A DNA stretch of 64,000 bases from Phyllobates terribilis. Its lineage: Eukaryota. Shown piece by piece: positions 1-64,000 of this stretch (positions within the stretch are counted from its first letter, which is position 1; every line of letters starts with the position of its first letter). The DNA is taken from NCBI RefSeq assembly GCF_046119375.1, contig NW_027362763.1, forward strand, positions 63,178,001 to 63,242,000, given 5' to 3'. Made by a program: the position numbers and the translations under genes. The notes beneath the pieces are model-generated. The model saw nothing but the letters and a program-made list of their open reading frames with translations, had not been told where the DNA came from and did no database searches.

Positions 1-1941
1 AAAGCTTGTGGCATGACCAGACAGGCTTTGGGTGCAGGTGGAAGACCGAGAGGAGGTTGAGGAGGCAGAAGCAGTGGAGGAACTTTGACATAAAGAGGAT
101 TGACGCACAACTCGTGGGGACGGCAAGACTTGGACAGCAGCCCCTTGTCCTGCTGTCACCATAGTTACCCAGTGCCCAGTCAGCGACATGTAACGCCCCT
201 GTCCATGCCTACTCGTCCAAGTGTCTGTGGTGAAATGCACCCTGTCACACACAGAGTTTCTCAAAGAAGCGGTGATGTTATGTGCGACATGCTGGTGGAG
301 CGCAGGCACACCTTTCTTTGAGAAGTAGTGCCGACTGGGCATCTGGTACTGGGGCACTGCGACGGACATAAGGTCTCGAAAATCCTCTGTGTCCACCAGG
401 CGGAAAGGCAGCATTTCTGTAGCCAAGAGCTTGCAGATGGTGAAATTCAACCTCTTAGCTTTCTCATGGCTAGGAGGAAATGGTCTTTTACTTGTCCACA
501 TCTGAGGGACCGAGGGCTGGCTATTGTGCTTAGACGGGGTTGATAAGGGTGTCCCCGGCAAACTGCCGGTCTGTGAGGAAGATGCAGGCGGACATGTTAG
601 GTTGCCTTGATCCAAAGGTGGTGCTATCGATGTCGGACAACGCTCAACACCAGCTGGTGTTACCACCTCCAAAGAAAATGATGACCTGCCAATCACGCTG
701 GCTGTTGCGGGTAAAGAGGTGGCAGGTCTGCGCCCCAAAACAGGTGTGACTGCTGTCCCCCCAGTCACAGAGGATGAAGAGGCCGCGGATGCACAAGATA
801 TGGCAGACGGTGGTTGGCCCGGCCGGCTAGGCCGCATTGTAGCACACTGAGCTTCCCACTGCAACTTATGCTTCATGTCCATGTGCCGGTTCATGCATGA
901 AGTACTCAAACTATGTATTTTTTGGCCTCTACTTAGCTTTTGCTGACAAATGTTACAGATAACACGAGTTGGGTCATCTTTATCGATCTGAAAAAATGCC
1001 CAGGCTATGCAAGGCTTAGCACCCATGCGACCTGAAGAGCCACCACGACTTGTGGTGAGAGGCAGAGTTGTGTTTGAGGATGCAGTTGTTGACGTGCTTC
1101 CAGTACTACGTCTCTGTCCAGGAAGGCGCAACCTGACCTCGTCGTCACTAGCATCTTCCTCCACCTCCTCTGCTGACCTCATCTCTTGGCTGACTGTGGG
1201 TTGACAGTAAGTGGGATCTCCAACCTCATCATCATCACCCTGTGTGTTATCACACCCGTCGTCCTCAGAGCCAACCTGTTCCTGCCCTGACAAAAAACTA
1301 AAGTTGTCGCTCCAATCAGGTATTTGAGTCTTATCATCGTCTTCCTCATTGTCTCCACCAACAGGAGTTACAGTTTGGGAATGAGGGTCTACATTATGGT
1401 CAGAACCTTCTGCGTCTGGTCCTGGATCCGACTCATAAAGATTCTGGGCATCAGTGCAGATCATTTCCTCGTCTGGATTCACAGAAGCGCTGGAGTCGAC
1501 CTCTGATTCCCAGGCTATAGTATGAGTAAACAGCTCTGCAGACTCAACCATCTGTTCTACCTCATACTCAGACGGGCAGCTGGAGATTTGGGAGCTGTGA
1601 GGAAGCAAGTGCGATTTGGGTGACACCTTTGAGGACTGGAGTATTTGTGATGTTGAAGTTGATGTGGAGGAGAGCCCACTTAAAGGAGCACTTGATATCC
1701 GTTGAAGCACCTGCTGTTTTTGTGCCTCATCTGGAATTTGTAGTGATTGGCGTGGCCGTAAGAAAGGGATCTTATCACATTGTCCGCTAAAAGAAGTAGA
1801 CATTTTAGTTTGGCTGGAAGATGGTCTTTCTTCTGCAGATGTTACTGTTGCTTTAACACCTACCCCACGGACACAACCTTTTTTCCCCTTCCCAACACGC
1901 CTATTCCCCTTTCCACCAGCAGCAGGCCTTTTTCCACTCAT
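1..1941 (-). pseudogene. Degenerate hAT transposase with BED zinc finger
   Basis: Manual minus-strand translation: MSGKRPAAGGKGNRR from the ATG at 1941; BED finger AWHF/QIDKDDPTRVICNICQQ...CMNRHMDMKH (about 850-1005, 1-nt frameshift); LPFRLVD...PSRHYF...VHFTTDTWTSRHGQGRYMSLTGHW (about 160-480), containing the first catalytic Asp. Confidence 0.9.
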
Positions 1942-2057
1942 TTTGGTGGTTAACTAATTCACAACTCTGGAGTTGTTTGCACAAAAAAACAATGGATGGT
2001 AACCGAGCAGAGCTGAGTGGCCAAACTGTGGTATTAGGCCAAAACTATTGGCTGGGT

Positions 2058-3701
2058 TAGATGCAGAAAAAAATATATTCAGTTTGCAACCTGATGGAGG
2101 TCAGTATAGATGGACTAATACAACAAGTCCCACACACAGCTAGAAGCCCAAATATTTTTTCAGAGGTACTGTAGATGCAGATACAAATTATTTTTAATTT
2201 GCAACCTGATGGAGGTCAGTATAGATGGACTAATAGAGAAAGTCCGACACACTGCTACAAGGCCAAATATTTTTTCAGAGGTAGATGCAGAAAAAAATTA
2301 TATTCAGTTTGCAACCTGATGGAGGTCAGTATAGATGGACTAATACAACAAGTCCCACACACAGCTAGAAGCCCAAATATTTTTTCAGAGGTACTGTAGA
2401 TGCAGATACAAATTATTTTTAATTTGCAACCTGATGGAGGTCAGTATAGATGGACTAATACAACAAGTCCCACACACAGCTAGAAGCCCAAATATTTTTT
2501 CAGAGGTACTGTAGATGCAGATAAAAATTATTTTTAATTTGCAACCTGATGGAGGTCAGTATAGATGGACTAATACAACAAGTCCCACACACAGCTAGAA
2601 GCCCAAATATTTTTTCAGAGGTACTGTAGATGCAGATACAAATTATTTTTAATTTGCAACCTGATGGAGGTCAGTATAGATGGACTAATACAACAAGTGC
2701 CACACACAGCTAGAAGCCCAAATATTTTTTCAGAGGTACTGTAGATGCAGATACAAATTATTTTTAATTTGCAACCTGATGGAGGTCAGTATAGATGGAC
2801 TAATACAACAAGTCCCACACACAGCTAGAAGCCCAAATATTTTTTCAGAGGTACTATAGATGCAGATACAAATTATTTTTAATTTGCAACCTGATGAAGG
2901 TCAGTATAGATGGACTAATACAACAAGTCCCACACACAGCTAGAAGCCCAAATATTTTTTCAGAGGTACTGTAGATGCAGATAAAAATTATTTTTAATTT
3001 GCAACCTGATGGAGGTCAGTATAGATGGACTAATAGAGAAAGTCCCACACACAGCTAGAAGGCCAAATATTTTTTCAGAGCTAGATGCAGAAAAAAATTA
3101 TATTCAGTTTGCAACCTGATGGAGGTCAGTATAGATGGATTAATAGAACAAGACCCACACACAGCTAGAAGCCCATTATTTTTTCAGAGGTAGATGCAGA
3201 AAAAAATATATTCAGTTTGCAACCTGATGGAGGTCAGTATAGATGGACTAATACAACAAGTCCCACACACAGCTAGAAGCCCAAATATTTTTTCAGAGGT
3301 ACTGTAGATGCAGATACAAATTATTTTTAATTTGCAACCTGATGGAGGTCAGTATAGATGGACTAATAGAGAAAGTCCCACACACCGCTAGAAGGCCAAA
3401 TATTTTTTCAGAGCTAGATGCAGAAAAAAATTATATTCAGTTTGCAACCTGATGGAGGTCAGTATAGATGGATTAATAGAACAAGTCCCACACACTGCTA
3501 GAAGCCCAAATATTTTTTCAGAGGTAGATGCAGAAAAAAATATATTCAGTTTGCAACCTGATGGAGGTCAGTATAGATGGACTAATACAACAAGTCCCAC
3601 ACACAGCTAGAAGCCCAAATATTTTTTCAGAGGTACTGTAGATGCAGATAAAAATTAGTTTTAATTTGCAACCTGATGGAGGTCAGTATAGATCGACTAA
3701 T
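2058..3701. repeat. Tandem array inside the hAT element, 15 copies of a 108-115 bp unit
   Basis: GCAACCTGATGGAGGTCAGTATAGATGG core starts at 2086, 2201, 2311, 2426, 2541, 2656, 2771, 2886, 3001, 3111, 3219, 3334, 3444, 3553 and 3668. Confidence 0.97.
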
Positions 3702-5870
3702 AGAATGATGCTATGCCCAAAAGATTTTACTTCACTAGGTGCAGTAAAAAAATTGGTATTCTATACACAGGTGGTATATCTTGCAGCACAGATAGGCTAC
3801 TCCACTGACTAACACACTCTGCAATAGGCCAAAAAGGATTAGCTTTGCTAGATTCAGCCAAATGCTGTGAAAAAAACTTGCACAGCACTGGCACAGACCT
3901 GCCTGGCAAAAACTGATAGGAACTGATGTAACCTAGTCCTGAAAAGGACTCCAATTACAATTAGTCTTTACTCCCACAACCTATCTATTTAAGAGCACAG
4001 ACCTCCCTGATAAAAGTCGTAGGAAATGCTGTAACCTAGTCCTTAAAAGGACTGCAATCACAACTATTCCCTACTCCCAAGCTATCTGTAGATTTGTGCG
4101 AAAATTGGCTTGAAATTAACAAGGTATAGCGCACACAGCAACAGCGGTGCCGTCTAACACGCAGCTGCAGCAGTGAGAAAATGGTGGCGACGGGGAAAAT
4201 GGCTTGGTCTTATAGGGCAAGGACATGTGACATACACTGCCAATCACACATGCCCTTGCTTGTGTGAAAAAAAGCACTTCGCTCCGTGTGTGCGCTGCTG
4301 ATAGGCTGACAGATTGCACCTCCCCACTGTAAATGCGGGAAAGAGAAAAAAAAATGGAGATCTTCATTGTTCCTGCAGAGATCCATCCCCTGCCCCTCCC
4401 CCCACCCCGCTGTACACTGAAACTGCGTATTAACATTAATTTTCAGCATTACTGAGAAAAAATCCAGTTATGATTTTGGTGCACGAACAGTTATCGAACA
4501 TAACCTCGAACAGCCGAATTTTTATCAAATTGTTCGTGTTCGCCGAACGGCTCGAACACCGCCCAAAACAGCTCGAATTTGAGATTGGCGAACAGTTCGA
4601 GTAGAACAACGCTCATCTCTAGTAATAAATAACATTTCCCACATGTCTACTTTACATCAGCACAATTTTGGAAACATAATCTGTTTTTGTTAGGAAGTTA
4701 TAAAGGTTAAAAGTTGACAAGCGATTTCTCATTTTTACAACAAAATTTACAAAACTATTTTTTTTTAGAGACCACATCACATTTGAAGTGACTTTGAAGG
4801 GTCTATATGACATAAAATACCCAAAAGTGACACCATTCTAAAAACTGCACCCCTCAAAGTGCTCAAAACCACATTCAAGAAGTTTATTAACCCTTCAGGT
4901 GCTTCACAGGAATTAATGGAATGTGGAAGGAAAAAATTAACATTTAACTTTTTTCACAAACATTTTATTTTAGACCCATTTTTTTTACTTTCACAACAGT
5001 AACAGGAAAAAAATGGAACCCAAAATTTGTTGTGCAATTTCTCCTGAGCACACCGATACCAATATGTGGGGGAAAACCACTGTTTGGGTGCATGGCAGGG
5101 CTCGGAAGGGAACGAGCGCCATTAGAGAACGCCATGTCGCACTTGGAGAGCCGCTGATGTGCCTAAACAGTGGAAACCCCCCACAAGTGACACCACTCTG
5201 GAAACTAGACCCTTCAGAGAACTTATCTAGATGTGTGGTGATCCATGAACCCACAGGTTTTCTTGAACCCCAAGGTGCTTCACAGAAGTTTATAACGTTC
5301 AGCCTTGAAAATAAATCACATTTTCCACAAAAATGTGTTTTTAGCCCCATATTTTGCATTTTTTTTACTAGGGTAATAGGAAAACTTGCACCATAGAATT
5401 TGTTGTACAATTTCTCCTGAGTATGCAGATACCTAATATGTGGAGAAAAACTACTATTTGGGCGCACAGCAGGGCTCGGAAGGGAAGGAGCGCCATTTGA
5501 CATTTTGAATGTAAAATTTGCTGGCATAATTAGCGGACGCCATGTCGCGTTTGGAGAGCTCCTGATATGCCTATACTGTGGAAACCCCCCACAAGTGACA
5601 CCGTTTTGTAAACTAGACCCCTCAGGGAACTTATCTAGATGTGTGTTGAGCACCTTGAAACCCCAGGTGCTTCACAGAAGTTTATAACGTTGAGCCATGA
5701 AGATAAAAAAATCACTTTTTCTCACAAGAATATTTATTAGCCCAAAATTTTGCATTTTCACAAGGTTAACTGGAGAAAATGGACCCCCAAATATTTTGTC
5801 CAATTTCTCCTGAGTACGCAGATACCTCATATGTTGTCGAAAGCTACTTCTAGGGGATCATATTGACAGG

Positions 5871-6870
5871 TGTGTCACAGCATTTTATACCATTAACACA
5901 GGATGAGGGTAAAACAGCGTGGCAATACTTTATTGAACCACCAAATGGACAATAAACACATAGAACAGTCCCAGCAAGCACCCAAGATAGTACAACATTA
6001 CACAGTCCTCATCCTTCCGCTGGCCCACCTGGGATAAAACAGCTGTTGTGACTTTGGGACTTCCAGGGCCCACTGTCTCAACCACTCCCGCTTCTGGCAG
6101 GCCCCTACAGAGAAGGTAGCGGCAAGCTTAGAAAGCTAGCAGTTCATTGAGGTACAATGCCAGGACACCCGAGGGTCCCACCCTGGCCTCAACGAGAGTT
6201 TCCATGGGGCCAGATGACCGGCTGGTCCCAATCTGGCTTCTCCGAATGTCTCCATGGGTTCCAGGCGACTGGAGGGTCCCACCTGGCAACCCCAAACAAC
6301 ATATCCATGGGGCCAGGTGACTTCATCGTCCCAACCTGGTCTCCCCAAAATATATCCATGGGCTCTCTGATGGTCAATGGAGCAGATCCGTATCTTTCCA
6401 GTTAGGGCCATATAACCTTAAACCGGAATCATGTAGAATTCAAATCTGTGTCTCTTTGGTTAAAGCCATGCTTCTAAGCTGGTGTTCTGAGAGAGTCTGT
6501 GTGTCTTTTGCTTCTCCTTGTAAAGTCTCTTTCCAATTTCTGTTTCAAGTCTCTCTGCTACAGAAGAACATGTCCTTTTAAGTACATATCCACAGGTAAG
6601 GGGTTAGAGAGGGCATTACTCACATGGCTCAGGTCTCATTGTTTGAGCTAATCTATTTACATAGTTGGTATAGGAGGGGGCTCTTGTAAATAAACATAAT
6701 TGTTTCATAATCAAAGAGAAGTCAACATTCAGGGTTATGCAAATAGTATGACCTTCTTGACCAGTTACAGAAACACATACATTTACAAGTCAACATAAAG
6801 ATAATAGTGTATTTCTCTTGGCTTAACAAATCTAATTGTCTGGCTGATTAAGATAAGCTGTATCGTCACA
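5871..6870 (-). mobile_element. Probable solo LTR (about 1 kb)
   Basis: TG...CA ends (TGTGTCACAG / TCGTCACA), minus-strand AATAAA near 5930, interrupts the host repeat. No TSD found. Confidence 0.45.
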
Positions 6871-7310
6871 TTAAGGACGAGGAGCCATTTAGTTTTTCCA
6901 GAGCCTTTGTGCTACCAGTAACATGGAAACCCCTTATATTTCCTTTAACAGATGACGGACCTGAGTGGTGACTTGCTTTTTTTGTGAATGGAGTTGAAGC
7001 TTTTAATGGGAACATTTTACATAACATTTGGGATCACATTTATCCTGTGCTCTATGCTGAGCACTTAAATCAGGGTTTCCATCTAAATCTCCGAGTGACG
7101 AGATTCAGATGAAACCCCTGAGGGATCCATTATCTATAATGAGGCAACAAAGTTACTCTGGACTCCGTTTGGCCTTTGTTCAGCCTTGCCCTTCTTTTCA
7201 GAAGTGCACAAAGCTCTGGCCAACGGCACTTTTATGCATGACTAATAAAAAGACGGACACCGCCGGATCAAAAGCCAGACGGCATCCACAGTGCCTCCAT
7301 CTGCCTCATT

Positions 7311-8591
7311 ATAGTAACATAGTTTTTAGTTTTTAAGGTTGAAGGAAGACTAAGTCCATCTAGTTCAACCCATAGCCTAACATGTTGATCCAGAGGAAGG
7401 CAAAAAACCCCATGTGGCAAACACTAAGCTCCACATTGGGGAAAAAATTCCTTCCCGACTTTATACGATAATCAGACTAGTTCCCTGGATCAACGCCGTA
7501 TCAAGGAATCTAGTATATATAACCTGTAATATTATACTTTTCAAGAAAAACATCCAGGCCCTTCTTAAATTTTAATAGTGAATCACTCATTACTACATCA
7601 TGCGGCAGAGAGTTCCATAGTTTCACTGCTCTTACAGTAAAGAATCCCCGTCTGTGATTATGATTAAACTTTCTTTCCTCCAGACGTAGAAGATGCCCCC
7701 TTGTCCCCATCTCAGGCCTCAGAGTAATAAGATCAGTAGAAAGGTCTTTGTACTGTCCCCTCATATACTTGTACATAGTAATAAGATCACCCCTAAGCCT
7801 TTGTTTTCCACAGTAAATAACCCCAAGTGTAATAACCTGTCTTGGTATTGCAGACCCCCCAGTCCTCTAATAACCTTTGTCGTTCTTCTCTGCACCCTCT
7901 CTAGTTCAGCTAAGTCTTTCTTATACACCGGAGACCAGAACTGTACACAGTATTCTAAGTGTGGTCGCAGTAATGACTTGTATAGAGGTAAAATTGTGTT
8001 CTCTTCGTGAGCATCTATGCCTCTTTTAATGCATCCCATTATTTTATTTGCCTTTGCAGCAGCTGCCTGACACTGGCCACCAAACGTGAGCTTGTCGTCC
8101 ACCAATACACCCAGGTCTTTTTCAGTTACAGTTTTGCCCAGTGTTTTACAATTAAGCATATAGTTATACATTTTATTTCCTCTGCCCAAGTGCATTACCT
8201 TACATTTATCCCCATTAAAACTCATTTGCCATTTATCAGCCCAAGCTTCTAGTTTACATAGATCCTCCTGTAATATAAAATTGTCCTCCTCTGTATTGAT
8301 TACCCTGCAGAGCTTAGTGTCATCTGCAAATATTGAAATATTACTCTGTATGCCCCCTACAAGGTCATTAATAAATATGTTAAAAAGAAGGGGGCCCATT
8401 ACTGACCCCTGTGGTACCCCACTGTTAACTGAGACCCAGTCTGAGTGTTTTCCATTAATAACCACCCTTTGTTTCCTATCACTGAGCCAATTCTTAACCC
8501 ACTTACATATATTTTCCCCTATCCCCATTGTTCTCATTTTATGTATCAACCTTTTGTGTGGAACCGTATCAAAAGCTTTTGAAAAGTCCAT
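7311..8591 (-). mobile_element. 5'-truncated CR1 LINE
   Basis: RT ORF 7761-8591 (DFSKAFDTVPH, GVPQGSVMGPLLFNIFINDL, FADDTK), C-terminal frame 7510-7776, CR1-type 3' end CAACCTTAAAAACTAAAAACTATGTTACTAT. The host repeat continues on both sides. Confidence 0.92.
7510..8591 (-). pseudogene. CR1 ORF2 reverse transcriptase C-terminal part, one frameshift near 7770
   Basis: ORF track 7761..8591 and 7510..7776 carry RT motifs (PQG, FADD). Confidence 0.9.
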
Positions 8592-11500
8592 TTCCCCATT
8601 AGGGAATCTTCCGCTGGGGGTTCCGTCTGAATCACGTATTTCACAGATTTACGTGGAAATCCCGGTGTAAGCGCTCAGCGCAGAGTGCAGGATAAATGTG
8701 AGACGAGCCATACTGCAATGTTTGGGAGGCAGAATGAATAAATCATCAGCAGGTGAAGAATTGGTCTTATTTATTTTTTACGCCTTTCCTCGTGCGGTGA
8801 TGTGACGACTTTATTCTTCGGGTCGGTGAGATTACAGCGATACCAGAATTTTATCAGGTTTTTATGATTGGCTGCTGTCACACACTAACAGACGCTTTTT
8901 ATTGTAAAAACTAGTTTTTTCATCACCATATTTTGAGAGCTATAATTTTTCCATATTTCGGCCCACAGAGTCATGTGACGGTTTGTTTTTTTGCGGGGAC
9001 GAGTTGACGTTTGTATTTGTAACATTTTCAGGCAGAATTAAATTTTTGGGAGGCCGAATGAACAAAAAACAGCAAATCAGGAATTGTTTTTTGGGGATTT
9101 TTTTATGCCATTCTGCTTGTGATAAAATTAATAAGGCAGATTTATTCTTCCGGACAGTACGTTTACAGCAATACTACATTTCTATTTTTTTTTTATGTTT
9201 TGGTGCTTTTACACAATAAAAACTGTTTTATAGAAAAAATAATTATTTTTGCATCACTTTATTCTGAGAGCTATAACTTTTTTATTTTTCCGCTGATGTT
9301 GCTGTATGGCAGCTTGTTTTTTGCGGGACAAGATGACGTTTTTAGCGACTCCATTTTTATTTACTTTTTCCTTTTTGCACTTTTTGTTCGGCGGTATGAT
9401 GATATGAAGCATTAGATCAGTGTCTAACAGACAGGAAGGAGGCATCTCAGCTCCTGCTATCTCTAATATATTATTATATATTTTTATACCAAAGAGCCGT
9501 TTTTTATGCTATTTTTTGCCTTCTTTATGGACAAGCAACTGAACTAACCCGTGAAAGGGCCCTTTGTTACGGAGTTTTCCCCTGTTTTGAAAGAATTTTC
9601 CACTTTATTACATTTTCATGTCATGGAATTATCTCCATGAAGTGGTCAGGTTGGTCCACCACACTCCAGTGCCTCCATAAAATGACCCATCCAAAACCCG
9701 AGGTTACACCATCAGCCTTGCGAAATGTTAGTGAGAACCTTTTCCTTCACCTCCTGCAATTTATATAGTGAGTGAAAAGGGAAGGGAAGACTGCCACTTT
9801 GCAAAACTTAGCAGCATATTAAAAAAAAAAGGACCCAAGAAGAAAAACATATAAAATTACTCTGAGCAAACACTACAGAACATGTGGTCATTGGAAGTCA
9901 CTTCTGACATACACTTGGCCAGCTACAGTCAGATTTTATGGTAACAGGAAATATGTTCACCAGCTTTGGGAGTTCCACCAGCCCCAGTGGAAGGGAGAAC
10001 ATTTGGTGTTCTGGGTACATTATATCCTGTAGCCTGATTGACAGGACATTGCTATAAACCAGATTTACATGAAATCAACTCTCAGGTCTGACTCGGTAGC
10101 CAAGAAGAAATGAATATTAGAAGAATCATAAAAATTGTACATTTTATATATTCCAAACGAGTGCGTTGGCTCCTCCAGGTTTCGCGAGGCTTCCGTCTTT
10201 ACGTTCACGTTTTTATCTCTAGACGGAAGGTCATACGAGGCATTTTGGCATCCTATGAACATTGGCTCGCGAGTCCATACTCTGTAGGTTAAAGATGATA
10301 CTTGTAATCGCCGGCTAATGGAGAAATAATAATTGAAGAAGTGAAAAATGGAAAAACAGGAAAGGTGAAAACCATTCCGTCATCAGCAAATAATTAATCA
10401 TGATCTTTCAGGAAATTAAGATTGGGGAGACGTCTGTTTTCAGTTCTAGGCTTGTGCACCATTATGTATCATATATGTAAGTGTATTAAAGGGGATGTTT
10501 GGTTTGGAAAGGAAAAAAAAGCTGAAATGCTTTGATTAAAGATTTCTGAGTAGAATTGACATGCGAGCCCTAGAAAAAAAACAAGGATGTCAGGGCAAGA
10601 ATGCCAGTCGCCTGAGTGGAGACTGTCTCCTGGCTGTGGAAGCTTCACTGCATGTGTGTGCTTGCTCATCCCCTCCTCCTCCTTTGACGTTTACTTTGTC
10701 CTGTACATACATAGATTTATTCAGCTAAAGAAGTCTTCACTTTTATTGAAGTGGTCTTTACTGGGATTCAAGCTCACAACCTCTAGTGGGGCAGGCAGCA
10801 GCTTTAGGCTGCACTGCCAAGGATAGGAGAATTTTATCTACTTGAATATGTGAATGTTTTTCTTCTTTACAGGTACATTGTACTGTTATACAGAGAAACA
10901 CCTCTATATACCTCTTTACACCTGTGTATAAAAGTTAAAAATAGTTTTTTTTTCTGATAACCATACTAATAAGTAAAGAAAATTATTCACAATTATCAAA
11001 TTTCTTAATACTCTTTTTAAAAAAATAAAATAAAATAAACATCACAAATCAGCAAATAACATGGACTAATTTGGCATCCCTGTAATTCTAACAACCGGTA
11101 CAATACAGTGAACAATTTATATAAGAAGATTGGCAAATAGCATAAAAAAATGGCTTGATTTTTTTTTTTCTCCACTAAGCCTATAAAAAATTTAATAAAA
11201 ATGTCATGCTTACATACATGGCAGAATGACACTTAAAAAAAAATGCTATAGCTAATATAGCAAAAATAGAAAGAAGGACCTTACATAGTGAAGCTTACCT
11301 ACAAATGAAAAAGTTATGGCTGTTACAAGTTTGAATGCTTGAACAAAATAAAAAGGGTCTCCATTGTCCCGGATACAGCGGGATAGAGTCAAATATGGGT
11401 CTCTGTTTCGCAGTCCTGGGTGTTCTGCTGAATGTCCCTCAATGCCACCATGCCCTCTATAACATCTCCTTCTGAAGGCAGAAAGGAGCGTCAAGGAGAT

Positions 11501-13098
11501 TGTGCAAGAGCAGAGGAGTATGCCGAGAAGACATTCTGAAGGCGGAGAGGAGCATCAGGGAGATGACCTGAGGGCAGAGCGTCTTAAAAATGTATTGGCT
11601 TTGTGATGTAAGAAATTGAAGTCCATTAAGAAATTTGTGACTAGCTGAGGGTGGACACTTGTATGCTTAATTAATAATGGTCCCTGTCCTTATGAACTAT
11701 TAAGATCTTCAGATCCCTGTCTCTTTGATTGGAGAGCTGTTGAGTACAGCATCTCCTACTCTGTGGAGAACTCACATTGCCGCCCTTTCATTTGAATGGA
11801 CATCATGTAATAATGTAGTAATTTCTTCAGCTTCTCCAAGTTATAACAGATAACCACAAGGTGTATCAATTGCAAGACCCTTAGTGATGAGCATATCATC
11901 TGTTACGAATTGCATTGACAAGGTGGAACAACCCCGTTTATGAATTTTCTTTCTTACTACGGGAAAGAAGACCTAACATCCATTGGGTTTATCAATGTAG
12001 ATGTGTCCTTTCCTACCTTTGCTGTTGATTTAACACTTATAGATGACCTTCTGAAAACAAAAGATGTTGCGATACTTTGTCGGGAGATGTTTATGGTATA
12101 TATATATATCTTTATGAGGGCACTCAGTGGTTGTGATATGAGTCGCAGCCTTTTGAGGGTTTTGCTAGCATGTCGTGATGTTTGAGACCTTTTCCTTAAG
12201 ATATCAAAGCCCCGAGCCAAATTCAAGAAAAAGTAAGGGCAGACCCCTCTGTTTGTCGAATAGATGTTCATTGCATTTGGTGGGATATGCTGGAGTGATT
12301 AAGGGTTTTTTTTTGCAGATTTTGACAAATAACCCTCTAGCATTACTTCTGGTCACTTGTCATTTTTGCTGATTCGGGGTTTTCTAACCCTAGTGTGACA
12401 TCAGACCCCATTTCCTTCGCCCTGCGAGAGAAAACATTGACTTTGCTGTATGTAAAAGTGGGTTGAGCTTGAAGAGGAAAGTTTCTGTTGACACAGCAAT
12501 AGTTTAAGCGTTGCGAAAATAGAGAGCAGCCAAGGGAAAAGGTTATATGATAAATAGCCTTACATTTTATGGTTATTCATTTCAGGAAGGTACAAAAACT
12601 CAATTTTCAGGCAGGAAATGATATGCATGGTAACTGGCCATCGCTTTAAACATATTTCTGTTAATGGAGCGACTGATCTAAAGCACAATTTTGTTCCCGT
12701 TGTCAATTTGTCACCTACATATGATATGTGTATCCTGTGTCTTCATGTGTAATGACTATTCATGGGAGTCATCAACCATGTGCAACAATGATTAGCAATG
12801 ATCTGGCTTGCATAAACGGTATACCATAATTAACTTGTTAACCCTTTGTCCATCTCATTTACGTTGCCCATCTATATTGATCCCTATAGACCTTGTCTAC
12901 TTTGGAGACTAGAGAAGGGCATATTTTAAGACTTTGAAGGGTTTTCCGCACTGCGACAACCACTTATCACGTAACTGTGATTTAGGTGGGGTCTCTAAGG
13001 CACGAAAAATCATGCCACCCACTAATACTCCACCCATCAATGTATTATGAGCATGAAAGAGTATTGGCATCCATGTAATACTATGTTTCCCCAGTAAT

Positions 13099-13611
13099 TG
13101 TTAGAATCTGTTTCTTTGGGACCATCCGCCATTTTTTGTGGTTTTCTGGCTGTTGGTCTTTTTCCCCTGGTGTTGGTTTTGACTAAGGTCAGGTGATTGT
13201 ATCACCCTTTATTACCCAGCACCTGCCTCCTAGTCCTTGCCGGACAACAATGTTAATCTGCGAGAGTTCTGGCTAGGAGGTTTGATAGTAGTCCTTTCTG
13301 TGTTTAGTTTTGTGCAGTTCTTGGATCCTCTAGTTCTGCCTGCTGAGATTCCTTTATTCCCTTTTTCATTTCTGCAGCTTCCTCTAGTTTCTTGCTAGGA
13401 GGTCACCTGTTTGTTTTTCCCAGTCCTTAGTTCTTTCAGGATCTCCTTCCCCTCTTCCTTTAGGTCTTCTTTTGAGTTTAGTTTAGGAAACGTCGGTGGG
13501 TCTATTCGCTAGGAATAGGTTGCCCACTCCACCGTAGGGCTTCAGTCTAGACCTAGTGCAGGGACAGCTATTCCCTCTTCTGCCCTAGTGTGGAGTTGCT
13601 GTTTCGTAACA
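13099..13611. mobile_element. Solo LTR, 513 bp, 5-bp TSD GTAAT
   Basis: GTAAT|TGTTAGAATC ... TTCGTAACA|GTAAT. Shares 3' motifs with 14916-15350. Confidence 0.85.
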
Positions 13612-13869
13612 GTAATGACCATTGTAGGAAAAATATATGGCTGAACGTAACACACCCCAGCAATATCGGCTGATCAATGGTGGTTTCAGATGAAACATCA
13701 CCTTTAAGGCTCTCTATAAATCTTTCTGCCCGTACAGATATAGGGTGCTATTAAGTGCATGGAGGGTGTGTGAAAAGGGGCTACGAGGGACCAGATTTGT
13801 AAGACTATTTTGGAAGGTCAAAACGCTCATAGTTACATAAATTAAGTGAGGCGATGGGCCAGTCTAAAG

Positions 13870-14840
13870 AAATGCTTTTTTTAGGGCACTCTTAAAACTG
13901 TGGGTATTGGGAATTAATAGAATTGTCCTGGTTAGTGCATTCCAGAGAATTGGCGCAGCTCGCTAGAAGTCTTGGAGATGGGAGTGTGATGTTTTGATTA
14001 TTGAGGATGTTAGTCTTAAAGCAAACCTGTTAGTAGGTTTTTGCTAAGTAAACTACAGGCATTGTCATGTTTAGGCTGCTGCACTGATTAATATGATACC
14101 TGAGGTGAAGAAATCCATCTTGTGGTTCTTGTGTAATCAGTGTTTGCAGTTTTGAGTTAATGATATGCCCTTGCTCCGGGGCGGGACTGTAGGCAGGGTC
14201 TTATCTCAGTGCCCTAGGCCAGATCAGCAAGATAAGACCTGCCCACAGGCCACCCCAAAGCACAAGTATGTTCCTCATCATAGACACAGCCAGACAGAGA
14301 GACAGGGCGGGCTTGTGGGCAGGTCTGTTCTTTCTGATCTGGCCTAGATCACCCGGATAAGACCCTGCCTACAGTCCCGCTCCGGAGCACGGGCATATCA
14401 TTAACTCAAAACTGCAAACACTAATTACCACAAGACTGATTTCTTCACCTCAGGTATCATATTAATCAGTGCTGCAGCCTCAACATGACACTGCCTGTAG
14501 TTTACTTAGCAAAATCCTGCTGACAGGTTCGCTTTAAGTACTTAGCAGAACGGAGGGCAACGGTAGGGTGGTATACTGACACGAGGGAGGAGATGTAGGG
14601 TGGTGCAGAACCGTGGAGAGCTTTGTGGGTGAGAGTGATACGTTTTTATTGGACTCTGTAGCTTATGGGCAGCTAGTGCAATGACTGGACTGGCACATGG
14701 TAGAGGCATCGGTGTAGCAGTTGGAAAGGAATATGATCCTGATTGCTGCATTAAGGATGGATTGGAGAGGACAGAGTTTGGTAAGAGGGAGACCGATTAG
14801 TAGAGTTGCAATAGTCTGGATGAGAATGAATAAGAGCAGG
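13870..14840 (-). mobile_element. L2 LINE 3' fragment interrupted by a MITE
   Basis: Minus-strand translation resembles the L2 ORF2 end (ALIHS..DYCNS, LQSILNAA, HKALHGSAPPYISSLV, LQDF..AAPILWNAL). Confidence 0.8.
14020..14533. mobile_element. T2/Kolobok-type MITE with about 230-bp TIRs, TTAA TSD
   Basis: TTAA|AGCAAACCTGT ... ACAGGTTCGCT|TTAA, long inverted arms, no ORF. Confidence 0.88.
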
Positions 14841-14844
14841 AACT

Positions 14845-15655
14845 GCTATAAAGGTGGACCACAGGGAGCTAATGTGGATATGAAAGCTATCCTATAAACT
14901 TCCATAGACGTGAACTGTTAGAACCCTCCTGTTTGTTTTTTCCATCTTGTGTTTTGCGGTCACGTGACCATCTGCTTTTATATTCCAGCTTCGCCCTTTT
15001 GGCTGTGCTGAACTTCAGTGTTTGACTGTTTCTCTAGCCAGGTGCTTCGGTACCTTTCTCTGTCAGTTCGCTTGGTCCTTCTGGGACCTCTAGTACCTTT
15101 TTGTCAGTTTGTTTTTTTTTGTTCTGCAACAACTTCTCTGTTTAGGAGGTGTCCAATTTTTGTCCCAGTCCTTAGTTCTTTTAGGGACCCCTCGCCTTAT
15201 GCTATAGGTCTTCGTTCAGACTAGCCGAGGACTAAGGCGGGTCTGTTCGCTAGGAACAGGCAGCCCGCTACATCGTAGGGATTCAACTTAGTCTTACTGT
15301 AGGGACAGCTTTCCCCTATCTTTCCTTAGTACTTGTTGCAGATCATAACATGAACGGTAGAGAGCTGCTACTATCCACTGCACTTGTGATAGCCATCCTA
15401 TAAACTTTCATAAATTTGGACTTTAGGGAGCTACAGTGCATGGACACGCCTTCCTATAAAGTTCCATAGAGATGGATAATAGGGGGCTATTGTGCAAACC
15501 ACCCTTTTTACTTCCATAGAGGTGGACAGTAGGGAACTTCTGCACATGTACAAACGTCCATAGATTTGGAAGGCATGGAGCTACAACACATAGGCATGCA
15601 ATCATATGCAATTCCATAGAGATGGACAGTAGGGAGCAACGGCTCATGTTGAAAG
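14845..15655. repeat. Degenerate tandem repeat (TTCCATAGAGRTGGACAGTAGGGAGC core) split by the solo LTR
   Basis: The core recurs several times on both sides of 14916-15350. Confidence 0.6.
14916..15350. mobile_element. Solo LTR, 435 bp, 5-bp TSD TGAAC
   Basis: TGAAC|TGTTAGAACC ... ATCATAACA|TGAAC. Confidence 0.85.
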
Positions 15656-15955
15656 CCATTCTAGAATCTTCCATACCTAGAATATTGCTACATAAGTAAT
15701 TATAGAATATGACACCGTAATTATTGGCCAAAGGAGCTTTCAGACAATAGTTTTGCATATCTTATGACCATTTTAGATAGCTGGACATGGACTTTCAAAT
15801 CCCCTTGAGTTAAATGCCAAATTTTTGTCTGTCTGTAGCTGACACTAGCAGGAGCTCTCTGAAGACTGATTTGTATAATGTCAAAGAGATAGTCTCACAA
15901 AAGCAATCAGTACCGCGGGTGATCCCACCACTTAAACACCTATGAAGAAGTTTAA

Positions 15956-16065
15956 AGGGGTTCTCCACTACATTTTCATCGATGACCTCTGCTTAGGATA
16001 GGTCATCAATGTCTGATCGGTCGGGGTCCGACACCCCCGCCTATCAGCTTTTCCCGGAGACAGCG
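15956..16065. mobile_element. Truncated T2/Kolobok-type MITE end
   Basis: TTAA|AGGGGTTCTCCACTAC..., similar to the left end of 19934-20345. Confidence 0.6.
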
Positions 16066-17084
16066 GTGATGTAGATAACTGAGTGCTGTTGATTTCTATG
16101 TCCCATAGTGGCAACTGTAGACAGAATGTTCTGAATATATAAATATATAGGGTTAATCTTAACAGAATTTGAACCTTTTTGGATAAAGTAATGCGTTCTT
16201 CTTGTATTACTTTTTACCAGTTGACATGTCTGTTTCACTGCAGTGATTAGGAGCTACCACCCAACTACCTCCACATTTGCTGTGGAGTAACGTCCTACAC
16301 ACTTAGTAATAATAATAAAGTTATAGAAGTGATGAATGTTTCCTATGGCAATACCAGGTTTATGAACTCTACGAAACAAAAAGCCAAATGCTACATAAGT
16401 TGGAAGCAAATATCGAAATTTGGCGATTAAACTTTGTCCAGGATAGACGGCATCACATGGGACCGTTCAGGATAATTACTTCTGCAAAATAAACCGCATT
16501 GAAACCACGTCAAATGATGTTTTAATGACTGACTGCTGTCTTGTAGCTCAGCCTACAGTTGCTGTACTTTAAACAGAGCACAACTATTCTCTTTTCTCTT
16601 GTCAGTAACCTGTGTCAGGGTTTAGAGAGTTACTTGTTTGGGTTTTCTTATGAGACCATTGCTAATTTTTAGGACACCTACTGGTACTCTAAACAGAGGT
16701 GCTACATCATTTTTGGTGCCTGCACCCCTGTACATGCACAAGGGCGCTCCCAGCCACTCAATATTCAGGGAACTGCAGCTGGACCCATTCACTTGAACAG
16801 AGTCATGCTGCAGTTTCCTGCACAGCGTGAAGAAGATACATTATATCACTATACCAGTGATGCAACCCCTTCATTCGCAGGATTGGTGTGGGCATTGGAA
16901 GAAAGTCCCCTAAAAGTTATAAAATGAGAACATATCTTTACTTGATGGGAATAAAACTTTAAAAAAGCAAACAAAAAAAACAGAAAAGTCATGTCCTGCT
17001 GCCGTCATCCCTTACATTCTGCCTATTTGTTATGCTTGTATACAATGTGACAGACAGGAGAGCAAGAGCAGAAGCAAAGACCTA

Positions 17085-18232
17085 CCCCTACTTCCTGTAG
17101 AGAGAAAAAGACCCACATCTATTTACCACAGAGGGACAAAGACCCGATCCCACTTTCCATAGAGGGGCAAAGACCCGACTCCAATATGTTTAAAAAGACA
17201 AAGACCAGACCCCCACTTCCTATAGCAGGACAAAGAACTGACCCCACTTCCTGCATAGGGACAAAGACCTGAACCCACTTCCCATAGAGAGACAAAGACC
17301 TGACTCCACTACCTGTAGACGAACAAAGCCCAACCTCACTTCCCTTAGAAGGACAAAGACACGCCTACGCTTCCCGTAGAAGTACAAAGACACGCCTGCA
17401 CTTCCCGTAGAAGGATAAAGACAAGCACTTCCAATAGAAGGACAAAGAGACACCTGCACTTCACATAGAACGGTAAAGACATGCCTGCACTTCCCTAAGA
17501 AGTATAAAGACATGCCCGCACTTCTCATAGAAGGATAAAGACACACCTGCAGTTCTCCTAAAAGGATAAAGGCATGCCTGCACTTCCCGTAGAAGGATAA
17601 AGACACACCTGAGGTTCTCCTAGAAAGATAAAGGCACGCCCGCACTTCCCGTAGAAGCATGAAGACACACTTGCAGTTTTCCTAGAAGAATAAAGACACG
17701 TGCGCACTTCCAGTAGAAGGATAAACACACGCCTGAATTTCCCATAGAAGGACAAAGACACACCCACACTTCCCGTAGAAAGATAAATACACACCTGCAG
17801 TTCTCCTAGAAGGACAAAGACACGCCCGCACTTTCCATAGAAGGACAAAGACATGCCCGCACTTCCCGTAGAAGGACAAAGACATGCCCGCACTTCCAGT
17901 AAAAGGACAAAGACACGCCTGAACTTCCCGTAAAAGGATAGACATGCAGGCACTTCCCGTAGAAGGATAAAGACACTCCCACACTTCCCATAGAAGGATT
18001 ATGACACGCCCGCACTTCCCGAAGAAGGACAAATACATGTCCGCACTTCCCGTAAAAGGACAAAGACACTCCTGAACTTCCCATATAAGGATAAAGACAT
18101 GCACGAACTTCCCGTAGAAGGATAAAGACACACCTGCAGTTCTCCTAAAAGGAAAAAGACACGCCCGCACTTCCCATTGAAGGACAAAGACACGCCCGCA
18201 CTTCCCATAGAAGGATAAAGACACGCCCACAC
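17085..18232. repeat. 31-bp minisatellite (CACTTCCCGTAGAAGGAYAAAGACACRCCYG) with variant units
   Basis: Tandem units directly visible. The repetitive FYGKC/LLREV ORFs on the minus strand are by-products. Confidence 0.95.
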
Positions 18233-19933
18233 TCACTGTGGAAGATCAAAAACCTTACCCCCTTACACACACTTCCTATAGTCCTCCTCGGTATCTCTAC
18301 TGTTAGAGTGGAATTGCACGTTATTACAGGCAGTGGCAATGATGTTAGATAAAAGGGAAACATCATCTCTGACACTTTGGAGTGATTTCTCTGGGGTAAG
18401 ACTTTAATTTATAAATAAAGTGGTTTGTAGATTATTTGTCTATAACATTATCTATCAAATTAATTCAAGTTGTATGAAAGTTCATAAACCATTTTAATGG
18501 TAAACATTATTTATTCTGTTTCTTAAAAGTTCTCAGACTTCAATAATCTGGGACTGATTTTTTTTTCCTTTTCTTTTTTATAGAATATAGAATTTCCCAG
18601 CGAGGAAAGAGAAGGCTGAGTCTTGATAGCCAATTAAAAAATGATTCAAATGCTGTCATATTGATTATGGTCCCTATCTGCATCATTGACTTACTGTATA
18701 TTCCAACTTGCTCTGGAGTTTGGGATTGTCTGTTGCATTACACCAGAGGCATTAGTGCTCCAGAACGTGCGTCCGTGCCCAATACTGCAGATCTTCATAC
18801 CAATATCCTCTTAAATGGGGCCAATCTGCAGATCCTCTTCATGCTGTTTTGTATTATATCATATAGTGGCATACATTTCAATGCGTACACTAATGGTGGT
18901 GCCATATTCTCCACAGCATGTTCTACTTTTTTCCATAGTCTTTCTTCTGTACCAATTCTGGACACCTCGGTAAACCTACATACCGGAGAACAGACCTCTT
19001 CTTGTATTGCACTTTTTCTAACCTCTCCAGTAAGACTACTTTTTTTCTGGCAAATGTAAGGCTGTACAAACAGCTTTGAAATGCCCCGATCCAAATTAGT
19101 CTTGGCCAATGGCCAGAAAAGCTGGGAGCTGGCAAATTTAAATCATTTTCAACTCCTAACTATTTTTTTTTCTCGGTTTTATGTCATCACGTGTGAGTTA
19201 AAACTTGGGCGAAGGTCTCGAAGTTGACTTTTTAACCTCTTTTTACCTGATGGATTCAGAACTTTTCTTTCCATGGTTGCAGTAAAACCTATACAATGAA
19301 CAATTACTGTAATTAGGGGCAACTTGCCCACGTGTATTAGGAATTTAAGTTCATAGGTGAGACGTGAATGATTCTGTCCATAAGGTACTTCCTCCACTTC
19401 TACAATTTCAGAATCGATCAGTCCTTTGTTTCATCGGTTGCAGAATTTGTAACTTTTAGTCATTTGTAGGAGTTGAATTCTAGAGATTCACAACATTATG
19501 GGAAGGCCTGGTAAAATCCAAAAACTGAGACACAAACCAAATCCTACAATGAAACCAAGGCACTCAGAAGCAAGAGCCAAAGAAAGAATGTGACCTCATA
19601 TCAAGGCAATTTGGTGAAGCATGAGTCACTTTTAAATAGGCCTCCAAGATTGAAGTCTTGAGGAACATTGATAGCAATGGTCACTTGGCAGTCGGAAGAG
19701 ACAGACCACGTTGAGCAGAATGCATTGATGGAGTAGCGTAAGGTTAGTTTGGGGCAGGGGTCACTAGTATGGACAGTTGGAAAAGGTTTCAATTGTGAAG
19801 CACTTGATCAACATAATTTAAGACTAGACGTCTTGACTCTTTCTCTGTCTTTCGCTAGCTTTGGGGGTATTATATTTGGAAACTGACTTATTGTGTAGCA
19901 TGTGTTTAATGCATTTTTGAATTTCTAATTTAA

Positions 19934-20345
19934 AGGGGTTGTCCACTACTTTCACATTGATGAACTATCCGTTGAATAGGGCATCAATGTATGATTGGCC
20001 GGGGTCCTGCAGGCGCCACCCCGCCGATCAGCTGTTATCGGTGCCGGCGGTGGCCACCAGCAGGAAGTCCTTACCTGCGATGCTTGGCCGTCAAGTTGTA
20101 GAGGCCGGTATGGGGTACTGCACATCCGCCTCCCATTCAATTGAATAGGAGGCGGATGTGCGGTAACAAGCGCCGGCCACTACAACTTGACAGCCAAGCA
20201 CCGCAGGTAAGCACTTCCGGCTGCCCACCGCCGGCACTGATAACAGCCGATTGGTGCGGGTGCCGCGTGCGGAACCCCAGCCAATCATACATTGATGCCC
20301 TATCCTACAGATAGGGCATCAGTGTGAAAGTAGTGGACAACTCCT
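19934..20345. mobile_element. T2/Kolobok-type MITE, near-complete 412-bp palindrome, TTAA TSD
   Basis: TTAA|AGGGGTTGTCCACTACTTTCAC ... GTGAAAGTAGTGGACAACTCCT|TTAA. Confidence 0.92.
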
Positions 20346-21277
20346 TTAAGTATACTGCCATTTCCAAATTCACAGAAAGGAATTTATAAACAGTGGCAAG
20401 TGTGAGCTAGAGCTGTCTAATCATCATCAGTAACTGTGATAGGAGTTTGTTTCCCTGCAGTGAGCATTTGTGCAGAGGTCCATGCAGTTTTTTTATCATA
20501 CAGAGGATGTTCTAATGATAATTAGATCCTCTTAGGCTTGCGCTAATAATAAAGAAAAACCTCTGAAACTTGATTATGCTGATTGCTCTGTATAGGCTTT
20601 AGTATGATGTTTAGTGATCAAAGCAGCAAAAAAAAGAGAAAAGAAAAGGTGACAGACTGATACATTGTATTTCAAAATTAAACAGTTTTTGTGGAGTATC
20701 CTTTAAAGTCAATAATTTGATTTTGCTTGCATTGCTTGGTAGCGTCACCTTCTTATCCTTCTGTTGATCCATTTTACTGCCTTGTCACACAGATTACTGA
20801 TTAATTTAATCACAAACAGACTGGCATTTCACTGCCTCAAACAAGATCAGCTCATTTCTTCCCTGCTTCTATCATGATCTGATTCACTATTGGGTATTTT
20901 ATCGTGCCAAATGCAGTCCAGTTTAGTTTAATATAATTTCATGAGTGGCAGGGGCACTGCCACCCACAGGATCAGCATACGTATTACTTGAAAGATTCTC
21001 TACTAAAATAATAATTTTGTGTGGTTATTTTGTCTCCATTCTCTACATTTTCTCCACCATTCCTTGACATATGCAGGCCATTCTTAACCTATATATTCAG
21101 AGGTCACTGTCTGCCACAAGATCAGCGCACACTTCTGCTGCTGTTATAGTTTCTATGAATTTATTAACTAGTTGCTGTCCTCTCCATAGACAGAATAAAG
21201 ATACCATACTTACCAATACCTGGGTAATATACCAATATACTTCAGAACGGAGAAGTGTTTGGATTTTCAGTGATTTA

Positions 21278-22872
21278 CAGTGGGGGAAATAAGTATTTGA
21301 TCCTTTGATGTTTTTGTAAGTTTGCCCACTGACAAAGACATGAACAGTCTATAATTTTAAGGGTAGGTTAATTTTAACATTGAGAGATAGAATATCAAAA
21401 AAAAAAATCAAGAAAATCACATTGTATAAATTAGATAAATTTATTTGCATTTTGCAGTGAGAAATAAGTATTTGATCCCCTACAAACCATTAGGAGTTCT
21501 GGCTCCTACAGACCAGTTAGACACTCCTAATCAACTCGTTACCTGCATTAAAGACATCTGTCTTACATAGTCATCTGTATAAAAGACTCCTGTCCGCAGA
21601 CTCAATTAATCAGTCAGACTCTAACCTTTACAACATGGGCAAGACCAAAGAGCTTTCTAAGGATGTCAGGAACAAGATCATAGACCTGCACAAAGCTGGA
21701 ATGGGCTACAAAGCCATAAGTAAGACGCTGGGTGAGAAGGAGCCAACTGTTGGTACAATAGTAAAAAAATGGAAGAAATACAAAATGACTGTCAATTGAC
21801 ATCGATATGGGGCACCATGCAAAATCTCACCTCGTGTGGTATCCTTGATCATGAGGAAGCTGAGAGATCAGCCTAAAACTCCACGGGAGGAACTTGTTAA
21901 CGATCTCAAGGCAGCTGGGACCACAGTCACCGAGAAAACCATTGGTAACACATTACGCCTTAAAGGTTTAAAATCCTGCAGTGCCCGCAAGGTCCCCCTG
22001 CTCAAGAAGACACATGTGCAGGCCCGTCTGAAGTTTGCCAATGAACACCTGGATGATTCTGTGAGTTATTGGGAGAAGTTGCTGTGGTCAGATGAGACAA
22101 AAATTGAGCTCTTTGGCATTAACTCAACTCGCCATATTTGGAGAAAGAAGAAGGATGAGTATAACCCTAAGAACATCGTCCCAACCGTGAAGCATGGTGG
22201 GGGAAACATTATACTTTAGGGGTGCTTTTCTGCAAAGGGGACATGACGACTGTACCTTACTGAAGGGAAGATGGATGGGGTCATGTATCGCGAGATTTTG
22301 GCCAACAACCTCCTTCCCTCAGTAAGAGCACGGACGATGGGTCTTGGCTGGGTCTTCCAGCGAGACAATGACCCAAAACATACAGCCAAGGCAACAAAGG
22401 AGTGGCTCAAAAAGAAGCACAGTAAGGTCATGGAGTGGCCTAGCCAGTCTCCAGACCTTAATCCCATAGAAAACTTATGGAGGGAGTTGAAGCTCCGAGT
22501 TGCCAAATGACAGCCTCAAAATTTTAATGATTTAGCGATGATCTGCAAAGAGGAGTGGACCAAAATTCCTCCTGACATGTGCACAACCCTCATCATCAAC
22601 TACAAAAAATGTCTGACTACTGTGCTTGCCAACAAAGGTTTTGCCACCAAGTATTAAGTGTTGTTTGCCAGAGGAATCAAATACTTATTTCTCACTGCAA
22701 AATGCTAATAAATGTATCTAATTTGTACAATGTGATTTTCTTGATTTTTTTTTAATATTCTATCTCTCAATGTTAAAATTAACCTACTCTTAAAATTATA
22801 GACTATTCATGTCTTTGTCAGTGGGTAAACTTACAAAATCAGCAAGGGATCAAATACTTATTTACCCCACTG
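21278..22872 (+). mobile_element. Full-length Tc1 transposon with IR/DR-type long TIRs, TA TSD
   Basis: TA|CAGTGGGGGAAATAAGTATTTGATC ... TACTTATTTACCCCACTG|TA. The AAATAAGTATTTGATCC motif is repeated at the inner end of the TIR (about 21462). Confidence 0.95.
21635..22657 (+). pseudogene. Tc1 DD34E transposase, single frame with several premature stops
   Basis: [16 protein letters not shown]..., [33 protein letters not shown] pieces 21836-22219 and 22271-22510 are in the same frame as the ATG at 21635. Confidence 0.93.
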
Positions 22873-23542
22873 TATTTTTAATTTTAATGTAGTAGAGACT
22901 CACAAGACAATGAGGACCTTTGACGAGAATTGCAAATGTGCAAATTTTGGACAAAATATCTCAAATACTTCTCATCTTTGCAGGATGAAGCCATGACCTG
23001 TAGTATTAGTGGGGGGAAAAATAGGATGTTGGTACTTTGTAGGGTGGGTGTATACAAGCAGAAAACAAGAGAAATGCGACTCTCAATATTAACAATGGTT
23101 AGATTTCAACAATTTTCAATGACATACTTGACCACATCCATTAATAACAGTGAAACACCACAACAGTATGTCGGGAAAAAAGAACTGTGCCACCCAACTG
23201 ATGCCTCTGGCTTCTGGGATGTCCCGGGTTCCCAGTGGTACTCCAGTCCTCCCTGTTAATATATAGCATCCAGATATGTGTCCTATAATTACCCGTAAGG
23301 ACTAATATGGTCCTGAGGTTTCCAATAGCTTCCCTCTTAAGAGCCAGTCCACAGCTATCCCTACAAGTACATGACCCTATACTCTTCCTTACGTGCCTCC
23401 AAACGTGTTTCCTTCACTTAGATCCTTAAGGTGAATCACTTTGTGGGGTGCACTTAAATAATTCTGGCAGCCTGATGATCTAATAGTATGGGATTGAGCA
23501 GTAGGCTGTAAGCAGTATGGTGCACTACATACAGTATATCTG

Positions 23543-24062
23543 TGTGACTGGCACCTTATACAAGCCAGTTCTGCCGTCCAATCTAGGAATGGGGCGTTCT
23601 GAGCTGTCATTATGGTGATGGACACATCAGCCATCCAGTTGGATACTGGAGCGTGCTGAGCTGTCAGTGTTTTGAGTGACAGTTTAGCCATCCAATGAGG
23701 ACCAGGGTGTGCCGGGGCTTCATCCATGTATCTCATGTTCAGAGTAATTACCTGGCTATTTAGCCAGCTCTCTGCCTTAGATTGCTGTCAATTGTAGCTT
23801 TGCTCAAGAGGTGTGCGTTTGCTCTATGCTTCTAGTCTTGTATTTTGATCTTTTCTGCTCGACCTTGGATTTGTCTTGACCATTCGTTTGCCTAGGCCTT
23901 TTGTCGTGATCCCCTACCTTCCTGCAATTCTAACCCCGGACTGTTTCCAGACTGCGCCTTTGCCTCACCCCTCTGTCTATGATGTACTCTCTTGCCTTTT
24001 GACTACCAACCTCTTGACTACCCAGCCTCACAGCTTATTCGTGAGTACTGACCAGCGTCACA
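23543..24062. mobile_element. Possible solo LTR-like element
   Basis: TGTGAC...GTCACA ends and a pyrimidine-rich 3' half like the other solo LTRs. No TSD found. Confidence 0.35.
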
Positions 24063-25787
24063 TATGCCCTTTTTAGTAAATCGTTCTATCCCTACCCACT
24101 TTATAACCCTGTCCCTGCCAAATGCCCCCCAATCTTCCACAGAAGTTGACAGGTCACTGCCTCCCACGAAATTGACACACTTGTCTCCTACTGCTGAGGA
24201 TCCTGCCCCTTTCAAACCTTCATCTGTGAATTAAACCATTGATACATTATGACTTTTTTCCGATCCTCAATGACATCAATCATAAGAGTGGACAGGTCAC
24301 TGCCTCCCAACAAGGTCAGCACACTCTTCTCCTGCTGCTGTCATCTTTTTCATTGTGTGGTTTCACATCTTTCGCAAACAGAAATAATGGGACAACAGAA
24401 AGTGCGCTTTAAGGACAGCTGAATTTATTTTACGGCAGACACAAAACCTTTACATCGGATTATATAAAAGCGCATTTATAATAAACACCGCTTCGTTCAG
24501 AACGATCTTCCGCAAAACAGTAGCCGATTTGTCTTAAAAGCTTCATTTACCAGACTGCCATTTACCAGACTTTCTTGTCCCGCAGCTACCCCTAAACTAT
24601 TTCACTGGATGTGTGCCCCATACCAAAAATCAAATATCCTGATATAATCAGATAAAAGGAGAGATGGGAACTGATGGAAAAATAGCAGGAAAAGAAAAAG
24701 AAAATATGAATAATGAAATGTCAAACCACAGTTTCTCCGGTTCCATAAATACACAAGGGAATTACGCTGCGTCTATTTAAAACCTTTTACTTTTCTATTC
24801 GGTCCCGATTTTATAACATTCATAAAAACCATGTCTAATGAGACTAAGTATCCTAAGAGGGAACATCTATATTGCGCGTAATGGTTTACATGTGTGAGTC
24901 CCTCCTGGCAGCAGCACTGTAATTAGTCTGTCGTCTCCCGGAGAAGAGTCGATCTGTCTTAAGGATGCATGAGAAAGTCTTGGCTGCTATCATCCACGTC
25001 CCGGCTTCGATATTCATCCTAGATAAACATCTTCTCTTTTCACTTCTTCATCATCTTCTCTTTTGACTTATTGGCTCAGCTCTGGCTTTTCGAAACCTAA
25101 GAAGACAGAGAGGAGAACAAACTATTTTCTTCCGCCCTTGTTCAGCAAAACAAGAAGAAAGGACTTGGCTTGTTGACATCAATAACTTCTGCTTTGACTT
25201 CAGCTTGGAACATTGTGTATAAAAAGACAAAATGAGTACAAGAACTTCCTGTTTTACTCCTTAAGAAGCTCACATACGCTACATATATGGCCCCGGACAT
25301 GATCTCCTTCGGGACGGACCACATTGCACAGTTGGAAAGCCAAGGACGTAGAATATTATTTCCCTTCACAAATTTTATTGGAGCTATTAAAAGACAATCA
25401 CATGGTGTGGCCGCGGCAGACAGCGTTATGTGTTTAAGAGTTTGTGGTCTCGAGACTTGCGAGCGAAGTAGAGGTTGTGTTGGATGCTTCGTGCCTTCGA
25501 GCAGCATTGTGTTTACTTTATCAGAAGAATACCGTCACAGGAGAAGGCTAGAGCCAGAAATAATACCGCTCGGCTCAGGCTAACATTGTTCTGTTCCCGA
25601 CACCTAAATCTGATCCCCAGAATATTATTTATTTGTGGGAAATGGACATGGACCGTCTTAGAAGATCAAAGGTTACAAAACGTTTAGTCATACGGGAAGG
25701 CGAGAAAACACATTAACACATCGAAGGTTAGAAGGCGGACAAAGTAAACTGTGGTGCACAAGTCAATAGCTTCTATATATTTGCAGC

Positions 25788-25790
<3 letters not shown>

Positions 25791-25828
<38 letters not shown>

Positions 25829-25830
25829 TA
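25791..25830. repeat. (TA)n microsatellite abutting a Tc1 end
   Basis: Directly visible. Confidence 0.95.
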
Positions 25831-25832
25831 CA

Positions 25833-27296
25833 CAGCACAGACCAAAAGTTTGGACACACCTTCTCATTTAAAGATTTTTCTGAAAATATGTCTTATATTC
25901 TAGGTTCTTCAAAGTAGCCACCTTTTGCTTTGATGACTGCTTTGCACAATCTTGGCATTCTTTTGATGAGTTTCAAGAGGTAGTCACCGGAAATGGTCTT
26001 TCAACAATCTTGAAGGAGTTCCCAGAGATGCTTAGCACTTGTTGGCCCTTTTGCCTTCACTCTGCGGTCCAGCTCACCCCAAACCATCTCGATTGGGTTC
26101 AGGTCTGGTGACTGTGGAGGCCAGGTCATCTGGCGTAGCACCCCATCACTCTCCTTCTTGGTTAAATAGCCCTTACACAGCCTGGAGGTGTGTTTGGGGT
26201 CATTGTCCTGTTGAAAAATAAATGATGGTCCAACTAAACGCAAACCGGATGGAATAGCATGCCGCTGCAAGATGCTGTGGTAGCCATGCTGGTTCAGTAT
26301 GCCTTCAATTTTGAATAAATCCCCAACAGTGTCACCAGCAAAGCACCCCCACACCATCACACCTCCTCCTCCATGCTTCACGGTGGGAACCAGGCATGTA
26401 GAGTCCATCCGTTCACCTTTTCTGCGTTGCACAAAGACATGGTGGTTGGAACCAAAGATCTCAAATTTAGACTCATCAGACCAAAGCACAGATTTCCACT
26501 GGTCTAATGTCAATTCCTTGTGTTCTTTAACCCAAACAAGTCTCTTCTGCTTGTTGCCTGTCCTTAGCAGTGGTTTCCTAGCAGCTATTTTACCATGAAG
26601 GCCTGCTGCACAAAGTCTCCTCTTAACAGTTGTTGAAGAGATGTGTCTGCTGCTAGAACTCTGTGTGGCATTGACCTGGTCTCTAATCTGAGCTGCTGTT
26701 AACCTGCGATTTCTGAGGCTGGTGACTCGGATAAACTTATCCTCAGAAGCAGAGGTGACTCTTGGTCTTCCTTTCATAGGGCGGTCCTCAAGTGAGCCAG
26801 TTTTTCCGACTGACTGACCTTCATTTCTTAAAGTAATGATGGCCACTCGTTTTTCTTTACTTAGCTGCTTTTTTCTTGCCATAATACAAATTCTAACAGT
26901 CTATTCAGTAGGACTATCAGCTGTGTATCCACCTGACTTCTGCACAACACAACTGATGGTCCCAACCCCATTTATAAGACAAGAAATCTCACTTATTAAA
27001 CCTGACAGGGCACACCTGTGAAGTGAAAACCATTTCCGGTGACTACCTCTTGAAGCTCATCAAGAGAATGCTAAGAGTGTGCAAAGCAGTCATCAAAGCA
27101 AAAGGTGGCTACTTTGAAGAACCTAGAATATAAGACATATTTTCAGTTGTTTCACACTTTTTTGTTAAGTATATAATTCCACATGTGTTAATGCATAGTT
27201 TTGATGCCTTCAGTGTGAATGTACAATTTTCATAGTCATGAAAATACAGAAAAATCTTTAAATGAGAAGGTGTGTCCAAACTTTTGGTCTGTACTG
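25833..27296 (-). mobile_element. Tc1 family A copy (CAGTACAGACCAAAAGTTTGGACAC TIR)
   Basis: TIRs at both ends and transposase ORF 26001-26882. Confidence 0.95.
25894..26882 (-). pseudogene. Tc1 transposase with an N-terminal in-frame deletion and a late lesion
   Basis: MARKKQLSKEKR..., [31 protein letters not shown]. The segment RKIGQTLKVSPSSVAKTIKRYKE seen in the copy at 46790 is missing here. Confidence 0.92.
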
Positions 27297-27368
27297 GATA
27301 TGTTTATATTTAGTCCCAAATGACTAAGCTTAGATGGACTTGTCAGAGCTGTAGGAAGGGCAACAGGG

Positions 27369-27601
27369 ATAATTCTCAATGATCAAAATGGGGATGTTCT
27401 CCAGCGCCAAAAAAAAGTAGTTTTCAACTTTGCCTTTCATAATATAAGGTAAAAAAAATTGGCAGAATGTGCACAAAGCAAAAAAAAAACTTAGTAGAAA
27501 AACCCCTAAACCCTTTTTTATCCTATATCATTAAAGGCTAAGTTTTTAACTACTCTCCTTTTGTGCTGGAGAACATCATCTTTTGGACCATTGAGAGCTA
27601 T
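27369..27601. mobile_element. Small inverted-repeat element (MITE-like)
   Basis: Imperfect arms of about 45 bp: ATAATTCTCAATGATCAAAAT..GATGTTCTCCAGC / GCTGGAGAACATC..TTTTGGACCATTGAGAGCTAT. Confidence 0.55.
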
Positions 27602-28295
27602 TTGACCTGGAAGCCAGACCAGCCCATACTCCATGCACCAGACCATAAACTGTCTACCCTGAAAGTTTCCTGGGATACTTATCTCTAACACAGGAGTCGT
27701 GAGCTGATTTTACACTTTTTCAATTTTTTATAAAAGGGACAGTTGCTTGATTAACTCCACCATTAATAATAATAATTTTTACATACCGGTAATTCCAAAG
27801 TAATACACAAATCTTTACATTTCGGAGGGGGAGCTCTAAAGAATAAGTTACCTCCTCTCCGTAGAAAAACTGATATCCGAACACTGTGACTCCCACTGAC
27901 CCTGAGGCTCTGCGGAGCCTTGTCGACTAGAGTGGTGGTCAAGCATGGACACCTCCATTGTATTCATTGTTTATGGAACTTCCGGACTGGGACTCCCCCA
28001 CACTTCCATGAACAATGCGCATACTCGATCTTCACTCCATTCTCAGGATAGGTGGGGGTCCCAGTGGTCTATCTTATGGATGGAGGATTAATTACAATCT
28101 TGGCAGAAGCCCCTTGAAAAGTAACAAACTAATTCAACAAAGAGGTTACAATCTATGAGAAAATAACGGTGAAGGACAAAAATAAATTTATAATATATGC
28201 AAGGCCTGCTTATGTAGAATTATTTTTAACTCTTAAAACTGTGGAGAATTAAAAGGAGTCTAACAACACAAAATGACTGTTGAAATCAAGTACAA

Positions 28296-28494
28296 GCGCT
28301 AAGTGCACCCTTGGTGTGGCCAAACATTTAATTGCACCTTCCCACCTACTTGTTTATCCTTTATATCCACCCCGCCCACCTCTATTTTGATTGATAGCTC
28401 TGACTTTAAAGAGCTAGAGTAGGGTGGAGATAGAAAACAAGTAGGTGGAAAGGTGCACTGAATTGTTTGGCCACACCAAGGGTGCTCTGAGCGC
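28296..28494. mobile_element. Small palindromic MITE-like element
   Basis: GCGCTAAGTGCACCCTTGGTGTGGCCAAACA ... TGTTTGGCCACACCAAGGGTGCTCTGAGCGC, arms about 70 bp. Confidence 0.7.
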
Positions 28495-28875
28495 ATGCAC
28501 TTAGTTAGACCAGGAAGGGTTTCTCTGTAAGTAGAAAAAGGAGACCAGCGGCGCCAATCTAAGAGCAGCTGTTAAAGATTACAGAATCAATTTACCAAGT
28601 GTTTTGCTCACCTGGTATCCAGTATAATTGAGGTTTCAATTGAAATCTTATGTCATAGGAAAATTTTGGGGATCCAGTAATATATTTTTATATTTCACGG
28701 GTATGCAGCACGCACACGGTGGATAATTAGGAGAGATTTGAACGGCTCTCCTAAGGCAACATCAAGGATCACAGGTATCCAACTCAATAATCAATGTGAC
28801 GCTTCCCAAGAAAATCTTTCACATGTTCTCATCATATATATGAAAATAATTTTTTATTCTAGGCAGTCAATAAAG

Positions 28876-28920
28876 CACAACGCGTTTCGGCTAATTTTTC
28901 ACAATAGCCTTCTTCAGGTG
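28876..28920 (-). ncRNA. Minimal type I hammerhead ribozyme-like motif (Penelope pLTR)
   Basis: Minus strand CAC-CTGAAGA-A-GGCTA..TAGCC-GAAACGCGTT-GTG: core boxes, stem II, palindromic stem III ACGCGT, 3-bp stem I. There is an extra A before stem II. Confidence 0.6.
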
Positions 28921-29172
28921 AAAAAATAAAATCAAAAGCACAATTAACCATGGTCAACACGCAACAACAGTTCTTCCATTATAAAGGCAATCAAGTTTAG
29001 TAGGAGTGGTTGTTCACAGGAAGAGAATTGCTACAACCACACCCATCCAAAAGTTCTTTCTTTTTTTTTTTTTTTTTTTTAAAAACTTGCATATAAAGAA
29101 GATAAACATAATTAAAATTCACTGTGTTGTTTCACTATATTGATATCAAATAAAATCATGAGTACTAAAAAC

Positions 29173-29705
29173 CTATATTTTCTCCACCACATCATTCAAC
29201 CCATCTGGGTAAAGGCATTGCAAGCGGTAAATCCAATAGGATTCTTTAATGTTTAATAGTACATTGCGATTTTTCGCATTTTCGGGAATCTGCTCTATAG
29301 GGGTCACTTTCACATCAAAGCATTTCTTATGTTTTAGCATCAGATGTCTTGATAGGCTGTTTCACATACTCATTTTTAGGATTATGCCTGTGGCCATTCA
29401 TGCGGGACCGTACAGTCTGAACAGTGCGGCCCACATATTGAAGACCCCAGGTACAGCTGATAACGTATATGATGTAATTGCTGTTGCTGGACATTCATTG
29501 TTTAATTTGGAATGTTTCACCAGTAGATTGGATCTGATACTTTTTGCTCCATGATCAAATATATTGCAACTGCTACATTTTTTCTAATTGCATTTATATC
29601 CGCCTGCATCTCTTGTTTTAAAGGTAGTGATTTTTTCTTTATTTTTAATCACTTTAATCATTCTTGGTGCTAGTAAATTCTTTGTTTGCCCCCTTTTGAA
29701 CATTT
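29173..29705 (-). pseudogene. Penelope ORF C-terminus: Cys-rich linker plus GIY-YIG endonuclease, with stops and a frameshift
   Basis: Manual translation: KNLLAPR...GGYKCN*KKCSSC; STGETFQIKQ*MSSNSNYIIYVISCTWGLQYVGRTVQTVRSRMNGHRH; LLNIKESYWIYRLQCLYPDGLNDVVEKI*. Confidence 0.88.
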
Positions 29706-29750
29706 TAGATATGTTTATCTTATTTATATGCAAGTTTTTTAAAAAATATA

Positions 29751-30205
29751 CAGTACAGACCAAAAGTTTGGACACACCTTCTCATTTAAAGATTTTTCTG
29801 TATTTTCATGACTATGAAAATTGTACATTCACACTGAAGGCATCAAAACTATGAATTAACACATGTGGAATTATATACTTAACAAAAAAATTGTAAAACA
29901 ACTGAAAATATGTCTTATATTCTAGGTTCTTCAAAGTAGCCACCTTTTGCTTAGATGACTGCTTTGCACACTCTTGGCATTCTCTTGATGAGCTTTAAGA
30001 GGTAGTCGCCGGAAATGGTTTTGATTTCACAGGTGTGCCCTGTCAGGTTTAATAAGTGGGATTGCTTGCCTTATAAATGGGGTTGGGACCACCAGTTGTG
30101 TTGTGCAGAAGTCTGGTGGAAACACAGCTGATAGTCCTACTGAATAGACTGTTAGAATTTGTATTATGGCAAGAAAAAAGCAGTCCAAACTTTTGGTCTG
30201 TACTG
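29751..30205 (+). mobile_element. Internally deleted Tc1 family A copy (455 bp)
   Basis: TA|CAGTACAGACC..., full 5' TIR, leader and ATGGCAAGAAAAAAGCAG, joined directly to TCCAAACTTTTGGTCTGTACTG|TA. Confidence 0.92.
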
Positions 30206-30258
30206 TATATATATATATATGTAAAAAAAAAAAAACTTCTGGATGGGTGTGGTTGTAG

Positions 30259-31552
30259 TGTGGCTCCCCTGAGGGTTCAGTCGCCACAGGGGTACTGCAC
30301 CTCAGCTTGAGGTGTGGTATCTCCTCTTCCAGGTAAGGATGGAGCACTTCTCGGGACCCTACTTCACCATTCAACACTACACCACTCCTGTCCTGTAGGG
30401 GGCCTAAATGCACCAGGGTGCTGCCCCGGGCCTGGATATAGGAGATGGGGGGAACCAAAGATAGGGGGAATCATGTAGTGGATGAGGGTGGAGGACACAC
30501 TTTTAGGGTACACTTACTCATTGATATTTAATCTACGGCCATCTTAGGAACAAGGGTCTTTGATTGTGATCTTCATCAGTGATTGCGGTCTCCGTCTCTG
30601 ATTGTGATCACCCACCAGAGTTCAGTAGTAGGCCTTATCCGACTGAAGATACACGATCCTCGGTCTCTGGCCTTGAGGCGAGGAGCGGGTCAGAGTTAAC
30701 CACTGTCTCTACCCGGTCAAGGTCCTGACCTAAGAAGGCCTGGAGGGGAGCAGAGGAGACAAGCTCCACAGGCAAAAGGATCCCAGGGGGATACGGACGG
30801 AGCGGCCTACGCCACCTGTATTTCTTACTCTGGCCAAGTCAGAGGGACTCCTGCTGCAAGAGGGGTGACCGGCCCCTGATATCTGACTCTGTTACTTCAC
30901 GTCTCAGTCGGAAAAGCCCGGAGTCTTAGTGGATCCCAGGAGGGATACGGACGGAGCGGCGTATGCCACCTGTACCTCTCTACCTGCGTTCATCCAGTGG
31001 GACCCGGCCTTACACCTAGTTCTAACCACACAAACAGTCAGGAGGAGACTTAGTGGGAGAACTCACCAAGGAGAGGAACACACACCAGAGGGGTCTCGAC
31101 AGGTGCTCCTGATCTACCTGGAAAGTGCTGGACCCCCTTCCCGGTGGCCACAGTACGCCGCGAGGAGCAGAGGGAAGCTTTGCGGCTAAAGTTCACCTGA
31201 ATGTGAGTATAAACCCTGGATGACTTCACACCCCGCTTCAGCCTGTTATTTCCTGCGTGGCACTGCACCCACCATTCCTCATCACACTGCCCTGAGGCCT
31301 GCTCCGCCTGTGGGGAGCCGTCCCATCTAAGCTGCCTTTAAACACCGGCCTCAGTGGACTGAAGCAGCGCCGTTGCCCATCACCGGAAACCGTAGGTGGC
31401 GTAGTTGGAAAATACCACTCAACCCTGAAAGCCCATTAAATCTTTTATGTGACCGCCCTGGGCACGGACCGGGTCCGGGCCACAACTGCAACCCCGAAAC
31501 ACCTACACTGACCCGGCTCCAAGTAACCCCATTTCTCAGGGAGGGCCTCACA
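30259..31552 (+). mobile_element. Gypsy solo LTR, 1294 bp, 4-bp TSD GTAG
   Basis: GTAG|TGTGGCTCCCC ... GGCCTCACA|GTAG. Shares CCCTGGGCACGGACCGGGTC with the full-length element LTRs. Confidence 0.9.
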
Positions 31553-31670
31553 GTAGCAATTCTCTTCCTGTGAACAACCACTCCTACTAAACTTCGTTGC
31601 CTTTTTTATAATGGAAGAACTGTTGTTGTGTGTTGACTATGTTTTTTTTGCTTTTGATTTTATTTTTTAT

Positions 31671-31715
31671 CACCTGAAGAAGGCTGTTGTGAAAAATTAG
31701 CCGAAACGTGTTGTG
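31671..31715 (+). ncRNA. Second hammerhead-like motif in the inverted pLTR copy
   Basis: CAC-CTGAAGA-A-GGCTG..TAGCC-GAAACGTGTT-GTG. The stem III palindrome is altered (ACGTGT). Confidence 0.5.
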
Positions 31716-31849
31716 CTTTGATTGACTAGAATAAAAAATTCTTTTCATATATATATATATGATGAGAACATGTGAAAGATTTTCTTGGGAAGCGCCACAT
31801 TGATTTTTGAGTTGGATACCTGTGATCCTTGACTCAGACCAGTCATTCT

Positions 31850-32110
31850 GTGCTGACTGACTCCCCTTAAATCTCACTGTCTGGGGTTGTGCATTCCAGA
31901 GAACTGGTGCAGCATGAGAAAAGTTTTCAAGAAAGGAGTGAGAGGTTTGGATTATGGAGAATGTTTGCCTTTGATTATTGACAGACTGTAGAATCTGGTT
32001 GGGTTTGTAGACCCAGAGAAGATAGAGGTGATGTATGGTCATACAGCACTGCATAGAATTTGAAGACGTTCGGGACGTGTGGTTAAAATAATTTTTGCAG
32101 TTGGGTTTCA
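31850..32110 (-). mobile_element. L2 3' fragment
   Basis: GTGCATTCCAGAGAACTGGTGCAGC matches the L2 fragment near 13930 (APVLWNA motif). Confidence 0.6.
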
Positions 32111-33488
32111 TGAAACAATCTGAACCATTTGGCTTTTACAGCCTCGAGTGAGTCAACAGTAATAAGTAGTGACTTTAATCTTTATTTCTCTTCTTAGCTG
32201 ATTTATGGTCACATCAAGTCAACTCGACTTTCAAGGGTCCATACATCAGCTTAGAAAAGAAAGAAGCCTTGCAAAGTGTTCTCACAGACATTGCTCATGG
32301 TGTGAAAGGTGCTCAGCTGCAGTACCAGACATGACCTATGTATACCTGTGGTGCTGTTCTCAGAACAAAAACATACCCTTTCTCCTAATCCTGGACCATG
32401 CCTTTAAACTAATGCTACACACATGTTAGAAGGTTTGCAGGAGGGTGTTTGTCTATGAATTTGTATATAAATCCTTTCAGTGTTCACTTGTAAAGTGATT
32501 GCGTTCGTGAACACTGCCCGGGGTGGCATCAGTTCTGAATGCGTAATAATCTACAAAGAGGTTCAGTCCTCGGCATACAGTACACATAGAGCAGAGAAAG
32601 CTCAGGAGAGCTCCGAGTTTCCATACAGGGAGGGGAAGAAAATGTTCCTGCTGTCTGAAGAGAACATACCCTGTTGTTTCTCTGGGACCGGTGCACCTAT
32701 TATTGCCGTTCAGTGTTGCTTTAACCTGGCAGATTGGCAGCACATCTGTGCTGGGTCCACGCATGACACAGGGACTGTAATATCTCATTTCTCTCTCCAT
32801 CCCAATTCAAATATTCTCTGAGTCAAAAAATCAAAACTACAACTCAGTGCAGCCTTGTCTGAGACGGGAGGCAAAGAACAGGTCACACAAAGTTTCTGGG
32901 ATTCTCAGTTCACCAGTAGCTTCATTACTGATTTGTTGGGAATCAAAAAAAAATAAATTTCCTTGAATTCTACTGGTTTACTTGGTTTTCGAAGGAAGGG
33001 CTGTTAGCAAATTATTTGCATAAAGTTTTTCGAATGAAGGGATCTCTCAGCAGGTGTTTGCTCAGTAATCTCAGAGCAGCATAATGATGTAGGGGCAAAA
33101 ACCATGATTCCAGTGATGTGTCACTTACTGGAGTGTGTTTGCTGTTTCAATACAATCGTTTATTTATCAGCAGGAGATTATCAGTAACACCAATGCTGGT
33201 GCCCTTGCATGGTTCCCCTTCTTCCTTCATGCAGGGACGCCGACATGCTCACTGCCTCGACCACAAGGTGACCTCTCCTTCTCCTGCTTCCTGTGTACGC
33301 CACACAGGTTTTCCAGTGGTGCGCCTAGTGGACATGCTCTCCTCTGTTCTTAAAGCGCCAGCGCGTGCACTTTGAATATGCCTCCATCCAATAGCTCCAG
33401 CAGTACCTGAACTCTATTGCCGCATTGCAGTCCCTGAACCTGCAGTCACTCTGGTGGTATCTGAACTCTGACTTAGCACATGTCTTAA

Positions 33489-34453
33489 TGTGGCACCCCA
33501 GGGGTCTGGTTTCCACAGTAATGTAATGTTATGTCTGAGAGCAGGTGGGAGGTCCTTTGGTCAGGGATCCTGTGCATGCCACACCTCCTGCCCAGTCTTG
33601 GGAGGGGAAGAACTTCCCCTATATAAACCCGGGGCTGAAGCAGGGTTAGTAGTCAAGAAGAGTAGAGACAAGAAACAGCAGAAGCAATACTACTACGAGT
33701 CAGGGGCTGGCAGCTGCAGAGCTCGCCCTGACTGAGAAGCTTTCTTACCGGACCCGGCGTCCGAGGCTGTGGGGACTAACTCTTACCCAGCAGCAGAAGC
33801 CGACCGGCAGGGGATTTCAGGTCCTCAGGCCCAGAAACCCGAAGGCATGGTCACACGCGTGGGACCAGCACCGCCATCATGGAGCGGAAGCCATTAGAAG
33901 GCCCCGAGTCACCGGCCATACGGGTGAGCACCACACGGTACACTCAGGGACGTGGGCTACTTATATCCGCTTCTAGCAAGGTAGCCAGAAGAGTACAGTC
34001 AGTTTGGGAGGCCTACAACTCCGCCTGGCCAGGGGAGATCCCATCTGCTCAAGGACTGACCAGGCCCCGTTCACTAGCAAGTACTCCGGGAGGGTCTATC
34101 GTTGTTACCAGTAAAGACCCTGAATTACACCGCACCGTCTCTGGGTGGTTCCTGCTACCCCCATCATCCACATCTGCTGCCCTGAGGCCATACCCCTCCC
34201 GTCGGGGGTTATACCATCTACGCTGCACCATCCATCCACCGGCCTCAGCGGACTGTCCTGCAGCGGCAGCTCCATAGCTGCATTCAACGGGTGGCTTAGT
34301 CGTCCTACATCTACCGCTGTTACATCGCCGCTCAGTTTGACTCCCTGGGCACGGACCGGGTCACCGCCACGAGACTGCAACCCTCAAGAGATCCGGCTCC
34401 GGGTAAGCTCCCGCGTGCGCAACGCAGCGCGACACAGGCCCAGGGGCGCGTCA
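33489..34453 (+). repeat. 5' LTR (965 bp)
   Basis: TG...CA ends, TATATAAA at 33620, AGTAAA at 34110, about 10 substitutions versus the 3' LTR by manual comparison. Confidence 0.97.
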
Positions 34454-34457
34454 ACTT

Positions 34458-34476
34458 TGGCGTAGTCGGCAGGATT
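34458..34476 (+). promoter_or_regulatory. Primer binding site complementary to the tRNA-Ser 3' end
   Basis: TGGCGTAGTCGGCAGGATT is the reverse complement of the vertebrate tRNA-Ser(AGA/TGA) end AATCCTGCCGACTACG-CCA (recalled sequence). It lies 4 nt after the LTR. Confidence 0.9.
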
Positions 34477-34884
34477 TCGTGCCCGCAACCACCGGGTACT
34501 GCGTGCCTGAAAAAGAGACTTTTCAAACTTACCTGTGGTGAAGATTCCCGCCATCTTCAGCCTTCTTCCCGCCATCGGTGAAGTTTCCCGCCATCCGGCG
34601 CCATCTTGTGCCTTCTTCCCGCCATCCGTGGAGTTTTCCCGCCATTGGACGCCATCTTGAGGACGCCGCGCGGGAAGAAGAGGGGCGTGGACTCCGAAAG
34701 CGCGCGAGAACTGAAGCCCCGCCTCACGTCCGGACGTTGCGTAAGGTCCTGGAAGGAGCCCAGCAGACGCCGACGTCACAGGAGCGCGATGGAAGGTCCT
34801 CAACCCTGACGATCCACTGCGGAGCCGCGGCCTACGGAAGAAGATCATCGCAAGGTAGGCCACGGTCCACTAGGGGGGAGGAAG

Positions 34885-35865
34885 ATGTCGGATACGGAGG
34901 AGAGCTTCACTGCCTCAACCCCCGCCAGCGCTACCGCTGCTGCAGTTATGCCCTTCACCATGCCCTATATCCCGGGAGCAGCTTGGCTACCCCAGTACTC
35001 AGGGGAGTCACATACCCTGCATGACTTTAGAAAAAAGCTGGATAGCCTCTTCCAGGTGTACCCCCTCACAGAAGAGCAAAAAGTGAGCATCCTGGTGGCC
35101 CAACTAACCGGGGCAGCCAAAAGGGAAGTAAAATCCTGGCCACATGGGAGGAAGACTGTCGCAGGGATACTAACCCGGCTGTAGGACACCTTTGATACCC
35201 GCACCTCAGCCGAGATTAAGCTTAGATTCTACGGGTGCAAGCAGCGAGCGCATGAGAGTATAAGGGACTATGCACTAAACCTACAAGAGGCCCTGAGGGC
35301 CATTAAGCAGACCGACCCTGATGGAGTGGGAAACGAGGACAGGCTGTTGACCGAACAGTTTATAGAGGGACTGTATTGTAATACCCACCGAACCCAGTTG
35401 CGGGCAATGGCCTTACAGGATCCCCATCTGGGCTTTGCACAGTTCAAGGACAGAGCCATCCGGCTGCTCCGAGAACCGGCACCGGGTGGCGTGGTGACCC
35501 ACAAGCGCCCTGCTATCACTTACCACCAGGAGGCGGCGCCCTTGTCGGCAGGGCCTGTGGGAGCTGATGCGCAGGCTTTGGACAATGACCCGGCTCCAGA
35601 CCTACACCATCAGGTCCAAGAGCTAGCTAAGAGCGTTGCTGCGCTAACCCGAACTGTGCAGTCTTTACAGGCTTCCACCCCAGGGAAGATCCAGCTGGCA
35701 TCCGGACCGGAGGACATCCCGTGGCGTCGACCAAGGAGGACCCCACCGGCCAGAGGAAGACCCAGTGACCGATACAGCGAGGACGGACGACCCATCTGCC
35801 GCCGCTGCAATCAACCTGGACATATGGCAAGGTACTGTTCTTTAAACGGGCACAACCTGGGGTAG
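34885..35865 (+). pseudogene. gag: Gag (PNMA/Arc-like capsid, CCHC knuckle), in-frame TAG at 35182-35184
   Basis: ORFs 34885-35184 and 35326-35865 are in one frame; CRRCNQPGHMARYC zinc knuckle. Confidence 0.9.
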
Positions 35866-35881
35866 AGGGCCAACCCCCAGG
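35841..35881 (+). promoter_or_regulatory. -1 ribosomal frameshift signal
   Basis: T TTA AAC heptamer (35841-35847) in gag phase, 8-nt spacer, stem CCTGGGG (35856-62) / CCCCAGG (35875-81). pol is in the -1 frame and open from the heptamer. Confidence 0.85.
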
Positions 35882-38800
35882 AAAAAGATCACCAGGCCCA
35901 TCGAACTGGCGCGACAGATATGTGGGAGGACGTCCAGTCTTGCCTGTGGTACTGGATGGCATTCCCATGAGTGCCCTACTGGACACCGGGTCACAGGTCA
36001 CCACCATCCCGTACGTGCTCTTTAAGCAGTACTGGAATGACTCGGATATTACCCGCTACCCTGACGACGACTTGAGTATCATCGCCAGCAATGGCCAGCC
36101 CGTGCCACAGATCGGATTTAAAGAGGTGACCATCAAAATCGGTAGAGTCGAACTGGCAGCACAGGGACTGATCATTGTAGATATTGACAAACATGAGAGT
36201 CACCCAAAAATAACTCTAGGAACTAATGTAATTGAAAATTGTCTTGCAGAGGTGATTTTCCTTTTACAGCAGGTTGCCAAGAACGCCAGCTCCGGCGAGC
36301 AGCGGGTGCTCCAGAAAGAGATCCGGGCACTGATGTGACGGCAACAGGTGGAACTCTCCGGCGGTGAGATTGGTAGCGTAAGAATGTGTGACCCTTTTCC
36401 TATTGCCATGCCCCCAAAAAGTGAAATGATGATTTGGTGCCGGGCAGCTATTGGTCTGAGAGGTAGAGATTACCAGGCAATGGTAGAACCAGTTTACTCG
36501 GACAGTAGGCCCACCATTTTGACAGCACGGGGGGTGGTTGATGTACGCCATGGGAGGGTGCCCGTTCGCATAATAAATATCGGGGAGAGGGAAGTGTACC
36601 TGCCCCGGTATGCCACGCTAGCCAAATTATATACCATTAACCAAAATTCTATACAGTCTGTGGAACCCTTGCCTCCATCTCACCCGGAGGAAGGTAACTG
36701 CTCTAAGAAAAACATGGAGGACTGGTGTCAGCAACTACATCTGGGTACTGACTCCACTCCCGCACACCAGAAACAAGGAGTCTATCGGGTGGTTCAGGAG
36801 TACGAGAGAGTGTTCAGTAAACACCCGTTAGACTTCGGGCGAGTCAAGGGGGTAGAACACCACATCCCCACGGGAGACCATCCTCCTATAAAAGAGAGGT
36901 ATCGACCCGTACCCCCTGCCCACTACCAACACGCCAAGGGGATGCTTAGAGACATGAAGGAGGCTTGGGTGATCAGGGATAGCTGTAGCCCCTGGGTAGC
37001 TCCACTAGTCTTAGTCCGAAAGAAAGACAACACCATGAGGATGTGTGTAGATTACCGGAAAATCAATCGTATCACACACAAGGATGCGTACCCCTTACCA
37101 AGGATAGAGGAGTCATTGGCTGCTTTAAGATCTGCTAACTTCTTCTCTACCTTGGATCTCACTAGCGGGTACTGGCAGGTTCCTGTAGCAGAGGCGGACC
37201 GGGAGAAGACCGCATTCACCACCCCGATGGGACTTAGCGAGTTCACCTGCATGCCGTTCGGACTCTGCAATGCACCGGGAACCTTCCAACGACTAATGGA
37301 GTGTTGTCTGGGCCACAGAAACTTCGAGACGGTCCTGTTGTACCTGGACGATGTCATCGTATATTCCAAGACGTATGAGGACCACCTGAAACACCTGGCG
37401 GAAGTGTTCGAAGCTCTGGCAAGTTACGGCCTATAGGTGAAACCCTCCAAGTGTCACCTCCTGAAACCAAAGGTGCAGTACCTGGGACACGTGGTGAGCG
37501 CTGACGGAGTGGCTCCCGACCCTGATAAGATCACCGCAATTAAGGAATGGCCAAGCCCCTCCAGCGTAAAAGAAGTGCGGCAGTTCCTCGGGTTGGTAGG
37601 CTACTACCGAAGGTTTATTCCCGGTTTCACCAAAAAGGCAGCACCTATGCAGGACCTCCTGATAGGCCAGTCCCGGAAGGCCAAGAACCAGAAGCCGCCC
37701 TTCAAATGGGAGGAGCTGGAAGAAGAGTCCTTCCGCCAGCTGAAGATGGCCCTCACGGGGGACGAAATCCTGGCGTACCCGGATTATAGCCAGCCCTTTA
37801 TCCTCTACACCGACGCCAGTAACATCGGGCTGGGAGCCGTACTGTCCCAGATCCAGCAGGGGAAGGAACGAGTAATCGCCTACGCCAGCCGAAAACTGCG
37901 ACCCACCGAAAGGAACCCCGAGAATTACAGCTCATTTAAGCTAGAGTTCCTGGCCGTAGTATGGGCAGTCACCGAGCGCTTTAAGCATTACCTCGCTTCT
38001 TCCCGGTTCACCGTGTACACGGATAACAACCCGTTGACACACCTGGACACGGCAAGACTCGGTGCCCTGGAGCAGAGGTGGATGGCCTGTCTGTCCAACT
38101 ACGAGTTCACAATCAAATACCGGGCAGGACGCTCCAATACCAACGCGGACGCCCTGTCCAGGATGCCCAACCTGCCGGACGGAGGAGAAGATCCGGAGGG
38201 ACTGGAAGAAGTTGAACTCCCTGCGTTCCACCGTCATGGGACTATCCAGTATTCCCACCGGGTAAGGAGTAAGCAGGCTGCTACGTTGACCCCTTACCCC
38301 ACTACAACTGGGCGGAAACGCAAGACAGCGACCCTGCCGTCCGACTGGTGAAGGAGATGCTGACTCGGCCGGAGGCTCGCCTTGAACCAGACGCTCCGGA
38401 GGAAGCCAAACAACTATGGGCAGAGAAGAGTCGACTGTTCCTTTACAAAGGGAAGTTGTGCCGCAGAATGGTTAACTCCCGGACGCATGAATTACTCTGG
38501 CAAGTAGTGGTGCCACGAAGAGACACAGCCATGGTGATGGAGGCATACCACGACGGAGCTGGACACTTCGGGTGGAAGAAGCTGGAGTTCCTGCTGCGCG
38601 AGCGGTTCCACTGGGTAGGCATGAGGGGAACCATCGAGAAGTGGTGCAGAGACTGTGGCCCGTGCAACCTGAGAAGGAAGGACCGTGCCAGCCAGAAGAC
38701 TCCCCTGCAGTCCATCGTCACCCGGCAACCGTTGGAACTGGTAGCCTTGGATCATGTAAAACTGACCCCAAGCAGAAGTGGCTACGTCTACGCGTTAACC

Positions 38801-39974
38801 ATCGTGGATCATTACTCCCGGTTTCTGGTTGTCGTCCCCGTCAAGGACTTAACGGCTCAAACAGCAGCTAGAGCCTTCCAGCAGCACTTTTGCCGTCCAC
38901 ACGGGTACCCGGACCAAGTGCTGACGGACCAGGGACCTGCCTTTGAAGCGGAGGTCTTCCAGGAATTCTGCAATCTGTATGGCTGCCGGAAGATAAGGAC
39001 GACACCCTACCATCCGCAAACTAATGGACTTTGTGAGAAAAGAACCAGGTGGTAATGGATCTTCTAAAAACGTTGCCCCTGGAAGAACGCAGTCTGTGGC
39101 CTGAGAAGTTGCCCGATCTGGTGGACCTATACAACCACATCCCGGTAGGTTCCACCAACTGTACCCCGGCTTACCTAATGAGGCAAGACCTGGTAAGTTA
39201 CCTGTTGACCTGGAAATGGGAGTCCTGACACCCGAGGACACTTCACCAGAAACAGACTGGGACACAGAGAGGCAGCAGCAGTACCGGAGAGTACAGGAGA
39301 GCGTGGAGCGAAGTCTCTGTCAGGCTAGGGAAAGACAAGAGAAAACTTACAACCAGTATGCTCCCGCTGTTCCCCTGGTACCCGGAGAGCAGGTCTTGAA
39401 GAGGAAGAGACGGCTCCACAAGTTGGACGACCAGTGGGAGAAGGACCCGTACACCGTACTGCCCTGAAGCCACGAGAACCCGAAGGTTTGTACCATCAGT
39501 AAAGACGGAGGGGAAACCACAGCCATTGTATCCCGGGACCACCTGAAGAAGTGTCCCGAACAACTGAGGAACCCTGAAGAGGAACAAGAAGACCATCGAC
39601 CCGTAGAGGAAAGGGAAGATATGGTTAGTACTGTGCTCGGGGACTTCCCTCGGTCTTGGACTCAAGTCAATGGTGCAGTTGTGGTACCCGTACTCACCTT
39701 CCTCCAACCAGCATCCCAAGCACCTACGGAGCAACAGGTAGAGCTGGAAGAACAGCCGGTCCAGGAGGCAGAAGACTCCACACAAGCAGAACAGGAGGAT
39801 CAACCCTCTGCTTATAGTGAGCCTGCCGTACCCCTAGTGAGACAAAGAGCCGGTAGACAGCTGCCCAGTTTACCCTTGACAGCTCCTACACCCTGTAGTT
39901 CAGGGCCAGACAGTCAGCTCCGTAGGTCCACTAGGGCCACTAGAGGCCAGTTACCCGCATGCTGGAGGATTTGA
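35841..39974 (+). pseudogene. pol: Pol polyprotein (protease, RT, RNase H, integrase), disrupted
   Basis: LLDTGSQVT; LDLTSGYWQV, MPFGLCNAPGTFQR, YLDDVIV; YTDASN, VYTDNNPL; H..H..C..C and D,D(35)E integrase core. Stops at 36336, 37434 and 39465; frameshifts near 38290, 39040 and 39183. Confidence 0.96.
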
Positions 39975-40321
39975 AGTGTATAAATTGTTTTATTTATGTT
40001 TATCTGTGTATTGTTGCTTGTGTATAATTTTGTGTTTCCAGTTATTTTTAGGAATCCTTGGTGGATTTACCGGGAATCCTTGTACATAGTTGGAGCGTAA
40101 CCCAGGATGGACTAGAGACTGTTAAGGACTCGGGGTAGGACAGACCCCTACCTGGTTACGTCTCCCTGTTTTGGTGAAATGGACACCTTGCTTTCTTCAA
40201 AGACTGCACCCGGTTACGGACATGCCGTGACCACCTTTATGTGTTTCTTATTGTATTGTTATTGTTATATCTTGTTATGTTTTTCTAAAATGTGTTTAGT
40301 CCCGGAGTACTAAAATTTACT

Positions 40322-40330
40322 AGGGGGGAA
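40322..40330 (+). promoter_or_regulatory. Polypurine tract
   Basis: AGGGGGGAA immediately 5' of the 3' LTR. Confidence 0.85.
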
Positions 40331-41295
40331 TGTGGCACCCCAGGGGTCTGGTTTCCACAGTAATGTAATGTTATGTCTGAGAGCAGGTGGGAGGTCCTTT
40401 GGTCAGGGATCCTGTGCATGCCACACCTCCTGCCCAGTCTTGGGAGGGGAAGAACTTCCCCTATATAAACCTGGGGCTGAAGCAGGGTTAGTAGTCAAGA
40501 AGAGTAGAGACAAGAAACAGCAGAAGCAATACTACTACGAGTCAGGGGCTGGCAGCTGCAGAGCTCGCCCTGAATGAGAAGCTTTCTTACCGGACCCGGC
40601 GTCCGAGGCTGTGGGGACTAACTCTTACCCAGCAGCAGAAGCCGACCGGCAGGGGATTTCAGGTCCTCAGGCCCAGAAACCCGAAGGCACGGTCACACGC
40701 GTGGGACCAGCACCGCCATCGTGGAGCGGAAGCCATTAGAAGGCCCCGAGTCACCGGCCATACGGGTGAGCACCACACGGTACACTCAGGGACGTGGGCT
40801 ACTTATATCCGCTTCTAGCAAGGTAGCCAGAAGAGTACAGTCAGTTTGGGAGGCCTACAACTCCGCCTGGCCAGGGGAGATCCCATCTGCTCAAGGACTG
40901 ACCAGGCCCCGTTCACTAGCAAGTACTCCGGGAGGGTCTATCGTTGTTACCAGTAAAGACCCTGAATTACACCGCACCGTCTCTGAGTGGTTCCTGCTAC
41001 CCCCATCATCCACATCTGCTGCCCTGAGGCCATACCCCTCCCCTTGGGGGTTATACCATCTACGCTGCACCATCCATCCACCGGCCTCAGCGGACTGTCC
41101 TGCAGCGGCAGCTCCATAGCTGCATTCAACGGGTGGCGTAGTCGTCCTACATCTACCGCTGTTACATCGCCGCTCAGTTTGACTCCCTGGGCACGGACCG
41201 GGTCACCGCCACGAGACTACAACCCTCAAGAGATCCGGCTCCGGGTAAGCTCTCGCGTGCGCAACGCAGCGCGACACAGGCCCAGGGGCGCGTCA
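40331..41295 (+). repeat. 3' LTR (965 bp)
   Basis: Direct repeat of 33489-34453. Confidence 0.97.
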
Positions 41296-42296
41296 TTAAC
41301 ATGTTCCGAATCCAGCCTTGTCTGTGACTCCAAGTCCAGGCTGTGTCAGGGAACCCGATCATTGGGGTCGGCAGCTGTGATGCCTGACTGCTACCTGCAG
41401 CTTAAGCCTGACTCCACCGTCAGGAGCCCCAGTGAACACCAGGTAGCCACTTAGCTAGATAAGCCCAGCCCCATGGCACAGTGGGTCCACAGTCTACATG
41501 TGCCACCCGCGAGCCTGACATCACTACAGGACTAGGTGTCTCGTGCCTCCTAGTCCAACACATGCCCCACCACTGATTAACAGCTTTCTGTCAATATACA
41601 GTGTACACACAAAGCTGCCAATCAGTGGTGTGGGTGGGGGTTATTGACAGCTCAGCATTGATATATCACTGGAATAAAGATATCTGTCCCCACATCATGC
41701 TGCTGTCAGATTTCCTTTAAATAATTTTTCAAAAAAATGTTTCAAAATTTTCGACACCACTGCTTTGTGTACAATGGGGACAGGGGAAGCAATCATCTCC
41801 TCATCATCACAGACAGGTTCAAATGAAATGTAATACCTTTGTTATATACCTGGAGGTAGATGATGTCGGATCTGCCATTGATTATAGGTAATGGAGACAG
41901 CACCTCTCACTCCTCACCCTCACAGCACAGTGTCACAGTAATTTCATTGGGTGGATTCTCAGTGCCTGGGGAAAGGCAAGTATTGTACTCCTTAACCTTG
42001 TAATAATTCCCCTTTAATCATTTAGTAAGAGGAATGATGCCACCTTTGAGACATTCCGCTGCAAAAAAAAGTTTATACTTACCATATCTGAGCTACTGAG
42101 TCCTCCTATAATGCTTTTACCCAAAACACAGATCAGCCTGGCAAAGGCAGTGGGTAACTTGGCAATTGCACCAGTGCCTAAAGCAGTAGCTACACTGATA
42201 ATAGCATTATCAGTGTAGCTACCGATATCGAGACTGTGTCAGGACTTTGGTGACATCACTATCATGTGACCAGTCATGTGACTTTTATGTCACCAC

Positions 42297-44580
42297 TAGT
42301 GATGAGCGAGTACTAAAATGCTCGGGTAACGTTAATCGTAATGCTCGGGTCTATGAGAAACTTGAGCATTTTTCTGGCGGACCCGCCCCCGGAGGTCTGG
42401 AGGTGGCCTAAAAATTGGCCAAATCGATGGGAACAGTGCTCAAATGATATGGATTTCCTGGAAAAAAATGTTAAGGAACATTCTTTCCCGGGTAATGACT
42501 TGTATATAAGGCAAAATAAATAATCAAAAACAAAGATGCTCCTTCACACCTTGGGCTATGTTCACACATAGCATTTTTGATGCGGTTTTGCACTTTTGCA
42601 TTGCTTTCAACAGTGAAAAATACGTTCACCAGTAAATGTAATTTTAAGAATTTACTACCTTATCTGGCCATGTGGTGTGTGAGACATGATCAGACACATC
42701 CTGTTTCATTTATGAAGGAGGGACTCTGAAAGTCACAGAGCCTACTTTTACAAGGCCAACAGGTGGCCCTTACTATTGTTAGAGGGTCAGCAGTCGTCCC
42801 TCACTATGGTTAGAGGGCCATCAGCAGGCTATGCTTTGTTGTTCCCATTATTAAGGAGCGGGTCTCCTATACTGTTATTGCGTATGCAGTGACAGCAAGG
42901 TCTTCCAAAAATTAGGACGCATTCCAATGCCCCTTTGAAGAGATGTAGAGGAGGTCCTCATTAAAAAAAATTGTTACCATTGTTAAGGAGTGGGTCTCCT
43001 ATACTGGTAATTCCCATGCACTAAATTCATGGGCTGAAAAACAATTATCCCTGGGGGGTATACATGAACATACTGTATAACATACAGAATGTTAGAGGTA
43101 GGCCTCTAAAAAAAAATTCCTACGGGCATCATAAACACCCTTAAAAAAATTTTGTGGGTGTTGCATCACAGTCACCCTGGTGATATGGTGGTGGAGGATG
43201 AGGAGAAGGAGCAGGACAACAGAAAATAGACAAAATCAAGATTCGTATACCCGTGTCTGGGTGTGAAGAGATGCATGAGAATAGAACCCCCAAAAAAAAC
43301 ACTGGATTTGACTTTGTTCCGCTGCTATCATCTGGTGGTGTTGAGAAGTCTGGCCCAATCCAACCCTTGTTCATTTTAATAAGAGTCAGCCTGTCAGCAT
43401 GTTCAGTTGACAGGCAGATGCAGCTATCAGTTATAATGCCCCCGGCGGCACTAAAAACCCACTCTCACAAACTGCTAGCAGTAGGGCAGGTCAGGACCTC
43501 CAAGGCGTAGAGAGCCAGTTCATGCCACGTACCAGCTTGGATACCCAATAGTTATAAGGCACATAGGAATCACGGAGGACGTTGGTACTGTCAGCAATGT
43601 ACTCTTTCAATATCTTCCAAACTTTTCCCTCCTTGTCAGAGTAAACTGTCCCAGACCTTTGAGTGTGTTCCCCTGCCTCTGCTGCACCTTATTGGTGTCT
43701 CCTTCGCCTGTACTCTTTGGTTCTCCAACGAACTGTGACCTCTGCTGCCAGCGTTTTCACATGGGAATTTTTTTTAATAATTCTTCAACAAGGGCCTTCT
43801 GGTACTGCAATATTATATTAGACTTCTCTGCCACATTAAGGAGAGATAGCAAGTTCTCCTTGTAGCGTAGGTCTAGAAGTGTGACCAACCAGTAATTACT
43901 GTTGCCAAAATGCGTACAACGCGAGGGTCATGGGAAAGGCAGCAGAATATAAAGTCAGACATGTGTGCCTAAGCATATTAGCCTCAGCACAGCCTGTTGC
44001 CACTTGGCCGAGGCAGTGCTACAGTGCTTCCAGCTTCCGACTGATGTGGTCATTTTGGAGATGGAGGCTGAAGAGGAGGAGGAGGTGCAGGAGCTGTAGA
44101 ATGTGGGGGCAACCCTGATTTACACAGGTCCCACAATTCTCAGTGTCGGGAGGACATGTTCTGTCCCAGGGTTCAACTGTGTCCTGGCTTCCACTATATT
44201 AACCCAGTGTGCCGTTAGTGAGATGTGCCGTCTCTGGCCACAAACACTTGTCCACGTGTCCGTGGTTAAGTGGACCTTTCCAGTAACTGCGTTGTTGTGG
44301 GCACTGGTAATGTTCTGGGACACGTGCTTGTGTAAGGCAAGGATGGCACACTGGGAGAAATAGTGGCGGCTGGGGACTGAGTATTAGCGAACATGACTGT
44401 GGCATTACAGTGAGTGGCAGGCAATCCCCGCATGTTAATTCGCTGTCTAAACAGCGCCAAACCTGCTGGGCGGGGACTCGAGCTCCCGCCCGAGCATCCC
44501 GAAAAATCTCACCGAGCATCTCGAACAGTGAAATGCTCAGTTGAGTACCGAGCAGTAGCTAGCACGTTCTCCCATTACTA
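42297..44580 (-). mobile_element. Internally deleted hAT element, 8-bp TSD GTCACCAC
   Basis: GTCACCAC|TAGTGATGAGCG ... CGTTCTCCCATTACTA|GTCACCAC. Transposase remnant GKVHLTTDTWTSVCGQRRHISLTAHWVN (ORF 44120-44323). Confidence 0.92.
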
Positions 44581-44943
44581 GTCACCACACGTCCTGTACT
44601 CTGTAGGAGTCAGAAGAACTGAAAAGGAGATGAACTGGTGATAAGTCCTCTAATGTCTGTCTGTGTCTGCGTGTCTTTGTATCTATGTGTGTTTGTGCGT
44701 TGTGTTGAGTCTAGAATTTATTGGCTCCTGGTGGTATATATTAGTGAAGACATTAGAATGTATGGGCCCCTGGTGGTATATATTAGTGAAGACATCAGAA
44801 TGTACGAGCTCCCTGGTAGGTATATCCAGTATGTGTCTGTATGTATATGCTCTGTGCATGCACGTGTCTGTATGTAATTGCTCTGTATATACCTATGTCT
44901 ATGTATGTGCTCTGTATACATGTTTATGTATTGGGGGAAGGTA

Positions 44944-47196
44944 CAGTACAGACCAAAAGTTTGGACACACCTTCTCATTTAAAGATTTTTCTGTATTTTC
45001 ATGACTATGAAAATTGTACATTCACACTGAAGGCATCAAAACTATGAATTAACACATGTGGAATTATATACTTAACAAAAAAGTGTGAAACAACTGAAAA
45101 TAAGTCTTATATGCTAGGTTCTTCAAAGTAGCCACCTTTTGCTTTGATGACTGCTTTGCACACTCTTGGCATTCTCTTGATGAGCTTCAAGAGGTAGTCA
45201 CCGGAAATGGTCTTCCAACTATCTTGAAGGAGTTCCCAGAGATGCTTAGCACTTGTTGGCCCTTTTCCCTTCACGCTGCGGTCCAGCTCACCCCAAACCA
45301 TCTCGATTGGGTTCAGGTCTGATGACTGTGGAGACCAGGTCATCTGGCGTAGCACCCCATCACTCTCCCTCTTGGTCAAATAGCCCTTACACAGCCTGGA
45401 GGTGTGTTTGGGGTCATTGTCCTGTTGAAAAATAAATGATGGTCCAACTAAACGCAAACCGGATGGAATAGCATGCCACTGCAAGATGCTGTGGTAGCCA
45501 TGCTGGTTCAGTATGCCTTCAATTTTGAATAAATCCCCAACAGTGTCACCTGCAGAGCACCCCCACACCATCACACCTCCTCCTCCATGCTACACGGTGG
45601 GAACCAGGCATGTAGAGTCCATCCGTTCACCTTTTCTGCGTCGCACAAAGACACGGTGGTTGGAACCAAAGATCTCAAATGTGGACTCATCAGACCAAAG
45701 CACAGATTTCCACTGGTCTTATGTCCATTCTTTGTGTTCTGTAGCCCAAACAAGTCTCTTCTGCTTGTTGCCTGTCCTTAGCAGTGGTTTCCTAGCAGCT
45801 ATTTTACCATGAAGACCTGCTGCACAAAGTCTCTTCTTAACAGTTGTTTAAGAGATGTGTTGTCACGCTGTCTCTGTATACTGGAGGTAGGGGGCCTAAG
45901 CTGACCCTAAGCTGGGGCCCTGACTAATCCCTCAACCTGGAGGTACTGTTAAAGGTACAGAGGTCCAGGCCGCCAGCGTAACCCCTACCTCCTGAGGATC
46001 CCTGCACCTAAGTAATCTAGTCCTGAGAAGGACCCCGATCACAACAAAAGGGGACAAGTAATAATATGCCCACACACAGTACTTAGACGAATGAGACAGT
46101 ACAAGGGAAAAACCAAAACCACCTTGCATACAAAAACGACACAACTACAACAGAGGGAACACCAACGGGAAAGGAGATAAATGATAAAGCGAGGAAGGGA
46201 AAAAACTCTCCGAATACACTTATCTCTGAAACTCCAAATACCACGATCCGCTCTGTTAGTCTGCATGAAATGCTTTCACCGACACTTCCCTAACAGACCA
46301 GCAGGCATTTGAAGGAGTCTCACTACAGCAGCATTGATTGCAGCTGGGCGAGGCTGGACCTCATCTAGCACAGAGAGAGAGAGAATTAACTCCCTCACTG
46401 CCGAAAAACACAAAGCACCAAAAAGTCAGCTGCGAGAAGTCAGGCTGTGTAATCGTGACGATCTTCGTGGCGACACACCCGTGACATGTGTCTGCTGCTA
46501 GAACTCTGTGTGGCATTGACCTGGTCTCTAATCTGAGCTGCTGTTAACCTGCGATTTCTGAGGCTGGTGACTCGGATAAACTTATCCTCAGAAGCAGAGG
46601 TGACTCTTGGTCTTCCTTTCCTGGGGCGGTCCTCATGTGAGCCAGTTTCTTTGTAGCGCTTGATGGTTTTTGCAACTGAACTTGGGGACACTTTCAAAGT
46701 TTGCCCAATTTTTCGGACTGACTGACCTTCATTTCTTAAAGTAATGATGGCCACTCGTTTTTCTTTACTTAGCTGCTTTTTTCTTGCCATAATACAAATT
46801 CTAACAGTCTATTCAGTAGGACTGTCAGCTGTGTATCCACCAGACTTCTGCACAACACAACTGATGGTCCCAACTCCATGTATAAGGCAAGAAATCCCAC
46901 TTATTAAACCTAACAGGGCACACCTGTGAAGTGAAAACCATTTCCGGTGACTACCTCTTGAAGCTCATCAAGAGAATACCAAGAGTGTGCAAAGCAGTCA
47001 TCAAAGCAAAAGGTGGCTACTTTGAAGAACCTAGAATATAAGACATATTTTCAGTTGTTTCACACTTTTTTTGTTAAGTATATAATTCCACATGTGTTAA
47101 TTCATAGTTTTGATGCGTTCAGTGTGAATGTACAATTTTCATAGTCATGAAAAAACTTTAAATGAGAACGTGTGTCCAAACTTTTGGTCTGTACTG
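44944..47196 (-). mobile_element. Tc1 family A copy interrupted by a solo LTR, TA TSD
   Basis: TIRs at both ends; transposase pieces 46440-46790, 45571-45753 and 45107-45574. Confidence 0.95.
45861..46486. mobile_element. Solo LTR, 626 bp, 5-bp TSD TGTGT
   Basis: TGTGT|TGTCACGC ... CCGTGACA|TGTGT. Removing it restores GAGATGTGTCTGCTGCTAG seen in the other Tc1-A copies. Confidence 0.92.
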
Positions 47197-47984
47197 TATG
47201 TATCCACCAGGATGCGCATAGAAGCATATTGAACCCGCTGGAGTGCATTACAATCACAGACATAACTGTGGTTGCAGTGGAGAATAAAAGTAAGTTTGGA
47301 CTTGTTCAAGCTATTTGACCAAGGCAGATTTAGTAAAACCTGGCATGGGCTTTTATTCTTGGAGTGGACTACAGGATGGCAGCGGGCGTGGTCCACTCCC
47401 TCCAGCCAGGTCTTACGAGTGGCTCATGTCCACCGTTTTCATTTAAAAACCTGCAGCAAAGGTTTGGGTGTGTCAGTTTGGTGTTTGCTAGCAGCAGAGC
47501 AGGAGGCTCTGCAATACTGGCCTGTGTGACAGGAACACAGAACCCAAGAAGGCAAAACTCTGACACACCTCAGAATGTTACGGCGGTGCCGTCGCCCACG
47601 GCAACGGGTCTGGAAACAGACTATACTTTGATGGCCCGGCTGTGATCCGTAGGATTCCAATTACCGTTACTTTGTGGGTTTCTGGAGAATAAAGACATTT
47701 GATTTTAAATTTTCCTAGGTCACTGCCTCATTACCGCACAGTGTGAACACCACGGCACAACAGTATGTGCTCTATGCATACATACACTGACGAGGAAAAG
47801 GGTAACAATGTTTTGAACGTTTGACTTTCAGACTCCATAGCTCACCATCCACTACTGCTTCGGACATGAGGCTACCATAATTTTGTAGACAATCCTCTTG
47901 TCTATCTCATACATAAATTTGACTTGTAACTATTTTACATATGATTAGTTATGCAGATTCTTGTTATGTCACTGCACTGTTACT

Positions 47985-48345
47985 GTTGTGCTCCTAAAAA
48001 TCTAAATTGAAATTTTTATTATTTTGTTAGTTTTTTGTAAATTCACCTTTGGCTTTCAACATTGCCTGAATCTTCTGGGCACGATCTCAATCAGACTCAA
48101 ACATGTCTCGACTGAAATCTGATCCCAAATCTCTTCTACATGTTCCTAAAGTTGGTGCATACTGGTCGACTCACTTGGGTATGTATACAGTTTTTTCTTC
48201 AACTCTACCCACAAGTGTTTGATTGGATTGAAGTCTGGGGATTGTGGGGGCCAATCCAGCACCTCTACTTCATTGTCGTTGAATCATTTCTTCGCCAATC
48301 TCGACATATGCTTCGGGTGGTTGTCCTGCTGGAACACTGTCGTTG
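47985..48345 (-). mobile_element. Tc1 3' fragment (another family)
   Basis: Minus strand EVLDWPPQSPDFNPIKHLWVELKKKL. Confidence 0.75.
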
Positions 48346-48362
48346 TTTTCATACAGGACATA

Positions 48363-48492
48363 CAAAAGTCAAGCATAATGCCACTTACATATTGTAGTTT
48401 AGGAGCCTTGCTATCCGGACACCACCCCGACGACGCCGTTTCGCCCTGGCTCCTAAACTACAATATGTAAGTGGCATTATGCTTAACTTTTG
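48363..48492. repeat. Fold-back: 45-bp arms (1 mismatch), 40-nt spacer
   Basis: 48363-48407 is the reverse complement of 48448-48492. Confidence 0.92.
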
Positions 48493-49096
48493 ACAAATTT
48501 GCTATTTATTCCTAATAAAATCATATTTTTAACTATTTATTTATGCCTCATTTTAATGGAGACACTATTTGGAGCTCTATTATTTTGTTGATTGATTACT
48601 GCTATAGAGGCTATTCCTTTTGGTGACACTGTGTATTAATTAATATGTAACAACCCGTGGAATAAAGAAGGTGTGGGTCTTGGAATGTGATAAGCCATAA
48701 ATAGGCTGATCCTATAAGAGTTAGTTTGTAATCAATTTTATGATTTTTGTACACTGCTGGTCACCATTATTGGCACCCTTTCATTTTTTTCACAGACTGT
48801 ACAATATCTTCATAAATAAATGGAAATGTACCAAAGTTATATCCTCAGGATTTTTTTTCAGTTAGCGGTCCAAAGTAATACAACAATAAAACATTGTTTT
48901 TAAACTTCCATGTTGCAATTTCAAAGAATTAACAGAATAAACAGAATGTGCAGCAATAAAGGCTCCCCTAATTAATACTTGGTTGCACACCCTTTGGCAT
49001 TGCTGACAGCGTCCAAACGTTTCTTATAGCCATCTATAAGCTTCTTGCACTTCTCAACTGGAATTTTCTCCCACTCTTCCTTTGTAGTTTGTTTAA

Positions 49097-52000
49097 CCAC
49101 TTCGCACCAGAGCCTGTTTTCGTCTTCATGACCGGGCCAATTTTTTCAATTCTGACCACTGTCACTTTATGAAGCAATTACTCTGGAACGCTTCAACGGA
49201 TCCCCCTGATTCTGAGATTGTTTTTTCGTGACATATTGTACTTCATGATAGTGGTAAAATTTCTTCGATATCACTTGCTTTTATTTGTGAAAAAATCGGA
49301 AATTTGGCAAAAATGTTGAAAATTTCACAATTTTCAAACTTTGAATTTTCATGCCCTTTTAAATCAGAGAGATGTGTCACACAAAATAGTTAATAAATAA
49401 CATTTCCCACATGTCTACTTTACATCAGCACAATTTTGGAACCAAAATTTTTTTTGTTAGGAAGCTATAAGGGTTAAAAGTTGACCAGCGATTTCTCATT
49501 TTTCCAACAAAATTTACAAAAACATTTTTTTAGGGACCACATCTTATTTGAAGTGACTTTGAGGGGCCTTTAAGACAGAAAATACCCAAAAGTGACACCA
49601 TTCTAAAAACTGCACCCCTCAAGGTGCTCAAAACCACATTCAAGAAGTTTATTAACCCTTCAGGTGCTTCACAGGAATTTTTGGAATGTGGAAGAAAACA
49701 ATGAACATTTAACTTTTTTTCACAAAAATGTTACTTTAGACCCAATTTTTTTATTTTCATCCCTTAATTTTGCATTATCATAAGGGTAATAGGAGAAATT
49801 GCACATGAAATGTGTTGTGCAATTTCTCCTGAACAGGCTGATACCCCATATGTGGGGGAAAACCACTATTTGGGTACACTGCAGGGTGCGGAAGGGAAGG
49901 AGCGCCATTTGACTTTTTGAATGTAAAATTTGTTTGAATAATTAGCAGACGCCATGTCGCATTTGGGGAGCCGCTAATGTGCCTAAACAGTGGAAACCCC
50001 CCACAAGTGACACCATTTTGGAAACTAGACCCCTTAGGGAACTTATCTAGATGTGTGGTGAGCACCTTGCACCCCCAGGTGCTTCACAGAATTTTATAAT
50101 ATTGAGCCGTAAAAATTAAATTTTCACATTTTTCCCACAAAAAATGTTTTTCATCCCCTAATTTTGCATTATCATAAGGGTAACAGGATAAATTGCACCA
50201 TGAAATTTGTTGTGCAATTTCTCCTGAGTACACCGATACCCCATATGTGGGGGAAAACCACTGCTTTGGTGTACGGCAGGGTTCGGAAGAGAAAGGAGCG
50301 CTATGTTGGCTGGGATAGGTGGCAGACACCATGTCACATTTGAAGAGTCGCTGACATGCCGAAACAGCAGAAACCCCCACAAGTGACCCCATTTTGTAAA
50401 CTACACCTCTCAAGGAATTCATCTAGGGAAGTAGTGAGTATTTTTTAATTTTTAAATTTATATCATTGGGCAGTGAAGAAAATATAATTATATTTTTACC
50501 ACAAAAAAATGTTTTACCCTCAGATTTTACATTTTCACACAGGGCAATGGGTAAAATTGGTGCCGAAATGTGTCACACAATTTCTTCTAAAAGTGGCAAT
50601 ACCCCATATGTGGCTGTATCGTACTGCTCAGCCATACGGCGAGATCTGGGGGGGACGGAGCGCTATTTGACAATTGGAGAACAAATTATTGTAGAATAGG
50701 CATTTGGATTTGGGAGCACAACATTTTCTGAATTTCTTTTGGGGGGCAAGGGCCATTTCGCTTTTCCAGAGCCTTTCTGCTACCAGTAACTTGGAATATT
50801 TTTAACAGATGACGGACCTGAGTGGGGACTAGCTTTTTTTGAGGACGGAGTTGAAGCTTTTTTTGGGAACATTTAATGTAACATTTATCCGGCGCTCTAG
50901 GCTGAGCACTTACATCGGGGTTTCCATCTAAATTTCCAAGTGATGTAATTCAGATGAAACCCCTGAGGGATCTGTAGCACCCTGAGGACTCGGCTGCTAC
51001 AGGGGTATTACGCCTCAAGCCAGAGGTGTGGTATTCCACTCCCGGGTAAGGATGGAGTGTGGAACTGAGCTCAGTTAGCTGCATGCACTACACACATCCC
51101 ATTTCCGGGGAATAGACCGATGGTACTCCCACTAGAGAAATGTGCAGGTACAACAGTGTCTGTTCCTGGCTGGAGTGGGAGGGGGGTGGAACATCCCAGT
51201 AGTGTAGGGGCAGATAGGGGGAGCAGCCTGGGTAAAGCTAGGAGCTCATTGGGTGCTGGTCACCTGAGCTCACACATAGAGGGAGTATATAAGGTGGGCA
51301 CCATCTTAGATCAGGGTCAGTCTGTGAGACGTCAGTCTGTGAGACGTCAGTCGGTTGTCAGTCAGCCAGTCAGACAGTCTGTCTGAGAGCCTGAGAAGCA
51401 GAGCAGAGGAGAAGGAAGAGAGACCCAGAGGCGCAGAGGGGACCCCAAGATCCCAAAATAAGGACAAAAGGGTGAAGGGTCGGCAAAAGGGTACCGGATC
51501 CCAAGCTGGCAGAGGCTACAGCACACCTTAGCCAGGAACCGGAGGTCGTGGGCAGGATCTGCCACGACCACCCACTAAATCCACCCGGAAGGCAAACCAA
51601 GAATAGGGTCAGGGAACCCAGAGACAAGGGTTTACCAACAGGAGGCCCGAGGGAGCCGGACTTAGGTGGATCCCTGGTGGGGAAGGCCGGAGAGGAGGAC
51701 GAGTCAGAAAGGAGCTCAGGACCACACTCCGGAGTTGCCTGGGAGTTGACCGAGTCCAGGACCTGGTGGACGCAGCACGGCTCGGGTGGTCACTGCTGTA
51801 CACAGTGACCCGAGCAACACCAGTAAGTAAAACCCTGGAACTGCATTTTATGCCTCTGAGTCTCTTTGCTGCACCTTCACAACCACCATCCTCCACGGCT
51901 GACCCCCTGAGGCTATACCCCTCCCGTTGGGGGTTATACTACCAAAGCTGCACACATACCAACAGCCTCAGCGGACCCTGCTGCAGCGGCGGCCTTTTGA

Positions 52001-53904
52001 CCGCAAATCAACGGGTGGCGTAGTCGACACAAAGAACTCTAATAACATCTGTAGGACTGCCACACACTGAGTTTGACACCCTGGGCACGGACCGGGTCAC
52101 AGCCACTCGGAGACTACAACCCCCATCTGATCCGGCTCCGGGTATCCCTAACAGCACTGGCCCAGGGGGCGCGTCAGATCCATTCACTGTAATGAGGCAG
52201 CAGAGTTACTCTGGACTCCGTCTGGACTCTGTTTAGCGGTGTCCTTTTTTTCAGAAGTGCACAAAACTGTGGCTAACCGCACTTTTATGCACGCCTAAAA
52301 CAAATGACACCGTGGGATCCCAGGCTAGACGGCGTCCACAGTGGTCTATATCTGCCTCATTACAGGGAATCTTCCGTCATGGGTTCCGTCTGAATCACGT
52401 ATTTCAGAGATTTACACCGAAACTCTGGTGTAAGTGCTCAGCGCAGAGCGCAGGATAAATGTGAGCAGAGCCTTACTGCGGTCTTTGGGAGACATAATAA
52501 ACAAATCAGTAGCAGGTGAAGAATTGGTTTTATTTATTTTTTACCCCGTTCCTAGTGTGATATAACTGATTAGATTACTTTATTCTTCGGGTCGGTGTGA
52601 TTACAGAGATACCAGATTTATATCGGGTTTTTATGACTGACAGCTGTCACATACTAAGAGACGCTTTTTTTGCAAAATCTAGTTTTTGCATCGCCATATT
52701 TTGAGAACTATAATTTTTCCATATTTCGGCCGACAGAGTCATGTGACGGCTTGTTTTTTGCGGGACGAGTTGACGTTTTTATTGGTACCATTTTTGGGTA
52801 CGTGACATTATTTGATCGCTTTCTATTCCGTTTTTTGGGAGGTAAAATTAACAAAAACAACAATTCAGGAATTGTTTTTTGAGGTTTTTTTTTATGCCGT
52901 TCTGCGTGTGGTAAAAGTGATAAGGCAGAGTTAATATTCGGGTCAGTACGTTTACAGCGATACTACACTTACTGTATATTTTTTTATGTTTTGGCGCTTT
53001 TACACAATAAAATATAGAAAAAATATGTTTTTTGCATCGCTTTATTCTGAGAGCTATAACTTTTTTTTATTTTTCGGCTGATGGAACTGTATGGCGGCTT
53101 TTTTTTTGCGGAACAAGATGATGTTTTCAGCGGTACTATTTTTATTTCCATTTTGCTTTTTGATCGCATTTTTTTCCACTTTTTGTTTGGCGATATGATG
53201 CAAAAGCATAGTTTTTTGCTCCGTTTTTTATTTATTTTTATTACGATGTGCACAGAAGGAGTTAATTAGTGTGACAGTTTTATAGATCGGGTTGTTTCGG
53301 ACGCGGCGATACCAAATATGTGTACTTTTTTTGGTTTTGCATAAATATATACGGATTTATTGGTTTAATATTTTATTTATTTATTTTGTGATTTTTTTAA
53401 CAGTTTGAAAACATTTTTTTGACTTTTTTTTTACATTTTTACTTAGTCCTGTATGGGACATTAATTTTTATTTTTCTAATCACTGTTCTCATGCAATGCA
53501 ATAGACATGTATTGCATTGCATGAGAGCTTTGATGACAGTTTCACACTGTTTGTCTCCTGCTAGACTTCAGCTGCAGGCTGAGTCTAGCAGGACACCATA
53601 CATGGCAGATCCGGAAGCGGTCATGTGACCTCCGGCTGCCATGACAATGGCAGGTCCTGTAAGACATCAGGGGGCCGTCGGAGAGGTAAGTGGACGACCC
53701 CCTCTCCTCTCACTATCTTCTAAATGCCGCGATCACTATAGATCTCGGCATATAGAAGATAGCAAAGGGCTAACATCATTGGGACCTGATCCCAATGATG
53801 TTAACCCTTTGGGGCTGCGGGACCACCGACCGTTGATAAACGTCGGCGCTGCACAGAGCCCAGGCAGCGCCGACGTTTATGTACAGTGGGCGGTTGGGAA
53901 GCGC
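49097..53904 (+). mobile_element. Large non-autonomous element with piggyBac-like ends
   Basis: TTAA|CCACTTC left end; right end ...GTTGGGAAGCGC is degenerate and lacks an intact TTAA. No transposase; repeated internal modules. The superfamily call rests on the termini only. Confidence 0.6.
50973..52176 (+). mobile_element. Gypsy solo LTR, 1204 bp, 4-bp TSD GATC
   Basis: GATC|TGTAGCACCC ... GGCGCGTCA|GATC. The 3' end matches the full-length element LTR end. Confidence 0.93.
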
Positions 53905-54029
53905 TTGAATGTTTGCAGGGTTCTTTTTCCCAATGGCAGATTTCAGCTCACCCCAAAGATTTTCAATGGGAATGAGGTCAAGACTCCTTGCTGGCCATTT
54001 TAAAACAGTCCATTTTTCCTTTTCAACTA

Positions 54030-54416
<387 letters not shown>

Positions 54417-55940
54417 TTATGTCTTTTCTTCAGCAATGGTTTCTTCTTTGGCCTTTGCCCTTTTACTTGTTGAAACCATGACCCCAGACTGTTCCAGGTT
54501 GGCCTTCAGGTCTTTGGATGTTTGACGTGGTTTTTTTTCCACCATTCACACCAACATTTGGAAACATCTCTTGACAATGTTCCTCTTTCCCCCCACGTCC
54601 AGGGAGGTTCTTGACAGTTCCATGCTTGGCAAACTTCTTAATAACATTGCACACTGTTGAAACTAGGATACCAAGGTCTTTGGAGATTGCCTGATACCCT
54701 TTGTAAGTCTTGTGTTTGCTAATAATAGCAGTTCTGATGTCCTCAGACAGTTCCTTTGTCTTCACCATTGTGACAAAGGATCAGGGCCTGCCATATGACT
54801 TTTTAAAACTCTGAAGTCACCAATCAAAAAAACTCACTTGATTCATTTTTTTTCAGGAGATATTCCATATTATGTACCTAAACTTCATGGGTGCCTATAA
54901 CGATGAGCAGGACTGTAGGTCTCCAGTGTGAATTTTGGGAATACATTTATCTTTTATGTATTTTTTTTTTATTTGTCATACAGCATGCACTCATGGATGC
55001 GAAACATTTCCTTAGATGTCGTATCATTTTTTTATTTCAGCAGTACGGTGGTTTTCCATATAGAAAGCTATGCTTTGTGTTTGGTAAACATGTACTTTTC
55101 TAGCAACGTTGATTACGCTCCGATCGCTGGCCGGTGTGGGACGTGTGATTAGAGCATGTCGCGCTGACATTCTTCGGAGAGGATACATTGTTACCATCTT
55201 ATGTTTGCAAATATAATTACTGCTAGATTGTATATCAGTATTTCAGACTCTTGATTCTGTTGGCACGGGGCCTAGAAGGTTAAGCCTGTCTCCATTCTTA
55301 ATGTTCGATTTGGCATTCTGCTGCAGCGAGTCTCAGTCATTGGATCAGCTACTGAACTTTCTTTTTTTTTTTATTTCTTTTTTTTTTTTATTTTAATCAT
55401 ACGTATCACATTTCTCTGCTTTCATCGGTTAGTGCCAAAAATGAGCCCTTAATAAACAAGCAGCTTGCAATCTGGCATGAAGAAGGAATTAGCAAGTGGA
55501 GAGCCATCAAAATCCAGCAGACATTCAGCCTCATTTGTGGCACCAGAAATCAGATGAAAGTTGGCTCGCCAATGCTGGAATATGGAGGATTATGGATCAT
55601 AGGAATATATTTCAGATTGAATAAGTTAAGGGTTAGTGGCAATGATGTGGGGTGTAAACGTATATTCAAAAAATAAAGGCATTGTCATAAAAGTATTATT
55701 TGGTCCAATCACTCTGTATGGGCTATGACCTTGGGTCAGATGGGCACTTTCAGGTACTTCAAGACACAGTTCACACCATGCAAGTTTTAAGCAACTAGCC
55801 ATAACCAGTTATATTGGCTCTGCATATACACCAGCAAAAGAAAAAAAACACATGATATAAAATAAAATCCTCGTCTGACTGGCCGCTAACAGTACACATA
55901 AATCTTGACTTACAAAGAGCTGCACCCAATGCACAGCATC

Positions 55941-56505
55941 TGTCACGGCTGTATCAGAGGTGACAGACAGTCGCCCTGCAGTTGTTTGCAGGAGATCTCT
56001 ACGTTTGGCATTACAGACATCATCTTAGAGGCTGGCTGTCTCTAGGACCCAGAGGCTACCTCCCTCTGGCTAATTAAATCCCTGGCCTGGATGTATAAAT
56101 ACCTGGTGTATCTGAGAGGGAGGTGCCGGCGATATTCATTACTACTTGTGAGGCTTTAGCAAGAGCAGTACTTCATCCTCTCTGGAGCTTGAGACTGTGT
56201 TCACATTTGTCTGGAGTCGTCTAAAGCTAAGCAATCCCCCCCCTGTTTGTCTACCCTTGTTGTCTATAGTGTTTAGTGGAGATGGACTAGTGCTCATCTC
56301 CTCCCTTCCCTAGTCTTAGCCATACGCCAGGGAAAGACTGCGCGAGGCACGCATGCGGCGATTGGTGAAGAGCCAATATTGGGATGGTAGTTGAGACAGG
56401 GTGACACTAGACCAGACTAGGAGGTGTCCCCTTTCCCTAGTGTCTGGGCTCCCTTTCCCTCTTCCCTCTGAGTTGCACCAAGTCTTTCCCACACCTTGCG
56501 TGTCA
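55941..56505. mobile_element. Solo LTR, 565 bp, 5-bp TSD GCATC
   Basis: GCATC|TGTCACGG ... GCGTGTCA|GCATC. Confidence 0.85.
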
Positions 56506-57777
56506 GCATCGCAACCAAACAATTGCTTAGTTAGGGCAGTTTCCTGGGAGCACAGAGAGCCATCAGCTCTTTTATAACAGACCTGTCTATTGCAGCTGAT
56601 TAACCTCAATCATCCCAAATCCCTGGAGTGGCTCAATAGAGCAAGGGAAATACATGGTTCCTTGCCTTAAAACTGGCTAACTGTTTCATATACAGAATAT
56701 AAGACTAGAACCTAGCGGACATGAACTCACAATCAAAAATGTTCCCCTGTTTCTGTTACAGGGCACACTACCATCTTATAAATCAGGCATGGATCCACAT
56801 TGTAGGAGTCGAAGCACATTAATTTGAGTTGTATATCTTTTAGATGTTAACAAAATACAGAAGACGAAACTTTACAGCTTGAGTGTTGGTCCTTTGTATT
56901 GCGTGTTTGGTGAGGTTGCCACCTGAGATGCAAGCACCATGAGTAGCAGAGTGCTGGTTGGATTGTATTCATTCAACGCGCCCGTAACACTAGTTGTAAT
57001 CTGTTGGGTTTGTTTTCTTGGTCATCCATACTGGACCTCCGGTCTGGAAGTCTACTTAAAATATTCTAGATCTTCGTGTTCCTGTCTAATGTGTGGGAAC
57101 ACAAGCTGCATCTGTCTGGAACATTAGGCCTTGTGTATACTTCTTCTTACAGGAACGTCCACAATGCGGGGCGAAAGGAGCTGGACGTCAATGATCTGAT
57201 TAGGACAAGCTGTATTTGGGTCCGAAAGTTGGGAAGAGGAAGTGCTGCTTTCCCAGCAGTTCAAAGGCTCTGAGAGCCACAACAAGCACTGGGATATCAC
57301 GTTGTGTTTGTTTTTCAAGGCTTCTTCTTATCTTTAAACTGAAAGCCAAATTGAAATCTAAGCAACCTGTAGTGCCCGGCTGTGTTTTTTATTATAGTAT
57401 GGACAGATGAATATACAAGGGTAGCAGTGTGTCTGGAAGAAAATCCCATATGCTAGACTTAGTGTCATTCTGTCCAGACTGGTCTTTCTTTTCACTCCCA
57501 CGAATGAGATGTTTGTGTTTTGAGTCAACTTGGTATGTCATTATATGACTTGACTAGAGAGGAGTATGGGTATTACTAGAGATTAGTGAATTGATTCAAT
57601 GCAAATCTAATTTTAGTTGGATTTTAATAAATCTGTAGGTGCTAGCAAACTTGAAAAATTTCCAATTAGATTTGAGCGAATTGCCCAAAAAATGCCCTCC
57701 ACCAATTTGCACATTGCAGGACATTGGACTGACTTGAATGGCACAACTACTTGGGTTTCCCTAAAATACCTTGCAAC

Positions 57778-57940
57778 TACACTGTGAGCCCTCCCGGGCA
57801 GGGTCCTCTCTCCTTCTATACCAGTCGCTGACTTGTTTTTGTTCAAACTATTGTACTTTGTGGTTTGCTACGTATATCTCTTTTTCACATGTAAAGCGCC
57901 ATGGAATTAATGGCGCTATAATAATAAATAATAACAACTA
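57778..57940 (+). mobile_element. L2 or L2-tailed SINE 3' end
   Basis: TGTGAGCCCTCCCGGGCAGGGTCCTC ... TGTAAAGCGCCATGGAATTAATGGCGCTATAATAATAAATAATAA. A shorter copy of the tail lies near 58130. Confidence 0.7.
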
Positions 57941-59695
57941 TCACATCACCTGAAAATAAGGAGGGTCTATCCTAGCCTATATAAAAGCCGAGGAAGGGAA
58001 AGCAGCAGTCGTTTTAGATTTAGTGAGAGGATTTCCGATCTCACAGCTCTGCAATAGAGATAGGAAGAGAAAGCTCTATGACATTGGACAAATCCTCCAG
58101 ACAGTAATGAGTTCTACAACAATATCTGTAAAGCGCTGTGGAATTAATGGCACTTTATAAGTGAGTAAAATAAATAAACTGAAACACTGAAGATGATGAG
58201 TGCAGTAGTCTGCAATTGTCTACCTCAAAAATTATGCATCTTGCAAACAATTTTTTTTTGCACATGATTTCTTAATCAGATTTTTCATCAATACACGCTG
58301 TGCCAATAATGTGCCCTATATCAGGTCCCGGATTTTTGGACCTGTGTCTACCTAACATTTCTTATCACAACACATTTGGAAAACTGAAATTTTAGCCATT
58401 TAATTGCACAGATTTGTTTTGCACCTGTTTTCTAGTCCAATTCGACAATCATACACTCCACACCTACACTGTGGTTTGCGGTCACATTTTCTTTTCTGTG
58501 TTGTGTACCTACCTAGAATTTCTTATGCCTTATTTAGTATGAATTGAATAATAGGGGTTTCAAATATTACCAAAACTTATCTGTAGTGATGTAGAAAATG
58601 TATGGTGAAAGAAAAGTGTCAATGGCAATGGGCAGGGTAGTGTAAAAGGAAAAAAATATATATTCTACAGCTAAGAATGTGAGAGCCGTTTGCAAAAGCA
58701 CTACCACTATGAATGGCACCAGCCATCTGGGCTGGTATTACCAGTGCAGTACAGTATTGGTACCACCAATCTCAGGTCACAATTGTCCTCCTTTGCCTCT
58801 GGTAAGTGTATTAATGAGAAGAAGCAGAGTGAGTTATGGAATATATGGCACACTTGTCTCAGTCACAACAGGATCAGGTTACTTCTGACAGCAACATCGT
58901 CAGTTTGAGTCAGTGTTCTGTACAGAACAGTCGGTCTTGTCAAAAATGACTAAGAGGGATAATTTTTGGACCGTTTTTTTTTTTTTATTTTAAAACATGA
59001 AAAGTCTGTCAGTGCTCTGTGTTATTAAATGGACTATTAGTTACTACCAGGTTACTATCTAATTCTGTGGTGAGGCCACATTGACATTACTAAGGTGCTG
59101 TGTTTGTGTTAAATAGCTTTAAAGGGGTTGGATACAGTCCTAGGAGACCTCAGATTGTTGCACACATCTTGTCAGAGTGATTGGAGGTTTTGCAGTTTGC
59201 GTCAAATCAATTTGATGCAAACCAAATTATGGGGGAGGAATTTGTTGACCCATTCAATTTAGAATTTGAATTTCAAAAATGTTCAATGATCTCAAGATAT
59301 GACATCATTTTTTTTTTAAACTGGACAATTTGCAATTATGATCTAAACTTAAATACTAGATCACGGCTCATTAGATAATGGCATATCGCTAGGATATGTC
59401 AATATATTATCGTGGGGATTGTGGAGGTCTGACCTATCTCACCCTCACAATCATAAGAGACTGTGATTTTACTATATAATGCAATACCATAGTACATTGT
59501 ATAAACAATTAGACAATCATAAGTTGATGTCTCCTAAGATAAAGAATAAAAAAAAGTTTTAAAAAATATAGACAGTCAATCCTATGAGCAATGTCATTAT
59601 ATACCTTATCTGCGTATGGGTATCTGATTATCATTTTAATCTGGTTTTTATGTTTTACGAAAATATCAATAAAAATTCTATATTAAAAATATATA

Positions 59696-61157
59696 CAGTA
59701 CAGACCAAAAGTTTGGACACACCTTCTCATTTAAAGTTTTTCATGACTATGAAAATTGTACATTCACACTGAAGACATCAAAACTATGAATTAACACATG
59801 TGGAATTATATACATAACAAAAAAGTGTGAAACAACTGAAAATATGTCTTATATTCTAGGTTCTTCAAAGTAGCCACCTTTTGCTTTGATGACTGCTTTG
59901 CACACTCTTGGCATTCTCTTGATGAGCTTGAAGAGGTAGTCACCGGAAATGGTCTTCCAACAATCTTGACGGAGTTCCCAGAGATGCTCAGCACTTGTTG
60001 GCCCTTTTGCCTTCACTCTGCGGTCCAGCTCACCCCAAACCATCTCGATTGGGTTCAGGTCTGGTGACTGTGGAGGCCAGGTCATCTGGCGTAGCACCCC
60101 ATCACTCTCCTTCTTGGTCAAATAGCCCTTACACAGCCTGGAGGTGTGTTTGGGGTCATTGTCCTGTTGAAAAATAAATGATGGTCCAACTAAACGCTAA
60201 CCGGATGGAATAGCATGCCGCTGCAAGATGCTGTGGTAGCCATGCTGGTTCAGTATGCCTTAAATTTTGACTAAATCCCCAACAGTGTCACCAGCAAAGC
60301 ACCCCCACACCATCACACCTCCTCCTCCATGCTTCACGGTGGGAACCAGGCATGTAGAGTCCATCCGTTCACTTTTTCTGCGTCGCACAAAGACACGGTG
60401 GTTGGAGCCAAAGATCTCAAATTTGGACTCATCAGACCAAAGCACAGATTTCCACTGGTCTAATGTCCATTACTTGTGTTCTTTAGCCCAAACAAGTCTC
60501 TTCTGCTTGTTGCCTGTCCTTAGCAGTGGTTTCCTAGCAGCTATTTTACCATGAAGGCTTGCTGCACAAAGTCTCCTCTTAACAGTTGTTGTAGAGATGT
60601 GTCTGCTGCTAGAACTCTGTGTGGCATTGACCTTGTCTCTAATCTGAGCTGCTGTTAACCTGAGAATTTTTCGGACTGACTGACCTTCATTTCTTAAAGT
60701 AATGATAGCCACTCGTTTTTCTTTACTTAGCTGCTTTTTTCTTGCCATAATACAAATTCTAACAGTCTATTCAGTAGGACTATCAGCTGTGTATCCACCA
60801 GACTTCTGCACAACACAACTGATGGTCCCAACCCCATTTATAAGTCAAGAAATCCCACTTATTAAACCTGACAGGGCACACCTGTGAAGTGAAAACCATT
60901 TCCGGTGACTACCTCTTGAAGCTCATCAAGAGAATGCCAAGAGTGTGCAAAGCAGTCATCAAAGCAAAAGGTGGCTACTTTGAAGAACCTAGAATATAAG
61001 ACATATTTTCAGTTGTTTCACACTTTTTTGTTCAGTATATAATTCCACATGTGTTAATTCATAGTTTTGATGTCTTCAGTGTGAATGTACAATTTTCATA
61101 GTCATGAAAATACAGAAAAATCTTTAAATGAGAAGGTGTGTCCAAACTTTTGGTCTG

Positions 61158-61162
<5 letters not shown>
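59696..61162 (-). mobile_element. Tc1 family A copy with an internal N-terminal deletion
   Basis: TIRs 59696-59953 and 60895-61162; transposase pieces 60470-60748, 60260-60445 and 59849-60121. Confidence 0.95.

Positions 61163-61228
<66 letters not shown>
61161..61228. repeat. Compound (TG)n(TA)n microsatellite at a Tc1 end
   Basis: Directly visible. Confidence 0.95.
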
Positions 61229-61233
<5 letters not shown>

Positions 61234-62267
61234 AAATATCAAAGTTCAAATGAACGCCCTTCTTCTCAATTAAAGGGGTATTTTCATGTTATAAAATTGC
61301 TTTAGTTCACTAGGCAGCATGAAAATAAGTTTGCATTCAACTTGCTTTCTGTATCAGCTGTCATTCTCCTGCAGGGAGAGCTTTTATCTTTCATAGTGTA
61401 CAGCTGATTTACATGGAGCTTGACCATTAGTGCCTGCCAAGGCCCTGGCGAAGTGTGTTCAGTAGCTACATTCCAGGAGAAAAGTTAACTCCTAACATTC
61501 CAGTCACCTCTCTCCAGCCCATTGTTTTATATGCAGCAGTTAGCTTCTCACCCCCTCCTGATCCCTCTCAGCTTCTGGAAAATCTCTTAACAGTCTTTTA
61601 AAATCACAATTTCCCAGCATCCGCAGTCTCCACAGCAGTTCTCCTAATCATGGCTCTCACTTTCCTTAGCCGTGTACTTGCTCAACTGCACTATAAGTAA
61701 ATATAGTGATAAAAATGTACACTCAGAACAAACAGTGACACACCATTAATGTGTAGTAGTAGAATAATGCTGTTCACCAGAACTGTCACTCAAGGAGAAG
61801 CACTCACCCCCTTGAAACCAGTTTGTAAGGAGACTATAAGGAGACTGCAGAGTTATGAGCTACTCAGGAGACAACTTGGCATCATTGTGTCTGTAAAAGT
61901 TTGATCTATTAAACTCTAAAATTAATTAACTGATTATGGCAATTAACCAAAGAGTAAAACAAATCAAGAAATGGCAGAATTAAGGTGTTTCATCACCGCA
62001 AAAAATGGAGAAAAAACACAAAAAACAACAAAATAATTATTATTGTGCAATAGTGTAGAAACATGAAAAACTCTCTGTAAATCTTAGCAACCCACAGCTA
62101 TCAAGTTATTTACACCGTGAAAGTAACACTCAAATATCAATGACAGAATTGCTCTTGCTTTGCACTTTCAACCTGTCAAAAATAATAATAAAACCGAAAG
62201 AAATGAACTGGAGTATAAGTTGGTGTACATGCAATGTGTAGGAGCATGTTCACACTGGCCATTAAAC

Positions 62268-62452
62268 AGACAAAACCTGAGATAGAAACAAAATGAACAT
62301 ATACCCTACTGAAAGCAAGTAAAAAGCAATAGTGCATATAAATAACATAGGGTCCTTAGTAAATATAAATACAGTAGTTTATTTGTATGTACTATTGCTT
62401 TTTACTTACAGCAGGGTCTATGCTCATTTTGTTTCTATCTTAGGTTTTGTCT
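62268..62452. repeat. Fold-back with about 75-bp imperfect arms
   Basis: 62268-62345 is approximately the reverse complement of 62379-62452. Confidence 0.88.
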
Positions 62453-62599
62453 TCAAAAATAATAATAGTAAAAATAAATAGTTAAACAATATTGTACTTA
62501 AATTATATAGGTAGAAAAAAAATACAACTCATCCCTCAAAAAGCGAGCACCCATGATTGTGACTGAAAAATAAAAATAATGATGAAAACATGAAAAAAC

Positions 62600-63080
62600 A
62601 ACTGCTTGCTCATTATGTAACAATTTAGGACGCAGGAAATTTGATTGCCCAGAGTAATGCATTCTAGAGAACTGGTACAGCATGAAATGGGAGTGGGAGG
62701 TTTGGATTATGGAAGATATTAGACCTAGAGCATTAGCAGAATGGTAAGCATAAGTAGGGTAGTAGAGAAAGATGAAGAAGGAGATGTAGCGCCATGCAGC
62801 ACTGAGGAGAACTTTTTGAGTGTACGTTTATTTTTTATTCTATAGCAGTTGGAGAACCAGTGTAGTGACTGGCACAGGATGGAGGCATCGGTGAAGCAGC
62901 TGGGCAGAGATTAGAGTCTGGATACTGTATTCAATACAGACTTGATTTGTTAAGACTGATTTGTAGTGTGTTACAGTAATAAAAAGAACTATGAATCAGT
63001 GACTGTACAAGTTTTAGCTAATACTACTACAACAAAAGGTCGGATTCTGGATGTTTTTGAGATGCAGCCGACATGAGCAT
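62600..63080 (-). mobile_element. Old L2 fragment
   Basis: ATGCATTCTAGAGAACTGGTACAGC and GAGGCATCGGTG match the L2 at 13870-14840. Confidence 0.55.
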
Positions 63081-64000
63081 TGTCTCATTTTACCCTTTTG
63101 CCTGGGTTTCATCTTTTAAAACTTAGTCTTACAGCAAACCTAACTATCATGTTTTTCATAACTTCATCCCTTGATTCTGCATATTCTCCTGCTTTTTTTC
63201 TCCCCGTATTCTTTTTGGAATTGATGCTTTACTTTACCCATGTAAAGTTGTGAGCCAAACTTAAAAGGTTGAGAGAGTTTTCATTAAATACAATGCTCCA
63301 CAACTTTTATTTATTTTTTGTCTTTTAAAGGATTCTTTCAAGAATAGAAGAAAAGAGTTTGTAGAAACAGTGACTCCAATCCCGTTCACAGCTTTTGGAC
63401 TAATATAGTTCTGGCCAACCACTTTTTTCAAAACGAAATCTGTAGTTTTTGCTGACAGCAATAATTTACTTGCTGATGGTTGTCACCTCATGGCTGAAAG
63501 CTTTTCCTACTGGCTCATGGTTCACCAAGACAGAATCAAAACTACTTTTCTACACTGCAATCTACAAAGCATACAAATCATATTCTATCTAAATAAATTG
63601 GTACCTTCTGAATCTCCGGTATCTAGAGCTTATTTTCTTGTACCCTCGATGTTGGTGTATCCTACTCCAGAGCTGCTTTTCCTGGTGTCACTTTTTTTCA
63701 GTAAATCAGCCGCTCTCGGCCTTTAAGGTGCATGCAAGGACTGTTTTCTGGAACAGTTTTGCTGATTTATAGGTGCAAGGCTGTTAATTCACTGTCCAGC
63801 TGATTTGTTAGTATGTTCTGTTAGTTTACAGGAAAACTGAGCCTTCATTTACAGCGAGAAAGGAAAGACTGTTAATCTGCAAAGAAACTGTTAGAGCGTT
63901 TTATTAATTTGCAAGGAAGCTGTCAGGGTGTTTAATCATGTGCAGTGGCACAGAGCATCCGCAAACTTCCCTGTCCTGCTCCAAACCCGGCCAGCGGCCC

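What the first reader, a model, noticed from the sequence alone, without database searches (positions are those of the whole stretch)
41134..41295. A second tRNA-Ser-complementary motif conserved inside the LTRs of three divergent Gypsy subfamilies
Seen: TGGCGTAGTCG, the first 11 nt of the true PBS, lies inside the LTR about 150 nt before its 3' end. It occurs at 41134-41144 (3' LTR), 34292-34302 (5' LTR, one mismatch), 52016-52026 (solo LTR) and 31397-31407 (solo LTR, TGGCGTAGTTG). In all cases it is followed by CCCTGGGCACGGACCGGGTC and CCGGCTCC, although these LTRs differ in length (965, 1204, 1294 bp) and are otherwise poorly alignable. In two subfamilies the context TCA-ACGGG-TGG mimics the real LTR/PBS junction TCA-ACTT-TGG. 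Known: Ty3 and Ty1 use extra tRNA-pairing sites beyond the canonical PBS, and 3' tRNA fragments target PBS sequences. Inference: a bipartite or auxiliary primer site, a tRF-responsive element present in every solo LTR, or a relic of LTR growth that captured an old PBS.
Basis: partly seen in the sequence, partly recalled or inferred. Interest (0 to 1): 0.7.

Follow-up and report, generated by a model that had tools for sequence, protein, structure and literature searches.

The report
Gypsy LTR clamp for primer tRNA
The end repeats of a very abundant frog retrotransposon carry two extra short sites that match both ends of the tRNA it uses as primer and that change whenever the element changes tRNA, so they likely form a clamp that grips and opens the primer, an arrangement I did not find described.

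Summary
Confirmed and extended. The window holds a Ty3/Gypsy element (33489-41295) primed by tRNA-Ser(AGA/UGA), plus two solo LTRs. The PBS-like motif lies 30-60 nt before a 20-nt anchor in 92,981 of 97,268 genomic copies and is the best-conserved stretch of the LTR 3' end. In sister families primed by tRNA-Ser(CGA), PBS, motif and box have all changed together. At the CGA tRNA's G7-U66 wobble each site follows its tRNA strand, and the two mismatch each other (12 of 12). Cofolding binds both tRNA ends in 31 of 33 copies, cognate tRNA preferred. The site is not a working alternative primer site: 0 of 18,822 LTRs end there, and 2 internal junctions stand against 46,561 normal ones. It does misdirect strand transfer (59-82 copies), duplicating U5 and capturing a PBS. 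Best model: a clamp on the primer's acceptor stem that hands the 3' end to the PBS (inferred, about 0.6). tRNA pairing as such is about 0.85. The U5 position is inferred.

The parts
33489..41295 (+). Full-length Ty3/Gypsy element, TSD TTAA; gag (CCHC), protease, RT, RNase H, integrase in that order, with stops and frame breaks
33489..34453 (+). 5' LTR (965 bp; 10 differences from the 3' LTR)
33620..33627 (+). TATA-like box (inferred promoter)
34110..34115 (+). AGTAAA, putative poly(A) signal 344 nt before the LTR end (3' LTR copy 40952-40957); places the motif in U5 by inference
   Evidence: cleavage site not shown
34292..34302 (+). Internal PBS copy in the 5' LTR (one substitution in this copy)
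34366..34378 (+). Box complementary to tRNA-Ser nt 1-11, 5' LTR copy
34458..34475 (+). True PBS, 18 nt complementary to the 3' end of tRNA-Ser(AGA/UGA)
40323..40330 (+). Purine run (polypurine tract) before the 3' LTR
   Evidence: sequence
40331..41295 (+). 3' LTR
41132..41144 (+). The finding: GG + TGGCGTAGTCG, internal copy of PBS nt 1-11, complementary to the tRNA 3' acceptor strand and CCA end
41185..41204 (+). Conserved anchor; its 3' part is predicted to pair with 41232-41238 and display the box in a loop
41208..41220 (+). Box GCCAC-(GA)-GACTAC, complementary in order to tRNA-Ser nt 11-7 and 6-1
41232..41238 (+). 3' strand of the stem closing the box loop (89% of cells paired in 33 copies)
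30259..31552 (+). Solo LTR of a distant subfamily (TSD GTAG)
31397..31407 (+). Internal PBS copy in that solo LTR
31478..31489 (+). Box in that solo LTR, contiguous, 11 of 12 pairs with tRNA nt 1-12
50973..52176 (+). Solo LTR of another subfamily (TSD GATC)
52016..52026 (+). Internal PBS copy in that solo LTR
52102..52117 (+). Box in that solo LTR (5-nt bulge)
   Evidence: sequence

Best explanation
The motif is a conserved copy of the first 11-13 nt of the primer-binding site inside the LTR of a large frog Ty3/Gypsy clade, and together with a box about 75 nt downstream that is complementary to the 5' end of the same tRNA-Ser it likely forms a two-armed clamp in the 5' leader RNA, predicted to open the primer's acceptor stem by strand exchange and to pass the tRNA 3' end on to the true PBS. 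Shown: both sites exist, are conserved above their surroundings and switch with the primer isoacceptor. Predicted by folding: motif and box bind the two acceptor strands at once, in nested geometry (in the cofold printed for the window's subfamily the other tRNA arms stay folded), and the 18-nt PBS then wins the 3' strand. Inferred: that this happens in the particle, that the sites lie in U5, and that the role is primer capture or activation. Priming at the internal site itself and strand transfer onto it are rare side effects.
For: Conservation: motif window 0.97 mean identity against a median of 0.66 over 29 cluster representatives of 95 copies; the 3 higher windows overlap it. Covariation: families with the tRNA-Ser(CGA) PBS (8,117 exact copies; tRNA gene L200) carry a CGA-type motif in 29 of 30 unselected loci, matching 13 nt and then dropping to 20%; all 29 AGA representatives carry the AGA type, matching 11 nt. 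The box switches as well: mean duplex energy with cognate against non-cognate tRNA 5' end is -16.5 vs -13.4 (29 AGA) and -19.1 vs -10.3 kcal/mol (16 of 30 CGA loci located by the script). In a second AGA group it is -19 to -25 vs -9 to -14 in 19 of 20. Discriminating position: the CGA tRNA has a G7-U66 wobble; motif nt 11 is A (pairs U66) in 12 of 12, the box has C (pairs G7) in 12 of 12, and the two mismatch each other in 12 of 12; motif nt 12-13 pair with the T-stem strand in 12 and 11 of 12. Of 19 tRNA windows only nt 1-12 and 73-84 have a strong site at a fixed place (32 and 33 of 33). Cofold of U5 with cognate tRNA engages both ends in 31 of 33 (mean -12.2 and -16.6, non-cognate -5.3 and -4.2); with the PBS present it takes the 3' end in 28 of 33. 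One element has an in-register 18-nt tRNA copy at the internal site of its 5' LTR only (L105/L137).
Against: No binding or replication experiment. Motif and box are also complementary to each other over 6-7 nt and covary for that reason too; only 1-3 positions separate the models. Copies were picked for an exact first 9 nt of the motif, so those positions are not a test. Folding puts the motif mostly in local helices (unpaired probability 0.11-0.47). Nine other elements with a tRNA-Ser PBS (3 in G000, 6 from metagenome contigs) have no motif and no consistent box (L244 has one -16.0 site for the 5' end), so the clamp is not needed for Ser priming in general. A distant relative (L247) has the internal copy without a box. 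Motif nt 11 is A, a mismatch, in 17 of 95 AGA copies. The PBS-plus-box state is a crossed pairing that the folding program cannot score. The number of independent primer switches is likely 2, but one is not rejected (AU p 0.27). The R/U5 boundary is not shown.
Confidence: 0.6

Rival explanations
1. Motif and box hold a second, non-priming tRNA-Ser stably, for selective packaging, dimer bridging or as a brake on early strong-stop synthesis; there is no hand-off.
For: Explains all the covariation equally. In 5 of 33 cofolds the motif-plus-box state beats the PBS. Drosophila Gypsy has a second tRNA site that is dispensable for cDNA synthesis and bridges RNAs (PMC1635307).
Against: A tRNA held with its 3' end fully paired should prime, yet internal products are nearly absent; such ends might simply fail to integrate.
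Confidence: 0.17
2. An intramolecular switch: the box pairs with the motif or with the PBS, and the motif is a decoy that keeps the PBS free; the tRNA need not touch either site.
For: Motif-box helix of 6 pairs, 95% of cells paired, 3 pairs with two-sided changes.
Against: A:C mismatch between them at the wobble position in 12 of 12, and motif nt 12-13 follow the tRNA beyond the box. Predicted motif-box pairing is at most 0.03 in 30 of 33 leaders. The box is colinear with the tRNA 5' end, not with the motif.
Confidence: 0.1
3. A relic of LTR growth that captured an old PBS, kept in step by occasional reverse-transcriptase copying without selection.
For: Such captures are in the genome: 82 copies with an LTR end and PBS followed by a second U5 piece, some in both LTRs. 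L105 shows a rewrite of the internal site. L247 has an internal copy and sits among relatives without one, with weak support.
Against: Copying leaves 18 nt, but the fixed match stops at 11-13. It cannot produce the covarying box, since the sequence between the two sites is shared and not tRNA-like. Conservation exceeds the flanks.
Confidence: 0.05
4. A target for 3' (and 5') tRNA fragments present in every LTR, including solo LTRs.
For: 3'-tRFs repress LTR elements through the PBS, and solo LTRs normally lack one (bioRxiv 10.64898/2026.01.22.698655, passages).
Against: Selection on the element should remove an extra silencing site, not re-tune two sites to its own primer; only 11-13 nt pair. 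No small-RNA data were available.
Confidence: 0.05
5. The minus strand (antisense RNA or strong-stop DNA) is a tRNA mimic: it begins like tRNA nt 1-11, ends like the tRNA 3' end and spans 87 nt against 85.
For: Length and both ends fit; the wobble position is also G-U on that strand.
Against: The interior has no T-loop or D-loop likeness. Rfam gave no match over this region.
Confidence: 0.03

Closest known systems
Drosophila Gypsy two primer-binding sites (PMC1635307; abstract, sections 19 and 22 read)
   Same: Ty3/Gypsy element with a second 11-nt site for its primer tRNA; only the canonical PBS primes.
   Different: That site is near the RNA 3' end and pairs with anticodon and T stems; here the extra sites are inside the LTR, one repeats the PBS itself and the other pairs with the tRNA 5' end.
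Ty1 and Ty3 bipartite PBS (PMC5371799; section 4 read)
   Same: Primer tRNA pairs with more than one stretch of the element RNA.
   Different: There a short PBS is completed by segments pairing with other tRNA arms, and the tRNA 5' ends pair with each other; here the PBS is a full 18 nt and the extra sites take both acceptor strands.
HIV-1 primer activation signal and ASLV U5-TPsiC pairing (PMC3675109 and PMC13191261; passages read)
   Same: A U5-region element pairs with a tRNA strand freed on annealing; HIV tRNA use could be switched in vitro by adapting PBS and PAS together, which parallels the natural covariation here.
   Different: Those sites pair with the T arm; neither repeats the PBS.
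FIV U5-tRNA(Lys3) interaction (pmid 11353768; title seen in two reference lists, paper not held, content recalled)
   Same: As I recall it, a U5 loop pairs with the freed 5' end of the primer, like the box here.
   Different: No second PBS copy is recalled; not checked.
[quoted passage not shown]
   Same: PBS-like sequence outside its usual place can respond to tRNA fragments.
   Different: Those are host-retained remnants; this motif is kept by a still-diversifying family and is paired with a 5'-end box.

Membership tests
Ty3/Gypsy LTR retrotransposon | Two LTRs (TG...CA) with target-site duplication | tested here: met
   965-bp LTRs, TSD TTAA
Ty3/Gypsy LTR retrotransposon | gag, then PR-RT-RNase H-IN order | tested here: met
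   Pfam hits in that order
Ty3/Gypsy LTR retrotransposon | tRNA PBS after the 5' LTR and PPT before the 3' LTR | tested here: met
   18-nt match to tRNA-Ser genes of G000; purine run 40323-40330
Ty3/Gypsy LTR retrotransposon | Named clade within Ty3/Gypsy | not testable with these tools
   No clade reference set held; nearest named proteins are dendrobatid frog (92%, 75%) and fish elements
Bipartite PBS (Ty1, Ty3) | Short canonical PBS completed by segments pairing with other tRNA arms | tested here: not met
   PBS is 18 nt; the motif pairs with the same 3' segment; no fixed strong site for D, anticodon, variable or T arm
Bipartite PBS (Ty1, Ty3) | Extra segment needed for initiation | not testable with these tools
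   Needs an initiation assay
Extended primer-template interaction in U5 (PAS, ASLV, FIV type) | Site outside the PBS complementary to a tRNA strand freed on annealing | tested here: met
   Box pairs with tRNA nt 1-11/12; best site in the LTR 3' 370 nt in 28 of 29 representatives
Extended primer-template interaction in U5 (PAS, ASLV, FIV type) | Changes together with the PBS when the primer changes | tested here: met
Extended primer-template interaction in U5 (PAS, ASLV, FIV type) | Lies in U5 | tested here: inconclusive
   Conserved AGTAAA upstream and AATAAA in L247; no poly(A) junction found
Extended primer-template interaction in U5 (PAS, ASLV, FIV type) | Physical pairing and effect on initiation | not testable with these tools
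   Only cofolding
Alternative productive PBS | Integrated copies whose LTR ends at the internal site | tested here: not met
   0 ending at TCA and 1 small deletion against 18,822 intact; 2 internal junctions against 46,561; 1 against 8,117 for CGA
Known Rfam RNA (ribozyme, tRNA-like) | Covariance-model match | tested here: not met
   No match over the LTRs at E up to 1
3'-tRF target site | Repression by the matching fragment | not testable with these tools
   No small-RNA or reporter data

The most novel reading that the evidence does not exclude
These elements build an anti-tRNA into their LTR: two toeholds that invade both strands of the primer's acceptor stem, select the isoacceptor and load it onto the PBS, a primer-loading device made of RNA that has been re-tuned at each primer switch.
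Probability: 0.45. Interest if true: 0.82.

Novelty: new variant of a known kind. Interest (0 to 1): 0.68.

Why it matters
How a folded tRNA is chosen and opened for priming is an old question, studied mostly with engineered HIV and Ty1. Here a natural primer switch shows three sites changing together, which gives a test without mutagenesis: two natural leaders crossed with two natural tRNAs. The family is huge (97,268 exact anchor copies in a 10.6-Gb genome), so the device may bear on how such genomes grew, and each solo LTR leaves a tRNA-complementary site behind. The genome also records LTRs growing by PBS capture, a process usually only inferred.

Tried and rejected
Rfam scan: nothing over the LTRs. 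Local hairpin with GACTGCCAC as the reason for conservation: that partner is missing in the CGA families. LTR-end mimicry: TCA not conserved, no LTR ends there. Pairing with D, anticodon, variable or T arm: no fixed site. A third primer type: none found (1 hit; the 100 of 142 hits listed read as mutated copies of the two known types). gag tree for the second AGA group: 0 of 20 loci gave a gag match within 1,250 nt. Poly(A) site: no retrocopy, no A-tail among the loose ends shown. Expression: no RNA holder listed; the two raw RNA runs laid gave no reads. Viral contigs: no relative. Earlier scan findings: none. Literature: exact-phrase searches for a second, duplicated or PBS-like site gave 0 hits or unrelated ones; searches listed no report of this arrangement. 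Two older papers were not held, subscription journals and repeat-database notes were not searched, and no supplements were read. PMC12220202 (abstract only) is unrelated.

Full report
Setting. The window comes from a 10.6-Gb genome. It holds a Ty3/Gypsy element at 33489-41295 with 965-bp LTRs that differ at 10 places, TSD TTAA, and zinc knuckle, protease, RT, RNase H and integrase matches in that order. The nearest named proteins are from dendrobatid frogs. Two solo LTRs lie at 30259-31552 and 50973-52176. The PBS at 34458-34475 is the exact complement of the last 18 nt of tRNA-Ser(AGA/UGA), whose genes I found in the same genome (L096, L101).

The anchor 20-mer has 97,268 exact copies, and 92,981 of them (95.6%) have exact TGGCGTAGT 30-60 nt upstream. 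I aligned 95 copies (the first 90 places listed on contig C1, L092 and the four window copies, all chosen by the anchor) and reduced them to 29 clusters with 61% mean identity. The motif window scores 0.97 against a median of 0.66; the three higher windows overlap it (the first columns of that alignment are blurred by a fixed-length cut). The two G before TGG are invariant among the representatives; nt 11 is A in 17 of 95 copies. A TATA box lies early in the LTR, and AGTAAA lies 340-370 nt before the LTR end in 9 of the 11 representatives for which the script gave an LTR start (one start was misplaced; solo 30259-31552 has TATAAA there). The motif is therefore probably in U5; searches for a poly(A) junction found none.

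A second site. After the anchor comes GCCAC-(0-6 nt)-GACTAC (41208-41220), complementary in the right order to nt 11-7 and 6-1 of the same tRNA. It is the best site for tRNA nt 1-12 in the last 370 nt of the LTR in 28 of 29 representatives. In a distant AGA group (262 exact junctions) it is contiguous and pairs with up to 12 of 12 nt. It sits in the loop of a conserved stem (89% of cells paired) and is predicted to be mostly unpaired. Of 19 windows along the tRNA, only nt 1-12 and nt 73-84 have a strong site at a fixed position, in 32 and 33 of 33 copies (these copies were chosen for an exact first 9 nt of the motif, not for the box).

The natural experiment. A search for family leaders with a different PBS revealed sister families primed by tRNA-Ser(CGA): 8,117 exact PBS copies, with the matching tRNA gene at L200. 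In 29 of the first 30 such loci the internal motif is of the CGA type; the match to the new PBS runs 13 nt (67-100% per position, the two lowest at CpG sites) and falls to 20% at nt 14. All 29 AGA representatives are of the AGA type over 11 nt. The box has switched too. Single copies whose PBS came from another tRNA keep the family's AGA motif (L163, L165), so the change is a family trait. A gag tree of 35 rows places the window's family beside one CGA subgroup. A tree of 46 leaders with motif, box and PBS masked needs two primer changes in nearly all bootstrap trees (2% need one), but a single origin is not rejected (AU p 0.27; seven CGA rows with duplicates or U5 indels were left out and the AGA rows thinned).

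What pairs with what. Motif and box are complementary to each other as well, so their covariation alone is ambiguous. The CGA tRNA has a G7-U66 wobble. Motif nt 11 is A, pairing with U66, in 12 of 12 CGA copies; the box has C, pairing with G7, in 12 of 12; against each other they give A:C in 12 of 12. Motif nt 12 and 13 pair with the T-stem strand, which the box does not cover, in 12 and 11 of 12. Folding gives motif-box pairing of at most 0.03 in 30 of 33 leaders. Cofolding U5 with the cognate tRNA engages motif with 3' strand and the 5' strand (8 or more pairs each) in 21 of 21 AGA and 10 of 12 CGA copies, with mean binding of -12.2 and -16.6 kcal/mol against -5.3 and -4.2 for the other tRNA. 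With the PBS included, the PBS takes the 3' end in 28 of 33. The isolated duplexes are -36.7 (PBS), -20.4 (motif) and -17.1 (box).

Fossils of reverse transcription. No LTR ends at the internal TCA, and the one hit after ACGGG is a small deletion, against 18,822 intact copies of that group. The internal context joined to a full 18-nt PBS occurs twice against 46,561 normal junctions of the 4-nt-spacer type. L106 is an LTR cut short at the motif. L105 carries an in-register tRNA copy at the internal site of its 5' LTR only, as priming there would leave, though a two-step recombination is possible. The CGA families give 1 against 8,117. The reverse accident is commoner: an LTR end and PBS followed by a second U5 piece starting at the internal site, 82 copies, and 59 with the tRNA-templated tail. 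All 30 examined follow a normal LTR end, at least 7 take the second piece from another subfamily, and four pairs carry it in both LTRs. The PBS copy replaces 18-20 nt in 18 of 30; 12 had no close template in my sample. This fits plus-strand transfer landing on the motif (established retroviral mechanism, inference here). It shows that the motif has a cost and that LTR growth by PBS capture occurs.

Outside this genome. Of 78 metagenome loci with a related RT, seven have a Ser-type PBS with at least 200 nt upstream. One, L247 (61% RT identity), has GGG plus 12 nt of the PBS 39 nt upstream of it and downstream of AATAAA, without a box. It groups weakly with elements lacking the motif, so an independent origin is possible. 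Three other Ser-primed families of G000 lack both sites.

Mechanism. The pair reads like the two ends of an antisense tRNA with an unrelated, structured middle. The unpaired tRNA 3' end and nt 8-12 would give two toeholds, strand exchange would open the acceptor stem, and the longer PBS would then take over the 3' strand while the box keeps the 5' strand from closing again. Pairing with the tRNA I put at about 0.85; capture and hand-off as its role at about 0.6. The main rival is a second tRNA held for packaging or bridging.

Comparison. Extra primer-template contacts are known for Ty1, Ty3, HIV-1, ASLV (PMC5371799 section 4; PMC3675109 and PMC13191261 passages) and Drosophila Gypsy (PMC1635307 sections 19, 22). 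They pair with other arms of the tRNA. A U5 contact with the tRNA 5' end in FIV is recalled, not read. Ten searches showed no LTR-internal PBS copy paired with an anti-5'-end box. It works like an extended primer interaction, fails the test for a bipartite PBS and for a productive second PBS, and is best filed as a new variant.

Noticed in passing
L093, L094, L095, L098, L099, L100, L104 (after the LTR end): PBS extended beyond 18 nt by further tRNA-Ser complement, up to about 50 nt in L093: plus-strand synthesis read past the usual stop in the tRNA (these loci were found by searching for that extension).
   Followed up: partly
L163, L165, L221: Single copies whose PBS matches neither family type and looks like another tRNA-Ser; likely one-off priming by a near-cognate tRNA. 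The tRNA gene was not looked for.
   Followed up: partly
G000:C1, anchor pairs about 3.5-3.8 kb apart (e.g. L005/L006, L028/L029): Many short elements with no gag match in the first 1,250 nt keep motif, box and PBS; probably non-autonomous derivatives.
   Followed up: no
L185, L197, L199, L139: Copies with U5 deletions removing the box or the motif; whether they ever spread was not checked.
   Followed up: no
window 34344-34350 and 34478-34484: GGGCACG in the anchor is complementary to CGTGCCC just after the PBS, a possible U5-leader stem; not kept in all families.
   Followed up: no
window 41281-41291 and 31393-31402: Stretches resembling the CTCF core motif (recalled consensus, untested); the window's own motif lacks the key AG.
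   Followed up: no
window 41243-41249: Splice-donor-like GGTAAG in U5; the GT is largely kept across subfamilies.
   Followed up: no
window 41020-41095: A second conserved hairpin block upstream of the motif (CCCTGAGG ... CCTCAG) resembling the anchor stem; possibly an old U5 duplication.
   Followed up: no
window 25780-27330, 44940-47160, 59680-61160, 29720-30180: Several copies of a Tc1/mariner-type DNA transposon with long inverted repeats.
   Followed up: no
window 1941-3822 and 17075-18315: Tandem arrays with 115-nt and 31-nt units.
   Followed up: no
L247:4312-4371: Distant non-G000 relative with an internal PBS copy 39 nt before its PBS, predicted by eye to sit in a local hairpin, no box.
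   Followed up: partly
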